From NCBI GenBank assembly GCA_910587685.1, contig CAJUMY010000004.1, positions 47,706 through 111,705 on the forward strand: a DNA stretch of 64,000 bases, in the 5' to 3' direction. A model generated the notes under the pieces. It made no database searches. It saw only the letters and a program-made list of their open reading frames with translations, and had not been told where the DNA came from. This DNA comes from an uncultured Christensenellaceae bacterium (GTDB lineage: Bacteria > Bacillota > Clostridia > Christensenellales > UBA3700). Each line of letters opens with the position of its first letter. The first letter of the stretch is position 1. The position numbers and the translations under genes are program-made. Positions 1 to 64,000 of this stretch are shown in pieces.

Positions 1-245
1 GACTGTCGTAATGACTGCGCTCGTATATAGATCGCTTAATGATTTTATGTACAAGTGAGTAAGGTTTGACTTCGCGTTCAGAAGTTTTATGAAGATAGCG
101 AAAAAATAAAGGAACGTTGTCCGCTACGTTTGAATATAACTAAATACGATAACGTAATTTAGCTTTGACAAAACGATATGATGGTATTTTTTCAATGCGA
201 CTATTGGAAAATTTACGAAAAATCATAGTTTTTTAATAAAAGGTC

Positions 246-273
246 TTTACAAACGATAAAATTATGCTATACT
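246..273 (+). promoter_or_regulatory. sigma70-like promoter candidate upstream of the tmRNA region (TTTACA-16-TATACT)
   Basis: -35 TTTACA 246..251 and -10 TATACT 268..273, read directly. It lies ~175 nt upstream of the tmRNA 5' end. Confidence 0.35.
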
Positions 274-448
274 ATATGAGCGATGATAAATACGTTATCG
301 TTTGAAAAAATCACGTTACTCGGTGATCGTAAGTTTCGGCTCTTTCGTCAAAGAGGCGGAAAGCTGTTGAAAGATTTTACGATGCTTACCCGAAGAGCCG
401 TAGTTTATTAATACTCACTAAGATCGATACTTGATTTAGCGTCAATGC

Positions 449-798
449 GGGGTTGTTCCGAATTCGACAGCGATTCAAGAGATATCATAAGCATACCGAA
501 GGCTCGTCTTCGTTAAAACGGAAAATTAAAATTAAACGCTAAAAACAACAATCAAATGGCTTTTGCCGCTTAAGTTCGGCAGCCTGTCGCTCGCAATGAC
601 CCACGGGTTGCGTTAGCGGCATCAGTTTAGTGGGAAGGGCAACGCGAAGCGTCTCGAATGCGTTGCAAGACTAGAGACTCGCTATCGGCTCGCCCGTAGG
701 TAGGCTATCCCGATAGGACTGATATATGCCTAATATGTATGTAGAAAGTGGTATTGATTAGTCGTTGGACAGGGGTTTAACTCCCCTCAGCTCCACCA
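449..798 (+). ncRNA. ssrA: tmRNA (transfer-messenger RNA, SsrA)
   Basis: 5' end is GGGGUUGUUCCGAAUUCGACAG. Internal tag frame GCU AAA AAC AAC AAU CAA AUG GCU UUU GCC GCU UAA gives AKNNNQMAFAA* (538..573). 3' tRNA-like end is GGACAGGGGUUUAACUCCCCUCAGCUCCACCA, and the acceptor pairing includes G3:U. A terminator hairpin follows. Confidence 0.9.
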
Positions 799-806
799 AA
801 AATTTT

Positions 807-845
807 GTCGCATTTTATCGAAAGATAAAATGCGACGTTTTTTTC
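807..845 (+). terminator. intrinsic terminator after ssrA
   Basis: 13-bp stem GTCGCATTTTATC / GATAAAATGCGAC with a GAAA loop, followed by GTTTTTTTC. Confidence 0.7.
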
Positions 846-1007
846 TATACCGATACCATTTTGCGGTATGTCGAGGTAAGTTTTTCAAAACTATTGAAAA
901 AAATAGTCAGACAAGCTATAAGAAAAAATATAAAATGGAACGATTTATCTATGAAGTTTTGCAAATTTCGGGCGTTGTATTTTTGATAAATGATAAGGAG
1001 GGTCTTT

Positions 1008-1358
1008 ATGAAAATCGGAGAGGTATGTTTATTAACAAACGACGTTATTCGTTTATCGAATTTTTATAAGATGCTATTTAACGTCGATAATCATTGCGAT
1101 GATGACGTTCACCAATTTATTTTTTCCGAAGAAACGACGCTCACTATCTATAACGACGGAATACAGCGAAAAACCAATCTTCAAAATATTTGTCTTGCAT
1201 TCACGGTAGATGACTTAGATACTGAATACGGGAGATTGAAAGAGCTTGGCGTTGAGATCGTTTCACCGCCGACAACGCGGCCTTGGGGAGCAAAGAACAT
1301 GAGCTTTTTAGACCCTGATAAAAACTTGATTATTTTTAGAAGTTTTCCCAAACAATAA
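1008..1358 (+). CDS. VOC/glyoxalase-bleomycin resistance family protein
   Basis: ATG at 1008 sits 7 nt after an AGGAGG RBS. The protein is ~116 aa with a VOC-like pattern (ICLAFTVDDLD...LKELGVEIVSPPTTRPWGAKNMSFLDPDKNLI). Confidence 0.7.
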   Translation: MKIGEVCLLTNDVIRLSNFYKMLFNVDNHCDDDVHQFIFSEETTLTIYNDGIQRKTNLQNICLAFTVDDLDTEYGRLKELGVEIVSPPTTRPWGAKNMSFLDPDKNLIIFRSFPKQ

Positions 1359-1546
1359 GTCGGAAGTTACATAAACAATAGTTAGTTACAGGAGTCTTAA
1401 TGTATTCAAATAATACTTTTCCTGCAATATCAACGAAGAAACTTACTTATAAACGAGAAACTCAACGGACAGCCGAGAGAGGTTAGTCCAGTCCATTATG
1501 ACTAACTTTTACCGTACGCCGACAGGTCGTCATCGGCAAAATTTTT

Positions 1547-2056
1547 ATGTTTTGCATAGTTCCTTTTACCGCGATAACTCAAGCGTCGCAACCGATAGCC
1601 GGTTATAACTACAGCGCAGGAAGACCCGATAGGATAAGATTCGCAATGAGATATACGATGCTGTTTTCGCTAATAGCTTCGTTGATACCGCTGATCCTTT
1701 GCGAACTTGCGCCGAAAGCGTTAGCGAGTATCATCGCGACCGACGGCGAGGTAATAAATAATTCGATACCGGCGCTTAGATGGACTGCCGCGGCATTCCC
1801 GTTTCTTTTTCTGCCGTCTGCAGTCGGCATACTTTTGCAATCGACGGGTAAGAAAATCATAGCCGCGTTACTTTTCGCCGAGAGTTTTGCATTTATTCCG
1901 CCGTTCGCTTTTCTTTTCGGTTATTTTATCGGCGCGGCGCATGTATGGATAGCATTCCCCGTTGCAGGGGCAGCGGCAAGCGCTGTCGCCGCAGTCGTAC
2001 TCATTGCGGTTTGGAAGAGAATAGGTAGAACGCCGACTGTCGAATCGGCGATCTGA
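1547..2056 (+). pseudogene. C-terminal remnant of a MATE-family efflux transporter
   Basis: The 169-aa ORF matches only the last ~4 TM helices of ~450-aa MATE proteins (QPIAGYNYSAGRPDRI motif). No N-terminal half exists upstream, and 1359..1546 is non-coding. Confidence 0.55.
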
Positions 2057-2278
2057 AAAATATTGATTTACCGATAAAGAATAACGCCGTTGTTATATCG
2101 ACGTTATGAAAGGAATAAATGAGCGTGAGGATTTGTTTTTTTAAGTCGTCGTTATTTATTTTTTTTGATCGTCCAATTTTAACGGTCAAAAGATCGAGCC
2201 GATGAATATCGCTTACGTCATTCATATTGCAATTGAAGACTAAACGGCAATGAGCTTGCCTGTAGGTCTATCCGGATA

Positions 2279-2791
2279 TTATTTTTGATGCGACTCGCCC
2301 TCTTTGTATTTAGAAAATGATAGGTAGTGAGAACGGGACGTTGCTTCCTTGTAGTATTGATCGACTCCGACTTCTTTTATTCTCCCGTTACCCGATATCC
2401 AATCGCTCAATACATTGTCGGAAATTGAAAATAAATTTTTACCTTTATCGCAGGGAAATTCGGTACACTCTCCGCAAAAATCTACGCCGTGAGCTACCGT
2501 ACATTCCCGAATGAAACAGTCCTTGATGCAATATTTGCCGTGTTCGCCGCTCCTGCAACCGTTGCATGGAGCTTTCGCTGTTTCCTCGAGCCGCTTTAGA
2601 AAGCATTTGTCTTTTTTAATGGATTTACCGTATCTTTTACGCGACGTTCTATAGCGAAACTCATAATATCCTAAGTGATAATTTAATAATTTTTTAGCGG
2701 TTTCGGCTATTACGCCGTTCTTTTTCGCGGGGCAAGTGTAGCAACAGAATGAACAAGGCGCGATAGCGTCGAGTATAGTCTCTTTATCCAT
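2279..2791 (-). CDS. Cys-rich protein, DUF3795-like
   Basis: 170 aa with several CxxC / CxxxC clusters (CSFCCYTCP, CNGCRSGEHGKYC, CGECTEFPC). The family assignment is from memory only. Confidence 0.45.
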   Translation of the reverse strand: MDKETILDAIAPCSFCCYTCPAKKNGVIAETAKKLLNYHLGYYEFRYRTSRKRYGKSIKKDKCFLKRLEETAKAPCNGCRSGEHGKYCIKDCFIRECTVAHGVDFCGECTEFPCDKGKNLFSISDNVLSDWISGNGRIKEVGVDQYYKEATSRSHYLSFSKYKEGESHQK

Positions 2792-2983
2792 ATTTTCCCT
2801 CGTATCGAAATGAAGTCGTTCGTATCTTTATGCTAGCATATCTATTTTGCTTTGTCAATAACGGAGAGAAGAGCCTAATGAGGGAGAGGAATAAAAGCTC
2901 TGCCAAATTACAGCGAAGCGAAATTTTGCGAGTGGTCGGAGAAAAGCGAGTCTGTTGAAGAAAGAGTCGATTCGTTTTGTAAA

Positions 2984-3020
2984 AATAACTATCCACCAGC
3001 TAAGCTGGTGGATAGTTATT
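2984..3020. repeat. perfect 37-bp palindrome (18-bp arms)
   Basis: AATAACTATCCACCAGCT-A-AGCTGGTGGATAGTTATT, read directly. It lies between divergently oriented transcription units. Confidence 0.85.
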
Positions 3021-3064
3021 ACCGTTAGTTTGAAAATACGCAGCGCGTAATTCCTTCGATTGTG

Positions 3065-3093
3065 TTGACATACTCTTTGCGGCGTGGTATTAT
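3065..3093 (+). promoter_or_regulatory. sigma70-like promoter of the que operon (TTGACA-17-TATTAT)
   Basis: -35 TTGACA 3065..3070, 17-bp spacer, -10 TATTAT 3088..3093. Confidence 0.55.
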
Positions 3094-3106
3094 ATATCTA
3101 ATTAAT

Positions 3107-3150
3107 CGGACAGTTCGTTTGCGCCATCCTGTCGTTAAACAAAACCAGGG
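3107..3150 (+). promoter_or_regulatory. preQ1-I riboswitch aptamer
   Basis: 5-bp stem GACAG/CUGUC with a C-containing loop, followed by the A-rich tail GUUAAACAAAACCAGG. This resembles the Thermoanaerobacter preQ1-I aptamer (...CCCAGUUAACAAAACAAGG) as I recall it. It sits directly upstream of queDE-folE-queCF. Confidence 0.6.
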
Positions 3151-3178
3151 CATCTTAAGAGGAAGAGTCTTTTTTGGC

Positions 3179-3209
3179 GCAGTCGTTTTGTCACGGCTGT
3201 ATTTTTTTT
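3179..3209 (+). terminator. candidate expression-platform terminator of the preQ1 riboswitch
   Basis: Stem GCAGUCG/CGGCUGU (7 bp, 2 G:U) followed by AUUUUUUUU, just before the queD RBS. Confidence 0.45.
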
Positions 3210-3224
3210 GCAAAGGGAGAGGAT

Positions 3225-3644
3225 ATGTATTATTTAAAAACTTCCGCTTGTTTTGACAGCGCGCACTTTCTTCACGGATACAACGGCAAGTGCGCAAATA
3301 TCCACGGTCACCACTGGATTGTGAAAGTAAAGATAAACGGTGACAAATTGCAGGAAAGCGGCGAAAAGCGCGGTATGCTTTTGGACTTCGGCGATTTTAA
3401 GCAGGCGGTAAAAGAGCTTGCAAAAGGCTTTGACCACACGTTTATTTACGAAAAAAACACTCTTAAACCTGCGACTGTTGTCGCGCTTAAAGAAGAGGGG
3501 TTTTCATTGGTTGAAACGGATTTCAGACCCACTGCCGAAAACTTTGCCGCGCACATATTCGCCGAACTTTACAACAAAGGCTTGCCTGTTTCCTGCGTGG
3601 CTGTTTACGAGTCGCCCGAAAACTGCGCGGTGTACGGTGAGTGA
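3225..3644 (+). CDS. queD: 6-carboxy-5,6,7,8-tetrahydropterin synthase
   Basis: RBS AGGGAGAGG precedes the ATG at 3225. N-terminus MYYLKTSACFDSAHFLHGYNGKCANIHGHHW is the typical QueD His/Cys motif. Confidence 0.85.
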   Translation: MYYLKTSACFDSAHFLHGYNGKCANIHGHHWIVKVKINGDKLQESGEKRGMLLDFGDFKQAVKELAKGFDHTFIYEKNTLKPATVVALKEEGFSLVETDFRPTAENFAAHIFAELYNKGLPVSCVAVYESPENCAVYGE

Positions 3645-3645
3645 T

Positions 3646-4311
3646 ATGTTTTGTTTTAAAGTTGCCGAAAAGTTTGTAAGCATAAACGGCGAAGGTCCGC
3701 GCGCGGGCGAGCTTGCCGTGTTTCTGCGGTTTTGTGGCTGCAATCTTAATTGTAGCTATTGCGATACGCGCTGGGCAAATACCGCCGACGTAAAATACGA
3801 GCTTGCTTCCGCGGGAGAGCTTGTTGAATATGTGAAATCGACGGGCGTAAAAAACGTTACCCTGACGGGCGGCGAGCCGATTTTACAGGCGGATATTGCG
3901 CGGCTTATAGCGCTGCTGGGAGCGTCGGGCGCAGACGTCGAAATAGAAACTAACGGAAGCGTGCCGTTGGAAGAAATCGTTTCCCTTTCGCCTCGTCCCG
4001 CCGTTACCGCCGATTATAAACTTCCTTCAAGCGGAATGGAAAAATATATGCTGATAGAAAACTTTTCTTGCCTTACGCTACGTGACGCGGTCAAGTTTGT
4101 GGTCGGGGATATGCGCGATTTGGCGCGCGCGGAAGAGATCATAAACGAGTACGGACTTATAGACAGGTGCCGCGTTTATTTTAGTCCCGTGTTCGGAAAA
4201 ATCAAGCCTGAGGAAATAGTGGAGTTTATGAAAGAGCGTAAACTTAACGGCGTACGCTTGCAATTACAGTTACATAAAATGATCTGGAAACCCGATATGC
4301 GCGGGGTATAG
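3646..4311 (+). CDS. queE: 7-carboxy-7-deazaguanine synthase (radical SAM)
   Basis: Start MFCFKVAEKFVSINGEGPRAGELAVFLRFCGCNLNCSYCDT carries the CxxxCxxC radical-SAM cluster. The longer ORF-track start at 3418 overlaps queD and is rejected. Confidence 0.85.
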   Translation: MFCFKVAEKFVSINGEGPRAGELAVFLRFCGCNLNCSYCDTRWANTADVKYELASAGELVEYVKSTGVKNVTLTGGEPILQADIARLIALLGASGADVEIETNGSVPLEEIVSLSPRPAVTADYKLPSSGMEKYMLIENFSCLTLRDAVKFVVGDMRDLARAEEIINEYGLIDRCRVYFSPVFGKIKPEEIVEFMKERKLNGVRLQLQLHKMIWKPDMRGV

Positions 4312-4319
4312 GAGAAAGT

Positions 4320-4892
4320 ATGGATATTAAAGAAATAGAACAACATATCCGCGGGTTATTGGTCGCCATAGGCGAAGATCCCGATAGGGAAGGTCTGCGC
4401 GAAACGCCTTCCCGCGTAGCGCGAATGTACGAAGAAGCGTTTGAAGGTATAAAATACACCAACCGCGAAATTGCGGAAATGTTTGGAAAAACTTTCGAAG
4501 TTCCGTCCGACCCGAATTCGGACGGCGCAGTGGTCATAAAGGACATAAGTGTGTTCAGCTATTGCGAGCATCATATGGCGCTTATGTACGATATGAAAGT
4601 CGACGTGGCATACGTCCCGCGCGGAAGAGTTCTGGGACTGAGCAAAATCGCGCGCATTTGCGACATGGCGGCAAAGCGGCTGCAATTGCAGGAGCGTCTG
4701 GGACGGGACATTGCGGAGATAATTTCGCTTGCGGCTTTATCGCCCGACGTCGGCGTAAGGATAGAAGGTTGCCACAGCTGTATGACTTCGCGCGGAATAA
4801 AAAACGTATCGTCAAAAACGGTTACTAAAACTTACTTCGGCTCGTTCAAAGACGACGTTTCACTACAAAATCTTTTGGGGGACAGGGTATGA
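4320..4892 (+). CDS. folE: GTP cyclohydrolase I
   Basis: 190 aa with REGLRETPSRVARMYEE and SYCEHHM motifs, embedded in the que operon. Confidence 0.85.
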   Translation: MDIKEIEQHIRGLLVAIGEDPDREGLRETPSRVARMYEEAFEGIKYTNREIAEMFGKTFEVPSDPNSDGAVVIKDISVFSYCEHHMALMYDMKVDVAYVPRGRVLGLSKIARICDMAAKRLQLQERLGRDIAEIISLAALSPDVGVRIEGCHSCMTSRGIKNVSSKTVTKTYFGSFKDDVSLQNLLGDRV

Positions 4893-5575
4893 AAGCACTA
4901 GTTTTATTAAGCGGCGGCGTTGACAGCGCAACCTGTCTCGGAATGGCGGTTCAGAAATACGGCGCGACGGAAGTTTCCGCCCTTTCCGTTTATTACGGTC
5001 AGACTCACAGTAAGGAACTTGACGCCGCGCAAAAAATTGCTGACTTTTACGGCGTTGTTTTAAAGAGGCTTGACCTTTCGGTCATATTCGAAGGTTCGGA
5101 CTGTTCGCTCTTGGCGGAGTCGCCCAATGAGATACCACTGCAAAGCTATGCCGAACAGCTTTCTGAAACGGGCGGCAAACCCGTTTCAACCTACGTCCCT
5201 TTCAGGAACGGGCTGTTTCTTTCGGCGGCGGCAAGCGTGGCGCTGTCGCACGGGTGCGAAGTGATATATTACGGCGCGCACAGCGACGATGCGGCGGGTA
5301 ACGCCTATCCCGATTGCAGCGAGAAGTTCAATTCCGCGATGGGCGAAGCTATTTATACGGGGAGTGGCGGGCAGCTTAAAATTCTTGCGCCCTTTGTAAA
5401 CTTAAATAAATCGCAGGTTGTAAAAATGGGGCTAGGACTCGGCGTTCCGTATAAATATACCTGGAGCTGTTATTCGGGAGGCGGAAAACCTTGCGGAGTA
5501 TGCGCTACCTGTCGCGACCGCGCCACCGCTTTTAAAGCCAATGGAATAGAAGATCCTGCAATAAAAGGAGAATGA
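4889..5575 (+). CDS. queC: 7-cyano-7-deazaguanine synthase
   Basis: N-terminal PP-loop motif LLSGGVDS and a C-terminal Cys cluster ([18 protein letters not shown]). Overlaps folE by 4 nt. Confidence 0.9.
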
Positions 5576-5576
5576 T

Positions 5577-6068
5577 ATGTCAAGAGAAAAACAGAATGAA
5601 GGTATTAGCCTGCTCGGGAACAATAACACTAAATATCCGCAGACTTACGACCCGTTCGTTTTGGAAACGTTTGCAAATAAACACCCCGGAAGGGACTATT
5701 TTGTAAAGTTCAACTGTCCCGAATTCACAAGCCTTTGTCCCATTACGGGTCAGCCCGATTTTGCTACGATCTACATTTCGTACGTACCGCGCGAAAAGAT
5801 GGTTGAAAGCAAGTCTTTAAAGCTGTATCTTTTCGGGTTCAGAAACCGCGGCGATTTCCATGAAGACTGCGTGAATATAATTATGAATGACCTTATTGAT
5901 TTGATGGATCCTTCATATATCGAAGTATGGGGTAAATTTCTGCCCCGTGGCGGAATTTCCATAGATCCATACTGTAACTATGGCAAAAGCGGGACCAAGT
6001 GGGAACAGGTAGCCTGGGATAGACTTTCACACCACGATATGTATCCTGAAAAAATCGACAACAGATAA
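5577..6068 (+). CDS. queF: NADPH-dependent 7-cyano-7-deazaguanine reductase
   Basis: 163 aa with the [14 protein letters not shown] catalytic-Cys motif and ESKSLKLYL. Confidence 0.9.
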
Positions 6069-6096
6069 AAAGCGGACGCTCGTCCGCTTTTATTTT
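6067..6096 (+). terminator. intrinsic terminator of the que operon
   Basis: AAAAGCGGACG-CT-CGTCCGCTTTTATTTTATT. Confidence 0.75.
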
Positions 6097-6185
6097 ATTC
6101 AGATTACGCTCCTTTTGCGTGTTTCTTGGTGGACTTATGTTATTCGCGTAATGCAAAGAGCAGTGCCGTCGAAGCAAAGCGAAGA

Positions 6186-6906
6186 CTAATGTTCGTTGGA
6201 CTGAGGGGAAACAAAAAAGATACTGTGAGCAGGGCGTAAGCCGGTGTCACGGTATCTTGGTGGTGCACCAAGTGATTTAATATCCGAATTTTTTGTTGCT
6301 TCAATTTCAGAAAGGGATACTGTCTGCGTTCCGTCTTTGAAGTTAAAAGTGATAGTAAATTTATCGTCAAACAGGTAAATTGAGTTCACAAACCCGTCTA
6401 TAAGCCGACGTTTACCTTCAAGCGTGGTAATATCAAGATTTCTGAACTGCTCTATACCGAATTGTATTTGCTCTTTCGTAAGGAAGGGCTTTTTTATTTT
6501 TTCTTGCAAAATGGCGATTTCGATTTCTTTCTTTTTGCTTTCAAGTTGTGCGAGTCTGTCCTTCGTGGTGTCCGTGATAATGCCTTGCTCGATAGCGTTC
6601 ATAAGATTTTCGATGCGCTTTTCGGTGTCGGTAAGCTGTCCTTTCAAATGCGGTATTCTCGGATTTTCTTCGCCTTGCAATACAAATATTCTTTCGGTAA
6701 GGTATTCAACTAACTTATCGTCGTGCAGAACTTTCATAGCCTTTTCTACGACCAAATCTTCTATCCAATCTTTCCGCACAGCTTTCTTGTCGCAGATATG
6801 CACCTTCTTTGTGTTAGCGCATTTGTAGTAACGGTAAACCCTTGAAGTTCCCATACCGCTCTCACCAACCATATGAGTATTGCATTTTCCACAGAAAAGT
6901 TTACTA
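6186..6906 (-). pseudogene. large serine recombinase of the outer element, C-terminal half (gene split by insertion)
   Basis: The frame reads ...SKLFCGKCNTHMVGESGMGTSRVYRYYKC... (recombinase zinc-ribbon) followed by a coiled-coil. It continues the N-terminal half at 13598..14417 once 6907..13599 is removed. Confidence 0.75.
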
Positions 6907-6937
6907 ATATGCGCAAATGGACAATGTAGTTATTTGG

Positions 6938-8569
6938 TTAAGTTTCTTTGCCTAACAGTTTGTAGTAGATGTGGATTTCTCTTGCGCCCGTTTTGTCGTC
7001 GGGGCTTGCACCTATGGTTATATACTCTATAAGTTCAAGGCACAATTCCCGTGTAAGTTCGGGTACGTCGGTATAGCGTTTGAGCCTACGGATAAATTCG
7101 TCCACGTCGGCTTCGTTTTTGCTTACGACGGACAGCGCGTTTTCAAGGTCGGTTATTTCAGCTTTCAGCTCGTCTTGTTCTTCGGTGTACTTGGCAAGAA
7201 GTTTCAAACAAATATCTTCGGGTATCTTGCCCAACACTTTGTCCTCGTAAACCGATTGCGTCAGCCGTTCAAGCTCGTTAAACCGTTTCGTCTTTTGCGC
7301 AAGGTCTTTCTTGTCGGCGTTATACTTTGCCGCAGAGATTTGTTCTTTGTATTTCAAGAAGTCCGCTCGTGCCTTTTGCTCGTCGTCCAAGATTAGCTTT
7401 GCCTTTGCGCGTATATCGTTAAGCACCACTTGTTCTATATCCTCGCGCCGTATGTAGTGGTTATAGCAATAGAATTTTCCGAACCGCGAGTGATTGCCGC
7501 AAATGTAGTGGTAACGAATACGTCTTTCGGGATGCTCTTTGGACGGTTTCAAATCTTGCTGTCCGAGCTTCATTTTACCGCCGCAGTCCGCACAAAACAT
7601 CAGTCCCGATAAAACGTGCATTGTTCCTCTCGAAGTGTGCTTGCCGTGGCTTGCAACGGACTCCTCGATTTCTCGGCATTTATCCCAAAGCTCTTGCGTT
7701 ACGATAGGCTCGAACGCATTGGGGAATACGATAGGCTCGCGGTTTGTGCGCCGTCTGTTCTTGTAAGATACGGTAGTATAGCGCAAACGTATCAAATGAC
7801 CGAGATACATCGGGTTTTTGAGAATACTCCGAAGAATACTGTCCGCCCATAAGTTCTTGTTCGGCTTTTTGTTGGTTACGCCGAACTTCTCATACAGATA
7901 TACGGCGGGGATAGGGACTTTCTCGTTGTTGAGAACGGTATAGATTTCGTTTAACGTCTTTCCCGTCGCTCTCATCTCGAAAATGCGTCTTACAATCGTT
8001 GCCGCCGGCTCGTCGATTACGGGCAAGCATTTATCGCCCGTACCTTTTACATAACCGTAAGGCGCGTGAGTAGAACGATATTTGCCCGCTTTTGCGTTCG
8101 CTTCGGTTACCGCGCGAATTTTCTTTGACGTGTTTGCCGAGTGCCATTCGTTAAAGATGTTCATAATCGGCATCATATCCATTCCCGCGCTGTTTACGTT
8201 CGCCGTGTCTACGTTGTCCGAAATGGCGATAAAGCGGATATTGTATATTGGGAAAATATAATCGACGTACTGTCCCACAAAGATGTAGTTCCTGCCGAAA
8301 CGGGATAAATCTTTTACGATTATCGTGTCGATTTTGCCTGTCTTGGCGTCCTCTAACAGTCTTTGCACTTGCGGTCTGTCGAAGTTTGTTCCGCTGTACC
8401 CGTCGTCAACGTATTCGTCTATAACCGTCCAACCGCGCTCTTGCGCGTACTTGGTTAAGATATTGCGTTGGTTTTCGATTGACAGCGATTCGCCTTGACG
8501 CTCGTCGTCCTTGCTGAGTCGCATATATAGTCCGACTTTGTTATTCAGTTGTATTTGCTTTGATTTCAT
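6938..8569 (-). CDS. large serine recombinase (TnpX-like)
   Basis: 543 aa. N-terminal resolvase catalytic domain (GLYMRLSKDDE...SLSIENQR, DDGYSG), recombinase domain, Cys zinc ribbon (CADCGGKM...CGNHSRFGKFYC) and a C-terminal coiled coil. The stop lies 31 nt from the element end. Confidence 0.9.
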   Translation of the reverse strand: MKSKQIQLNNKVGLYMRLSKDDERQGESLSIENQRNILTKYAQERGWTVIDEYVDDGYSGTNFDRPQVQRLLEDAKTGKIDTIIVKDLSRFGRNYIFVGQYVDYIFPIYNIRFIAISDNVDTANVNSAGMDMMPIMNIFNEWHSANTSKKIRAVTEANAKAGKYRSTHAPYGYVKGTGDKCLPVIDEPAATIVRRIFEMRATGKTLNEIYTVLNNEKVPIPAVYLYEKFGVTNKKPNKNLWADSILRSILKNPMYLGHLIRLRYTTVSYKNRRRTNREPIVFPNAFEPIVTQELWDKCREIEESVASHGKHTSRGTMHVLSGLMFCADCGGKMKLGQQDLKPSKEHPERRIRYHYICGNHSRFGKFYCYNHYIRREDIEQVVLNDIRAKAKLILDDEQKARADFLKYKEQISAAKYNADKKDLAQKTKRFNELERLTQSVYEDKVLGKIPEDICLKLLAKYTEEQDELKAEITDLENALSVVSKNEADVDEFIRRLKRYTDVPELTRELCLELIEYITIGASPDDKTGAREIHIYYKLLGKET

Positions 8570-8740
8570 TTATTTTACTCCTCTGAATCAAAGCAGCCAA
8601 ATTCAATGTACGGGTATTATACCACAATACACCGAATTTGGCAAGCCCGATCCGATATGTGAAGGGCGGCTATGCTTATTAAATTTCAAAACCGCCCGAT
8701 AATAAAGTTAGTTTTTTAAGCCTGCGTCGCGGTACGCCCG

Positions 8741-8881
8741 ATTAACGGCTATTCTCCGTAAAACCTCGTCCACGTCCTTATCGCCGCAAAAGTGGCTTGT
8801 TACAATGTATCTTTTTCCCTCAATCATATACTCTCTTTGCGATGTGGGTGCGCCTGCAAACTCCTCGCGTAATTGTTCCAA
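8741..8881 (-). CDS. small TnpW-like ORF (start uncertain, possible frameshift)
   Basis: Hand translation from TTG 8881 gives MEQLREEFAGAPTSQREYMIEGKRYIVTSHFCGDKDVDEVFTENSR*. Past a run of five A (8759..8763), the alternative frame continues LRRIAVNRAYRDAGLKN* and looks more protein-like. It sits between the recombinase and the relaxase. Confidence 0.3.
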
Positions 8882-9116
8882 CGTCTTGTTCGTAGTTGTT
8901 CCTCCAAAAATTTAATCATTCATATTCAATTTTCATATTCGATTTCCTCCGCGATTCTATGCGCGTTATCTAAAACGCAACTTTATTTCTGTTTGCGCTG
9001 TCCGCTCTATGGCGGGAATTTCCGTATAAAAAAGCCGTGAACGCTCTTTCAGTCCTTTTAACTTCTCATATTCCTGTGGACGTATTCTTCACGGTCTTTG
9101 TTTGTATATTTAATTG

Positions 9117-10127
9117 TTACTTGCCGCCTTTGTCGCTTGTGTTGCGGTTTCCGTTAAAGGAAGTAGGCGGACTTTTCTTTGCCCTTGACTTTTTCAAAAG
9201 CGCGTCGAACTCGTCGGGATATGCGCTCATCATATCCGTTACCATTTTGAAAGCGGTGTCGTTTGCTTTGCCTTGCCGTTCAGCTTTTTGCAACTGCTCG
9301 AACAAATAGTCCGTATCTCTGTTCTTGATAGCGATATGCTCTTTGTACGCCGCGTTTTCTACACGCAAACTTTCTATTTCCGCTTCGACTGCCTTTTTCT
9401 TTTTCGGAATAGGCTTACTGCGCTCGGCTTCGATAGAACTTTCAATACCGCTTAAATATTCTTCGGCTTTGGTCTTGGCTTGCTTTTCCGTTTCTTCGGC
9501 TCTCTTTTCGGCACGGTCTATAATCGTCTTGGCTTTGAACTCTGCTGTGTCGATATGCTTTGCTTGGCTGCCTTCCTTGCCGCGTTCCAAACCCCATTTC
9601 TTGCCGACTTTTTCGTGAAAGTCCGTTTGCAATTCCCGTAAGCTCGCTCGCGTGAACAACTGCTTTGCGCTCAACTTGTTCCCGACGATAGGAATAAGAT
9701 TTAAGTGCAAATGCGGCGTTGTTTCGTCCGTGTGGACTACCGCCGAAATAATATTCTCTCTGCCGAATCTTTCGGCAAAATACTCCGTAGCGTCCTCAAA
9801 AAACCGTTGCCGTTCCCACGGCGTTAAGCCGATAAAGAAGTTACCGTCCGATCCGATAATAAACGAACACATCAACACCGCGTCGCTTCGTACTTTTCGC
9901 TTCAACGGCAGAGTGGAAATTCGTTCGTTGATGTATTCCATATAACTGCCTTGCGGATAAACGATGTGGTAGTTGTTGTGCGTTCTCGACAAATCTATTT
10001 GCGGGTTGTCCGGACTGTAATTCTCGTCGCGCTCGTTTTCCTTTTCGATAGGCGTTACGTTGTCGCGCTTTTTGTTGTTATACTTTTTCAGTGTGCAAAT
10101 CAGATAAGATATAGTTGTTTCCTCCAA
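9117..10127 (-). CDS. MobV-family relaxase (Mob/Pre, TnpZ-like)
   Basis: 336 aa. HTDETTPHLHLNLIP is the HxDExxPHxH motif of Mob_Pre relaxases. The C-terminus is a Lys/Glu-rich coiled coil. Confidence 0.85.
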   Translation of the reverse strand: MEETTISYLICTLKKYNNKKRDNVTPIEKENERDENYSPDNPQIDLSRTHNNYHIVYPQGSYMEYINERISTLPLKRKVRSDAVLMCSFIIGSDGNFFIGLTPWERQRFFEDATEYFAERFGRENIISAVVHTDETTPHLHLNLIPIVGNKLSAKQLFTRASLRELQTDFHEKVGKKWGLERGKEGSQAKHIDTAEFKAKTIIDRAEKRAEETEKQAKTKAEEYLSGIESSIEAERSKPIPKKKKAVEAEIESLRVENAAYKEHIAIKNRDTDYLFEQLQKAERQGKANDTAFKMVTDMMSAYPDEFDALLKKSRAKKSPPTSFNGNRNTSDKGGK

Positions 10128-10195
10128 AATAATTTTCTAATGTTATACCGCCGTAAATAAGCCCCGCAGGGCACACGAACTTATGTAGCGAAGCG

Positions 10196-10232
10196 GAATA
10201 AGTATAGTGTGCTATACCTATGGTATAGACGC
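10196..10232 (+). other. oriT-like site of the inner element (pMV158-type)
   Basis: TAAGTATAGTGTGCTATACCTATGGTATAG contains an inverted repeat around GTGTG. It closely resembles the pMV158 oriT AAGTATAGTGTG/TTATAC as I remember it, and lies ~70 nt upstream of the mob start. Confidence 0.5.
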
Positions 10233-10305
10233 CCGTCCGCGACGATATTTTGCTTCCCGTAACAGTACGGTTGGCGTGCGTGTTTGCTTTCCGTTTGCTT
10301 GCCGA

Positions 10306-10326
10306 TTAAGGCGGTCTGATTATCAT
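10306..10326 (-). CDS. conserved 6-codon mini-ORF MIIRPP* with RBS
   Basis: GGAGGTAA RBS 6 nt upstream of the ATG. A homologous mini-ORF (MIFKPP*) sits at the equivalent position of the second mob module (16425..16445). Confidence 0.3.
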   Translation of the reverse strand: MIIRPP

Positions 10327-10636
10327 AGTGATTACCTCCGAATTGTTAGTTTTATATCTTCGTCCACGCAAGAAAGAGCGGGAAAGATACCGTAAAAAAG
10401 GCGCGAAAAAAGCCGCTGAACGCTTAACGTATCACCGACTTCTAACCGTGTTTAGCAACGTCTGATTGCTCTATGGTGGTTAGCCATTCTATTGAATTGT
10501 TTGCATTATTTTAGCTCAAAAGATACTCCTTAACCAAAAAATTTGTAACACAAAATAGACCATCTACGCTATCCGACTTTCGCACTCTCAAAGAGATCTC
10601 GGATAACTCCGGCTGCACTCATTGTCATACAAAACT

Positions 10637-10802
10637 GTACGACAATAAAAGCCTATCACGGCTCACGAATTTTGCGTACACTTAAAAAACCTACGCTCTT
10701 TCCGTAAGCTAAGGCGAGGCGGCTATACCGCCCAAAACCTTCTGCTTTCTGTGGACGAACTCTTTAACGCCCACCGCAGAACTTCTACCCAAAAGGGTAC
10801 AC
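10637..10802 (-). repeat. ~165-bp conserved module, copy A (inverted relative to copy B at 16119..16283)
   Basis: The reverse complement aligns by eye with 16119..16283 with only scattered mismatches (e.g. GTTCTGCGGTGGGCGTTAAAGA, CAGAAGGTTTTGGGCGGTATA, CTTAGCTTACGGAAAGAGCGTAGGTTTTTT, GTACGCAAAATTCGT, GCCGTGATAGGCTTTTAT). Confidence 0.8.
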
Positions 10803-10830
10803 TGCCACAAACTACATTGTGGTAGTGCGC

Positions 10831-10859
10831 ATTATATCACAAACTTTTGTTCGTTGCAA
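10831..10859 (-). promoter_or_regulatory. strong promoter reading into module A (TTGCAA-17-TGnTATAAT)
   Basis: On the minus strand: -35 TTGCAA (10854..10859), 17-bp spacer, extended -10 TGATATAAT (10831..10839). Confidence 0.5.
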
Positions 10860-11097
10860 GCCTTTCACCGCCCATAAACGGGCGGTGAAACAAGTTTTTA
10901 TAGAAAGTTTTGTCGAAAAGTATAATCGAGCGATTATTTGTTTGAACCATTGTCTACCACTTGTTTTTTTGCATTGAATGTGATATAATGATTGTGCGAT
11001 AAACAGTAATTTAACGGAGATAGACCGATAAGGCGTAACTGTCTTATCGGTCTTTTATTCTAATAGAAATTATTTTGAGAAAATTACTTAAAAATGC

Positions 11098-11128
11098 TTG
11101 CTCGTTACGCCGCGTAATGAATTATAAT
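11098..11128 (+). promoter_or_regulatory. MerR-type promoter with 19-bp spacer and dyad operator
   Basis: -35 TTGCTC 11098..11103 and -10 TATAAT 11123..11128. The 19-bp spacer contains the palindrome TTACGC-C-GCGTAA (11105..11117). This geometry is typical of MerR-activated promoters. Confidence 0.55.
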
Positions 11129-11145
11129 ATATGCGAGGTATATTT

Positions 11146-11934
11146 ATGGCAAGATATAAAGCAATTCCGCAAGGCTATATGACGGTTGGCGAAGTCGCAA
11201 AGAAAATGGGTGTAACCGCTCGGGCGTTGCAATATTATGACCGCGAAGGGCTATTTAGTCCGTCTTGTATCAGCGAAGGCGGACGGCGTTTGTATAGTGA
11301 TAAAGATATTGTTAAGTTGCATCAAATACTTACTCTTAAATCGTTAGGGTTTTCATTTGATGAAATTAAAAATCGTTTGACTTCTATTGATACGCCACAA
11401 AAGGCAATAATAGCGTTGACCGAACAAAGCAATTCGATACAAACACAAATAAATACGCTTACGCAATCTTTACAAGCAATCGAATTATTAAAAAACGAAA
11501 TAGAACAAATGCAAACAGTTGACTTTTCAAAGTATGCCGATATAATTGTCAACTTGCAAATGGGAAATAAATATTACGGTTTAATTAAACATTTTGACGA
11601 TAATATGCTTGATTACTGTCATAAGAAATTCGATAAAGATACGGGTGTCGCGTTTATAAATAAGTTTAACTTTATTGTCAGTAAAATAGAAAAATGCGTT
11701 GAAAACGACATAGCACCCGACAGCGAACATGGACAACTTATTGCAAAAGAATTTTGGCAACTTATAACAGAGTTCACGGGCGGCGATATGAGTATATTAT
11801 CACAACTGATGAATTTCGGTAACGCGCAAGCGGGTATCGATATGCAAAACGTTCTAAATACTTTTATCCAGCCTGCACTGGGCGTTTATTTTGAGAATTT
11901 GGGTATTAACCCTTTCGAGGTAAAAAATGAATAA
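11146..11934 (+). CDS. MerR-family transcriptional regulator
   Basis: N-terminal HTH YMTVGEVAKKMGVTARALQYYDREGLFSP...GGRRLYSDKDI. GAGGT RBS precedes the ATG at 11146. Has a ~190-aa C-terminal effector domain. Confidence 0.85.
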   Translation: MARYKAIPQGYMTVGEVAKKMGVTARALQYYDREGLFSPSCISEGGRRLYSDKDIVKLHQILTLKSLGFSFDEIKNRLTSIDTPQKAIIALTEQSNSIQTQINTLTQSLQAIELLKNEIEQMQTVDFSKYADIIVNLQMGNKYYGLIKHFDDNMLDYCHKKFDKDTGVAFINKFNFIVSKIEKCVENDIAPDSEHGQLIAKEFWQLITEFTGGDMSILSQLMNFGNAQAGIDMQNVLNTFIQPALGVYFENLGINPFEVKNE

Positions 11935-12739
11935 TATAATCGCGGTCAATGAATTAAAAAAGAGTTACGGCGCGAACTCCGTATTGAAAGGTATAAATTT
12001 AACCGTGCATAAAGGCGAAATCTTTGCTTTGCTCGGCGTAAACGGTGCGGGAAAAACTACGGCTTTGGAATGTATTGAGGGCTTACGCACTTACGATAGC
12101 GGAAATATAACCGTAAACGGGAAAATCGGTATTCAATTACAATCGTCCGCTTTACAAGCCTATATTAAACCTATGGAAGCCGTTAAACTGTTTGCGAATT
12201 GGCATAAAACCGTACCCGATAAAGAAATGTTAAATGCTTTCGGAATACCCGAATTGTCCAAAAAGAAATATGCCGATTTATCAACGGGACAAAAACGCCG
12301 CTTACACCTTGCGCTTGCCCTTATAGGCAACCCCGATATTATTTTTCTTGACGAACCGACGGCGGGGCTTGACGTTGAAGGGCGCGTATCGCTACACGAG
12401 CAAATCCGCGCATTAAAATCACAAGGTAAAACAATAATTCTTGCAAGCCACGATATGGCGGAAGTTGAAGAATTATGCGACAGAGTAGCAGTTTTACGGG
12501 ACGGGAATATTGCTTTTATCGGAACGGTTGACGAATTTACCGCTATGGGCGGCAAAAGGCATATTATACGCATTAAAACTGCCGACGGGCAAAATGAATA
12601 CGAAACGGAAAATATAACAGAAACTTTGTTTACGCTATTATCGGAATACAAGCAAAAAGGAATACCGATTTCCGAAATTCAGACCGACAGAGTGTCGCTT
12701 GAACAAAATTTTATAAACATTGTGAGAGGTGCGGAATAA
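11927..12739 (+). CDS. ABC transporter ATP-binding protein
   Basis: Walker A GVNGAGKTT, signature LSTGQKRRL, Walker B IIFLDEPTAGLD. Overlaps merR by 8 nt. Confidence 0.9.
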   Translation: MNNIIAVNELKKSYGANSVLKGINLTVHKGEIFALLGVNGAGKTTALECIEGLRTYDSGNITVNGKIGIQLQSSALQAYIKPMEAVKLFANWHKTVPDKEMLNAFGIPELSKKKYADLSTGQKRRLHLALALIGNPDIIFLDEPTAGLDVEGRVSLHEQIRALKSQGKTIILASHDMAEVEELCDRVAVLRDGNIAFIGTVDEFTAMGGKRHIIRIKTADGQNEYETENITETLFTLLSEYKQKGIPISEIQTDRVSLEQNFINIVRGAE

Positions 12740-13449
12740 TGAAAGCATTACTGTACGGAATTGGTTTGCAATTCAAGTTTGACATACGCAGTAAAGGTAT
12801 GCTTATTGCTTGTTATCTCGTGCCGCTTATATTTTTCCTGTTTATGGGCGGGATTTTCACTTCTATTGATCCAAACGCTACAAAAACACTTACCTCGTCT
12901 ATGACGGTATTTACAATCATAATGAGCGCATTGTTCGGCTTACCGCCCGCAGTTGCGGAAATCTACGGAACAGATGTTAAAAAGGTCTATAAGGCAAACG
13001 GCGCACCTATTTGGTTCGGCGTTATATCGCAATTTATTTCGTCTTTTATACATACGCTTATTTGTTGTCTTATAGTATTTGCTCTTTCGCCTTTAATTTT
13101 CAAAGCGGAGTTGCCATCTAATTTATTGTGGTATTTCTTATCACTTGTAGCATTACTTGCGGTAACTCTTGCTATCGGTTGTGTTTTCGGGCTTTTGATT
13201 AAACAGCAAGCAAAGTTGACAATGGTAGCAATGGCAATATTTTTGCCTTCCACTATGCTGTCGGGCATTATGTTTCCCGCAGATATGTTGCCACAATTTA
13301 TGCAATATATTGCCTATGCTTTCCCCGCGACAATAGCATTTAAGGCAATGACGAGTTTTCAAGTTTGGCATTTACCCGTATTGTTCGGTATATTTATTTT
13401 ACTTTGCGACGTTATCGCTCTACTGTTAAAAATTAAAGTCAAAAGATAG
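12739..13449 (+). CDS. ABC-2 type transporter permease
   Basis: 236 aa with ~6 hydrophobic helices. Its start overlaps the ATPase stop (ATGA-type coupling). Confidence 0.75.
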   Translation: MKALLYGIGLQFKFDIRSKGMLIACYLVPLIFFLFMGGIFTSIDPNATKTLTSSMTVFTIIMSALFGLPPAVAEIYGTDVKKVYKANGAPIWFGVISQFISSFIHTLICCLIVFALSPLIFKAELPSNLLWYFLSLVALLAVTLAIGCVFGLLIKQQAKLTMVAMAIFLPSTMLSGIMFPADMLPQFMQYIAYAFPATIAFKAMTSFQVWHLPVLFGIFILLCDVIALLLKIKVKR

Positions 13450-13597
13450 ATTTCCTTAAATAAAATTTCAATTTAGCGTTCTAAATGTGTTGATAAAAAG
13501 TCGAGATTCCATAAGGAGTCCCGACTTTTGCTTTTACATTGATTTGTCCGCTTTAATTCTAATTTAGATTTTGTGTGTCCATTTGCGTAAACTACAT

Positions 13598-14417
13598 TAA
13601 GGGTAAGTAAATAATCATCTTCGGCTTTATGTCTTGCAGGTGCTTTCTTGTTTTTTGCCAAACGCTGTTGCACTCTCTCGAAAACATCTTCCGATACAAG
13701 CGGTGGAATAATGTTCGGTACTGTTACATCTCGGAATTTATATTCGCCCAAATACCTGCGGTTAGATAACATACGCTGAACGCCCGTGCCGTTAATCTTG
13801 CCGCCCCGATAAGAGCGGATTTTCTTTTTGTCAAGGTAGTCAACGATATACTTAATTGTATGACCGTCGGCGTACATTGTAAATATCTCTTGAAGGATAG
13901 GTGCAAAGGTTTCGTGCGGCTCGAACTTTCTTTCCGCATTTAGTTTATAGCCGAAAGTAATTTGTCCGCCGTTGTTTATGCCTTTGAGTACGTTTTCAGT
14001 CATACCACGCACAACCTTTTCGGCAAGCTCGGCAGAATAGTATTCCGCCATACCTTCCAAAACCGATTCAAGGAGTATGCCTTCCGAGCCTTCGGCAATA
14101 GCTTCTTTTGCGGATACAACTTTTACACCGTTTTTGCGGAGTAGTGCTTTGTAGTGTGCGCTGTCGTAACGGTTACGGGAAAAGCGGTCTAACTTCCAAA
14201 CTATAATGCAATCGAAAGCGTGTTTATAGCTGTCCTTAATCATTTGCTGAAATTCGGGACGGTTATCCGATTTAGCGGAAAGCGCACGGTCTATGTAAGA
14301 CTTGATAACGTCAATTCCTGCGTGTTCGGCAAATTCCATACACTCACGAAGCTGACCTTCGATAGACGCTTCCGTTTGGTTGTCTGAACTGTATCTTGCG
14401 TAAATGACTGCTCTCAT
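13598..14417 (-). pseudogene. large serine recombinase of the outer element, N-terminal half
   Basis: MRAVIYARYSSDNQTEASIEGQ... is the resolvase catalytic Ser domain. The homologous sequence ends at ...AEDDYLLTL (codon 273, 13601..13599). The ORF then runs into inner-element DNA to a stop at 13473. Confidence 0.8.
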
Positions 14418-14418
14418 T

Positions 14419-15516
14419 TTAACCTCTGTTCAATTTGTATTTTTCAGATAAAATATTGGTTGCATTTTTATGTTTGCTTAAAATAAATATATCCTTAATA
14501 TTTGATAATGTATTTGGGTCGTCTAGGTCATCTGTAGTTAAAGATAGCATGCTCGTTTGCCCTATAATTTTAGTTGTAGTTTTATCATTATCTATAACTT
14601 GTTTTATATCTTCTGTTAAAAAATAATCCTCCGCATAGAGTAAGACGATATAATTTATAACAGACAATTTTTCTTCTTCGGAAAGCTTCTTAAATTTTTT
14701 GTAAAAACTCCTATATCGAGTTTCATTATTATTGACAAAAAGAATAATTGCTGTTTTATTCTCAAGAGGAAAAATGCAAACATGTAATTCTTTTGTTTTA
14801 TATTTTGGATTATAGCAGTATATATCATTTATAATGTTACCGTCAAAATCAAGATAAAGTGTTATTTGTCCTTGATACGCAATTGGTGTAACATAATCTA
14901 ATAGTTTATAATAAATCAGATAATATCCATCATTATCATCCTTTTTTAATAACGATTTAGCTTTTCTAATAGAAGTATAATATTCTTCATAATCCATTTC
15001 TTTTATGGCTTGAATACCTTCAATAAAGTTTTCTTTACCTATGGTTTTTTCTTTAAGAACATCATACATCTTTATTTCATCCATACGTTTGCTAATGGCT
15101 TTGAGACCATTTTTTAAGGCAATTTGAGCTAAAATCTTTGAAGAAGGTTTTTCGTTATAAGCTTTTGGATTTTCGTATTCTTGAAATACAACGCTATCAC
15201 ATTCACGGCAAATGAGTCTAAATGTGCCTGCCTCATTTATACCGTTTTCAGATTTTATGTAAAACGGATATTTAACTATTGAGTTGCAAGTACAAACTTT
15301 TCCGTCCTTTTCTATATTTCTTAAACAAAACGCAGGGACAGTATGTGAGTTGCAAAAAGAAGTTTGTTCTTTGCCACAAATCAAGCAAGAAGAAGGTTTT
15401 GCACGATTTTTTGCCTCTCGCATAATGCGGCTCATAGTTTTGTTTATCTCAATCTTATCGCCGGTAAACTCACTATTCAATTTGTCACTATTTTCTTTTA
15501 AATTGAGTGCTTTCAT
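14419..15516 (-). CDS. orphan Cys-rich protein (365 aa), function unknown
   Basis: Long AT-rich ORF with N-terminal CLICG...CNSH and CRECD clusters. The stop is 1 nt from the recombinase ATG, and the gene is co-oriented with the upstream XRE gene. Confidence 0.6.
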   Translation of the reverse strand: MKALNLKENSDKLNSEFTGDKIEINKTMSRIMREAKNRAKPSSCLICGKEQTSFCNSHTVPAFCLRNIEKDGKVCTCNSIVKYPFYIKSENGINEAGTFRLICRECDSVVFQEYENPKAYNEKPSSKILAQIALKNGLKAISKRMDEIKMYDVLKEKTIGKENFIEGIQAIKEMDYEEYYTSIRKAKSLLKKDDNDGYYLIYYKLLDYVTPIAYQGQITLYLDFDGNIINDIYCYNPKYKTKELHVCIFPLENKTAIILFVNNNETRYRSFYKKFKKLSEEEKLSVINYIVLLYAEDYFLTEDIKQVIDNDKTTTKIIGQTSMLSLTTDDLDDPNTLSNIKDIFILSKHKNATNILSEKYKLNRG

Positions 15517-15583
15517 TAATCATTATAATCCTTGGTGTGTTATTTCATTTGGTTTAATTATTTCTCGTCATTAGACCAAAGCA

Positions 15584-15943
15584 TTATTCTTTTCCTTCTA
15601 AAATTTTCAATAGCGTTTCTTTCAATTTAGCATTTGCAGGAGAGGAAGGGTCGAAGCACATTTCGACAAACGCTTGCATTTGCTCGTTGTCTTGCCAAAC
15701 CTTCGGCTGAAAATCATAGAGCTTCCCTTGTGGACTATCGCACCTACCGTATATATAGTCAAGTGATACGTCGAAGTAATCCGCATACCATAAAAGAATA
15801 TTGCTCGGAACTTCCGATTGACTATTCTCATAACGGTTGACCGCAGACTGTACCATTTTGCCGTTTGCCTTTGCGATCTTTGCTTGTGATACTTTTGTGT
15901 TCTCGCGTAATGCTTTTAAGCGTTGACCTATAACTTTATTCAT
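15584..15943 (-). CDS. XRE-family helix-turn-helix regulator
   Basis: IGQRLKALRENTKVSQAKIAKANGKMVQSAVNRYENSQ is a typical HTH_XRE N-terminus. Confidence 0.8.
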   Translation of the reverse strand: MNKVIGQRLKALRENTKVSQAKIAKANGKMVQSAVNRYENSQSEVPSNILLWYADYFDVSLDYIYGRCDSPQGKLYDFQPKVWQDNEQMQAFVEMCFDPSSPANAKLKETLLKILEGKE

Positions 15944-16063
15944 TGAATCACCTCAAAAGAGAGTATAACACACTAGAAAGATAATGTCAATATAATATCT
16001 GGGTTAATTTAATCTTTTCGACAAAACTTCCCACAAATCGCAAACATTTGTTTATATAATTTA

Positions 16064-16092
16064 TTGACTTGCTACTGCCATTGTGATAAAAT
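16064..16092 (+). promoter_or_regulatory. strong promoter reading into module B (TTGACT-17-TGnTAAAAT)
   Basis: -35 TTGACT 16064..16069, 17-bp spacer ending in TGA, -10 TAAAAT 16087..16092. Confidence 0.5.
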
Positions 16093-16118
16093 TCATACTA
16101 TACGATATAAGTCGTATT

Positions 16119-16283
16119 GTACCCTTTTGAGGGTAGAGTTCTGCGGTGGGCGTTAAAGAATTTGCCCATAGGATGCAGAAGGTTTTGGGCGGTATAACCG
16201 CCTTGCCTTAGCTTACGGAAAGAGCGTAGGTTTTTTAGTTGTACGCAAAATTCGTATGCCGTGATAGGCTTTTATAAGTGTAC
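16119..16283 (+). repeat. ~165-bp conserved module, copy B
   Basis: See copy A (10637..10802). Same order relative to its promoter, mini-ORF, oriT and mob gene. Confidence 0.8.
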
Positions 16284-16318
16284 AATTTTTTAGCTATAAC
16301 GACGTTCAATATCAACAT

Positions 16319-16357
16319 TGAATCCGTGCGGAGCGTAATGCCGAGCGGATTTTTTGT
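16319..16357 (+). terminator. possible terminator/attenuator downstream of module B
   Basis: AATCCG...CGGATT stem (6 bp plus a weak inner stem) followed by TTTTTT. The loop is rather large. Confidence 0.35.
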
Positions 16358-16424
16358 CGTTGTATTTTTAGCTATCTACCACCTTTTGCGTGGACGAGAT
16401 AAATATATTTTGGAGGTAAACACA

Positions 16425-16445
16425 ATGATTTTCAAACCGCCATAA
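16425..16445 (+). CDS. conserved 6-codon mini-ORF MIFKPP* with RBS
   Basis: GGAGGTAA RBS 6 nt upstream. Homologous to 10306..10326. Confidence 0.3.
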   Translation: MIFKPP

Positions 16446-16494
16446 TACGGCAAGCAAACGGAAAGCAACTGCATAGGAAACAACTTATCGCCGA

Positions 16495-16522
16495 GCATAA
16501 GTGTAGCTCACTACACTTAGCA
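16495..16522 (-). other. oriT-like site of the outer element
   Basis: The minus strand reads AAGTGTAGTGAGCTACACTT, an inverted repeat homologous to AAGTATAGTGTGCTATAC of copy A. It lies ~100 nt upstream of the mob start. Confidence 0.45.
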
Positions 16523-16615
16523 AGCTAAGTTGCGTTCGCCCTGCGGGGCTTTCGACCGCACGACAAAACAGAGATTTTAAGGAGGATTTTAAGTATAAGT
16601 TATTTAGTATGCCAT

Positions 16616-17605
16616 ATGGAAAAGTATAAACGGCAAGACGTTACGCCCGTTGAAAAAGAGAACGAAAGAGATGAGAACTATCAAGGCACTAATCCGCAAA
16701 TAGACAGCGAGAGAACAAACGGAAACTATCACTTGATATATCCACAGGGCAAGTACATAGAGATGATTAACAAGCGGCTTGATACTCTTACACTCAAAAG
16801 GAAAATTCGCTCGGACGCTATCCTAATGAACTCGTTTGTAATCGGATCGGACGGAGAGTTTTTCAAGGGTATGCGAGCTTGGGAACAACACGCTTTCTTT
16901 GAAGATTGCACCCGCTTCTTTATGGAAAAGTACGGCTATGAAAATATGCTGTCCGCGGTAGTCCACGTGGACGAAACAACACCGCACCTGCACTTAAATT
17001 TCGTGCCTATCAATGACGGACGATTGAGTAGCAAAAGCCTATTCGACAGACAGAAACTTGCGGAACTGCAAACCGAGCTATGGGAACAAGTCGGAAAGAA
17101 ATACGGTTTACAACGTGGTAAGGAAAACAGTCAGGCAACGCATATTACAGCCGCAGAACATAAGGCAAAAGTCATTGTGCAATCGGCGGAACAAAAGCGA
17201 GATGAGATTGACAGACAGACCGAGCAAAAGCAAGACGAACTTGACGGACTTACCCAAACGATTGAAGCGGTAACGCAAGCGATAGGCAAGCCTATACCAA
17301 AAAAGAAGAAACAAGCTGCGGACGAAATCACGGCTTTAAGAGCAAGGAACGCCGTACTCGAAGAAGAAGTCAAGCGAGCAAACAAAGACCGTACAGACCT
17401 ATTCAGAGAGTACACAAGAGAGAAACGACGAGCGGACGAATACGAAAAGACCGTACAAGAAGTTGCGGAAATCAAGGCGGTACTGCCCGAAGGTTACGAC
17501 CAACTGTTACAGGACGTGCAGTATGAAAAAGCCGAAAGATACGAAAGAGAACGGCAACGAAATCTCGCCCGTATTCACGGACGATACAGCGACCACCAAA
17601 TGTAA
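16616..17605 (+). CDS. MobV-family relaxase (second copy)
   Basis: HVDETTPHLHLNFVP motif. The N-terminal ~190 aa are clearly homologous to 9117..10127 (VTPVEKENERDENY..., RSDAILMNSFVIGSDGEFF...). Confidence 0.85.
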   Translation: MEKYKRQDVTPVEKENERDENYQGTNPQIDSERTNGNYHLIYPQGKYIEMINKRLDTLTLKRKIRSDAILMNSFVIGSDGEFFKGMRAWEQHAFFEDCTRFFMEKYGYENMLSAVVHVDETTPHLHLNFVPINDGRLSSKSLFDRQKLAELQTELWEQVGKKYGLQRGKENSQATHITAAEHKAKVIVQSAEQKRDEIDRQTEQKQDELDGLTQTIEAVTQAIGKPIPKKKKQAADEITALRARNAVLEEEVKRANKDRTDLFREYTREKRRADEYEKTVQEVAEIKAVLPEGYDQLLQDVQYEKAERYERERQRNLARIHGRYSDHQM

Positions 17606-17645
17606 ACTTAATAACCGCTTATAAGGAGGAAAACGCCAACAGTTA

Positions 17646-17834
17646 ATGTCAAGACGGAAAAAGAACACCACAGGGATACCCGATTTTGAAATCGATTCCC
17701 TTGCAAGAGCATTATTGCCCGCTATACAAGCCTACTTTGAAACCGAAGAAGGACAAAGAGAGTTTGCGGCGTGGCAAGCCGAAAGGCAACAAAAACAACT
17801 GAATAATAAATTGAATAATAAAGAATCCCGTTAA
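17646..17834 (+). CDS. small hypothetical protein (62 aa) of the mobilisation module
   Basis: ORF directly downstream of mob, preceded by an AGGAGGA RBS region and followed by a strong terminator. Confidence 0.45.
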   Translation: MSRRKKNTTGIPDFEIDSLARALLPAIQAYFETEEGQREFAAWQAERQQKQLNNKLNNKESR

Positions 17835-17964
17835 ATCGTATAGGGATAGCCGTTGAAAAAGACGGATAAGGAAAACCGCTATATAGTGAAGCGGTATATA
17901 AATGAAAGATACATAAAAACAATGTTAAAAGGTTGCGCCGAATATTAGAAACCTATATAACGGC

Positions 17965-17998
17965 AAGAGGCAGAGCTAAAAGCTCTGCCTCTTTTTAT
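17965..17998 (+). terminator. intrinsic terminator
   Basis: AAGAGGCAGAGCT-AAA-AGCTCTGCCTCTT followed by TTTAT. Confidence 0.7.
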
Positions 17999-18004
17999 AT
18001 ATGG

Positions 18005-19095
18005 GTGAATTATACTATCAAGTGCAACAGGTGAGAATAAAAAAAGAGTTCATATAAATCAATGTGTTATAATTAGTTTGCAACAACAAAAAACACAGGA
18101 GAAATATATGAACTACACCCATCTTACCATAGAAGAACGCGCTTGTCTACGAAAATATTACGTTGAAGGAAAAAGTTACAGAGAAATAGCACGGTTGCTC
18201 GGGAGGAACGTAAGCACAATCTCGCGCGAGATTGCTCGCAATTACACTCACCGTTACGCCATAAATACATACTACCCGCACACAGCGCAAAAGTAATATC
18301 TGCTTCGCCGCTCATTCTGTCACATGGGAATGTTTTGGAATAAAGAAGTAATTGCTTACATAAATGAAAAGTTACAGTTAACGTGGTCACCGGAACAAAT
18401 AGCGAGTACGCCGTGTCATTTAAAGATGCCTACATTTAAAACGATATATCGTTGGATATATGAAAAGTATTTGGCAGGCGGGAACGTTAAAGTATTACGG
18501 AAGAAAGGCAAAACGAGGAAACGGCTTGGAAACGGCGGAAGATTTACAATGGGGAAAAGTATACGAAAACGAGATAAAAGCGTATATAAACGCAAAGAAT
18601 TCGGACATTGGGAAGCAGATACGGTAGTATCCGGACGAGGAAAGACGAAAGCCTGTTTTGCAACGCTTGCGGAAAGAAAGACAAGATTTTATATAGCAAT
18701 TAAGATACCGAACAGAAACGGTGAAACAATGGCGAGAGCAATAATACAAGCATTGGGCAAGCTGCCGAAAGGAGCAGTTAAGACGATAACTTGTGACAGA
18801 GGCAGCGAATTTGCTAATTGGCGACAGGTTGAAAAAGAACTTAATTGTGATATGTATTTTGCAGACCCGTATTGTGCTTGGCGGAAAGGAACGAATGAGA
18901 ACCTGAACGGTTTATTGAGAGAATTTTATCCCAAGGGCAGAAATCTTTCTCGCGTTTCTAAAAAAACGCTCGAAAAAAATCTGGCGTTAATTAACGCCAG
19001 ACCGAAAAAGGTTTTGGGCTTTAAAAAACCCGTTTATTTATTTAACTTTTTTTTAACTAAGTGTTGCACTTAGTTTGACAATTCACTATATGAGT
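18005..19095 (+). mobile_element. IS30-family insertion sequence
   Basis: Imperfect terminal inverted repeats GTGAATTATACTATCAAGTGCAACA (left) and TGTTGCACTTAGTTTGACAATTCAC (right). TATATG occurs in both flanks but is not flush with the IR ends. Contains an IS30 transposase. Confidence 0.75.
18108..19073 (+). pseudogene. IS30-family transposase with an in-frame TAA stop
   Basis: The N-terminal HTH part (MNYTHLTIEERACLRKYY...TAQK) and the DDE part (...WSPEQIAS...HWEADTV...DRGSEF...NENLNGLLREF) are in the same frame. They are separated only by TAA at 18294..18296. Confidence 0.8.
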
Positions 19096-19279
19096 ATAAC
19101 TTTAAGTTATATTTAATAAATCATAATAATTCTCTATTTTTCGGTGTAACACAAAACTACTTAATTATAGACACATTCTAACTTGTTGACCATCCATTTG
19201 GGCTAGCACTAACTTCAATAAAAAAGTTGTAAAAATTTTATTTTATCCTTATTGTTGATTTGCAAACTACAACTAGCAC

Positions 19280-19308
19280 TTGCAATTTTTGCAATTGTTT
19301 GCTACAAT
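19280..19308 (+). promoter_or_regulatory. promoter candidate of the AT-rich cargo operon (TTGCAA-17-TACAAT)
   Basis: -35 TTGCAA 19280..19285, 17-bp spacer, -10 TACAAT 19303..19308. TTGCAA occurs three times in 35 bp. Confidence 0.4.
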
Positions 19309-19349
19309 ATTTATTGTCGAAAAATAAAATATTGTGTCGATAAAATTTA

Positions 19350-19772
19350 ATGAGGGCTGTCATTGTGATAAATTGTCTTTTAGCCGCTTTAGAGTGGAGT
19401 GATGTTGCTGATGCTGTGTATGTATTAGTGGGTGCTATTTTAGGGATGGCATCGTCCTTGCTTATTGGCTGGGGAGCCAAACGATATGGAATACGCCGAT
19501 TAAAAAAGATGTTACGAGTGGAATTAAATGGCATCAAGCAAGAGGTAGAGGACAATATTGCAGACAGTGGCGAAATTATTCTTCCTTCACCGATTTGGAA
19601 TTTTATTGGACAAACATCTACATTATTGGATTTAAAAGTAAGCGACTATAAAAAGGTAGTAGCGATCCATGGCGCAATTATTGCGTTTAAGGAAACAGAA
19701 AGCAATAGTGCCACTCGTAGTGAAGCCAATAGACGTAATTTTATCAAGGAAATAAACGAGAATACATTTTGA
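19350..19772 (+). CDS. small membrane-anchored protein (140 aa), unknown function
   Basis: One clear N-terminal TM helix (AVYVLVGAILGMASSLLIGWGA) followed by a soluble charged domain. Lies 17 nt upstream of the NTPase gene. Confidence 0.5.
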   Translation: MRAVIVINCLLAALEWSDVADAVYVLVGAILGMASSLLIGWGAKRYGIRRLKKMLRVELNGIKQEVEDNIADSGEIILPSPIWNFIGQTSTLLDLKVSDYKKVVAIHGAIIAFKETESNSATRSEANRRNFIKEINENTF

Positions 19773-19789
19773 TTGAATAGGTAAAACAT

Positions 19790-22700
19790 ATGAGTACGAA
19801 GCATATTAGGATAATTAAAAAACTTGATGATATTCTTGGTTCTCTTCTAGAGAAAACCAAAATCCTGTGTAGCAATGTAAATCTATTTGGTGGAAGTATA
19901 TCTAATGCCTCTCTATATGGTATTTATATTCCGATGCCAACAAATTTCAAGCTTAATGTAGCGATTAAAAATCACGAAATTGAATGTATCGAGGAAGAGA
20001 GAGTATATCGGGATGATACGCTAAAATATTCTAAAGGTATAAATGAGAACATAAAAAAGCTTGGAGGTCAAGTATCAAGCATTTTAAGAGATGGGTTGGC
20101 TAATCATGTGAAAAATGGAGATGAATATAATTTTCCGGATCCCCATGATAGACCCCTGATTATGAGTGCACCTTGGGCAGATGGCTATAAAAAGAACTAT
20201 TGGACGCTGAATGTTTTTGATATAGTATCTATTTACGATCGAGTAGCGTTATTGGGGAAGCCCGGGACAGGTAAAAGTACGGCGTTGAAGTATCTGGCTT
20301 CTACGCTGATTGAAAATATTCTAACGAACGAACAGATGACAAGTGTTGATGTCTTGTCTGATAAACTTTTTGCTGAGAATTATATCCCCATTTATATTGA
20401 ATTCAGAAAATTGGCTAACTGGTGGAATGAAGAGGTTGAGGCAACAAGAATAGGAAATGAAGAGAGAATTAATCTTGGTCTAATTACGCGGTATCTGTAT
20501 AGTCAAGCGGGAATAAGTTATATCAATGGAACGAGATTGCCGAGCCAGAATAAATATATTTTTATGTTCGATGGGATAGACGAAATCCCTCAGGGCATAA
20601 ATAATATTGATCATGCCTTTTCTCAGAGTGCGCTAAATTATCTCGTGGGTGAAATTGCCAGGACATATGGGGGCGAGAATAAAGAGGTTAAAATTTTATT
20701 CTCTTCAAGAATAGACGAGTTCAATAGCTATTCGTTCAACAATTTTGAAGTTGCAGAGCTGGTTTCGATGAATGAATATATAGCGATTGATTTAATTGAT
20801 AGAATAAAAACATTATGCAATGATGAATGTACGGATCCTAGGGGGTTATTGGCAGAATTAAAGGAAAAAGGATTTGGCGATGACATCGTTTTCAATCCGA
20901 TGCTGTTGTCTCTATTATCATTTGTTGCTATAGATAAAGGTAAAGGGAAATTGCCGGACAATAAATGCGAGGTATTGCGAGAGAGTATAGAATTATTACT
21001 TAAAAGATGGGCGACAAAGGGTGAAAATAAACCGGCTTTCTTCAGTCAATTTGAACAGGAGGGCAATTTATACGGACAAGCTATCTTTAAGGAGTTAGAG
21101 AAATTTGCCTACGAGTCGGAAGAAAATGGTCAAATTAGCATTGCGGTTCTATATAGTTTTATGCGTAGAGAACAAAGTAACGCAAATTCAATCATGGACT
21201 ATTTATCAAAAACGGCAGGGTTGATTGTCGAAGATACAGAGTTATCGGCTAAATTTGCACACAAAAGTTTCAGATCGTATTTAGCTGCGTCATATATTTG
21301 TAATCAAGCCAATGTCGTTGAATTGTTGCTGAAAGAAGTTGATAAAAGCATAGCTATTGGTGGAATTAATGAAACATTGACGCTAGCTGTGGAGATATTA
21401 TTAGATGATAATTCTCAAGGTTACACGTTAGAGTCGTTTGTTTCGCAGAGTCTGGATAAGTATAGCGATTATGATTTATGCGTTTGGTTTATTGGTAAGA
21501 TTGTAAGCGGCAGAGAGGGGAAATTTTATAAAGAAAGGATTATTCACAATACATATATTACAACGAAATTATTAGAAAAATTGGGGTCAGTATTTCATGA
21601 ATCCAATCAAATACCACCGAATAAGCGTATAGAGTGTGGATATTTTCTTGGTCAACTCGGTGATCAGCGAGAAGGTATCGGAAACACCGAAGCTAATTTA
21701 TCGGACATCGTTTGGTGCCCTGTAAATAAGTGCGAATTAGAATTTGGTCTTACGAAGGTCGCACGTGATATGGTGTCAAAAACTCCGTGGGGTGCCGATA
21801 TTGATTTTTCAAGGGAATGCACGAAAAAGGGCGAAACCATCAAAATGGATATTGATGAATTTGAAATATCCAAATATCCCGTTACTGTGGCGCAATTTAC
21901 AGCATTTTTACAAGACAATGACGGATATAAAAATAAAAGGTGGTATACATGGTCAGGGGCAAGTTTAGACTATTATAACGGTGTTGTGATTAAGACAATT
22001 CCAAAAGAAAATGCCACTGATTACTATTTCGATTTTTATTTGCCCAAATTATTTCGAATACCAAATCTGCCTATCACTCACGTCCCGTTCTTTGTTGCCA
22101 TAGCATTTTGTAAGTGGTTAACAGAAAAAATGAATGACGGAACAGAGGTGCGGTTGCCTACTGAAATGGAGTGGGAGACCGCTGTGAAAATGCGGGGAGG
22201 TCAAGTATATGAATGGGGCGATGATGGTGTCAATTCAGATTGGCAAGATCAATTTGTTACCAATAATTGTAACTGCCTGGGCACCAAAATATATCGAGTG
22301 TGTCCAGTGGGGTCATTCAATGATACTAAGGAGAGGACGCCGGTTGATTTAACAGGAAATGTTTGGGAATGGACATCGTCCTACTTTACTGACACACTTG
22401 GAATAGTAAGTGTAAACACAACTATTAACACAATCGAAAATAAACATCTGACAACGGACAACGCCAAAAACTTACTCATTACCGCTAGAGGGGGGTCGCT
22501 GCATAATGGTTTGAATGGCTTGCGCGTTTCATTCCGCGGAAGAGATCCGATTCTTGCCGATGCTGCCGATCGTCATTCATTTAGGGTCGTACGCACAAAA
22601 CCGCGAACGATAAGTTATTATGAAGAGAGAAAACTAGCGAAGGGAAATAATAAGAATGGAGTGGCAGAAGGTTACGGGCTTCCTGTAAATCGAGGTGACA

Positions 22701-22960
22701 AAATCACTATAATGTATAGGATTAGTCGGAATAAAGAACTTATACAGCCGCAATCCGATTTTACATTTGTTTTGGGAGATGGTATAGTTCATCAGGCTTT
22801 GGAAAAAGAGATCATGAACAATCACAGAAGGGCATGCAATTTTACAAAGCATTATTTAGGTAAGGATCTTTTTAATGCAAGTGGGTTTAAAAATATTATT
22901 GCGCCCAATGATGAATTGGAAGTGTTCATACACATAAAAGACACTATGGAAATCAATTAA
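19790..22960 (+). CDS. NACHT/STAND P-loop NTPase fused to FGE-sulfatase (SUMF1)-like and FKBP-like C-terminal domains
   Basis: Walker A LLGKPGTGKST (aa 154-164) and NACHT-like Walker B IFMFDGIDEIP. FGE-sulfatase motifs YPVTVAQFTAFL, LTGNVWEWTSS and ARGGS (aa ~640-937). The last ~95 aa follow the FKBP pattern (GDKITIMY / FTFVLGDGIV / IIAPNDELEVFIHI). Confidence 0.8.
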   Translation: MSTKHIRIIKKLDDILGSLLEKTKILCSNVNLFGGSISNASLYGIYIPMPTNFKLNVAIKNHEIECIEEERVYRDDTLKYSKGINENIKKLGGQVSSILRDGLANHVKNGDEYNFPDPHDRPLIMSAPWADGYKKNYWTLNVFDIVSIYDRVALLGKPGTGKSTALKYLASTLIENILTNEQMTSVDVLSDKLFAENYIPIYIEFRKLANWWNEEVEATRIGNEERINLGLITRYLYSQAGISYINGTRLPSQNKYIFMFDGIDEIPQGINNIDHAFSQSALNYLVGEIARTYGGENKEVKILFSSRIDEFNSYSFNNFEVAELVSMNEYIAIDLIDRIKTLCNDECTDPRGLLAELKEKGFGDDIVFNPMLLSLLSFVAIDKGKGKLPDNKCEVLRESIELLLKRWATKGENKPAFFSQFEQEGNLYGQAIFKELEKFAYESEENGQISIAVLYSFMRREQSNANSIMDYLSKTAGLIVEDTELSAKFAHKSFRSYLAASYICNQANVVELLLKEVDKSIAIGGINETLTLAVEILLDDNSQGYTLESFVSQSLDKYSDYDLCVWFIGKIVSGREGKFYKERIIHNTYITTKLLEKLGSVFHESNQIPPNKRIECGYFLGQLGDQREGIGNTEANLSDIVWCPVNKCELEFGLTKVARDMVSKTPWGADIDFSRECTKKGETIKMDIDEFEISKYPVTVAQFTAFLQDNDGYKNKRWYTWSGASLDYYNGVVIKTIPKENATDYYFDFYLPKLFRIPNLPITHVPFFVAIAFCKWLTEKMNDGTEVRLPTEMEWETAVKMRGGQVYEWGDDGVNSDWQDQFVTNNCNCLGTKIYRVCPVGSFNDTKERTPVDLTGNVWEWTSSYFTDTLGIVSVNTTINTIENKHLTTDNAKNLLITARGGSLHNGLNGLRVSFRGRDPILADAADRHSFRVVRTKPRTISYYEERKLAKGNNKNGVAEGYGLPVNRGDKITIMYRISRNKELIQPQSDFTFVLGDGIVHQALEKEIMNNHRRACNFTKHYLGKDLFNASGFKNIIAPNDELEVFIHIKDTMEIN

Positions 22961-22973
22961 GGAGATATATATT

Positions 22974-23717
22974 ATGGCTAAAAAATTAGTAGGTAAAGTT
23001 GCAATTGTTACAGGATCTTCTTCGGGCATCGGCGAGGGTATAGCTAAAAAATTTGCCGAAGAAGGTGCAAACGTCGTGGTTGTTTCTAACCGCGCAGTCG
23101 AAAATGGGAAAGCGGTATGTGAACAACTTTGCAAAATGGGAAGCGATGCGATCTATTGCCAAATGGATGTTTCTAACCCTGACGACATAGAGCGTTTATT
23201 TAGCACAGTTATGAAAAAATACGGACATTTGGACATCTTGGTGAATAATGCTGGGGGTCAAGTCGCAAGTCCGTTCGGCAAGACGACCTTTGAAATGCTG
23301 GACCAAGATATGCGCGTGAATGCTTTCGGTCCATTCGTTTTATCGCAGAAAGCCGCCGAATGTATGGGCGAAAAGGGATGGATAATCAACACCTCAAGTT
23401 TTCGCTCAATAGATCCTCGTCCGCCCATCCTTGGATACTGTGCGTCAAAAGCTGCATTGAACAATATCACACAAGCGCTGGCATTGCAATTGGCACCGCG
23501 TATTTTTGTAAATGCGGTTTTGCCCGGATTTGTGGAGACCGAAAATTATAAAAAGTTTGATGCTGCGTTGAAAGAAAGTTGGGTACAACAAACACCCATC
23601 AAGAGGTTTGTAACGCCGGAAGAACTTGCTGAAGTTTATTTGTTGTTGGCAACAACAGAAATCTTAACGGGTACATTAATCGTTGCAGATGGTGGTTTTT
23701 CCTTGCTTGGGAGATAA
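22974..23717 (+). CDS. short-chain dehydrogenase/reductase (classical SDR)
   Basis: TGSSSGIGEGIA, NNAG and S...YCASK motifs. The AAGGAG RBS overlaps the stop of the upstream gene. Confidence 0.85.
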   Translation: MAKKLVGKVAIVTGSSSGIGEGIAKKFAEEGANVVVVSNRAVENGKAVCEQLCKMGSDAIYCQMDVSNPDDIERLFSTVMKKYGHLDILVNNAGGQVASPFGKTTFEMLDQDMRVNAFGPFVLSQKAAECMGEKGWIINTSSFRSIDPRPPILGYCASKAALNNITQALALQLAPRIFVNAVLPGFVETENYKKFDAALKESWVQQTPIKRFVTPEELAEVYLLLATTEILTGTLIVADGGFSLLGR

Positions 23718-23725
23718 TCGGTTTT

Positions 23726-24607
23726 ATGTTTAAAAATGCTCCGAAAAGAATCGATGTTCATGCACACGCGTTGATATCTAAAGAGATAAGCATACCACGT
23801 TTAGATGGTACCGTTTTGCATGACTATAAAGAATTGTGTAATCTTTACGATAACAACGGGATTGCTATGGGTATCATAATGCCCATAGTGAGCCCGGAGT
23901 TTCAATCTTTTTTGGTAACAAATGAGGATGCGTGGTTTATGTCTAGCAATTCTGCAAACCGATTAAAATGGTGTTGCAATATCGATCCTCGCATGGAGTG
24001 TTTTTCAGACAAGACAGACTTTTCCAGAATGTTACGGTTCTACAAAAGCAAGGGCGCTGTCGGGGTTGGAGAGCTTATGGCCAATTACTCATTGGACGAT
24101 CCTATTATGGACAATTTATTGTTCCATTGTGCAGAGTGCGATATGCCCGTAACAATTCATTGGGCAGAGGTGCTTAATAGAGGGTATGGCATTTATGGCG
24201 GTGGAAATATGGTTTTACTTGAGAGAACCTTAAAAAAATATCCCAAATTAACCATAATAGGGCATTCGGTTCCTTTCTGGGATTTATTATATGAAAAAGC
24301 TGGGGGGAGACGTCTTGTCCAACTTATGAGAGAGTGTCCCAATTTATATTGCGACACTTCGGCAAATAGTGGTTATAATGCAGCGAGTAAAAATACTCCA
24401 TATTTTTATGAGTTTTTAAACGAATTTCAGGATAGAATCTTGTTCGGATTGGACATTTGTTATATTGGCGAAAATCTTTACAAAAAAACTATTAAGTTTT
24501 ATGATGACGCATTAAATAACAATTTTATTACCAGAGAAATTTATGATAAAATTAATTACATAAATGCCGTTAAGCTATATAAATTGAATATACACGAGGA
24601 AAGATAA
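23726..24607 (+). CDS. amidohydrolase-fold metal-dependent hydrolase/decarboxylase family protein
   Basis: RIDVHAHAL N-terminal metal-binding motif and a TIM-barrel-sized 293 aa. The family-level call is from pattern only. Confidence 0.6.
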   Translation: MFKNAPKRIDVHAHALISKEISIPRLDGTVLHDYKELCNLYDNNGIAMGIIMPIVSPEFQSFLVTNEDAWFMSSNSANRLKWCCNIDPRMECFSDKTDFSRMLRFYKSKGAVGVGELMANYSLDDPIMDNLLFHCAECDMPVTIHWAEVLNRGYGIYGGGNMVLLERTLKKYPKLTIIGHSVPFWDLLYEKAGGRRLVQLMRECPNLYCDTSANSGYNAASKNTPYFYEFLNEFQDRILFGLDICYIGENLYKKTIKFYDDALNNNFITREIYDKINYINAVKLYKLNIHEER

Positions 24608-25905
24608 TGGATTCATATAAAATATTAATTATCGGATTGGGACCTGTTGGATTAGCTACGGCAATCGGATTTGCGTATGCGGGGCATGACGTTGTTTGCT
24701 ATGATATTGATAAAGAACGTATTAACTCATTGAAAAATGGCGCGACTCCATTTTTTGAGCAGAATTTACAATATTATTTAGATAAACATGGAGACAAACT
24801 TCATTTCACAGATAATTTAGAGGAAGCATTTAGCGAGACTAACGTTTTCTTTATATGTGTTGGTACACCTCTTGGGCAAAATAATAGTGCAGACATGGCA
24901 GCTTTTTGGAATGCAATAAATGATATTGTAAAAAACGCAAAATGTGATTCAATAATTGTTATAAAATCCACGGTCCCTATTGGTACAAATAAGAAAGTTG
25001 TTCACTACATAGAGACATTGCATTTAAAACATGAATTTGGCGTTGTATCCAATCCCGAATTTTTGGCTCAGGGCACCTCGGTAGAAGATACTATTAAAGC
25101 TACACGTATTATTATAGGTTGTAATGCTCCATATTTGCGTGATTTAATGTTAGACATCTATGATAAATTTGATGGCGAGAAGATAGTTACTACTCCTGAG
25201 AGTGCAGAATTAATTAAATATGAAGCGAATTGCTATTTAGCTATGCGTGTTTCATTTGTTAATGATTTGGCACATACTTGTGATTTGGTTGGTGCTGATG
25301 TCGAGTCGGTCTTAAAAGGTGTTTCAATGGATCCGAGAATTGGTACACATTATTTCTCACCGGGATTAGGTTACGGCGGATCATGTTTTCCTAAAGACAC
25401 AATTTGTTTTCATAACCAAATTCAAGCTGAATATGGTTATGAGTTGGAACTAATTGAAGCAACTATAGACGTAAATAAAAGGCATCCTTTACGTTTGTGC
25501 AGAAAAATAATGGCAAATTGTGGTGGTGATTTAATAAATAAAAAAATAAGTATATTAGGATTATCGTTTAAGAAAGATACAGACGATGTAAGGGATTCTT
25601 TAGCTGTTAATATAGTTTCATATCTTGTATCAAACGGTGCAAATGTTACTGTATGGGATCCCGAAGCTATGAGAAATGCAAAGAAAATATTTGCGGATAA
25701 AGTAACTTATGCTAATTCGCTTAACGAAGCAATCGATGCAAGTGATACGATTTTTATTGCTACTGATTGGGATGACATAGTTAATATCCCTTTTGATAAG
25801 TTAAAAAATAAAAATGTATATGATGGCAGGAATTGTTATTTGAATCGTCAGGAAGAGATAAAGTTCAACTATTATTATGTCGGTGGTTCAATCAGTGATA
25901 AATAA
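24607..25905 (+). CDS. UDP-glucose/GDP-mannose (nucleotide-sugar) 6-dehydrogenase family
   Basis: N-terminal Rossmann motif ILIIGLGPVGLATAIGFA and catalytic GGSCFPKD. 432 aa. Confidence 0.85.
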   Translation: MDSYKILIIGLGPVGLATAIGFAYAGHDVVCYDIDKERINSLKNGATPFFEQNLQYYLDKHGDKLHFTDNLEEAFSETNVFFICVGTPLGQNNSADMAAFWNAINDIVKNAKCDSIIVIKSTVPIGTNKKVVHYIETLHLKHEFGVVSNPEFLAQGTSVEDTIKATRIIIGCNAPYLRDLMLDIYDKFDGEKIVTTPESAELIKYEANCYLAMRVSFVNDLAHTCDLVGADVESVLKGVSMDPRIGTHYFSPGLGYGGSCFPKDTICFHNQIQAEYGYELELIEATIDVNKRHPLRLCRKIMANCGGDLINKKISILGLSFKKDTDDVRDSLAVNIVSYLVSNGANVTVWDPEAMRNAKKIFADKVTYANSLNEAIDASDTIFIATDWDDIVNIPFDKLKNKNVYDGRNCYLNRQEEIKFNYYYVGGSISDK

Positions 25906-27040
25906 AGATATTGCCAAAAAAATTCGTGTTGTTGTCGTTGGTGGAATAAGAACACATTACATAAAAATTAATGCTATCCAAAAAGAATACGCAAAACTTC
26001 CTCTTGAGTTGCAAAACCAATTTGAGGTTATTTATGTGAATGTTGGACAGCATTATGATTATGCTCTAACTTGTCATATTGAGGCGTTAGGTGTTCATTT
26101 TGATTATACTTTACAGCATGAATCTAAAGCCTCGTATGATATTTTATCATCAATATTTAAACAGTTCGGTAATTTATTGGATGACATATCCCAAAGCGGA
26201 AAAATTGACTATGTTGTTGTTATGGGTGATGTTGCTACAACAGCGGTATCCGCTATGGTTGCAATTGTTAAGGCGATTAAAGTAGTCCATATAGAAGGCG
26301 GTGTACGGGTTAAAAGGGGCAATGGGAATGAGGAATTTTATAGGACTATTGCCGATCATTGCTCAACACTTTGTTTTGCAAGCACGCATGAGGATTACAC
26401 CAATTTGATTAAAGAGGCTTTTAGTACTCGTGCCTATTTCTCTGGAGATATTATGTATGATTTTGTAAAAGATTACTTTAAAAACAAATCTTTTACAGAG
26501 TTTAACTACATCATAGGTAACAAGCTCAAAAGCTATAAAATAACTAATAACTCGTATATTTTATCATCCTTGCATCATGTCGAGAATATAGAGGTTGACT
26601 TATTGCAGAATTTATTTAACGCTTTTTTCCAGAGTCAATTCGATAGTATTTTTATAGCTCATCCTAGAATTAAAAAGTTGATTGCTGACAACCGAATTGA
26701 TACACAAAAGACCCTCGTTGTTGACGCTATACCATACCAAGAAAATCTGAAAGCAATTAAGAGTAGTGTTTTTTGCTTTACCGATTCTGGGGGTATACAA
26801 AGAGAGGCGTACTACTTTAATAAGCGCTGCATTGTATGTAGCGATTTAACCGTTTGGGATTCGATTATCAAAACGGGAAGCAACATCACAATTGGCAAAA
26901 CCATGGAAGAGGTAAACCGTGGGCTTCGGTGGGCAGAAGAGAATGCTAATGCCAATTATGAATATGATGGTTGCTTTGGAGATGGACAGGCAGTTAAAAC
27001 TATTTTTGGGAAGATTTTAGAACATTATGAAACTATCTGA
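25877..27040 (+). CDS. UDP-N-acetylglucosamine 2-epimerase-like (Epimerase_2 family)
   Basis: The pattern VVVMGDVATTAVSAMVA...VVHIEGGVR...FTDSGGIQREAYYF mirrors WecB motifs. The start is uncertain (29-nt overlap with the upstream gene). Confidence 0.6.
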   Translation: MSVVQSVINKDIAKKIRVVVVGGIRTHYIKINAIQKEYAKLPLELQNQFEVIYVNVGQHYDYALTCHIEALGVHFDYTLQHESKASYDILSSIFKQFGNLLDDISQSGKIDYVVVMGDVATTAVSAMVAIVKAIKVVHIEGGVRVKRGNGNEEFYRTIADHCSTLCFASTHEDYTNLIKEAFSTRAYFSGDIMYDFVKDYFKNKSFTEFNYIIGNKLKSYKITNNSYILSSLHHVENIEVDLLQNLFNAFFQSQFDSIFIAHPRIKKLIADNRIDTQKTLVVDAIPYQENLKAIKSSVFCFTDSGGIQREAYYFNKRCIVCSDLTVWDSIIKTGSNITIGKTMEEVNRGLRWAEENANANYEYDGCFGDGQAVKTIFGKILEHYETI

Positions 27041-27914
27041 TTTTATTTGTTGTGATTTGGAGATTGAGCAAGATTGTGATTTCGATGCACTAATAAAAAT
27101 AGACGATCGGTTTGATGGTCGCGCTTTAACATTTGTAGAAAATGAAAAATATATTGATAAGGTTATAGATAGTAAAAGCATCGTTGGTATAATCATAGCA
27201 AAAGAGCTAAAAGGTAAAATAAAAAACAAACAATTAGGTATTGCCTATTCTTCTGTACCAAAGGCGTCGCTTATACGTATCAATAATATGATGCTCCCTC
27301 ATTTTAATGAAACACAGATTGGTAATAGCTGTAAAATATCTCCAAGCGCAAACATTAGTCCTGATGGAGTCGTAATTGGAGATAATGTTGTTATCGAAGA
27401 TAATGTAACTATTTATTCGGGTACCGTTATTGGATCAAATTGCATTATAGGTAGTCATAGCGTTATTGGAAGTGATTGTTACGAGAGATGCTTAGATGAA
27501 AATGGCAATCATGTGATTGCCACGCATAAAGGTGGCGTTATTATCAGAGATAATACTATAATTGAACAAAGAGTAATTATTGATAAGGCCTTGTTTAATT
27601 GGGATAATACCGAAATTGGTTGTAAATGTTTTGTGGGTCGCGATGCTTGCATCGCCCATGGTTGCAAATTATTTGAAAATGTTTACATTTACCATAGAGC
27701 ATTTTTATGCGGCAATGTTATTGTGGAAAGAAATAGTAAAATTGGGATAGGAGCTATTGTTGCTAACAGAGTTCATATTGGAGAAAATGCAGACATTAAG
27801 CTAGGTAGTGTTGTAACTAAAAATGTTGAGAATAATTCGGCAGTGTCGGGCAATTTTGCCATTCCGCACTCTGTCTTGATTGAAACGATAAAAAAATTAG
27901 CAAAGAGCCAATGA
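27027..27914 (+). CDS. LpxD-like left-handed beta-helix acyl/acetyltransferase
   Basis: N-terminal LpxD-like domain (ALTFVENEKYIDKV...) followed by hexapeptide repeats (IGDNVVIEDNVTIYSGTVIGSNCIIGSHSVIG). Confidence 0.7.
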   Translation: MKLSDFICCDLEIEQDCDFDALIKIDDRFDGRALTFVENEKYIDKVIDSKSIVGIIIAKELKGKIKNKQLGIAYSSVPKASLIRINNMMLPHFNETQIGNSCKISPSANISPDGVVIGDNVVIEDNVTIYSGTVIGSNCIIGSHSVIGSDCYERCLDENGNHVIATHKGGVIIRDNTIIEQRVIIDKALFNWDNTEIGCKCFVGRDACIAHGCKLFENVYIYHRAFLCGNVIVERNSKIGIGAIVANRVHIGENADIKLGSVVTKNVENNSAVSGNFAIPHSVLIETIKKLAKSQ

Positions 27915-28007
27915 AATGTTTTACAGAATATGTGTGGATACCTATCCTCCTGTGATAACTGTATTACATCAATATTAATAGAAATTTGTTGCTATTAAAT
28001 CCAAGAG

Positions 28008-28046
28008 AAAACCGAGAGTTGAAAAACTCCCGGTTTTATTTTTTTA
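28008..28046 (+). terminator. intrinsic terminator ending the cargo operon
   Basis: AACCGAGAG-TTGAAAAA-CTCCCGGTT (one mismatch) followed by TTATTTTTTT. Confidence 0.55.
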
Positions 28047-28167
28047 CCGACGATTAAGGCTATAAAGAGTAAGAGGTTACTCAGTATTTATTTTATAAAT
28101 CTTTTAAGAAAAGAGATAATCCGAACCATTCGCTTGTAACAAGTAAACAATTCGGATTATACTCTTT

Positions 28168-28244
28168 TGGTGCACCCTAAGGGATTCGAACCCCTAACCT
28201 TTCGGTCCGTAGCCGAATGCTCTATCCAGTTGAGCTAAGAGTGC
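28168..28244 (-). tRNA. tRNA-Arg (anticodon ACG)
   Basis: The reverse complement GCACUCUUAGCUCAACUGGAUAGAGCAUUCGGCUACGGACCGAAAGGUUAGGGGUUCGAAUCCCUUAGGGUGCACCA folds as a cloverleaf. Anticodon loop CUACGGA, encoded CCA. Confidence 0.9.
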
Positions 28245-28267
28245 AAAAATATTGATTTGACTTAGTT

Positions 28268-28296
28268 ATTCTATAATAAAATAAGTCGATTGTCAA
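28268..28296 (-). promoter_or_regulatory. promoter candidate for tRNA-Arg (TTGACA-17-TAGAAT)
   Basis: On the minus strand: -35 TTGACA (28291..28296), 17-bp spacer, -10 TAGAAT (28268..28273). Confidence 0.4.
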
Positions 28297-28620
28297 CATA
28301 TTGGACGGTCTTTTTTGATATGATTTGTAGAAAAGTAAGTTTGATTTTAACTGTAGGCGACTATAGGACGCATTTTGCAGAGTTTATATAAGAGCCGTTA
28401 TAAGGATCGCGTAAGCGAATATTAATAAAATTCCGATATTGACAGGGTATTAAGAGCTATGCTATAATTATCGAGATATTAGTTTTGGTAATATCTTGGA
28501 GCAAAACATCATTATATGTATTTTGATTTGCATATTTATAACAGAAGAAAACGTTGTCTTTGTATGAATCAAGACAATGCAAAAAAGCTAAAATTTCCGA
28601 TTGCAGAAGGATATTGATAT

Positions 28621-29501
28621 ATGAAAAAAATAGTTACGTTTGCAGTTATTCTTGTCCTCGCGTTGACGCTTTCCGCATGTAGCGGCGAAGCGATAACGCC
28701 GAACGAGCCGTACGATATGAACGACGGGATCGAAATGGGAGAATATAAAGAAACCGCATTCACTGTCGCGTCATACAATATTAAGGGCGGCGACGCGACG
28801 CTTGGATCCGTAAAAGGCATAAATGAAAATATCGTAAACGTCGGCGCGGATATAGCGGGACTTCAGGAGGTTGACCACCTTTCGGAGAGAAGCGGCAAAA
28901 AAGACTTCTTACAGATATCAGAGAAGGCGTAATGAATAACGTATCGTATTTCCCAATGATGTTAAAAGGATTCGGAGAGACTTACGGCATAGCGTCCGTG
29001 TCGAAAACGCCTATTTCAAGATCTCACTCATTTAAGCTGCCTTATCCGTATAAATACGAAAGAAGCGACGTTGAGAAGAGAATAATCATGCGTTCGCTCG
29101 TTAAGATAGACGGCGTTCAGATAGCCTTTTACAATACGCATCTTTCGTATGAGAACGTGAAAATGCCGAACGGGCAAAGTCTTAGGCAAGCTCAAATCGA
29201 GTATATTCTGGAGCTGCTCGAGAGCGACCCGTGTCCGTATAAAATAGTTGTCGGAGATTTTAACTCGCTGAGTTTTGAAGAATTCGACGTTTTGCTAAAG
29301 GAAGGATATAATATAGTAAATAATAACGATAACAGGCTCGATACGTACAGAGGAGACGACGCGGAATTTTTAGCTATAGATAACGTCGTATATTCGGAGT
29401 CTTTGGAACTTATAGAGTCGGGGAAGAACGACAGCGACTGCTCCGATCACAATATGATTTACGCTACGTTTAAGACGGTCATGCGAGCAGAAAACATATA
29501 G
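28621..29501 (+). pseudogene. endonuclease/exonuclease/phosphatase (EEP) family lipoprotein, frameshifted
   Basis: Lipoprotein signal MKKIVTFAVILVLALTLSAC. EEP motifs are split over two frames: SYNIKG and GLQEV in ORF1, GDFNS and CSDHN in ORF2. ORF1's TAA overlaps ORF2's ATG at 28930..28934. Confidence 0.65.
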
Positions 29502-29806
29502 TAGTAAAAACGCAATAAGGTTGATCATCGGTTGCGTTTTATGGTTCGAGATTTTATCATTGCCGTAAAGCGTATGAATTAGGTCTATTTCGATATTGCG
29601 ACAAATATTCGAATATCAACGGGTAACGGCGGCGAGGCATTATTATTTGATCAGATGCCGATAACGTAAAAAAGTTGATAGCGGAGCTCAAAAGGGTTCG
29701 GAAAAGGATTTGATTGCGACTTAGCGTCGATTATTTTTATTGTGAAGGGTATAGGTTTGAAAAACCGTCGGTATAGCGTTATGCTCCGACGGTTTTAACG
29801 GTGATT

Positions 29807-30013
29807 TCATTTTTCAAGTTCGAACAAATCGTTCGGTTCAATTCCGAAATGTTTATGGAGAAGATATATACTGTCGTATCCCGGTTTCTTATTGCCCAAA
29901 AGCCATTGGCTGACGGTTGTTTGATTGACGCCGAGAATATCCGCAAATTCTTGCTGACTGAATTTGTTTTCCGACATTATTTCTTTTATGATTTCTATAT
30001 ATGGATAAGTCAT
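29807..30013 (-). CDS. XRE-family HTH protein (68 aa)
   Basis: FSQQEFADILGVNQTTVSQWLLGNKKP is a typical HTH_XRE. A hairpin terminator lies at ~29760..29800. Confidence 0.8.
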   Translation of the reverse strand: MTYPYIEIIKEIMSENKFSQQEFADILGVNQTTVSQWLLGNKKPGYDSIYLLHKHFGIEPNDLFELEK

Positions 30014-30032
30014 GATATGATTATATGCAATT

Positions 30033-30059
30033 TTAGGTCACAAGTAATAAATTAGGTCA
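30033..30059. promoter_or_regulatory. direct repeat TTAGGTCA x2, possible XRE operator
   Basis: TTAGGTCA at 30033..30040 and 30052..30059, in the divergent promoter region next to the XRE gene. Confidence 0.3.
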
Positions 30060-30065
30060 AAAGTC

Positions 30066-30185
30066 TTGACAATGTGACAATAATCGTGTATAATCAATAG
30101 CAGAAAAACATTATTTGGCTACATATACTCTCAGCCTGTAATGCTAATTAAAACCAACTGCGTTTATTAGTGTTGGTTGTTTTGC
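30066..30185 (+). ncRNA. candidate short transcript (consensus promoter + hairpin terminator, ~85 nt)
   Basis: TTGACA (30066..30071)-17-TATAAT (30089..30094). Hairpin AACCAAC...GTTGGTT (30152..30178) followed by GTTTT. There is no RBS-preceded ORF inside. Confidence 0.25.
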
Positions 30186-31113
30186 GGGAACGTCGATTTA
30201 TTCGGCGTTTTCGTATTTTATAAAGATTTAATACGTAAAGGCGGAGATTTCCGTGACGGTATCGAAAATATTATTGCGCTCTAAGTTCTTGTTTGCATTT
30301 TTTACGAGCGTATTTGGCAAATAGTTGATAACATAAAATTTACGTATTTCAATCGCGCTTAACAAAGGAGACTATATGCTTTTAGCGGAGTACGAAATGC
30401 GGGCAGTCGCGGCTAAGATATATGCCTGCGGCGTCGGGATAATTTGATATCAGCGCGATGACAAATAAATAAAATAGTATTGTCGATATTTTGCCGATAA
30501 GAGAAAATTTATTTAATATACCATTGATAAAAGCGGAGATCTGTTATATATCTCCGCTTTTACTGTTTAGAAGTTTCGTCGGTTGAAGAGCGGACGCAAT
30601 TACAGTTTGATTTTTTTATCATCTATAGTTTTTGGATAAAGAAAGACGGCTTTCGCCGTCTTTCTTTACAAACTAAAATCAGGAGTGTTTATGAAAACAA
30701 TGTGCAAAACATTGGCATATCTCTTTTTGTCGTCGAGAGCGTCGCTGTCGAAGCGGTTTATCGGTTAGCTTTACCTTGGCTCGGGCGGTAAGCTCCGACA
30801 GCTTGAACTCTCATTTGAACATTCTATTAAAAGGGGGGTAGGTTATATATGTCTTCTCACCGAGCCTTTTCGTAACAGGAACTTCTTTTCCTTTACGTAT
30901 ATAATGATAACGCCGCTTTATGAACTTTCAAAAGGACGTTAATGAAGAACATGTGAAAATAATTCATCGAATGTAAATATTTTGGAAAGTAATATTCGGG
31001 TAGTATATATTTTGTGTAAAAAGCCTATTTGGCGTTAAAAATCGCCAAAGAAAGTTGTAAAGCGTATAAATCGGCGTTTATGGGTAATAAATCACACGTT
31101 TAAGGAGATTGAA

Positions 31114-32547
31114 ATGGACGTACTTGAAAGAGCAGCGGAAGTTGAAAGCAAAATGTCGGGATCAGAAGACGTGATAAGACTCGATTTTAAGATAGCGGGC
31201 AAAAGCGCCGTCATATTCTATATAGACGCGATGATAGACAAGATGGCGTTCGAGATTGGCGTTATGAAGCCGCTCAAAGGTATCGAAGAAATCTCGATGC
31301 CTTATGAAAAGAGTTTCAATAGGGTCGTGACTTCGTCGATGCCTATATACGTAGAGGATTTCGAAAAGGCGATAGAAAAGTTGGCGTCGTCCGATATGAT
31401 GATGCTGGTTGAGGGAAGCGACGACTCGTATATAATATCTCTTCGCTCCTTTGCGATGAGAGTGCCGAACGAACCTCCGAGGGAGACGGTCCTAAAGGGT
31501 CCGAGAGAAGGATTCGTAGAAGATATCAAGACGAATATGACTCTCATAAGGCGAAGATTGAAAACGCCTGATTTGGCATTTGAAAATATGACCGCCGGCA
31601 AATATACAAAAACGCCGATATCGATATGTTATATAAAGGGTATCGCGGAAGAAAAGGTCGTCGAAGAGGTCAAGAGCAGGATAAAAGAAATAAACACGGA
31701 CGGCATACTCGATTCGTCGTACGTTGCAAGATATATAGAAGAGAGGAAGTATTCGATATTCAACGAAGTGGGTTCAGTTGAAAAGCCCGACGTTCTCACC
31801 GGAAAACTTCTCGAAGGACGAGTCGGCGTACTGGTAGACGGCTCGCCGATAGTTCTCACGGTTCCGCTAGTATTTTTAGAGCAGTTCCAATCGGCGGAAG
31901 ACTACTACGTCAAGAGCTTCAGAGCGACGTTCACGAGACTCGTGAGGATATTCGCATTCTTCCTTGCGATACTTCTGCCCGCGGGTTACGTAGCGCTTCA
32001 GGAGTTTCAATATCAGGTATTCCCGCTCAAGGTGCTTGCGTCGCTCATGAATACGATATTCGGAGTACCGCTGCCGCCGACGCTCGAGATGATATTCGTA
32101 CTGCTCATTTTCGAAATACTCAACGAAGCGGCGATACGAATGCCGAAGCATATCGGAACGTCTCTTTCCGTGGTCGGAGCGATAGTTCTCGGAGAAGCCG
32201 CGGTAAGCGCAGGACTCCTTTCGACGCCCACGATACTCGTCGTCGCGCTCTCATCTATCGGAATGTACACCGTTCCCGACGAAGCGGATTCTTCGAGTAT
32301 TCTCAGAATGTCGTTCGTGATAGTTTCGGGAGTTCTCGGACTTTACGGTCTCGTCATATCGTGCGTTGCGCTTGTAGCGTATCTTGTCAGCATTAAAGGA
32401 TTCGGAACGTCGTATCTTGCGCCTTTCTCTCCTTCGCTGCCCGCCGATATTAAGGATACCTTCATAATGCAGAACGAGCTCGATATGAAAAAACGCCCGT
32501 ACACTATACCGACTAATAACAGAACGAGGAAAAGGAATAATGGATAA
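31114..32547 (+). CDS. gerAA: spore germination protein, GerA/GerKA family (A subunit)
   Basis: 477 aa. GPREGFVEDIKTNMTLIRRRLKTPDL motif followed by C-terminal TM helices. AAGGAG RBS. Confidence 0.85.
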   Translation: MDVLERAAEVESKMSGSEDVIRLDFKIAGKSAVIFYIDAMIDKMAFEIGVMKPLKGIEEISMPYEKSFNRVVTSSMPIYVEDFEKAIEKLASSDMMMLVEGSDDSYIISLRSFAMRVPNEPPRETVLKGPREGFVEDIKTNMTLIRRRLKTPDLAFENMTAGKYTKTPISICYIKGIAEEKVVEEVKSRIKEINTDGILDSSYVARYIEERKYSIFNEVGSVEKPDVLTGKLLEGRVGVLVDGSPIVLTVPLVFLEQFQSAEDYYVKSFRATFTRLVRIFAFFLAILLPAGYVALQEFQYQVFPLKVLASLMNTIFGVPLPPTLEMIFVLLIFEILNEAAIRMPKHIGTSLSVVGAIVLGEAAVSAGLLSTPTILVVALSSIGMYTVPDEADSSSILRMSFVIVSGVLGLYGLVISCVALVAYLVSIKGFGTSYLAPFSPSLPADIKDTFIMQNELDMKKRPYTIPTNNRTRKRNNG

Positions 32548-33754
32548 GAGTTTGTTTACGGTAGGAAAGAGTATATATAAAAGGCAGCTCGCCGTAATAC
32601 TTTTCATAATATCGTTAAGTTACAAAATAGTCATGTTGCCGAAATATATGTCTATAGCGGCGTCGAGAGACTCTGCGCTCGTCATGGTCGTCATGATGGC
32701 AATAGAGACCGTTATGTTCTTTTTGGTATATGCGACTATCACCCGCTCGTCGATACTCGACGCGGGGTTCAACAAGTGGTTTTTGAAGGCGATGCTTGCG
32801 CTTCTTCTCTTCTCGAGCTCTATAAAACTCGTCGCGCTTCTTCCCGAAACGCTCGACTATATCAGCTCCATACTTTTCGAAGAGGGCAAGTGGTTCTTCA
32901 TCATAGTGTCGCTCCTCCCGGTGATAGGATATATAGCGTATAAGGGAATGAATACCATTGCAAGACTCAGCGAGATAATAATATGGTTCGTTATTCTCGC
33001 TATCGCTTTTACCGTGCTGTTTATGAAGGTCAATCTTGATTTTGCCAATCTATTCCCGATACTCGACGACGGCGTAGAGCCGTTAGGTAATGCGATAGAC
33101 AAGCATTTTTTGTGGTTCGGCGACTTTACGCCGCTCCTCATAGTGCGGCTTGCTAGGGAGGATAAAACGCGATTTGAGCGTGCATATCCGCCGCTTTCGA
33201 TGATACTTCTCGATTTTGCCGTCATAGGATTCTTCGTCGCGTTCATCGCTATATACGGGAACGTCGCGTCGTATATCGATCACGCCTTTTCAAATATCGG
33301 CGTTTATAACAAAATATCCGATATGCTGGGAGGCGTCGATTTCCCTATCATAATAGTTTGGCTCATGATGTCGATAATCAAGCTCTCGTTTCTTCTTTAT
33401 ACGGTGACGGAGTGTACGGCTGGCATAATTAAGGAAAAAATGAGCGATAAGGGAAAACTTATCATCGTAACGGCGGCTCTTGTTATAGTTTCGCTTATCC
33501 TGATATTCGCCATCGACAATATCGACACGTCTTACGAATTCGCGACTAGCGATATAAGATACTTCGTTATGGCTAGCGAATATTTAGTGCCGTTGATAGC
33601 GTTCATAGCTACGGCGGTCAAGTCCAAAAAGAGCAAGGAAGAAGTAAGCGATAACAGCGGTCGCAAGAACGAAATAGCCGTACGACAAAATTTCGAAATA
33701 GCAGAAGTATTGAAAGAACCTGCGTTCGGAGGTAAAAATGAAGAAAATAATTAA
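32540..33754 (+). CDS. gerAB: spore germination protein, GerAB-type permease (B subunit)
   Basis: ~10-TM polytopic protein. Overlaps the A subunit by 8 nt. Confidence 0.75.
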   Translation: MDKSLFTVGKSIYKRQLAVILFIISLSYKIVMLPKYMSIAASRDSALVMVVMMAIETVMFFLVYATITRSSILDAGFNKWFLKAMLALLLFSSSIKLVALLPETLDYISSILFEEGKWFFIIVSLLPVIGYIAYKGMNTIARLSEIIIWFVILAIAFTVLFMKVNLDFANLFPILDDGVEPLGNAIDKHFLWFGDFTPLLIVRLAREDKTRFERAYPPLSMILLDFAVIGFFVAFIAIYGNVASYIDHAFSNIGVYNKISDMLGGVDFPIIIVWLMMSIIKLSFLLYTVTECTAGIIKEKMSDKGKLIIVTAALVIVSLILIFAIDNIDTSYEFATSDIRYFVMASEYLVPLIAFIATAVKSKKSKEEVSDNSGRKNEIAVRQNFEIAEVLKEPAFGGKNEENN

Positions 33755-34874
33755 AAACAAATGGATACTTTTCGTCATACTCATTGTGGCGTTCGTTGTG
33801 CTCGATTTGCAGGTCAAGAACGCGCCGCTGGCGAACAGGGGCATAGTGCTCGGGATAGGAGTCGACCGCGACGGCAGGGAGTATTCGGTAACAGCTGAGT
33901 TTTTATCGCCGTCTAACGGGGGCGTTCAGAATTATCAGAAGAATACAATGCTTCTCACTGAAAAGGGAAAGACGCTCGACGAAGCGTTCGAAAAGATGAA
34001 TAAGACTCTCGGAATAAGAGTGTCGCTCAAGCATACCGTCCTTATCGTGCTCGGAGAAGATATAATGAAAGAGGGCGATTACGCGCCGCTTATCAATCTT
34101 CTTGAAGGCAATTCGGTATTTGACGATACGCCGATAGTGGGAGTGCGGGGCAAAGCGCAGGAGATATTCAACGCAAAGCCGCCGATGTATACTACCGTAT
34201 CGTATAGAATATCGGAGACGCTGAGAAGTCCCGATATCGAGGCGGGGGTCATCATAACGAACGTCAAAGATTTTTTTAGGATGATAACTTGCGAATGCGA
34301 GACGGCGTGCATACCGCTCGTCGACGTGATAGAGGGCGGAGCTAGCGAAACCGACAACGACGGCAATAAGGTGGAGACCGACAGCATAGAGCTCGGCGAG
34401 ATAGCGGTTCTCAAAAGGTCGGGGCTCAAACTCGTGCTCAATAACGGCGAAAGCGACGGACTCAGTTACGTGATATCGAATGTCAACGAGGGTAATATAT
34501 TCATAGAAAGAGACGGAGACAGACCGCCATTTGACGTCATTATCGTCGATACCGTGAGCTCGAAGAAGTTTGATAAAAAGACGAAGACCTATACCGTAGA
34601 CGTTAAGATGTGGGTCAGAGAAGGCAACAGTATGGAGACTGATATTACCGACAGCAGCGTAAAGATCACGGAGAGCATGAAGAAGGCCGTTGGAGAGACC
34701 GTAGCAAAAGAGATAATGCAGTGTTTCGAGACGTGCAAAGCAAAGCAGGCTGACGTTTTCGATATAGCCGGAGTACTTTATAAGTCGATGGGGAAAAAGT
34801 ACAAGGATACCTTCGGCGACAACTATCTTGAAAATATCAATTTTAACGTCAACGTAAAGATAATCGTAAAATGA
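33738..34874 (+). CDS. gerAC: Ger(x)C-family spore germination protein (C subunit)
   Basis: N-terminal signal/anchor followed by a soluble domain (GIVLGIGVDRD...). Third gene of the tricistronic operon. Confidence 0.75.
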   Translation: MKKIIKNKWILFVILIVAFVVLDLQVKNAPLANRGIVLGIGVDRDGREYSVTAEFLSPSNGGVQNYQKNTMLLTEKGKTLDEAFEKMNKTLGIRVSLKHTVLIVLGEDIMKEGDYAPLINLLEGNSVFDDTPIVGVRGKAQEIFNAKPPMYTTVSYRISETLRSPDIEAGVIITNVKDFFRMITCECETACIPLVDVIEGGASETDNDGNKVETDSIELGEIAVLKRSGLKLVLNNGESDGLSYVISNVNEGNIFIERDGDRPPFDVIIVDTVSSKKFDKKTKTYTVDVKMWVREGNSMETDITDSSVKITESMKKAVGETVAKEIMQCFETCKAKQADVFDIAGVLYKSMGKKYKDTFGDNYLENINFNVNVKIIVK

Positions 34875-35147
34875 GCGGACATATAATATACTTTTGATTA
34901 TATTTGCGGATAAAAAACGCGTTTTGAAATCTCTGCTCATCGACAGTATTTAAGTATATTGATAATATAGAAAGATCGTTTCGTATCTAGACTAATATGA
35001 TAGCGGTCGACAGTTTTGTTTTTGATAGATATGCCGAGGTCAGACCTCGGCATTTTTATGATGATTTTAGAAGCTGCCGATAATATAAGCGGCGATAAGG
35101 CGTCATAACCGTTTTTCACGCGCATAAAATAGTATGCGAGGTGAAGA

Positions 35148-35426
35148 ATGGAAGACATTGAAAAGAACGTGCTCAAAAAGCATACGGTTACCGTTAAATA
35201 TCAGGAGAGCGTTACGCTCAGCGCAGTAAAGAACGTGATATCTTTCGACGAAAAAGAGATCACCGCGCAGCTTGCCGACGAAAACGTCACTCTCGAAGGA
35301 GAAAAATTCAATATCGAAAAGCTCGATACCGATAACGGAGAACTGATAGTTACAGGCGTGTTGAAACAGCTGAGATATTCCAAAGGTAAAGAAAAGAGAT
35401 CTTTTCTCAAAAAGGTATTTAAGTAA
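35148..35426 (+). CDS. yabP: sporulation protein YabP
   Basis: 92 aa. The pattern VTLSAVKNVISFDEKEITAQL...LEGEKFNIEKLDTDNGELIVTGVLKQLRY is typical of YabP, and the gene is followed by yabQ. Confidence 0.75.
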   Translation: MEDIEKNVLKKHTVTVKYQESVTLSAVKNVISFDEKEITAQLADENVTLEGEKFNIEKLDTDNGELIVTGVLKQLRYSKGKEKRSFLKKVFK

Positions 35427-35792
35427 GTGATCTTCAACGATGCTTTGAGCGCCGCGCTTGCTTTTCTCATACTACTTGCGTGCGGAGTATTTGCGGGACT
35501 CATATACGATCTTTCATATATCGCGAGAAGTATCGCGCAAAACGCCGCGATACGCTTTCTTGTCGACTTCTTTTATGTTATAATAGCGGGGATAACGTTT
35601 CTTATCGGCATAATTATCGCTGATAAAGGGCGTATCGAATACTATTATATTCTTGCAGAAGCGATCGGTATAGCTATCGGAGCGATTCCGAAAAGATTCA
35701 TTAAAAAGAAGATCCCGAAGCTCGTCGAAAGTCATATTCGGCGTAAAGATAAGATCAAGACGAGCAAATTTTACCGAAAGCTCACGAAGTGA
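35427..35792 (+). CDS. yabQ: spore cortex biosynthesis protein YabQ
   Basis: Small multi-TM protein starting (GTG) immediately after the yabP stop. The yabP-yabQ pairing is conserved. Confidence 0.6.
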   Translation: MIFNDALSAALAFLILLACGVFAGLIYDLSYIARSIAQNAAIRFLVDFFYVIIAGITFLIGIIIADKGRIEYYYILAEAIGIAIGAIPKRFIKKKIPKLVESHIRRKDKIKTSKFYRKLTK

Positions 35793-35798
35793 GGCGAC

Positions 35799-36680
35799 AT
35801 GCACGCAATTATCGACGTAGGAAGCAATTCCGTTAGATTGATGTTGGGAAGCGGAGAAAGAACGCTTTCAAAAAGCATTGCGACGACAAGACTCGGAGAG
35901 GGTCTTGCTGTTACCGGCAGGCTCAGCGAAAAGAGGATAGCCGATACTCTCGAGGCGATAAATATTTTTATCGATAAAGCAGTTAGTTTCGGAGTCTCTT
36001 TGGAAAACGTCTTTATCTTTGCGACGGAGAGCGTTCGCTCGGCGTCTAACGGCGGCGATTTTGCTAGCGCGGTTTACGAGTTGTCCGGAATAAAGATAGA
36101 CGTCGTTGGCGGAGAGCTTGAAGCCAAACTCGGTTTTAACGGCGCGTATAGCGGCGGAGCGGTTGCGGCTGTCGTAGATATAGGCGGCGCAAGCACGGAG
36201 ATAACGGTCGGAGACGCCGACGGGATAATCTATTCTTGCTCTAGACCTATAGGGTGCGTGAGGATAAGGGATAGATGCGGCGAGGACGAGGGCGCGATAA
36301 CGGAATATGTAGACGACGTTATTTCATCGTACGGAGATATTCCGAACGTCTATAGGGCGGTATTCGTAGCAGGCACGGCGTCTACGGTCGCTATGATGTG
36401 TCTTGAAGAAGACGTGTACGATGCGTCCAAAGTTCAGGATCTGTACGTTACGAAGGACAGGCTCTGCGAGCTGACGGCTATCGTCAAGAATACGCCGCTA
36501 AGTATTAGAAGTAATATAAAAGGGCTTCCCGAGAAGAGGAGCGATATTATTTACGGCGGTATGGCGCTCGTAAAGGCAATACTCGAAAGACTCGGTCTCG
36601 ACGGTTTTTATTTCAGCGACAGAGACAATCTCGAGGGATATCGCGATCATATCAGGAAAGAGGGCAGACTGAAAGACTAA
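35799..36680 (+). CDS. Ppx/GppA-family phosphatase
   Basis: The N-terminus AIIDVGSNSVRLML is the ASKHA/Ppx-GppA signature. 293 aa. Confidence 0.75.
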   Translation: MHAIIDVGSNSVRLMLGSGERTLSKSIATTRLGEGLAVTGRLSEKRIADTLEAINIFIDKAVSFGVSLENVFIFATESVRSASNGGDFASAVYELSGIKIDVVGGELEAKLGFNGAYSGGAVAAVVDIGGASTEITVGDADGIIYSCSRPIGCVRIRDRCGEDEGAITEYVDDVISSYGDIPNVYRAVFVAGTASTVAMMCLEEDVYDASKVQDLYVTKDRLCELTAIVKNTPLSIRSNIKGLPEKRSDIIYGGMALVKAILERLGLDGFYFSDRDNLEGYRDHIRKEGRLKD

Positions 36681-36877
36681 AGCGAAGAAAATGATTCGTG
36701 TTATCCATTATTTCGACTGATTTAAGAATAAATTATATATTGTTGAATATAATTAAATATACAAAAAACCGATAAGTTACGCCGTTTTTTAAGTTTTTTT
36801 ATGATTTTGACAAATTGTTGCCGAAAATCATTGACAAAACTATAATTATAGGATAGAATAACTAAGCATTTAGATGT

Positions 36878-36954
<77 letters not shown>

Positions 36955-36958
36955 TTTT

Positions 36959-37035
36959 GGCGGCGTAGCTTAGTTGGTTAGAGCGGCCGGTTCATACCCG
37001 GCAGGTCATTGGTTCGACTCCGATCGCCGCTACCA
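36959..37035 (+). tRNA. elongator tRNA-Met (CAU)
   Basis: GGCGGCGUAGCUUAGUUGGUUAGAGCGGCCGGUUCAUACCCGGCAGGUCAUUGGUUCGACUCCGAUCGCCGCUACCA. An Ile2 (lysidine) identity is not formally excluded. Confidence 0.8.
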
Positions 37036-37363
37036 CAAAAATCAACCCGAAACTTAATGTTTCGGGTATTTTTATGCCTATTCAAAAAAGTTTTGAACGG
37101 AAGTACGCGACTGAGAGCAATTTTATTGCGGTAGGAGACAGTTTGATTGTATTTTTTTGTTGCTCTGATCATGACTTTTGATAAATCAAGGTTTTATATG
37201 TCCATAAATTTTTCGATCGTTTGTGATTTTTAAGATAAATTTATAAATTTAAGTTAATTTTCAACAAATTTTTTATTCGTTTTCAATAATTACAAAATTA
37301 TTATAAAAACCCTATTAACAGCTAGGTGAAAATATGCTATTGTTTGATTAGGAGGAAAATTAT

Positions 37364-37768
37364 ATGGAAAACATTATGAAAAAATCAGTAGCAATCATAG
37401 CTTTAGCGGCTCTTATCATCGCGGTGACTTGTTGTTTTGCCTTTTCGCTTCCGTTAAATGCGGAGGAAAGCGTTGTTTGGGACAAGATAGAGATCGAGCC
37501 TTCGCAAGTAGGAGAGTCTTCGAATACTTATAATATTAATCTTTCCGAAATAAGATCCGAATATAGATACGTCTATATTTACGTCGTAGGCGCAGGCGGA
37601 GCGGGCGGTAACGGTAAGAAGCAGGCTGTAGGCAACGGCGGCGGAATAATAAAAAATGACGGAGCTGACGCCAATTACGGCGCGGGCGGCGGCGGAGCAG
37701 GTCACGCTGCGGCTAACGGAGGCAAGGGCGGAAACGGATATGTAGAAGTATTCGGCAGCAATATGTGA
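37364..37768 (+). CDS. small secreted glycine-rich protein
   Basis: Signal/anchor MKKSVAIIALAALIIAVTCCFAF, then YVYIYVVGAGGAGGNG...GAGGGGAGHAAANGGKGGNGYVEVF. AGGAGGA RBS. Confidence 0.55.
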   Translation: MENIMKKSVAIIALAALIIAVTCCFAFSLPLNAEESVVWDKIEIEPSQVGESSNTYNINLSEIRSEYRYVYIYVVGAGGAGGNGKKQAVGNGGGIIKNDGADANYGAGGGGAGHAAANGGKGGNGYVEVFGSNM

Positions 37769-37863
37769 TAAGAAGCGGCAAAGAATTTAGTTTTCATCAC
37801 AGAATATTACGGTCATAGACAAGGGACGGCAAATTGCCGTCCCTTATTTTCATAGTTTTCGCA

Positions 37864-38232
37864 TTAAGGCGTCTTTTGAAAGAGATGCCGTTTTCGGTAT
37901 TCCGTCGGCGTTACGCCTTGAATTTTTTTGAACGTATTCATAAAGTAGTATTGATTGGAAAATCCGCACCTAGCCGCGATCTCCTCTATCGGCGCCGTTC
38001 CGAAAGATAAAAGACGAGAGGCTTCGGTTATACGCTTTTTATCACGTATTGCTGAGGCGTTGTCATGGAAATTGGTTTTGAAGAGCCGTATCAGATGCTG
38101 TTGAGATATGCCGAAGCGGCTCGCAAGATCGGATAATGCGTCGGGAGAGGCGTAATTTTTTTCCACGTAATCGAGTATCGTAACGAATAGCGGATGATAC
38201 GCGTATGAAAGTTCGCTGTCGAAGTTTGGCTT
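37864..38232 (-). pseudogene. AraC-family regulator remnant (DNA-binding half only)
   Basis: Only the C-terminal HTH_AraC domain is intact (...LDYVEKNYASPDALSDLASRFGISQQHLIRLFK...GFSNQYYFMNTFKK). The frame hits a stop at 38233 and no ligand-binding domain lies upstream. Confidence 0.6.
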
Positions 38233-38318
38233 TCAATATGCAATATAGTCATCGATAACGCGCTCGTATCAAATATACCGCCATATATATCGGAGTATAT
38301 AATATTATATGATTTTAC

Positions 38319-38347
38319 TTGACACGCCCTATAGTATATGTTAAAAT
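38319..38347 (+). promoter_or_regulatory. promoter of the polyamine operon leader (TTGACA-17-TAAAAT)
   Basis: -35 TTGACA 38319..38324, 17-bp spacer, -10 TAAAAT 38342..38347. Confidence 0.5.
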
Positions 38348-38351
38348 TCAC

Positions 38352-38723
38352 TCGTATGGGAAAGTGATTTGATCAGACTGGCCATGCAAATATTCTACGA
38401 CCTGCCCGAAAGGGTTCAAGGCATACGGACAGCCGAGGTCAACTGCCGATTGGCGGAGCGTAAGCGTCTGCCTGTTGATTGAGTTAAAAGCTCAAATTTT
38501 ATAAGTTGGTTCCTTTATAACCGGAGCGCTCGACGCGCCATAACTTGTGAAACGGTCAATATGAGTAGTAAAAGTAAGAGATATTTGCTATATAGACTCT
38601 GAGATGAATCGGTCTCCTATGCGAGAAACTGACGTCTTTCGCCGCCTTAGGCAGAAGCGTCGTGATTTGTCGAATTATGATATTGTCCTTTTCAAGTAAC
38701 GGCTAGAGCCGTTACTTTTTTTT
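38352..38723 (+). promoter_or_regulatory. ~370-nt untranslated leader ending in an intrinsic terminator (candidate riboswitch/attenuator)
   Basis: No convincing ORF. Terminator AGTAACGGC-TAGA-GCCGTTACT plus TTTTTTT at 38695..38723, 33 nt before the speD ATG. Confidence 0.4.
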
Positions 38724-38755
38724 CGCCGAGAGGCGGTATGCGGAGGAATATCTAT

Positions 38756-39517
38756 ATGGAACAGAAGCTGAAACTGTACGGATTCAATAACTTGACTAAG
38801 GCGTTGAGTTTTAATATTTACGACGTGTGTTACGCAAAGACTGCCAGAGAACAGCATGATTACGTAACGTATATCAACGAGCAGTATAACTCCGAGAGAC
38901 TTACGAATATTCTTCTCAATCTTACCGATATGATAGGCGCGAAGGTGCTCAATATATCTTCGCAGGATTACGAACCGCAGGGGGCGTCGGTGACGCTGCT
39001 CCTTGCCGAAGAGCATATGATACCGGTCCAGGGAGAGACCACTCTCGCGCATCTCGATAAGAGTCACGTTACGGTGCATACTTATCCCGAGTATCACCCC
39101 GAGACCTGTCTTGCGACGTTCAGAGTCGATATAGACGTTGCTACGTGCGGAGAGATAACGCCGCTTTCAACGCTTGACTATCTCATCGGTTCTTTCGATT
39201 CCGATATCATTACCATGGACTATAGGATCAGGGGCTTTACCCGCGATCTTTCGGGAAAGAAACTCTTTCTCGATCATAAGATCAAGTCTATACAGGACTT
39301 TATCGACGAGAAAACGCTCGCGAAATACGACGCCGTCGATATCAACGTATACGATACAAATCTCTTCCATACGAAGATGCTCATAAAAGAGATAGACCTT
39401 CAGAACTATCTTTTCAAGTCCGACGTATACGAGCTTTCGCCGAAGACGAGACTCGATATTACCGACAGCTTACGCCGTGAGATGATAGAGATATTCAGCG
39501 GAAGGAATATCTTCTAG
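38756..39517 (+). CDS. speD: S-adenosylmethionine decarboxylase proenzyme (E. coli SpeD type)
   Basis: MEQKLKLYGFNNLTKALSFNIYDVCYAKT...DYEPQGASVTLL closely parallels E. coli SpeD. GGAGGA RBS. Confidence 0.85.
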   Translation: MEQKLKLYGFNNLTKALSFNIYDVCYAKTAREQHDYVTYINEQYNSERLTNILLNLTDMIGAKVLNISSQDYEPQGASVTLLLAEEHMIPVQGETTLAHLDKSHVTVHTYPEYHPETCLATFRVDIDVATCGEITPLSTLDYLIGSFDSDIITMDYRIRGFTRDLSGKKLFLDHKIKSIQDFIDEKTLAKYDAVDINVYDTNLFHTKMLIKEIDLQNYLFKSDVYELSPKTRLDITDSLRREMIEIFSGRNIF

Positions 39518-39529
39518 ACGGAGGGGAGA

Positions 39530-40990
39530 ATGTACGACGAGAGACTCTCGCAGCAAAGAGCGCCCATATACGAGGCGCTTCAGAGACTGAAAAGACAAAG
39601 AATAGTGCCCTTCGACGTTCCCGGACATAAAAGAGGAAGGGGAAATCCCGAACTTACAGAACTTTTCGGCGAAAAGTGCGTGACGATGGACGTCAATTCA
39701 ATGAAGCCGCTCGATTTTCTCTGCCAGCCGGTGTCGGTCATCAGAGACGCCGAGATACTTGCCGCAGAGGCGTTCGGCGCGAAGCACGCGTTTTTAATGG
39801 TTGGCGGAACTACGTCTTCCGTGCAGAGCATGGTGCTCTCGGCGCTCAAGAGAGGAGATAAGATAATCCTTCCGAGAAACGTCCATAGGAGCGTCATATG
39901 CGCGCTGGTCGTATGCGGAGCTATTCCCGTTTACGTCGATCCCGACACCGATCCGCGGCTTGGTATACCGCTCGGAATGAGCGTTGAAGTGCTTGAAAAG
40001 ACCATTAAGGAGAATCCGGACGCGAAGGCGGTCCTCGTGAACAATCCGACGTATTACGGTATCTGTTCGGATATAAAGAGCATCGTTGAGCTCGCGCATG
40101 AGAACGGTATGCTTTGTCTTGCGGACGAAGCGCACGGCACTCACTTTTATTTCGACGACGAGCTGCCGATCGCTGCTATGCATGCTGGCGCAGATATGGC
40201 GGCAGTATCTATGCATAAGTCGGGCGGAAGTCTCACTCAAAGCTCGATATTACTTGTCGGAGAGGGCGTAAGCCCGGGATATGTACGCCAAATAATCAAT
40301 CTTACCCAGACAACCAGCGGATCTTATCTTCTGCTTGCGAGCCTAGATATAGCGAGGAGAAATCTGGCGCTGAGGGGCAAGGATATATTTAGACGCGTAC
40401 ACAAAATGGCAGAGTACGCAAGAAGCGAAATAAACGCTATCGGCGGATATTACGCTTACGGCAGGGAAATAATCAATAAAGACAGCGTTTACGATTTCGA
40501 CACGACGAAACTCTCGGTATTTACGCTCGATACGGGGCTTGCGGGAATCGAGGTGTACGATATTCTTAGAGACGAATACGACATACAGATAGAGTTCGGC
40601 GATCTCGGCAATATACTCGCGTATCTCTCTATAGGCGACAGGTATCAGGAATTGGAGAGGCTTGTGAGCGCGCTTGCGGATATATATCATAATGCGGGCG
40701 GCAATAAAAAGGGAGTTTTTTTCCACGAATATATCCCGCCTATCGTAGCGGTATCTCCGCAGGAAGCGTTTTACGCGGAAAAAGAGGCGGTCGAGCTCGA
40801 TAAGAGCGTCGGCAGGATATGCAGCGAATTCGTTATGTGTTATCCGCCGGGGATACCGATACTCGCGCCGGGCGAAATGATAACGGATAGCGTGCTCGAA
40901 TATATCCGTTACGCCAAGGAAAAGGGTTGCTCTATGAGCGGTCCCGAAGACGCGGATCTCGCGACGCTCAACGTTATGAAAGGAGTGTGA
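39530..40990 (+). CDS. speA: Orn/Lys/Arg decarboxylase family (Bacillus SpeA-type arginine decarboxylase)
   Basis: 486 aa, PLP fold type I. The SMHKSGGSLTQSS lysine motif is present, and the gene lies in a polyamine operon. Confidence 0.75.
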   Translation: MYDERLSQQRAPIYEALQRLKRQRIVPFDVPGHKRGRGNPELTELFGEKCVTMDVNSMKPLDFLCQPVSVIRDAEILAAEAFGAKHAFLMVGGTTSSVQSMVLSALKRGDKIILPRNVHRSVICALVVCGAIPVYVDPDTDPRLGIPLGMSVEVLEKTIKENPDAKAVLVNNPTYYGICSDIKSIVELAHENGMLCLADEAHGTHFYFDDELPIAAMHAGADMAAVSMHKSGGSLTQSSILLVGEGVSPGYVRQIINLTQTTSGSYLLLASLDIARRNLALRGKDIFRRVHKMAEYARSEINAIGGYYAYGREIINKDSVYDFDTTKLSVFTLDTGLAGIEVYDILRDEYDIQIEFGDLGNILAYLSIGDRYQELERLVSALADIYHNAGGNKKGVFFHEYIPPIVAVSPQEAFYAEKEAVELDKSVGRICSEFVMCYPPGIPILAPGEMITDSVLEYIRYAKEKGCSMSGPEDADLATLNVMKGV

Positions 40991-40998
40991 AGGATATT

Positions 40999-41856
40999 AT
41001 GGAATTATGGTTCTCCGAGTTGCACGCCGACAGCGTTAAACTGTCGATAAGAGTGGACAGGCAGGTCGCGTCGATCAATAGCGATTATCAGCGTATAGAT
41101 ATATTCGATTCCGAACAGTTCGGAAGATTCTTGACGCTTGACGGATATATGATGCTGACGGAAAAGGATGAATTCATATATCACGAGATGATAACGCACG
41201 TACCGATGGCGGTCCATCCGTCGATAAAGAACGTACTTGTCATAGGCGGCGGAGACGGCGGAGCCGTAAGAGAACTGCTCAAGTACGATAGCGTCGAGAA
41301 CGTCGATCTTGTCGAAATAGACGGCGAAGTCATAGATGCGTGCAAAAAGTATATGCCGTTCACTGCGGGCCGTCTTGACGATGAGCGAGTCAATATATAC
41401 GTCGAGGACGGGATAAGATACATAAGAAACAAGAGAGATACATACGATCTCATAATAGTAGATTCGACCGATCCGTTCGGACCGGGGGAAGGACTTTTCA
41501 CAAGGGAGTTTTACGGCAACTGCCAAAGAGCGCTCAAAGAGGACGGGATACTCGTCAATCAGCATGAAAGCCCTTTTTACGACAACGACAGAGAGGCGTG
41601 CAAGAGAATGCACCGCCATATCAGCGAAGGATTTAGAATAAGCAAAGTATTTCAGGCGCATATTCCGACGTACCCTTCGGGGCACTGGCTTTTCGGGTTC
41701 GCTTCGAAGAAGTATCATCCGATAAAAGATATAAGGGAAGACGAGTGGAATAAACTCGGCATAAAGACCAAATATTATACGACGAAATTGCACAAGGGCG
41801 CGTTCTATCTGCCCAAATACGTGGAGGAACTTCTAAAAGATGTTGAAAAGGAATGA
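40999..41856 (+). CDS. speE: spermidine synthase (aminopropyltransferase)
   Basis: MELWFSE...YHEMITHVPM...VLVIGGGDGGAVRELLKY...DLIIVDSTDPFGPGEGLF motifs. Confidence 0.85.
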   Translation: MELWFSELHADSVKLSIRVDRQVASINSDYQRIDIFDSEQFGRFLTLDGYMMLTEKDEFIYHEMITHVPMAVHPSIKNVLVIGGGDGGAVRELLKYDSVENVDLVEIDGEVIDACKKYMPFTAGRLDDERVNIYVEDGIRYIRNKRDTYDLIIVDSTDPFGPGEGLFTREFYGNCQRALKEDGILVNQHESPFYDNDREACKRMHRHISEGFRISKVFQAHIPTYPSGHWLFGFASKKYHPIKDIREDEWNKLGIKTKYYTTKLHKGAFYLPKYVEELLKDVEKE

Positions 41857-42694
41857 GGAAACTTTTATAGCTTGCGACGCGGAGTACGGCGACGCCGAAG
41901 TAGTTATATTCGGCGCTCCTTTCGATTCGACTACTTCTTTCCGCCCCGGCGCGAGATTCGGTCCCAAAGCGATGAGAAGCGAATCTTTCGGTATCGAGAC
42001 GTATTCGCCGTATCTCGATAAGGATATGACGGACTATAGTTTTTTCGACAGCGGAGATCTGGAACTCAGTTTCGGACGCGTCGAATCGGCTCTTAACGAC
42101 ATAGAAGAGAGAGTGAGAACGATACTCGCAGCCGGCAAGATACCGTTCATGTTCGGCGGCGAACATCTCGTGACACTGCCGGCGGTGAGAGCGGTACATA
42201 ATAAGTATTCGGATGTACATATAATACACTTTGACGCTCACGCCGACTTAAGAGACGACTATCTCGGAGCTAAACTTTCGCACGCTTCGGTAATGCGCAG
42301 ATGCTGGGAGATAGTTGGAGATAACAGGATATATCAGTTCGGTATACGTTCCGGAGACAGAGAGGAATTCGAGTGGGGAAAGGAACGTGTCGAGACTCAT
42401 AAATTTTCTTTCGACGGACTCGATGGCGTCGTCGAGAGATTGAAGGGCAAGAACGTCTACTTTACGCTTGATCTGGACGTGCTCGATCCGTCGGAATTTT
42501 CGGGAACGGGAACGCCTGAGGCGGGCGGAGTTAGATTCAACGAACTTAGAGAGGCTGTGAAGCTGATATTCGAGAACGTCAATATAGTAGGACTCGACGC
42601 AGTCGAGCTGAGTCCGCATTACGACGTCAGCGGAGTTTCGACGGCGGCGGCGTGTAAAATAGTAAGGGAAATGCTGCTTTCAATGATGAAATAG
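41840..42694 (+). CDS. speB: agmatinase
   Basis: Ureohydrolase motifs FGGEHLVT, HFDAHADL and TLDLDVLDP. 284 aa. Confidence 0.85.
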   Translation: MLKRNEETFIACDAEYGDAEVVIFGAPFDSTTSFRPGARFGPKAMRSESFGIETYSPYLDKDMTDYSFFDSGDLELSFGRVESALNDIEERVRTILAAGKIPFMFGGEHLVTLPAVRAVHNKYSDVHIIHFDAHADLRDDYLGAKLSHASVMRRCWEIVGDNRIYQFGIRSGDREEFEWGKERVETHKFSFDGLDGVVERLKGKNVYFTLDLDVLDPSEFSGTGTPEAGGVRFNELREAVKLIFENVNIVGLDAVELSPHYDVSGVSTAAACKIVREMLLSMMK

Positions 42695-42791
42695 TATGGC
42701 GGCGTTACCGATCGAATAGGTTATAGATCATAGATATAAAGTAAAGATAAAAATAATTATTGATTGCCTTAAGGCATAGAAAGGAGAAACG

Positions 42792-43994
42792 ATGGGAAGA
42801 GCATTAATAATCGGATGCGGCGGAGTTGCTTCCGTTGCTATACACAAGTGTTGTCAGAACAGCGACGTGTTCGAAGAGATATGTATAGCGTCGAGAACGG
42901 TGTCGAAGTGCGACGCGTTGAAGGCGAAACTCGAGCCTACGACCAAGACCAAGATAACTACGGCTAAAGTCAACGCCGACAGCGTTAACGAGCTTATCGA
43001 ACTTATAAACGCTTATAAGCCCGACGTGGTTCTCAATCTTGCTCTTCCGTATCAAGATCTTAAGATAATGGACGCGTGCCTTGCGACGAAGACGCACTAC
43101 GTCGATACCGCCAATTACGAGCCCGAGGATACCGCTAAGTTCGAGTACAGCTGGCAGTGGGCTTATAGAGAGAAGTTCGAAAAGGCAGGCATCACGGCGC
43201 TGCTCGGCAGCGGATTCGATCCGGGAGTCACGGGAGTATTTTCGGCGTACGCAATGAAGCACCATTTCGACGAAATAAATTATATAGATATTCTCGACTG
43301 TAACGGCGGAGACCACGGCTATCCGTTCGCGACCAACTTCAATCCCGAAATAAATATAAGGGAAGTCAGCGCGAAAGGCTCGTACTGGGAGAAAGGAAAG
43401 TGGGTCGAGACCGAGCCTATGGAGATAAAGAGAGTATATAACTTCGAGGGCGTCGGCGAGAAAGATATGTATCTTCTTCATCACGAAGAGCTCGAGTCGC
43501 TCGCGCTCAATATCAAGGGCATCGAGAGAATAAGATTCTTCATGACTTTCGGTCAGAGTTATCTCACGCATCTCAAGTGTCTCGAGAACGTCGGAATGAC
43601 CTCGATAGAACCCATAATATACGAAGGAAAGGAGATAATTCCGCTCCAGTTCTTAAAGGCCGTTCTTCCCGATCCCGCTTCGCTCGGCGAAAGGACGCGC
43701 GGAAAAACGAATATCGGCTGTATCTTCATAGGAAAGAAGGACGGCAAGGAAAAGAAGTATTATCTTTATAACGTATGCGACCATCAGGAGTGCTATAGAG
43801 AGGTAGGTTCGCAAGCCATTTCGTACACTACGGGCGTGCCCGCGATGATAGGCGCGATGCTCGTTATGACGGGAGTATGGAACAAGGCGGGAGTTCATAA
43901 TATCGAGGAGTTCGATCCCGATCCGTTCATGGACGCTCTTAACAAGTGGGGACTTCCGTGGAAGGAATCCTTCGATCCCGTATTGGTCGACTGA
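42792..43994 (+). CDS. carboxy(nor)spermidine dehydrogenase (saccharopine dehydrogenase family)
   Basis: 400 aa. N-terminus ALIIGCGGVASVAIHKC. Paired with the downstream decarboxylase, as in the alternative spermidine pathway. Confidence 0.75.
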   Translation: MGRALIIGCGGVASVAIHKCCQNSDVFEEICIASRTVSKCDALKAKLEPTTKTKITTAKVNADSVNELIELINAYKPDVVLNLALPYQDLKIMDACLATKTHYVDTANYEPEDTAKFEYSWQWAYREKFEKAGITALLGSGFDPGVTGVFSAYAMKHHFDEINYIDILDCNGGDHGYPFATNFNPEINIREVSAKGSYWEKGKWVETEPMEIKRVYNFEGVGEKDMYLLHHEELESLALNIKGIERIRFFMTFGQSYLTHLKCLENVGMTSIEPIIYEGKEIIPLQFLKAVLPDPASLGERTRGKTNIGCIFIGKKDGKEKKYYLYNVCDHQECYREVGSQAISYTTGVPAMIGAMLVMTGVWNKAGVHNIEEFDPDPFMDALNKWGLPWKESFDPVLVD

Positions 43995-43996
43995 TA

Positions 43997-45154
43997 ATGA
44001 AAGGATATATGGAAAAAGTCATAAAAGCTATAGAGGGTGCGTCGTTGCGCACCCCTTATTATCTTATAGATATAGAGAGATTGAAGGAAAATCTACGCAT
44101 ACTGAGACGCGTAAGAGAGGAGAGCGGAGCTAAGATACTGCTTGCGCAGAAAGCGTTCTCTATGTATTCGGCGTATCCGATCATAAGGGAATACCTCGAC
44201 GGAACTACGGCGAGCGGACTTTACGAGGCGAGACTCGGCAAAGAGGAGTTCGGCAAAGAGACGCACGTCTTTTCGCCTGCGTACAGAGACGACGAGTTCG
44301 ACGAAATACTCTCTTATGCCGACGACGTGGTTTTCAACAGCGTGAAACAGGTAGACAAATTCGCGAAAAGGGCTAAGATAGCGGGAAAGAGCGTAGGACT
44401 TAGGATAAATCCCGAATTTTCGACGCAGGAAGGACACGCTATCTACGATCCGTGCGCGCCTTTCTCAAGGCTCGGGGCGACGGAAAAGAATTTTGACGAA
44501 AGAATAATACCGATTCTTGACGGACTGCACTTTCATACCCTTTGCGAACAGAACTTCGACGATCTTAGGAGAACGTTTTCGGCGTTCGAGAGTAAGTTCG
44601 GAAAGTATTTCAAGAATATGAAGTGGCTCAACTTCGGCGGAGGTCACCATATCACGAGAGACGGTTACGACGTAGACGGACTAATTGCTTTCGTGAAAGA
44701 TGTAAGGAATAAGTACGGCGTCGAAGTCTATCTAGAGCCCGGAGAAGCCGTCGTCTTGAACGCGGGATATCTTGTCTCGAGCGTTCTTGAAATAATAAAT
44801 AACGGTAAAGACGTGGCAATACTCGATACGTCCGCGGCGTGTCATATGCCCGACGTTATCGAGATGCCCTACAGGCCGCCCGTTTACGGTAGCGGAGAGG
44901 ATAACGAGAAGATGTATAACGCGAGATTCGGCGGACCGACGTGTCTTGCGGGGGATATCATAGGCGACTATTCCTTTGATAAAGAGCTCAATGAGGGCGA
45001 TAAGATAGTATTTATGGATATGGCTCTTTATACTATGGTCAAGAATAATACGTTCAACGGAATGGCTCTGCCTTCTATAGCGACGCTCGAACAAAACGGG
45101 GACGTTAAGATAGTAAAAGAGTTCGGATACGACGATTTTAAGTCGAGACTGTGA
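43997..45154 (+). CDS. nspC: carboxy(nor)spermidine decarboxylase
   Basis: Fold-type III PLP decarboxylase pattern (TPYYLIDIERLKENL..., NFGGGHH, YLEPGEAVV). The start could be 43997 or 44009. The ORF-track start at 43946 overlaps the upstream gene. Confidence 0.75.
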   Translation: MKGYMEKVIKAIEGASLRTPYYLIDIERLKENLRILRRVREESGAKILLAQKAFSMYSAYPIIREYLDGTTASGLYEARLGKEEFGKETHVFSPAYRDDEFDEILSYADDVVFNSVKQVDKFAKRAKIAGKSVGLRINPEFSTQEGHAIYDPCAPFSRLGATEKNFDERIIPILDGLHFHTLCEQNFDDLRRTFSAFESKFGKYFKNMKWLNFGGGHHITRDGYDVDGLIAFVKDVRNKYGVEVYLEPGEAVVLNAGYLVSSVLEIINNGKDVAILDTSAACHMPDVIEMPYRPPVYGSGEDNEKMYNARFGGPTCLAGDIIGDYSFDKELNEGDKIVFMDMALYTMVKNNTFNGMALPSIATLEQNGDVKIVKEFGYDDFKSRL

Positions 45155-45291
45155 TATCGTGGAAATTCGGCGTTATCTTGCCAAAGAACGGCTTTATGAA
45201 GAATATTCTCGGCGACGAAAATACAGACGGAGCTTCGCAGGCTATTTGGCGAGAGCGACGCGGATAAACTTTACGTCAAGGCGGAAAACAT

Positions 45292-45660
45292 ATGGATACA
45301 AAAGGACTAATGACCTACGCGCTTACTAAACCTTGCGCTTATGCCGATATGCCGCTTAGCGACGGCAACGTGCTCATAAAGGTAGGGAAACACTATTTTG
45401 CGAGTTTCTTCGTGCTTAGCGGCAAAGAATGTATGACCGTTAAAGGCGAAGCCGATTACCATACGGCTCTTCGAAGCAAGTATCCCGAATACGTATATAA
45501 AGGATGGCATTGTCCGCCCGTTCAGGCGAAGTATAACAGCACGGTCGTTATCGATTCGGATATTCCTTACGGCGAGCTCGTAAATATGATAGACGTCTCG
45601 TACGAATATAATCTTTCGAAGTTTTCAAAGAAGGAGAAAGAGCGGTTTTGTTTAGATTGA
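45292..45660 (+). CDS. MmcQ/YjbR-family protein
   Basis: 122 aa with YALTKPCAYADMPLSDGNVLIKVGKHYFA...GWHCP. Family assignment from pattern memory. Confidence 0.5.
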   Translation: MDTKGLMTYALTKPCAYADMPLSDGNVLIKVGKHYFASFFVLSGKECMTVKGEADYHTALRSKYPEYVYKGWHCPPVQAKYNSTVVIDSDIPYGELVNMIDVSYEYNLSKFSKKEKERFCLD

Positions 45661-45829
45661 GCGTGTAATTTGTCGAAAACTGAATATAGACTGAAATTAA
45701 GAAATTTTTAATAGATATTTAACGCTATTTTCACAAAAAACAGCAATACTCATATTATAAACACTTGATATTAGGGGGTAACTGTGGTAAAATAGTATGG
45801 CTAACAAGTGTTAGATGGAGGAATAGATA

Positions 45830-46126
45830 ATGAACATAAGTTTTATGTTATCCGCTATAAGCAGTATACCTTACGAGGTAAAGGAAGTGCTTAATCCGTT
45901 GCTTCTTATACTCATGGCGATAGTATCCGTAGCTACTATAGTAGTAGTGCTGATGCAATCGAGCGTTGAGTCTAATATGGGCGCGATCACGGGAGACAGA
46001 CCTTCGACAAATATGGAAGAGCAGAGAGCTAAGAGCAGGGAATCGAAGCTGAAAAAGGCGACCGTTTCAATGGGTGCTTTCCTTCTGGTCATCTCTATCA
46101 TATATTTTGTCATTCAGTTGTTCTGA
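45830..46126 (+). CDS. secG: preprotein translocase subunit SecG
   Basis: Two-TM, 98-aa protein with the VVVLMQSS...GAITG motif. Shows the conserved secG-rnr-smpB synteny. Confidence 0.75.
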   Translation: MNISFMLSAISSIPYEVKEVLNPLLLILMAIVSVATIVVVLMQSSVESNMGAITGDRPSTNMEEQRAKSRESKLKKATVSMGAFLLVISIIYFVIQLF

Positions 46127-46149
46127 TAAAAGGTTAAAAAAGGTTTCTC

Positions 46150-46182
46150 GGGAGTTGTAGCCTAGCTACAGCTCCCTTTTTT
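46150..46182 (+). terminator. intrinsic terminator after secG
   Basis: GGGAGTTGTAG-CCTAG-CTACAGCTCCC followed by TTTTTT. Confidence 0.75.
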
Positions 46183-46356
46183 GAAGTGAGAGAATATAAG
46201 TTGCAACGCAGGGAAATAAAAGTTAGATAGGGAAAGAGGTCGTAGAGACATAGGAGTAAATATCATCAGAATCCGATAACGGCGCGTCTTGTCCGAAGTA
46301 AAGGATAGCTTCTTGATCTATTATTCTCTTCCGAGTATGAAAAGGAATCGATCGAT

Positions 46357-48420
46357 ATGGAATTTAACGTAAAAGACGGGCTTTTGCGTCTTTCGCCTAA
46401 AAGGCGAACGCTGAAAGAGCTCGCGGCAAGGCTCGGAATGAACGAGCCGAACGATATGATAGAGCTTAGTGAAACGCTTAAGGAATGTATTGAAGAGGGG
46501 TCTATCGTCGAGATCGACGGCAGGTATTCCGATCCAAAGCGTATAGGAGCGTATTTCGGCGCGCTGAGAGGCAACAAGAAGGGATTCGCGTTTTTGATAA
46601 GAGACGACGGCGGAGAAGACCTTTTCGTGCCGTATTCAAATATGAACGGCGCGATACACGGCGATAAAGTATTCGCAACTATAGTAAAAGGCGACGAAGC
46701 AAAGGTCGTTTCTATAGTAAAGAGGGGCGTCAGCGAAATAGTGGGAACGTATTATAGAAAGAATAACCGCGGATTCATCGTTCCCGACGGAAATAATTTT
46801 GCAGGGAACTTTTTCGTCGCTCCCATAAAGGGGAAAAAGATAGCCGGCAACAGCAAGGTCGTAGCCAAGCTGACGTTTAACGGGAAAGCGCGTCCCGAAG
46901 CCGTGATAACGGAAGTTATAGGAAAGAACGGCGAGAGGAGAAGCGACGTTCTCGCAATACTGAAATCGTACGGATTTTTTAATACCTTCGACGAGAGGGT
47001 CTATAGGGAGATAAAGACGCTTAATGGTATCAAGGAAGGCGAAAGAAAAGACTTCTGCGATATGCTCACGGTGACTATAGACGGCGACGATTCTAAAGAT
47101 CTCGACGATGCGATCTCGCTCGTAAAAAACGGCGAAAGTTATGATCTATACGTGCATATAGCGGATGTTTCGCATTACGTCAGACGCGGGAGCGTACTGG
47201 ATAAGGAGGCGTTAAAGCGCGCGACCAGCGTATATTTCCCGTCTTCTGTTTTCCCGATGCTGCCGCCGGAGATATCTAACGGGATATGTTCTTTGAACGA
47301 AGGGGAGAAGAGACTGACGCTGACGGCTCGAATGAGAGTGGATAAAAAGGGAGACGTTATCGACAGCGAACTTTACGAAAGCAGGATATTAAACGACGCC
47401 CGTATGACGTATAAAAACGTTGAAAAGATACTTTCGGGCGACAGGGAACTTCAAGGGCGATACGAACGAGTGACGCCTATGATATTTTTGATGAAGGAGC
47501 TCGCCGATATTCTCAGGAAGAAGCGAGAGAGCCGCGGTTATATAGATTTTGATACCAAGGAGTCCAAGATAACTCTTGACGAGAGAGGAGACGTTCTTTG
47601 CATAGAGCCCTATCCTTATCTTTCGAGCAACGGCATAATCGAAGAGTTCATGCTTCTTGCTAACGAGACTGTCGCGGAGTTTATGGCGAATCTCGAATAT
47701 CCTTTTATTTACCGTGTGCATGAGAGACCCGATTCGGATAAGATGCGCGACTTTGCAAAGTTTGCCGAGGGTTGCGGTCTGACGCTCGGAGTCAAAGAGG
47801 TACATTCCGGAGCGCTTAGAAAATTGCTGAAAGAAGCGGAAGGAAAACCTATCGAACCGATAATAAGCAAAGTGATGCTGCGGTCGATGAAAAAAGCCAG
47901 ATATACGACGGATAATCTCGGACATTTCGGGCTCGCGACTGATAATTACTGTCATTTTACTTCGCCGATAAGGCGCTATCCCGACCTTATGATACACAGG
48001 ATAGTTAAGATGATGCTGAACGGAAAACTCGACGGCGACGCGGCAAAGAGACTCGAAGCGGAGCTTCCCGATATAGCGGAGAAGTCTTCGGAGAGGGAGA
48101 GGAGCGCGGAGAGCGCCGAGAGGGATATCGACGACTACTACAAGGCTCTTTATATGAGCGATAAGGTAGGAGACGCATACGAAGGTACGGTAAGCGGAGT
48201 CACGGGATTTGCGATATTCGTAGAGCTCGACAACACGGTCGAAGGAGCGATAAGGATAGAAAATCTTCCCCGCGACAGGTATGTTTTCGAGGAAGACAAG
48301 TATAGGATAGTAGGTATCGAGCATAGTTACGCTCTTGGCGACAGGGTGAAGATAATAGTTTCGTCGACCGATCTCGACGCGCGACGGGTAAACTTCGAAA
48401 TAGATGAAGAAAACGCTTAA
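46357..48420 (+). CDS. rnr: ribonuclease R
   Basis: 687 aa. RNB domain motifs ([20 protein letters not shown]...[18 protein letters not shown]) and a C-terminal S1 domain. Confidence 0.9.
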
Positions 48421-48437
48421 ACGGGGACGCATATATT

Positions 48438-48893
48438 ATGGATATCAAAATAGTTGCAAGCAATAAAAAGGCTTATCACGATTATTTTATCGACTCGACT
48501 TACGAGACGGGGATAGTTCTCGTCGGCAGCGAAGTCAAGTCGATACGTCTCGGCGGAGTCAATTTGAAGGATTCTTTTTGTATAATAAAGAACGGCGAGA
48601 TATTCATTCTCAATATGCACGTTTCGCCTTATGAAAAGGGAAGCTATTTCAACGAAGACCCGAGACGCACGCGAAAACTGCTGATGAAAAGAGCGGAGAT
48701 AGACAAATTGCTCGGCAAAGTCAGCGCAAAAGGCTATACGCTCGTACCGACGAAGATATATTTCAAAGGCGGACTCGTTAAAGTGGAAGTGGGACTTGCA
48801 AGAGGTAAGGAACTTCACGACAAGAGAGATTCCATAAAAGAAAAGGATATGAAGAGAGATCTTCAGAGACAGCTTAAAAATTATAGAAAGTAA
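48438..48893 (+). CDS. smpB: SsrA-binding protein SmpB
   Basis: [13 protein letters not shown]...[13 protein letters not shown]...RTRKLLM motifs. 151 aa. Confidence 0.9.
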
Positions 48894-49224
48894 TTTCATA
48901 AATTGCGGTTTGTACATATCTGGAAAAGAGAACGACAGAATTTTTTACTATGCCTTATATAAGCTATAAATATGGAAGCGCCGCGTAAAAACGGCGTCAT
49001 ATCGTAGACAAAGGAAAGAAGAAATATTATAATATCTATTAATACGTTAGTATATAGAAGACGCTTCATACGGCAGTTAAAGTAAACGCTGTAACGCAAA
49101 ACGCCGAGATTTCCCCGAGCGTTCCTTAATACGGATATTAAAAGTGATTGCGGACGGAGTTCGCATATTGACAAAACGATATAAAGCGGCGTCAAGCCGC
49201 CGAGAACATAAAGGAGACATAAAA

Positions 49225-50493
49225 ATGAAAGACGAAACCAAATGCTTAAGAGCAGGCTATACGCCGAAGAACGGCGAGCCTAAGGTTATGCCGATAGTAC
49301 AGAGCACGACGTTCAGATTCGACACCGTCGAGGACGTCGCGGCAGTATTCGACGATCCCACGCTCGCGTACATCTATTCGCGTTTTGCCAACCCGACGGT
49401 AGACGCCGTTGAGAAGAAGATCGCCGCGCTTGAAGGCGGCGTTGCCGCGATGTGCACGTCCTCGGGACAGGCAGCTTCGATGATGTCGATACTCACTATC
49501 TGTAAAGCAGGCGATAGTTTCGTCGCTACGTCGAAGATATACGGCGGTACGATCAATCTCTTTGCGGTAACTCTCAAGAGATTCGGTATCGAGTGTATAT
49601 TCGTCGATCCCGATATAGATGAAAAGGAAGCAGTCAAATACTTTAAGCCCAATACGAGAGCAGTCTTCGGAGAGACCCTCGCCAATCCCGCTCTTGCGGT
49701 TCTCGATATAGAGAAGTGGGCGAGAATAGCTCACTCGCAGGGGCTTCCGCTCATAGTCGATAACACTTTCCCGACGCCTATCTTATGCAAGCCTTTTGAG
49801 TTCGGCGCGGATATAGTCGTTCATTCCACTACGAAGTACATGGACGGTCACGCGGTTCAGGGCGGCGGCGTAATAGTCGATTCGGGCAATTTCGACTGGA
49901 CGAACGGCAAATTCCCCGAGTTCACGGAAGCCGACGAGTCGTACCACGGAATAGTGTATACGAGAGATTACGGAAAGCTCGCGTATATTCTCAAGGCAAG
50001 GATGCAGCTCATGAGAGACTTCGGTTGCTATCCTTCGGCGCACTCCGCGTTTCTTCTCAATATGGGACTCGAGACGCTTGCCGTGAGAATGGAGAGATAT
50101 TGCGATAACGCGCTCAAAGTCGCGAAATTCTTCGAGTCTCACGAGATGGTCGAGAGCGTTTCATATCCTGCGCTTAAGGGCGACAGATATCACGAGCTTG
50201 CGAAGAAATACCTTGCGAAAGGTTCGAGCGGCGTTATAAGCATAGATATCAAGGGCGGAAGAGCCAACGCGAGCAAGTTCATCAATTCGCTCAAGATGGC
50301 GAATAACGAAGTGCACGTTGCCGATATATGTACCTGCGTGCTCCATCCTGCCAGCGAAACTCACAGACAGCTTACCGACGAACAGCTCGTCGCGGCAGGT
50401 ATAAATCCTGCGACTGTCAGAGTAAGTATCGGACTTGAGAATATCGACGATATTTTAGACGATTTCAAAAATGCGCTCGATTCGATAAAGTAA
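49225..50493 (+). CDS. metY: O-acetylhomoserine aminocarboxypropyltransferase/sulfhydrylase
   Basis: Cys/Met-metabolism PLP enzyme (YSRFANPT..., HSTTKYMDGH). AAAGGAGA RBS before the ATG at 49225. Confidence 0.85.
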   Translation: MKDETKCLRAGYTPKNGEPKVMPIVQSTTFRFDTVEDVAAVFDDPTLAYIYSRFANPTVDAVEKKIAALEGGVAAMCTSSGQAASMMSILTICKAGDSFVATSKIYGGTINLFAVTLKRFGIECIFVDPDIDEKEAVKYFKPNTRAVFGETLANPALAVLDIEKWARIAHSQGLPLIVDNTFPTPILCKPFEFGADIVVHSTTKYMDGHAVQGGGVIVDSGNFDWTNGKFPEFTEADESYHGIVYTRDYGKLAYILKARMQLMRDFGCYPSAHSAFLLNMGLETLAVRMERYCDNALKVAKFFESHEMVESVSYPALKGDRYHELAKKYLAKGSSGVISIDIKGGRANASKFINSLKMANNEVHVADICTCVLHPASETHRQLTDEQLVAAGINPATVRVSIGLENIDDILDDFKNALDSIK

Positions 50494-50658
50494 GGAACTA
50501 TATTTTCCGACGATAGATAGAGTTTGCTAAAGACAATATGAGAGTCAGCCGCTCGCTTCGGTTGGGCGGCAGAGAGAGGAGCTTAGCGTGTTCGCCGTTC
50601 GTAGATACGGCGGATGCGGAGCGCGCTCCTAATAAGAACATAAGAAGGAGGGACGCAT

Positions 50659-51561
50659 ATGCCGATAATAATTCCTAAGGATCTGCCGGCTTTTTCCGTT
50701 CTCACGAACGAAAATATCTTCGTTATGACGGAGTCGAGAGCTATGTCGCAGGATATAAGACCGATAGAGATAGCTATCGTGAATCTCATGCCTACGAAAA
50801 TAGAGACGGAGACGCAGCTCATGCGCCTTTTGGGAAATACGCTCCTTCAAGTCAACGTAACGCTCGTCGCTACCGAGAGCTACAAGAGCAAGAATACGTC
50901 GGAAGAGCATCTCAAGAGATTTTATAAGACTTTTGAGGAGATCAAGGACAAGCATTTCGACGGAATGATAATAACGGGCGCGCCGGTCGAGACTATGGAG
51001 TACGACGAGGTCAAGTATTGGGACGAGCTCAAGAGGATAATGGATTTTGCCGATTCCAACGTAACTTCCACGATCAATATCTGTTGGGGAGCGCAGGCGG
51101 CTCTGCACTATTATTACGGAATAGAAAAGGTTCCTTTTGCGAAAAAACTTTTCGGCGTATTTCCGTATACGGCGGAGAACGAGTACGAACTTTTGCTTAA
51201 GGGAATGGACGACGTATTCTATATTCCGATGTCGAGACATACTACAGTCGACGAGGATGCGGTGAGAGATAACGCCGAGCTCGAGGTCCTTGCGTCGAAT
51301 AAAGAGCAGGGGATAGCGATAATAAAGAGCAGAGACAACAGACGGTTTTTCTTCCTCGGACACTCCGAATACGACAGAGATACTTTGAAGACGGAGTATT
51401 TAAGAGACGTGGACAAAGGTCTCGATATAGATATGCCTGCCAATTATTTCAAAGACGGCAACGTCGATAACGTCGAGGTCAAATGGAAGAGTACTGCTAA
51501 TCTTCTCTTTTATAATTGGCTCAACTACTATGTATATCAGGTGACGCCGTATGAGTTTTAA
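50659..51561 (+). CDS. metA: homoserine O-acyltransferase (MetA family)
   Basis: MPIIIPKDLPA...RPIEIAIVNLMPTKIETETQLMRLL...ITGAPVE is typical MetA/HTS. AAGGAGG RBS. Confidence 0.9.
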   Translation: MPIIIPKDLPAFSVLTNENIFVMTESRAMSQDIRPIEIAIVNLMPTKIETETQLMRLLGNTLLQVNVTLVATESYKSKNTSEEHLKRFYKTFEEIKDKHFDGMIITGAPVETMEYDEVKYWDELKRIMDFADSNVTSTINICWGAQAALHYYYGIEKVPFAKKLFGVFPYTAENEYELLLKGMDDVFYIPMSRHTTVDEDAVRDNAELEVLASNKEQGIAIIKSRDNRRFFFLGHSEYDRDTLKTEYLRDVDKGLDIDMPANYFKDGNVDNVEVKWKSTANLLFYNWLNYYVYQVTPYEF

Positions 51562-52111
51562 CGCCTTTGGGCGTTTAACGGACGGGATTTTTAAGCCGTC
51601 GCTAAAATCTTAATGACAGTTTCTATATTATATTGATAATATAGATATAAAATATCGAATGAAAGGATCGCCGGATTGATTCGGCGGTCCTTTCGTATAC
51701 CGTTTTTTGATTTCATAACGCGTTTTTGAATTTTTCGTATTTAATTTTTTTACATCGCCTCCGTCTCGCAGCGATGTAAAAGACGTTCAACCTCCGTAAA
51801 AATATTGGCGAAAGCGACGTTTTATAAGAGATATAACGCCGCTCGAAGAACGCCGCGATCTATTCGTCCGTAAATGATGCCGCGCGGCGGCTTTTTTCAT
51901 GACTGGTTTTTACCCGTGATTTGCTCTTTATTGTTTTGGATAATTGCAGTTTTATTCCTCATACTAACGATATAAGAAAAATACAGGATCGATGATAAAA
52001 AAGTTTTAGATGATTTTATCGAAAAATTTTTGAAATTAACAGAATTTCAGTTTAATTTCAGCATGCGTTTTTATATTGATATTATCAGAAATTCTGTAAA
52101 GGAGGATTTTT

Positions 52112-55100
52112 ATGAAAAACAAGAAATTGGTCAGACTACTCGCAGTTGTCTTAGTGCTTGTAATGGCTATCAGCCTTTTTGCAGCATGTAAGCCTAAGCC
52201 CGCAGGAGACAAATTCATTGATTTTATCAATGCGTTTGAAGGTGCTTACGATCTCAACGGAGCAACGTCAATCAAACTTGATATCGACGCAGACCTGAAA
52301 CTTGAGAAGGAGAAGAAGAACTTCAATCTCATAGCAAAGGGAACTATCGATTTCACGACGATGAATAAGGACAATAACGAGTTCGTATTCAAGCTTCAAG
52401 ATTCCAGCGCATCTGCGGTAAAAGATATTCTCAATATCTATTATCAGGATAACAAAATGTATCTCAAGTCGGAGGATAACGTGTTCGCTATAAGGAACGC
52501 AAGTATGCTTGCTCTTATGGGACTCATCACTGGAAAGACTCCGTCCGCGGCTGCAAGCGGTCAGGCTCTCGACGAGTCGACGAGCGACATCGTTAAGATG
52601 ATAGGAGATATGCTTTTCGATACTAAGGATATCAAGTCGAAGAAGAAGAATAAGGTTTGGACTCTTAATATCGATACGGTAAAGGTATGGAACAACCTCA
52701 TGAACGGCGATTTCGGCGTTCTTATAAAGGGCGTTCTCGACAGCCTTAATCTCAACATTGCAGGCGAAGTGATCAACACCGAGAATCTTACTAAGCTCAT
52801 CAACGAAAATCCGATGACTATTAAGATAGATATAGATCTCAGAACCAAGAACGCTCCGACGATATTCATCGAAGCTAACAACGAAAAGCTTGGCAAAATC
52901 AACGTAAATCTCAACAAGATGGTAGTTGATAAGGGAAGCATCGCTCTCGATGCAAGCGACAAGCTCGATAAGGCTAATATAGACAAGGCTAAGGTCATCA
53001 ATCTTGCTAACGTAGACCTTAACGGTACGTTCGGTCTTTACAAGGACGTAGTAGCAGAAGACGGTACGACCGTTACCGGCATAAAGAAGTATATGACCTA
53101 TAACTGGTCTATCGAGGCTAACATCGATCCGTTCGCTATCATCAAAGCGGGTCAGGAATATCAGAGAGATCCCAACAAGAACGCTTATAAGTTCTGGGAA
53201 TCCGAACAGCTCAAGGGAAGCAAACTCTATATTCAGGTATACCACAAACACAGTGAAAGCGAGTGCGGAGACTTCTGCGTATCGAAACGCGATAAGGATA
53301 TCACCAACATAATAGACATAGCTTTCGATCCCGCGAACTTCGGCAACGGTAACATTTACGTTAATATCAATACGGATGCGGTTATCAGCGACAGTGCTCT
53401 TAACTCTATCCTCAATATGTTCAACATCACTACGCTTGCGGCAGGATTCATAAAGAGCGCTCTCAGCGAGAACGAGCTCCTCGTTATTGATCCGAGCGTT
53501 ATAGCAGAGCCGTATTCGACGAATTACGATTCCGCGCTCAATCTTCCTGCGGTACCGGGAGCAGATACTCCTGCGGCTCAGGCTGATATCAATATCGATT
53601 CTATCCTCGCGATAGTTACCGAAGTTATTCCGTTCCTTACCGACGGACTCAAGATGAACGAGAATGCTAACGCTCTTATCGACGTTAACGCTTCTATGAG
53701 CGATCTCTATAATATGCTTGAGGCTGTAGGTCTCGGCGACGTAGTAGCGAACGCGGGTATTTCTTTCGATCAGGTCAAGGATATAGTCGATCTGCTCCTT
53801 TCGGCAGGCGGCGATAAACTTTCCGAGATCAATATCACTATTGACAAACTCCAGTTCGGCAATACCGAGCTTGACAATCTCAACGCTTACGACAAGATGT
53901 TCAAAGATCCGGTGACCGGCGAGGACAGAGTTTGGGCAAGCAATAAGAAGCCGCTCGATCCGTTCAGACTCGACGAGATAAAGTGGAACGATAATATTAC
54001 CGATGCGTATGCTCCCGGAGATAACTTCTCGATATACGAGATGCCGAGGATCATCGGTAAGAAGATCGGCTATCAGTACTATACCGTCGGCGAAGACGAG
54101 CTCGTTAAAGAGAGCAAGAGCGTAGCTCAGATAGTTGGTTGGAAGGGACTCGACGAAGACCTCTTCGGCGTAGAGCAGAATATTACTCTCGTAGTTACTC
54201 CTATCGACGGATCGGGACTTCTCGGTAACGTTATAGACCTTCTCACGATGTCGCTCGTAACGAGTATGGCAGGTATGGAAGTTAAACTTCCGCTTCCTTG
54301 TTACGAAGTACCGTTCAAGATAACTCTTACGAACGTTAAGGATATCAATATAGTCGCGAACGCTGTACCTGAAGACGTATATTATATCCAGACTAATTCT
54401 ACCGAAGTAACCAATATTACAAAAGCTGAAGCGACTATCACTTACTCAAACAACGAGACTAAGACGATAGATATCGAAGCCGATACTAACCTCTATAAAG
54501 AGGGCGCTAAGTACTATATGACCAGCGTAGGCGACTACTACGTAGAGTTCTCGCTCGGCGGAAGATCGCTCAAGTACGACTTTGTTATGGCTACTCCCGA
54601 TGAGATCGAAATGCACAATTTCGGTACTAAGGAGAATCCGATAAAAGTCGGTCTCGGTCAGAAAACAAGCGTATATACGAAGGTCATATACAACGGAAAG
54701 ACTGACAATATGACGCTTCCTTCGTTCAACGGCGGTAAGCTCACGGTAACCTACTATGAGAGGAACGCAGCCGGCGAAATCGTTAAGGACGGCGAGACTC
54801 CGAAGATTGCTAAACAGTATGACGTATATACCGAAAGCTACTTCTTCGACAGCGCTATTGCTAAAGTAGTAGGCGACGACGAGGACGGCAACAAGGTATT
54901 CAACAAGAAAGGCAAGGCTAACTATACCGCTACTTGGAGAGGAATCAAACTCGACAGAGCTTATATCGAAGTAGTAGACGGTTACGAAATGCCTTACGTA
55001 CACGCAGAGATAGACCGTAACGGCGTAATAACTTTGACGTCGACGGCGAAGAAGGACTACACCGTAGATTATACTCTCAGTTTGGTCAATTCGGCGCTCG

Positions 55101-56050
55101 AGAGCGTTGCTACCGATAAGTATACGCTCGCTATAGCAGGCGGCAATGCTATCGAGAACAACAAGCTCAGCATCAGCGTCAAAGCAGGCGATTGGGTCGA
55201 GAACGGCGATACGTTCAAGTATACCATCGAAGATAAGGTCGCTATACAGTCTATAAGCGGATTCGTTCCGTCCGGAACCTACTATATCGTAATGACTCCT
55301 ACAGTTAAAGACGGTATTGCTCAGACTAATATGTCGGCGCTCAACAAGACTCATAGCGGTCACGGTAATATCAACAGAGTAACGTTCCCGTCTTCGAAGA
55401 AATTTACTAAAGATACTACGTTCGACGGACTCTTTACGATGAATTACTATACGAGCGACACTGAGTCGATCTTACTCCAGTTCAAGTTTATGGACGGTAA
55501 GTATTACTTCGTAAACGACGATAAATCTATCAAGATAGAGGCAAAGTTAAACGTATATGATTATTATGACGCGACCTCGAAGATAGAGCTCGAGGCTAAC
55601 GGTACTCTTAAGGACGACTTCTACAAGAGCTTCTCTGCGAAGAATACGAGTTGCGACATCAATTTCGACGTAACCGCAACGGTAGGCGGAGTAGAGTGCA
55701 AGTATACTAAGCATTACGTGAGCGCTTACTTTACCGGTAGAATGAACGGAACTTCCAAGTACGGTCAGTCTATCTCGGCTACTCTCGCAGGTCCCGGCGT
55801 ATACGTTGTCAACAACGGAACGGTAACCGAGTATAAGCTCTCTTACGACGCTGCTAAAGGCAAGTTCGTATTCAAATCCGGAACTACTTCTTATGATGCG
55901 GATATTGAAGTTCTTACCGAGGGCGTAAGCGTTGCAAACGGCAAGTTCGTAGGCGCTAAAGTCGGTAGCACTGTAGAAGCTGAATGGAGCGTTACTATTG
56001 GCGACGAGAAGTTTACTAAGAGCTATAAGTATTCGAGCCTTAAGGCGTAA
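52112..56050 (+). CDS. very large lipoprotein (1312 aa), unknown function
   Basis: Lipobox LFAAC at aa 22-26 after a basic/hydrophobic signal. Strong AAAGGAGG RBS. The mature part is long, acidic and Asn/Lys/Thr-rich, with no motif I recognise. Confidence 0.7.
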   Translation: MKNKKLVRLLAVVLVLVMAISLFAACKPKPAGDKFIDFINAFEGAYDLNGATSIKLDIDADLKLEKEKKNFNLIAKGTIDFTTMNKDNNEFVFKLQDSSASAVKDILNIYYQDNKMYLKSEDNVFAIRNASMLALMGLITGKTPSAAASGQALDESTSDIVKMIGDMLFDTKDIKSKKKNKVWTLNIDTVKVWNNLMNGDFGVLIKGVLDSLNLNIAGEVINTENLTKLINENPMTIKIDIDLRTKNAPTIFIEANNEKLGKINVNLNKMVVDKGSIALDASDKLDKANIDKAKVINLANVDLNGTFGLYKDVVAEDGTTVTGIKKYMTYNWSIEANIDPFAIIKAGQEYQRDPNKNAYKFWESEQLKGSKLYIQVYHKHSESECGDFCVSKRDKDITNIIDIAFDPANFGNGNIYVNINTDAVISDSALNSILNMFNITTLAAGFIKSALSENELLVIDPSVIAEPYSTNYDSALNLPAVPGADTPAAQADINIDSILAIVTEVIPFLTDGLKMNENANALIDVNASMSDLYNMLEAVGLGDVVANAGISFDQVKDIVDLLLSAGGDKLSEINITIDKLQFGNTELDNLNAYDKMFKDPVTGEDRVWASNKKPLDPFRLDEIKWNDNITDAYAPGDNFSIYEMPRIIGKKIGYQYYTVGEDELVKESKSVAQIVGWKGLDEDLFGVEQNITLVVTPIDGSGLLGNVIDLLTMSLVTSMAGMEVKLPLPCYEVPFKITLTNVKDINIVANAVPEDVYYIQTNSTEVTNITKAEATITYSNNETKTIDIEADTNLYKEGAKYYMTSVGDYYVEFSLGGRSLKYDFVMATPDEIEMHNFGTKENPIKVGLGQKTSVYTKVIYNGKTDNMTLPSFNGGKLTVTYYERNAAGEIVKDGETPKIAKQYDVYTESYFFDSAIAKVVGDDEDGNKVFNKKGKANYTATWRGIKLDRAYIEVVDGYEMPYVHAEIDRNGVITLTSTAKKDYTVDYTLSLVNSALESVATDKYTLAIAGGNAIENNKLSISVKAGDWVENGDTFKYTIEDKVAIQSISGFVPSGTYYIVMTPTVKDGIAQTNMSALNKTHSGHGNINRVTFPSSKKFTKDTTFDGLFTMNYYTSDTESILLQFKFMDGKYYFVNDDKSIKIEAKLNVYDYYDATSKIELEANGTLKDDFYKSFSAKNTSCDINFDVTATVGGVECKYTKHYVSAYFTGRMNGTSKYGQSISATLAGPGVYVVNNGTVTEYKLSYDAAKGKFVFKSGTTSYDADIEVLTEGVSVANGKFVGAKVGSTVEAEWSVTIGDEKFTKSYKYSSLKA

Positions 56051-56365
56051 TAGTAAAATCATAAATTACTAAAATCAATATGTTTCGAAACAAAGCGCGT
56101 CGATAAATTCGGCGCGGTTCTTTTTATTAGAGCAATGCGTAAGCGAGGTTTTGAAAAGCCCTATAGAAAACCAAGACGCGATGAGATATTCGGGTCGAGG
56201 CAAGAGAATGACAACAAAACTGCGATCGTTTGATTTAGTTTAAGACGCCGATTGCGGCGGTATAATAATAAAGTAATAGAATAAGGATGTAAAAAGGCGT
56301 ATTCCTTGCGGATACGCCTTAGTTTATATCGTATTTACATATACGGTAGTTTTAATATATACGAT

Positions 56366-56803
56366 TTATGATTTCGTAAGGATCAGAGTTATTTTCGAGC
56401 TGTTGCTTTCGACGGTCATAGTTATTTCGTTACCCGATATATCGCCGCTGTCCGTCGTCTTGACGAATCCGAGGAAGCGGGAGCTTTCAAAATATACTTT
56501 TCCGTTTTCGACGTACCATACGCCTTTTTGCTCAGTCTTTTTCTTTTTGAATTTGTTCGCTATAACGTAATACCCGTCGCTTTTGAGTTCGATATAGTTG
56601 TATTCGTAACTGTCGGCGGTGATTCCGTTCACCCCTGTTATTTCGCTGAGGTCATATCGTCCGAAATATTCTTTGGGAAGATTTTCATGCGGTTTCGGCT
56701 TGTTGAATACTCCAAGGAGAATGACTCCTATTATTACAAGTACGAGCAAAACAGCGGCGATTATCTTTATCGCAAGGTTGCTCTTTTCTTCGATTTCTAC
56801 CAT
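56366..56803 (-). CDS. membrane-anchored hypothetical protein (145 aa)
   Basis: N-terminal TM helix IIAAVLLVLVIIGVILLGVF followed by a small beta-rich domain. A stem-loop at 56293..56322 lies downstream. Confidence 0.5.
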   Translation of the reverse strand: MVEIEEKSNLAIKIIAAVLLVLVIIGVILLGVFNKPKPHENLPKEYFGRYDLSEITGVNGITADSYEYNYIELKSDGYYVIANKFKKKKTEQKGVWYVENGKVYFESSRFLGFVKTTDSGDISGNEITMTVESNSSKITLILTKS

Positions 56804-56815
56804 TATGGTCTCCTT

Positions 56816-57343
56816 TTAGTTTCGGTATACGGAATTTCCCTTCGAGTCGATGGCAACGACGACGGGAAAGTCCTCGACGGTCAGCTCTCTCGTAGCTTCG
56901 GCGAGCAGGTCGTCAAAGCACACCGTTTTGACCTCTTTGACGGTGTTCTTGTACAGCGCGCCCGCGCCTCCGATCGCCGCGAAGTACACGCTCTTATTTC
57001 TGACTATAGCTTCATAGTTTTCGTCGTTTCTGTCGCCTTTGCCTATTGTCGCGAGTAGTCCCGTATCGAGAAGATACGGGGTGTATTTATCCATTCTCGT
57101 TGTCGTGGTAGGTCCGCACGAACCTATGACTTCGCCTTTTCTGTTCGGGCAAGGTCCCATATAATATATTATTCTTCCGTTATAGTCGAACGGCATCTCT
57201 CCTCTTTTGATATATTCGAAGAGTCTCTTATGTCCGGCGTCTCTCATGACGAGTATTTTTCCCGTGATATATACTATATCGCCGGCGTTTAGCGTAGAAA
57301 GTTCGTCTTTGCCGAAAGGCATAGCGAGTTTTATAACGTTCAT
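56816..57343 (-). CDS. class I fumarate hydratase / Fe-S hydro-lyase, beta subunit
   Basis: Starts at MNVIKLAMPF (ATGA overlap with the alpha subunit). Motifs YITGKILVMRDAGHKRL, YYMGPCP, GPTTTTRMD, IGKG. Confidence 0.85.
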   Translation of the reverse strand: MNVIKLAMPFGKDELSTLNAGDIVYITGKILVMRDAGHKRLFEYIKRGEMPFDYNGRIIYYMGPCPNRKGEVIGSCGPTTTTRMDKYTPYLLDTGLLATIGKGDRNDENYEAIVRNKSVYFAAIGGAGALYKNTVKEVKTVCFDDLLAEATRELTVEDFPVVVAIDSKGNSVYRN

Positions 57344-58188
57344 ATTTCCTCGCCCTCCAGTATTATTTCTTTTGTTCTTGCGGCGTGACAGCATACGTTG
57401 ACGGCTACGGGAAGCGAAGAGATATGCGTCGGATATTTTTCTATGAATACCGCAAGGCACGTCGTGTTGCCCTTGAATCCCTGCGCGCCGATGCCGAGAG
57501 CGTTGATCCTTTTAAGAAGCTCTTTTTCGAGTCCGTCTAGTTCTTCGTCGTCGTTTTCCGAGCCTATTTTTCTTAGAAGAGCGTGCTTTGAAAGTATTGC
57601 CGACTTTTCGAAAGTGCCGCCGAGACCCACGCCTATTATCACGGGAGGGCAGGGATTCGAACCGCTTTTCCTTACTGTGTCTACGATAAGTTCGAGAGCG
57701 GTATCGAGTCCTTGCGCGGGATTGAGCATATACAGCTTTGACATATTCTCCGAGCCGAAACCTTTTAGTATGACGCCCAGCTTTACTTTATCTCCTTTAA
57801 CTATCGAGGTGTGGATAACGGCGGGCGTATTATCCTTCGTGTTGATTCTAGTCACGGGATCGAGCACCGATTTTCTTAGATAGACGTAGCCTTCTCTTAC
57901 TCCTTCGTTTATCGCGTCGTCTAAAAGGTCGCCCGTCAAGACGACTTCCTGTCCTATTTCCGCAAAGACTATACACATTCCCGTGTCCTGACATACGGGG
58001 GAAGAAGTCTTGCTTGCGAGAGCGATATTCTCGTTCATAAGTTTTAACGCGTACGACGCGAGCGGATTGGTTTCGTTCGCTTCGGCTCTTTTCATTGCTT
58101 CGACGCACGAGCTTTCAACGTGAACGCTTATATCGAGCACCGCGTCTCTTACCGCGTCTCTTATTTTAGAAGTATCGAGTTTTTTCAT
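57340..58188 (-). CDS. class I fumarate hydratase / Fe-S hydro-lyase, alpha subunit
   Basis: 282 aa with PVCQDTGM and the CCHA cluster-binding region. Confidence 0.85.
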   Translation of the reverse strand: MKKLDTSKIRDAVRDAVLDISVHVESSCVEAMKRAEANETNPLASYALKLMNENIALASKTSSPVCQDTGMCIVFAEIGQEVVLTGDLLDDAINEGVREGYVYLRKSVLDPVTRINTKDNTPAVIHTSIVKGDKVKLGVILKGFGSENMSKLYMLNPAQGLDTALELIVDTVRKSGSNPCPPVIIGVGLGGTFEKSAILSKHALLRKIGSENDDEELDGLEKELLKRINALGIGAQGFKGNTTCLAVFIEKYPTHISSLPVAVNVCCHAARTKEIILEGEEI

Positions 58189-58509
58189 TAGCGACCTCTT
58201 TTTTTATTTTATATATCGTTACGTTTTATTTTAACATAATTTACGGGTACACTCAAGCGTATTGAGAGATAAAGGGGAGGAAGAAATTCTTGGAAGATGC
58301 GGCGAGCGTTTTGGGTGAAATTCGCGGCGTATCGGGCAATATAAATCAATATAGTTGTCTCTTTATCGAAAATATGATAAAATAATAAAATACAAAAAAT
58401 CTTTTTTACGGTTTTTTGCGGCGTACGCTTTGAGTTTTGCGACTGCGTATTCGGCGAGATACGCCGATGCGGTACGAAGAGACTTCGAGCGTAAAGGAGG
58501 TTGCTCGTT

Positions 58510-59298
58510 ATGGAACTGTGCGCTCTCTCGAGCGGAAGCCGAGGCAATGCGACATTGATAAAAGACGGCGAAGACGCGCTCATTATCGACAACGGGCTTT
58601 CGGTCAATACGCTCGTCGAGAGGATGGAAGAGAGAGATCTGACGCCGAGCTCGGTCAAGGCTATACTCGTAACGCACGAGCACACCGATCATATAAAGGG
58701 CATTTTCGGCTTTGCAAGGAGATTCAATACTCCGATATTCATTAGCGAATACATCGGCGCCGGCATAACGGAAAGGGCGGAGTGCGCGGGTCTTGACGTA
58801 AGGACGATAAACGAGGCGGGATTTTCATTCGCGGGATTCGATATTGAGCCGTTCAGAGTTCCGCACGACGCTCTTTATACCGTGGGATATCGAATATCCA
58901 AAGGAAGAGAAAGCGTCGGTGTCGCAACTGACGTTGGCGTGATGACGGACAATATAGTGAAACATCTTTCGTCTTGCGATTTGGTGATGCTCGAGTCCAA
59001 TCACGATACGGATATGCTGATGCAAGGACGTTATCCTTATATGCTTAAGATGCGGATACGGTCGGATAAAGGACATCTTTCGAACGGAGAGTGCGCGGAT
59101 ACGCTTTTGAAACTAAGGGAAAGCGGCGTGAGGAAATTTATGCTCGCGCACTTATCCGAGGACAATAACAGCCCCGAGGTCGCTTTCGATGCCGTAAAGA
59201 GCGTATTCGACAAAGAAAAGCTCATAGAAGGCAGAGATTACATAACGCACGTCGCGTCTCAGCACACGGCGAGCAAAATAATATCCTGTAAGGGATGA
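58510..59298 (+). CDS. MBL-fold metallo-hydrolase (YycJ-like)
   Basis: MELCALSSGSRGNATLI...ILVTHEHTDHIKG motif. AAGGAGG RBS upstream of the ATG at 58510. Confidence 0.8.
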   Translation: MELCALSSGSRGNATLIKDGEDALIIDNGLSVNTLVERMEERDLTPSSVKAILVTHEHTDHIKGIFGFARRFNTPIFISEYIGAGITERAECAGLDVRTINEAGFSFAGFDIEPFRVPHDALYTVGYRISKGRESVGVATDVGVMTDNIVKHLSSCDLVMLESNHDTDMLMQGRYPYMLKMRIRSDKGHLSNGECADTLLKLRESGVRKFMLAHLSEDNNSPEVAFDAVKSVFDKEKLIEGRDYITHVASQHTASKIISCKG

Positions 59299-59487
59299 CC
59301 GCGTATAACGAATAGTGTGCATTTTGTGCGGGAATACCTCGGAAATATCGCCATATTATGAAAAAGTATAATATATGTATATATGATTTTGATATTATGC
59401 TCATATGACAGAGTCAATATCGAAGACGGCTGTTCATATGCCGCTATGCAGTAATTTAATAAGATCATTATTATCACGGAGAGAGAT

Positions 59488-60747
59488 ATGAAGAATAAGG
59501 AAAAGAAATTTTATCCGCCGAGAGGACTGAGACCGTTTGATAGCGGAGGCGTCTATCTCATGTCGATGGTCACGCTGTATATAGTCGAGGCATTTATGAT
59601 AATAATACTCGGCTTTTTCAAAAACGACGGGATAAACGTTGAGGAGAGCAAAGCGGTCGCGTACGTTACCATGCTCATAAATCAGCTCGCATTCGGATTG
59701 ACGCCTTTTATTTATACGCAGTTTAACGGTTTGAAGTTCACGAGGGAAATAAACTTTAAGAAGGGAATATCTCCGCTTCAAGCGTTCATTCTCGTTGTTA
59801 TGGCGCTCATGTCGATAGTCGCGTTCATGCCTGTCACTCAACTATTTATAATGTTGGTCACAAAGCTCGGATACAAATTCGAAATCGCAGTGCCGAACTA
59901 CACAAATACGTTCGGAATATTCGTAGTATCGGTGATATTCACCGCTCTTCTGCCCGCGATAGGAGAGGAGATACTCATGCGCGGCTTTGTCGCTAAGGGG
60001 CTGAGACGTTACGGAATACTTGCCGCGATGCTTATATCTTCGCTGATATTCGCCACCGCGCACGGCAATCTATTGCAACTCGTATATCAGTTCTTCCTCG
60101 GAGCAGTATTATTCACGGTATATTTTGCGACGAAGTCGATATACGCGTCCATGATAATACACTTTACCAACAATGCTACGGCGTTACTTATCGACTTTAT
60201 TTTATACAAGACGACGGGCAGTACCAATATAGAGATCCCGCTGAGTACGGGAATGACGGTGCTCGTGTTCATTGCGGTAAGCGCAGTCGGATGCGTATTA
60301 TTAACGCTCTTGATGCGGCTCTTTTTGAAGACTGCTAAGAGAAGACAGGACGATTACGTTGGCGGCAGAGAGATAGATTTCGGCGGTTCGCTTTTATACG
60401 CTCACGACGACGGCTCGAGAAAACGCGTATTTGTTTCGAAAAAATCGGGAGAAGCCAACGTCGTTAAAAGAAAAAGAGAAAAAGCAGATAATTTCATTAC
60501 GAAATATCTTGATTATTTAAGGTACTTGAACTATTCGTTCGAAGAAGAGGAATTGGAGAGAGCGAAGAAAGAGCTCGAGGAAAAGGACGTCAACGAAGCA
60601 GAGAACGAAAGAGACAAGGAGTACTACGGCGAACTTCTAAGGTCAAGGCGTGACAAGGAGATACGTTGGGATAGGAATCTCGTCATAATGGCGGTAGTCT
60701 TCAATCTGTTCTTGCTCGTTATCAACGCAATCGGCGCTTTCTCATGA
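59488..60747 (+). CDS. CPBP-family intramembrane glutamic endopeptidase (CAAX protease-like) with extended charged C-terminus
   Basis: Motifs GEEILMRGF, FATAHG and HFTNN within multiple TM helices. Has a ~120-aa Glu/Lys-rich tail and a final TM. Confidence 0.8.
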   Translation: MKNKEKKFYPPRGLRPFDSGGVYLMSMVTLYIVEAFMIIILGFFKNDGINVEESKAVAYVTMLINQLAFGLTPFIYTQFNGLKFTREINFKKGISPLQAFILVVMALMSIVAFMPVTQLFIMLVTKLGYKFEIAVPNYTNTFGIFVVSVIFTALLPAIGEEILMRGFVAKGLRRYGILAAMLISSLIFATAHGNLLQLVYQFFLGAVLFTVYFATKSIYASMIIHFTNNATALLIDFILYKTTGSTNIEIPLSTGMTVLVFIAVSAVGCVLLTLLMRLFLKTAKRRQDDYVGGREIDFGGSLLYAHDDGSRKRVFVSKKSGEANVVKRKREKADNFITKYLDYLRYLNYSFEEEELERAKKELEEKDVNEAENERDKEYYGELLRSRRDKEIRWDRNLVIMAVVFNLFLLVINAIGAFS

Positions 60748-60893
60748 TCTAAAGAAGCATCGCTAATCGAATTTTATTAAATTCGGGTCGATAATAAAAA
60801 GTATGATTTCGAGATAGGTTTGAGCCGGACGGGATACGTTAACGGCAAAAGCTCTTGAAAGAACGCGATCAATAGCTCTTAGGAAATATAGTT

Positions 60894-61358
60894 ATGATGA
60901 GTATCAATATTCTTGCCGTCGGGAAGATAAAAGAAAAGTTTTTTTCAGACGCTATAGCGGAGTATGCGAAAAGGCTCGCCCGTTTTGCAAAGTTTTCCAT
61001 AACCGAGATCGACGAGGAACTGCTCACTAAAGACGGTAATGACAGAGTAAGGAAAAGAGAGGGCGAACGGATAATTGCGAAGGCCAAAGGGCACGTCGCG
61101 CTTCTAGATATTTCGGGGAAGATAATATCGAGCGAAGAACTCGCGGATAACATCAAAACACTGGCGCTCGCGGGAAAGAGCGAGATAACGTTCGTGATCG
61201 GCGGCTCTTACGGCGTGTCTGACGACGTTAGAAAATTTGCCGACGAAAGAATATCTTTCGGGCGTATCACCTATCCGCATCAGTTGATGAGAGTTATTCT
61301 TACGGAACAGATATATCGCGCGTTTATGATCAACAGCGGAAGCGAATATCATAAATGA
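60894..61358 (+). CDS. rlmH: 23S rRNA (pseudouridine1915-N3)-methyltransferase
   Basis: SPOUT family: INILAVGKIKEKF...EYAKRL...TFVIGGSYG...ISFGRITYPHQLMRVIL. Confidence 0.9.
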   Translation: MMSINILAVGKIKEKFFSDAIAEYAKRLARFAKFSITEIDEELLTKDGNDRVRKREGERIIAKAKGHVALLDISGKIISSEELADNIKTLALAGKSEITFVIGGSYGVSDDVRKFADERISFGRITYPHQLMRVILTEQIYRAFMINSGSEYHK

Positions 61359-61553
61359 ACGCGGCTTCGATCGTCGGTTCATGAGACGTTGAAGGCAGTT
61401 TCGCGTATTGTCTAAGCGGAACGCGTACGCGGTCTCATGGCATGAACGATATATGAGAATATCAGACGCTTTATAGGAAAAGCTATATAAATTCGGCTGA
61501 TATAGTATCAAAGAGGACAAATTTGGCATATTCTTTTATGAAGAGGAGAGGAT

Positions 61554-62384
61554 ATGTACGGACTTTTGGAATACGAGAGGGACCTTAATGAGTTGAGAGC
61601 GCAAGGCGCAAGAGTATTTTCGATAGGAAAGACCGAGCTCGGAAGGGATATATACGCTGTGCAAAAGGGCAGCGTTGAAGGCGGACAGGTGCTCGTGCAG
61701 GCGAGCATGCACGCAAGAGAGTATCTTACGACTCCGCTGGTCATGACGCTCATGAAGGAATACTCCGGTAGCGGCGGGATATGGGCGGTGCCGATGGTGA
61801 ATATCGACGGCGTATTGCTGACGCAGGAAGGATTGTCAAGCGTGAGCGACGTCGGACGCAGGGCATTTTTACTCGAGGTGAACGGCGGAAACTATAATTT
61901 TTCGCTGTGGAAAGCAAACGCCAACGCAGTAGATCTCAACGTCAATTACAACGCTGATTGGTCCTACGGCGCCCAGAACGTCACGTATCCGTCGCCTGCA
62001 AATTACATAGGTCGGTATCCTATGTCTCAGAGCGAGAACGTAGCGCTCGCAAGGTTTACTCTGAGAGTTCAGCCGCGCGTTACGCTCAGCTATCATACGA
62101 AAGGAAACGTTATATATTGGGGATACAAATGCAATAACAGTTATCAGGACGAGATAATGCGTATTTCCGAGCTTACAGGCTATGAGATGCTTAGAAGCGA
62201 CGACAGCGCGGGCGGATATAAGGACTGGTTTTTAGCTACTACGCCGTATCTCGGAATTACGCTCGAGTGCGGAAATCCGCTTTTGAATTATCCGTTGCCT
62301 GCAAGCGAGCTTCCCAATATGATCGAGAGAAACAGAGGGATATTAGAGCTTTCGTCCGAGATAGCTAACGAAATAAATCCTTGA
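61554..62384 (+). CDS. M14-family zinc carboxypeptidase (gamma-D-glutamyl-diamino acid peptidase-like)
   Basis: HAREYLTT zinc-binding motif and M14 spacing. 276 aa. Confidence 0.7.
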   Translation: MYGLLEYERDLNELRAQGARVFSIGKTELGRDIYAVQKGSVEGGQVLVQASMHAREYLTTPLVMTLMKEYSGSGGIWAVPMVNIDGVLLTQEGLSSVSDVGRRAFLLEVNGGNYNFSLWKANANAVDLNVNYNADWSYGAQNVTYPSPANYIGRYPMSQSENVALARFTLRVQPRVTLSYHTKGNVIYWGYKCNNSYQDEIMRISELTGYEMLRSDDSAGGYKDWFLATTPYLGITLECGNPLLNYPLPASELPNMIERNRGILELSSEIANEINP

Positions 62385-62474
62385 GTTTAGATCCGCTATC
62401 ATACGCAAAAGGAAATTTGATATAAAAACTCGCAATAAAATATAACTTTAAGATATACATTTGTACGGAGAAGT

Positions 62475-62972
62475 ATGGAAGAGAAATTCATGTATCTTGC
62501 GATAGAAGAGGCTAAGAAGGGCGCCGAGTACGACGAAGTGCCCGTCGGCGCTGTCATAACGCTCGGCGGAGAGGTCATAGCCAAGGCGCACAATGAGAAA
62601 GAGGAGAGGAACTGCAGCGTCTACCACGCGGAGATAGTCGCGATAGAGAGAGCGGCAAAATTCCTTGACAACTGGTATCTTGACGGCGCGGATATATACG
62701 TGACTCTTGAGCCGTGCGCGATGTGCGCGGGAGCTATCATCAACAGCAGGATAAATAATATATATTTCGGAGCGTACGATATGAAAGCGGGATGTTGCGG
62801 CAGTCTTTACGATCTCCCTTCGGACAAGCGTTTTAATCATAGACCTAGCGTTACGGGCGGAATACTCGAAGAAGAATGCGCCTCTCTTTTGAGCGGCTAT
62901 TTCAAAGAAAAACGCGAAAAGAAAAGAGCTGAAAAGGAAAAAAAAGAGCAGGGAAACGGCGGCTCGATTTAG
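62475..62972 (+). CDS. tadA: tRNA adenosine(34) deaminase
   Basis: CDA motifs HAEIVAI and TLEPCAMCAGA. Has a Lys/Glu-rich C-terminal tail. Confidence 0.9.
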   Translation: MEEKFMYLAIEEAKKGAEYDEVPVGAVITLGGEVIAKAHNEKEERNCSVYHAEIVAIERAAKFLDNWYLDGADIYVTLEPCAMCAGAIINSRINNIYFGAYDMKAGCCGSLYDLPSDKRFNHRPSVTGGILEEECASLLSGYFKEKREKKRAEKEKKEQGNGGSI

Positions 62973-63101
62973 AAAAACGGCGTATCGAAAACCGTTTTTG
63001 CACTATCGAAACAAAGTTATCGCGTGTTGTTACGACCGCGTTATTTAGAGATAAAATATAAAAATGATAATACATATATAATAGTTTTTTGGAGATATGA
63101 T

Positions 63102-63665
63102 ATGATAATACTGGGACTTGGGAACATAGGCCGCGAATACGAAAGAACAAGACATAACGTCGGCTTTATGTGTATTGATATGTTAGCGGACAAGCTCGGC
63201 GTAAAATTCAAGGATAAAGAGTGCAAGTCGTTAACGGCGAGCGTCTTTAAGAAGGGAGAGAGGATAGTCCTTGCAAAACCCGAAACCTATATGAATCTTT
63301 CGGGCGAAGCGCTTGCGGAGCTCGTAGGGCGCTACAAAGAGGATATTTCGAACGTCATAGTCATATACGACGATATAGATCTCGACGAAGGCGCGATAAG
63401 AGTTCGAAAGGACGGCTCGGCGGGCACGCATAACGGTATGCGCAATATAGTCGAGAAGATGAAGAGCAAGGATATCAAGAGAATAAGAGTGGGAATAGGA
63501 CGCCCGAGCGGCGGTATGGATCTCGCGTCGTACGTTCTCGGTAGATTTTCAAAGGAATCGGCGCTGCTTCTTGACGAGAGATTCGACAGAATTACGAACG
63601 CTCTTATAAAGTACATCTCGGACGGCGATTTCGAGGATATGCAGCGTTCGCTCGGTTCGAAGTAA
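63102..63665 (+). CDS. pth: peptidyl-tRNA hydrolase
   Basis: MIILGLGNIGREYERTRHNVGF. GGAGA RBS before the ATG at 63102. The longer ORF-track start at 63024 is rejected. Confidence 0.9.
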   Translation: MIILGLGNIGREYERTRHNVGFMCIDMLADKLGVKFKDKECKSLTASVFKKGERIVLAKPETYMNLSGEALAELVGRYKEDISNVIVIYDDIDLDEGAIRVRKDGSAGTHNGMRNIVEKMKSKDIKRIRVGIGRPSGGMDLASYVLGRFSKESALLLDERFDRITNALIKYISDGDFEDMQRSLGSK

Positions 63666-63823
63666 CAGGGCTTTTCTCGGCAGGCGGCGCCGATCTTTCG
63701 GTTGCGGCAGCGCGCGATGATTTTTTGACGGCTTTTTAAGTGAAACGATTTTTTCGATTTTGAAAATACCGTTTTGCAGGCGGTAGCGTTTATTATATCA
63801 AAAGACATTCGGAGGTGAAAGAT

Positions 63824-64000
63824 ATGTTTGACGGAATACTCGATCTGAAGAGGCTCGGCGGAGAATTCGCAGAGCTTTATAACGCCGTTCAAGACGGAAA
63901 GAACGTTTACGCCATGAATCTCGACAGGGGAAGTAAAATGCACGTAGCGGCTTCGCTTGATAGGTTCGTCGTCTACGTGACCGGCGACAGAGTGTCGGCT
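63824..64000 (+). CDS. mfd: transcription-repair coupling factor, N-terminal fragment (runs off the window)
   Basis: GGAGGTGA RBS and an ATG at 63824. The ORF stays open to the window end, and pth-mfd synteny is conserved in Firmicutes. The sequence is too short for motif confirmation. Confidence 0.55.
   Translation, partial: MFDGILDLKRLGGEFAELYNAVQDGKNVYAMNLDRGSKMHVAASLDRFVVYVTGDRVSA

Follow-up and report, generated by a model that had tools for sequence, protein, structure and literature searches.

An FKBP-tailed NACHT switch protein from a rare, mobile operon that also encodes nucleotide-sugar enzymes and a small membrane protein

Does a bacterial NTPase that combines a lectin-fold domain with an FKBP-like tail act alone, and if not, with what does it work? 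The question is raised by a gene in a 64,000-nucleotide stretch of DNA from an uncultured Christensenellaceae bacterium (contig CAJUMY010000004.1, positions 47,706 to 111,705), hereafter the window. An earlier note had described its product as an unusual STAND protein of four parts. Retranslation of the single long ORF at this position returned the same 1056-residue product, and the proposed architecture stands as far as the domains are concerned: a constant N-terminal region is followed by a NACHT module, a helical spacer, a lectin-fold FGE-like domain and an FKBP-derived domain (Table 1). In contrast, the idea of a stand-alone protein does not stand, as the gene is the second of an operon and belongs to a conserved cassette of six to seven genes. 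Its product, a switch protein of the bacterial NLR type (NACHT), has an FKBP tail that is real but degenerate, and the operon that encodes it is rare and mobile.

Table 1. Features of the operon and of the 1056-residue protein (coordinates are those of the window)
Feature	Coordinates	Strand	Remarks
IS30-like element remnant (HTH_38 ORF and rve ORF)	18078..19073	+	immediately upstream of the operon
Small single-pass membrane protein, 140 aa	19350..19772	+	N-terminal TM helix and helical cytosolic tail
NACHT / FGE-like / FKBP-like STAND protein	19790..22960	+	1056 aa, gene under study
Pre-NACHT N-region	19790..20209	+	aa 1-140; motifs PMPTN, EYNFPxPxDRPLI..PWxDGxKxNYWTL
NACHT NTPase module and helical spacer	20210..21619	+	aa 141-610
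Linker NKRIECGYFLGQLGDQREGIG	21620..21682	+	aa 611-631; joins NACHT module to FGE-like domain
FGE-sulfatase / C-type-lectin-fold domain	21701..22600	+	aa ~638-937; PF03781
FKBP-fold C-terminal domain	22658..22945	+	aa ~957-1052; FKBP_C-derived, degenerate pocket
Classical SDR oxidoreductase, 247 aa	22974..23717	+	best match glucose-1-dehydrogenase/FabG-like subfamily
Amidohydro_2 family hydrolase, 293 aa	23726..24607	+	
Nucleotide-sugar 6-dehydrogenase, 432 aa, TuaD/UDP-glucose dehydrogenase-like	24607..25905	+	TIGR03026 E 2.1e-119
Divergent UDP-GlcNAc 2-epimerase-family enzyme (Epimerase_2)	25877..27040	+	Pfam E 1.2e-50
Hexapeptide-repeat acyl/acetyltransferase, 295 aa, LpxD/NeuD-like	27027..27914	+	

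Sequence comparisons support the assignment of the P-loop module to the NACHT clade within STAND NTPases. Pfam NACHT was detected in eight of ten family members (best E-value 9.7e-10), the window protein itself scoring 18.9 bits, under the cutoff of 26.7. The Walker A (LLGKPGTGKST, aa 154-164, nt 20249-20281) and Walker B (IFMFDGIDEIP, aa 257-267, nt 20558-20590) motifs lie where they had been placed before. Three further signatures are invariant or nearly so across ten homologs, namely a sensor-1 SSR motif (ILFSSR, aa 302-307, nt 20693-20710), a NACHT-type motif (NPMLLSL, aa 369-375) and a winged-helix His motif (FAHKSFRSYLAA, aa 489-500, nt 21254-21289). The linker singled out in the earlier note could be positioned precisely (Table 1); its residues K612, E615, C616, G617, L620, G621, G624, D625, R627 and G629 are invariant, and the motif recurs in the consensus of 43 distant relatives. 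By eye, it looks HEAT-repeat-like.

The FGE-sulfatase-like region was recovered by Pfam (PF03781, aa 685-935, E-value 1.5e-30, 107 bits, cutoff 23.3), with the start motif IVWCPVNKCELEFG at aa 640, and its nearest solved relatives are the C-domain of EgtB, SUMF2, FGE and PorK. The catalytic Cys pair of FGE aligns within the segment GGSLHNGLNGLR, where an invariant Asn takes the first position and, in the window protein, Gly the second. With both Cys positions replaced, the domain is probably a non-catalytic sensor, as previously suggested. No hypervariable region was seen in it among the aligned homologs.

The resemblance of the last ~95 residues to FKBP, noticed at first from the spacing of conserved residues, is well beyond chance. 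All 22 PDB matches of a profile of ten tails (HMMER) were FKBP PPIases, the best being 4odp (E-value 0.002), and an AlphaFold2 model of the tail (pLDDT 84.3, pTM 0.75) had 204 Foldseek matches in the PDB at E<=0.001, the best 50 of which were all FKBP domains (TM ~0.7, rmsd ~2.1 Å, probability 1.00). The window tail alone gave no match to Pfam FKBP_C at E<=1. These data support an FKBP fold and FKBP ancestry, that is, detectable homology with PPIases such as FKBP12, Burkholderia Mip and SlyD. The active site is another matter, being kept in part only. In FKBP12 numbering, the equivalents of Y26, L50-G51, V55 and Y82 (as Phe) remain, but the F36/D37 loop is missing, Leu, Ile or Phe occupies the position of W59, and I56 has become a His that is invariant across the ten core-family proteins. 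The tail probably serves binding or regulation rather than isomerisation.

The FKBP domain is fused to the NACHT-FGE protein in P0001-P0010, P0013-P0016 and P0055. In tail-less relatives, it is encoded by a separate gene directly downstream, at loci L100 (5336-5704, adjoining the tail-less NACHT-FGE gene) and L021 (4348-4734, Pfam FKBP_C 2.5e-9, above the cutoff); the products of both genes score as FKBP_C. The FKBP-linked NACHT-FGE clade, with FKBP either fused or encoded by the next gene, is rare, and we found no description in the literature of such a tail on a NACHT-FGE protein. A small FKBP-related domain has been recruited in a comparable manner into predicted counter-invader proteins, the GreA/B-C domain of TPR-GreA/B-C-PIN conflict systems (Kaur et al. 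2021, PMC8195603). However, all listed matches of the window tail are true FKBP isomerases rather than Gre factors, and its partners are NACHT and FGS instead of TPR and PIN.

Where, then, is the effector? The first ~150 residues had been proposed to occupy the effector position while carrying no recognizable motif. The latter point was upheld, as the N-terminal ~140 residues have no match in Pfam, NCBIfam or PDB sequences; an AlphaFold2 model of the region was unusable (pLDDT 53). The former was not. A profile of the region (A3) matches at least 50 of the 150 closest NACHT-FGE representatives, and in many relatives it is preceded by an additional 100-400 residues and so lies between this extension and the P-loop. 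On these sequence grounds, the N-region is a constant pre-NACHT module and not a variable effector, and the window protein carries no fused effector. In a Pfam census of 43 related NACHT-FGE proteins with N-terminal extensions, TIR_2 was the commonest extra family (19/43), followed by ThsB_TIR (4), EAD8 (3), CHAT (2), Trypsin_2 (1) and PNP_UDP_1 (1).

These results bear on the model of the earlier note, in which a stand-alone four-domain STAND protein would combine a novel N-terminal effector with an active FKBP PPIase that recognizes or isomerizes proline-containing phage proteins. FGE enzymes bind a Cys-x-Pro-x-Arg peptide, so the ancestors of both C-terminal domains bound peptides with proline; the want of a known homolog for the N-region and the confirmed fold and ancestry of the FKBP domain are also in its favour. 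We nevertheless regard this model as very unlikely, given an N-region that is constant in the wider family and lies behind extensions in a set where TIR and other effector families occur, the loss of the pocket residues D37, F36 and W59, and a protein that is never alone at the examined loci.

NACHT-FGE fusions as such are already described, as bNACHT or STAND NTPase-FGS proteins (Kaur et al. 2021, PMC8195603; Kibby et al., bioRxiv 10.1101/2022.07.19.500537; Lee et al. 2026, PMC13581612), where they are classed as antigen-receptor-type bacterial NLRs and the FGS domain is treated as the lectin-fold sensor. The window protein shares with them a NACHT NTPase followed by a single FGS domain, the presumed sensor, and its relatives carry the N-terminal TIR, CHAT, trypsin, PNPase or EAD domains that those papers report. 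Together, the Pfam families of the 43 relatives and this classing point to an immune-type clade. In contrast to the described proteins, the window protein lacks a fused effector, its FGS domain is followed by an FKBP-derived one, its family shows no sign of hypervariability of the diversity-generating-retroelement (DGR) type, and its gene lies in a conserved operon with genes for a membrane protein and nucleotide-sugar enzymes. A figure legend of Kibby et al. contains an undefined 'FGS-C' domain, which may or may not be the FKBP-derived domain. The literature yielded no description of a sugar operon linked to a NACHT-FGE gene: the terms epimerase, nucleotide sugar and NusG are absent from the text of Kaur 2020, and epimerase and NusG from Kaur 2021 (PMC8195603), in which 'sugar' occurs three times, unrelated to such an operon. 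The sensor-NTPase-output switch logic and the residence on mobile elements or in defence islands are also found in Avs and other single-gene STAND anti-phage sensors. However, the sensor of the window protein is of the lectin-fold plus FKBP type and not of TPR-like repeats, PADLOC matched neither the NACHT protein nor another product of the operon, and the system is a multi-gene cassette whose output is probably provided in trans.

The gene directly upstream offers a candidate for that output. Its 140-residue product has one hydrophobic segment (about aa 19-43) and no Pfam or PADLOC match, and the gene ends 17 nt before the NACHT start. All nine distinct loci that encode a NACHT protein without N-terminal extension have a homolog directly upstream of its gene, as against none of the four others, where the NACHT gene carries a TIR or other extension or is disrupted. 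It is this complementary distribution with fused extensions that makes the membrane protein a candidate effector or partner.

The remaining genes encode enzymes, and spacings of 17, 13, 8, -1, -11 and -14 nt along the series indicate one operon. Nucleotide-sugar enzymes adjoin the NACHT gene in 12 of 13 distinct FKBP-linked loci, down to ~26% identity; the sample is small, these loci being mostly short metagenomic contigs. The widest-shared enzyme is Epimerase_2, called in 11 of 12 cassette loci (besides the window, L009, L011, L013, L015, L016, L098, L099, L100, L101 and L102), alongside an SDR or aldo-keto reductase, a UDP-sugar dehydrogenase and acyl- or formyltransferases. The window epimerase, for which the JGI start call is 25895, scores 132.7 bits with the wecB model, under the cutoff of 210, and 40.5 bits with NeuC. 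The SDR and hexapeptide acyltransferase genes are both kept in L009, L011, L013, L015 and L016, the Amidohydro_2 gene in L009, L011, L013, L016, L017 and L100, and the dehydrogenase gene in most cassette loci. In L016 the genes come in a rearranged order, and the enzyme sets differ between groups, SDR/Amidohydro_2/hexapeptide transferase in one being exchanged for AKR/GFO_IDH/DegT/formyltransferase in the other. The clade-B cassettes L098, L099 and L101 encode a UDP-sugar 6-dehydrogenase, a GFO_IDH_MocA oxidoreductase, a DegT aminotransferase, an N-acyl (formyl) transferase and Epimerase_2, and L100 has this set minus a called dehydrogenase and formyltransferase.

Steps of these kinds belong to the UDP-2,3-diacetamido-2,3-dideoxy-mannuronic acid pathway (WbpA/B/E/D/I) and to WecB/WecC- or TuaD-type nucleotide-sugar conversions. 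The clade-B set resembles them, as do the dehydrogenase, Epimerase_2 and hexapeptide acyltransferase of the window. The window cassette differs in having an SDR and Amidohydro_2 in place of an aminotransferase and an epimerase below the WecB equivalog cutoff, and the cassettes differ as a whole in their link to a STAND NTPase and in their gene content, since none of the cassette loci yielded a glycosyltransferase, flippase or polymerase.

The cassettes are borne on integrative or mobilisable elements. In the window, the GC content of the operon is 36.7% versus 45% in the flanks, and serine recombinases, Mob_Pre relaxases and an IS element surround it. An OLD-family ATPase gene adjoins the L011 copy, and Pentapeptide, Nmad3 and McrBC genes adjoin that of L102. 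The elements look Firmicute-type and Bacteroidota-type. At the position of the IS30-like remnant of the window, L011, L012, L014 and L100 have a NusG paralog. Upstream NusG paralogs are typical of polysaccharide operons, so the sugar genes could form a separate surface-glycan module. The NACHT-FGE-FKBP and membrane proteins would then be a self-contained NLR-like defence system, and the enzymes independent cargo, for instance for tailoring surface glycans or teichoic acids and thereby blocking phage adsorption, the two sharing a NusG-controlled operon for no other reason than the usefulness of each on the same mobile elements. The resemblance to WecB, TuaD and WbpB/E/D-type steps and the decayed L021 copy, with its FKBP gene and without sugar genes, fit this explanation. 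We consider it rather unlikely, because the linkage persists through gene-order shuffling, enzyme-set replacement and wide sequence divergence, spans both apparent types of element, and is absent from 148 control loci of more distant NACHT/FGE relatives (one weak Epimerase_2 match); the missing glycosyltransferase, flippase and polymerase argue against it as well.

STAND proteins such as MalT sense sugars, and a gene embedded so tightly among those of metabolic enzymes, whose product has no recognizable fused effector, might instead encode a MalT-like, ligand-gated switch, with the lectin-fold domain sensing a sugar intermediate to control or organize the pathway outside immunity. This is improbable in our view: the window protein showed neither a DNA-binding domain nor any other output domain, the closely related P0015, encoded in the same cassette, has a TIR domain, the loci occur sporadically on mobile elements and are low in GC, and the small membrane protein alternates with fused effectors.

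The enzymes could also be the effectors themselves if, once activated, they diverted UDP-GlcNAc or UDP-glucose to an exported or dead-end product and so deprived cell-wall synthesis or phage DNA glycosylation of precursor, by analogy with NAD+ or dNTP depletion systems. A minimal conserved set of Epimerase_2 and one oxidoreductase and the EamA transporter of three cassettes (L099, L101 and L102) are consistent with such depletion. The Amidohydro_2 family includes lactonases, and this enzyme, the AKR and the glucose-1-dehydrogenase-like SDR would fit reactions on free sugars that follow a hydrolysing epimerase. However, the epimerase is nearer to non-hydrolysing WecB than to NeuC, the window cassette has no transporter, and it is not apparent how the NACHT protein could turn on enzymes that are separate from it; we hold this scenario to be highly unlikely.

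We tentatively favour, at a little under an even chance, a mobile NLR-like conflict system with a membrane-protein output, in which a sugar product might be read or used by the sensor. The lack of a glycosyltransferase or flippase to use a sugar donor counts against it, as do L021, the absence of a PADLOC match and the small sample. The system would most likely be directed against phages or mobile elements. The FGE-like and FKBP-like domains together would form the ligand-sensing end, and ligand binding would release NTP-dependent oligomerisation of the NACHT module. The co-encoded membrane protein, substituting for the TIR domain fused in relatives, would then cause membrane damage or growth arrest. 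With less assurance, we suggest that the co-transcribed enzymes might convert UDP-hexose or UDP-GlcNAc to a clade-specific modified sugar or sugar nucleotide, which might either set the switch as a self-made ligand or mark the target as a tag. If their product is indeed read by the sensor, the sugar enzymes would not be unrelated cargo.

The main new finding is the conserved linkage between the gene of the window protein and a sugar pathway. The FKBP tail and the sugar operon set this protein apart from the described NACHT-FGS proteins (FGS being the literature name of the FGE-like domain). It is well supported that the window protein is a NACHT-FGS of the immune-type clade, with an FKBP-derived extra sensor domain, encoded in a rare, mobile multi-gene cassette. 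The genes of this cassette (19350..27914), listed with the other features in the table below, are spaced by 17, 13, 8, -1, -11 and -14 nt, and its GC content is 36.7%, compared with about 45% in the flanks.

Features of the window, of its NACHT-FGS protein (aa) and of related loci
Feature	Position	Strand	Remarks
tmRNA gene	449-798		tag AKNNNQMAFAA; followed by queuosine genes, then mobile-element genes (6186-19073)
Large serine recombinases	6938-8569, 13473-14417	minus	
Mob_Pre relaxase	9117-10127	minus	
Mob_Pre relaxase	16616-17605	plus	
MerR and ABC-2 transporter module	11131-13449		an HTH regulator is also in the mobile stack
Cassette gene 1			140-aa protein, one N-terminal transmembrane helix
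Cassette gene 2			NACHT protein
Cassette gene 3			classical SDR
Cassette gene 4			Amidohydro_2 hydrolase
Cassette gene 5			nucleotide-sugar 6-dehydrogenase (TIGR03026, E 2e-119)
Cassette gene 6			divergent Epimerase_2, UDP-GlcNAc 2-epimerase family, below the WecB cutoff
Cassette gene 7			LpxD/NeuD-like hexapeptide acyltransferase
tRNA-Arg(ACG)	28168-28244	minus	straight after the operon, on the opposite strand
Sigma-70-like promoter	28439-28468		perfect (12/12); followed by a 103-aa lipoprotein-like ORF and a 189-aa Exo_endo_phos-like ORF
Second very long ORF	52112-56050	plus	1312 aa
Walker A	aa 154-164		LLGKPGTGKST
Walker B	aa 257-267		IFMFDGIDEIP
Linker	aa 611-631		NKRIECGYFLGQLGDQREGIG
FGE-like motif	aa 696-707		YPVTVAQFTAFL
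FGE-like motif	aa 854-864		LTGNVWEWTSS
FGE-like motif	from aa 899		ARGGSLH...
FKBP-like C-terminal segments			GDKITIMY, FTFVLGDGIVHQALEKEI, IIAPNDELEVFIHIKD
230-aa protein, L098	6337-7032		straight after the NACHT gene, as in the next three
230-aa protein, L099	6443-7150		
230-aa protein, L101	8414-9106		
230-aa protein, L102	10883-11581		
Stand-alone FKBP, L100	5336-5704		Cys-rich insertion CPEDRDSCGDGCC
Stand-alone FKBP, L021	4348-4734		Cys-rich insertion CHESNYQNQFCQKCIDC
Broken NACHT-FGE gene, L021	1169-4206		at least two ORFs (1169-3022, 3523-4206); DDE_3 transposase alongside

The same gene set was found beside homologs with 77%, 68%, 43%, 37% and 36% identity; the cassette of locus L016 has a shuffled gene order, and those of L009 and L015 lack one or two genes. 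The distant FKBP-linked relatives P0014, P0015, P0016 and P0017 have an altered but related enzyme set. Cassettes of the second type code for an aldo-keto reductase (AKR), an Epimerase_2 protein, a UDP-sugar dehydrogenase, a GFO_IDH_MocA oxidoreductase, a DegT aminotransferase, a formyltransferase, a 230-aa protein and often an EamA transporter, a combination that follows the same logic as the WbpA/B/E/D/I route to UDP-2,3-diamino-uronic acids. The locus of relative P0055 (L102), whose host element looks like a Bacteroidota-type integrative element, retains the AKR, the 230-aa protein, EamA and Epimerase_2. The 230-aa proteins have no Pfam match; the L098 and L099 copies share 45% identity and the motif FLRHDVDF, and judging by eye from RHDVDF they look polysaccharide-deacetylase-like. 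No glycosyltransferase, flippase or polymerase is encoded in any cassette. A less likely rival explanation is that the enzymes serve as an effector that depletes UDP-sugars.

Species-representative genomes, metagenomes and viral contigs supplied 148 control loci with NACHT and/or FGE relatives that are more distant. Epimerase_2 occurred there once, weakly, the family of the small membrane protein in 0/148 loci, and the FKBP tail only in L021, which is itself a true relative. Close relatives were found neither in species-representative genomes nor in JGI metagenome contigs or IMG/VR. Another, less likely rival explanation is that the NACHT gene and the enzyme genes are independent modules that travel together. 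Side observations were made at two of the loci. In L011, the NusG paralog and the membrane-protein gene are separated by the gene of a 1295-aa double zinc ribbon and BspA-type LRR_5 protein (3656-7543), and an OLD-family ATPase (AAA_15/TOPRIM) is encoded just downstream of the cassette. In L102, the Bacteroidota-type copy adjoins genes for a Pentapeptide_3 protein, an Nmad3 protein, McrC and an EVE-McrB fusion (13504-18883), a defence-island neighbourhood.

The host of the window is a spore-forming Firmicute, with a GerA gene at 31114. The low-GC stretch around the cassette harbours serine recombinases, two Mob_Pre relaxases and an IS30-like remnant, and several mobilisable elements seem to be piled up at 6186-19073. 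A NusG paralog heads the operon in several relatives, the IS remnant being found at that place in the window. In other strains, the cassette is constant and the upstream cargo varies. L003 (216-6084) has an identical NACHT cassette and, relative to L001 and L002, other cargo at the position corresponding to ~6-16 kb of the window, namely genes for an 851-aa SMEK_N protein, a radical-SAM/SPASM enzyme and two small ORFs; this looks like a cargo-exchange hot spot. On the other side, the region of the tRNA-Arg(ACG) and the promoter is possibly an island boundary or attachment site.

The window protein is encoded by a single long ORF (19790..22960, + strand; 1056 aa), and all the motifs that the earlier note had listed are at their places in it. 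Among 5.8 billion proteins, a word-indexed search returned only ten full-length relatives, with 36-100% identity, which are the basis of the 10-homolog alignment. The Walker A motif GKPGTGKST (aa 156-164) follows GxxGxGK[ST], with G156, P158, G159, G161, K162 and T164 invariant. The NACHT signature of Walker B, hhhhDG[hL]DE, corresponds to IFMFDGIDE (aa 257-265), with F258, F260, D261, G262, D264 and E265 invariant. Other signatures of the NACHT clade are a 'TSR'-like sensor-1 Arg and the winged-helix His motif FxHxSFxE/xYLAA. They are represented by ILFSSR (aa 302-307; S306 and R307 invariant) and by FAHKSFRSYLAA (aa 489-500; F489, A490, H491, S493, F494, R495, Y497, L498, A499 and A500 invariant), and NPMLLSL is also invariant among the ten relatives. 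Pfam NACHT (PF05729) matches the P-loop of the window protein with 18.9 bits, for a cutoff of 26.7, and matches eight of the ten family members at E<=0.01 (best E value 9.7e-10) and 41 of 43 wider relatives. Because of the invariant NACHT-type motifs and the Pfam matches in eight of ten relatives, we assign the NTPase module to the NACHT clade of STAND proteins, although the window copy is below the Pfam cutoff. The NTPase profile was uninformative against the PDB, with mostly spurious matches to designed PPR repeats and NOD2 only at E 0.86.

The FGE-sulfatase-like region proposed earlier is borne out by Pfam FGE-sulfatase (PF03781, a C-type-lectin fold), with 107.1 bits for a cutoff of 23.3 (E 1.5e-30, aa 685-935). 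Its nearest solved relatives in the PDB are the EgtB C-domain, SUMF2, FGE and PorK. Catalytic FGE has paired active-site cysteines in a C-terminal GGS-x-x-C-x4-C motif. The window protein, aligned to FGE by eye, has GGSLHNGLNG; the first Cys position is Asn in 10/10 homologs, and the second is Gly in the window protein and Cys in most homologs. Among NCBIfam models, the only matches are to the FGE-like parts of EgtB, OvoA, SenA and PorK, far below the cutoffs; for the EgtB equivalog (71 bits for a cutoff of 360) and OvoA (66 for 400), the C-terminal FGE-like part alone matches, and the DinB-like iron-binding N-terminal domain of EgtB is absent from the window protein. The best-conserved segments among the ten homologs include the C-terminal part of the domain, RGGS...NG.N.LR..FRGRDP...DRHSFR. 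The missing Cys pair and DinB domain and the conserved C-terminus are in line with the published view of FGS as a lectin-fold sensor of NACHT proteins (Kaur 2021, PMC8195603; Kibby et al., bioRxiv 10.1101/2022.07.19.500537; Lee 2026, PMC13581612). An FGS receptor diversified by a diversity-generating retroelement (DGR) was also considered and rejected: since the C-terminal part is well conserved rather than hypervariable in the ten homologs, there is no sign of such diversification, and no reverse transcriptase is found among the annotated neighbours of the gene.

For the C-terminal tail, a number of independent tests concur, so that the proposal of an FKBP-like domain is right as regards fold and ancestry. 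When all sequences of the PDB were searched with a profile built from the ten tails (aa 945-1056), 22 matches were obtained at E<=10, 22/22 of them FKBP isomerases; the best is a SlyD/FKBP12 chimera (E 0.002), whose alignment spans the entire domain. The AlphaFold2 model of the tail, computed from the 10-sequence alignment, has a pLDDT of 84.3 and a pTM of 0.75, and Foldseek returned 204 PDB matches at E<=0.001, the top 50 of which are all FKBP domains (TM 0.66-0.74, rmsd ~2.1 Å, probability 1.00). With hhalign, 83 columns are in register with FKBP12, at a probability of just 26%. Pfam FKBP_C (PF00254) does not match the window tail at E<=1 and matches one of the ten family tails (E 0.0042). 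A GreA/B-C identity of the tail was rejected, every listed match being a true FKBP.

The residues of FKBP12 that serve catalysis and form the FK506 pocket are Y26, F36, D37, F46, V55, I56, W59, Y82 and F99. In the alignments, Y26 (Y976), L50-G51 and V55 are retained and Y82 corresponds to Phe1028. The F36/D37 loop is deleted in the fused tails, I56 is replaced by His1001, invariant across the ten core-family proteins, W59 by Leu, Ile or Phe, and F99 is variable. Only part of the pocket is preserved, and canonical isomerase activity appears unlikely.

Exhaustive HMMER searches with the full-length profile retrieved 1602 representatives at E<=1e-30, and the best 150 of them were searched with sub-profiles. 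The FKBP profile matched only P0001-P0010 and P0013 and, more weakly, P0014, P0015, P0016, P0055 and one fragment. The 922-aa relative P0017 ends with the FGE domain, and its gene is followed by an overlapping gene for a 122-aa protein with a precomputed FKBP_C match, which the FKBP tail profile finds at E 1.3e-6. Similarly, in L021, from an Oscillospiraceae MAG, a disrupted NACHT-FGE gene precedes a 128-aa FKBP gene (Pfam FKBP_C E 2.5e-9, 37.8 bits for a cutoff of 21.1; tail profile E 4e-5). The presence of FKBP as a fused domain in some lineages and as an adjoining gene in others argues that it acts together with the NACHT-FGE protein; it is a separable partner. In the 5.8-billion-protein collection, the FKBP profile found only four small proteins, probably owing to word-index limits. 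The Cys-rich insertions of the two stand-alone FKBPs are at the loop deleted in the fused tails and may be metal-binding flaps. L021 is apparently a decaying copy, in which the FKBP gene is kept and sugar genes are absent nearby.

The earlier note had seen the first ~150 residues as occupying the usual effector position of STAND defence proteins, a reading that does not hold. The profile of this N-terminal region matches at least 50 of the best 150 representatives, often starting 100-400 residues into the protein. In 43 relatives with an N-terminal extension, Pfam identified TIR_2 (19), ThsB_TIR (4), EAD8 (3), CHAT (2), Trypsin_2 (1) and PNP_UDP_1 (1); in P0015, where the domain location was checked, the TIR is inside the extension. 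As the N-region recurs behind variable extensions, between them and the P-loop, it is a constant module and not an effector, and the window protein has no fused effector. This region has no match among PDB sequences, and its AlphaFold2 model (aa 1-140, 10-sequence alignment) is unusable (pLDDT 53).

The small ORFs upstream of the NACHT genes form one homologous family. According to its profile, a membrane protein is encoded directly upstream in 9/9 distinct loci whose NACHT protein lacks an N-terminal extension, and is absent from the TIR-fused L099, from L101 (which has another extension of 238 aa), L102 and L021. This complementary pattern suggests that the membrane protein takes the place of the effector. 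The earlier note's model of a stand-alone protein is a less likely rival.

NACHT-FGS fusions have already been described as an immune-type clade (Kaur 2021; Kibby et al.; Lee 2026), from which the window protein differs by its FKBP-derived domain and its rare cassette on mobile elements. With PADLOC-DB v2 (bNACHT/Avs), the NACHT protein has only matches restricted to the P-loop (E>0.04) and the operon partners have none; the NCBIfam model antiphage_EruA scores 23 bits for a cutoff of 1000. The literature search returned no paper joining a bacterial NACHT with FKBP, and none tying STAND systems to nucleotide-sugar or epimerase operons in a defence setting. A figure legend of Kibby et al. mentions an undefined 'FGS-C' domain, which might be the FKBP-like tail. 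A MalT-like metabolic regulator is a further rival explanation, also less likely.

In our preferred explanation, a ligand would be sensed by the FGE-like and FKBP-like domains, the NACHT module would then oligomerise, and the output would be executed in trans by the membrane protein, or by TIR in relatives. The sugar pathway would yield a clade-specific metabolite or tag read by the lectin-fold sensor. We hold this whole chain to be tentative, our doubts slightly outweighing our confidence. Rather unlikely, in our estimate, is the bolder reading of a distinct NLR-like class, in which a diversifying nucleotide-sugar pathway of its own is genetically locked to the lectin-fold/FKBP sensor. A rare sugar metabolite or glyco-tag made by the system itself would gate the STAND switch or mediate its action, with a membrane protein in trans or a fused TIR as output. 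Two variants fit such metabolite coupling: the metabolite could be an 'antidote or licence', the switch tripping when it is lost during infection, or the lectin domain could read a sugar mark on invader molecules.

Even the conservative reading corrects the first-pass domain assignments, the N-region being constant and not an effector and FKBP being a separable partner. In the current view, bacterial NLR-like proteins act singly, each binding phage proteins directly. In this case, the sensor end consists of a lectin fold and an FKBP domain, co-inherited with a small membrane protein and a dedicated pathway for sugar nucleotides. If true, the bolder reading would make this a metabolite-coupled bacterial NLR without a described counterpart among the Avs and bNACHT systems in the literature compared. 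A functional coupling would show that STAND immunity can incorporate small-molecule or glycan chemistry; the 8.6-kb cassette would then be a compact unit for experiments, and there would be a concrete, testable class of ligands for the widespread, unexplained FGS sensor domain.
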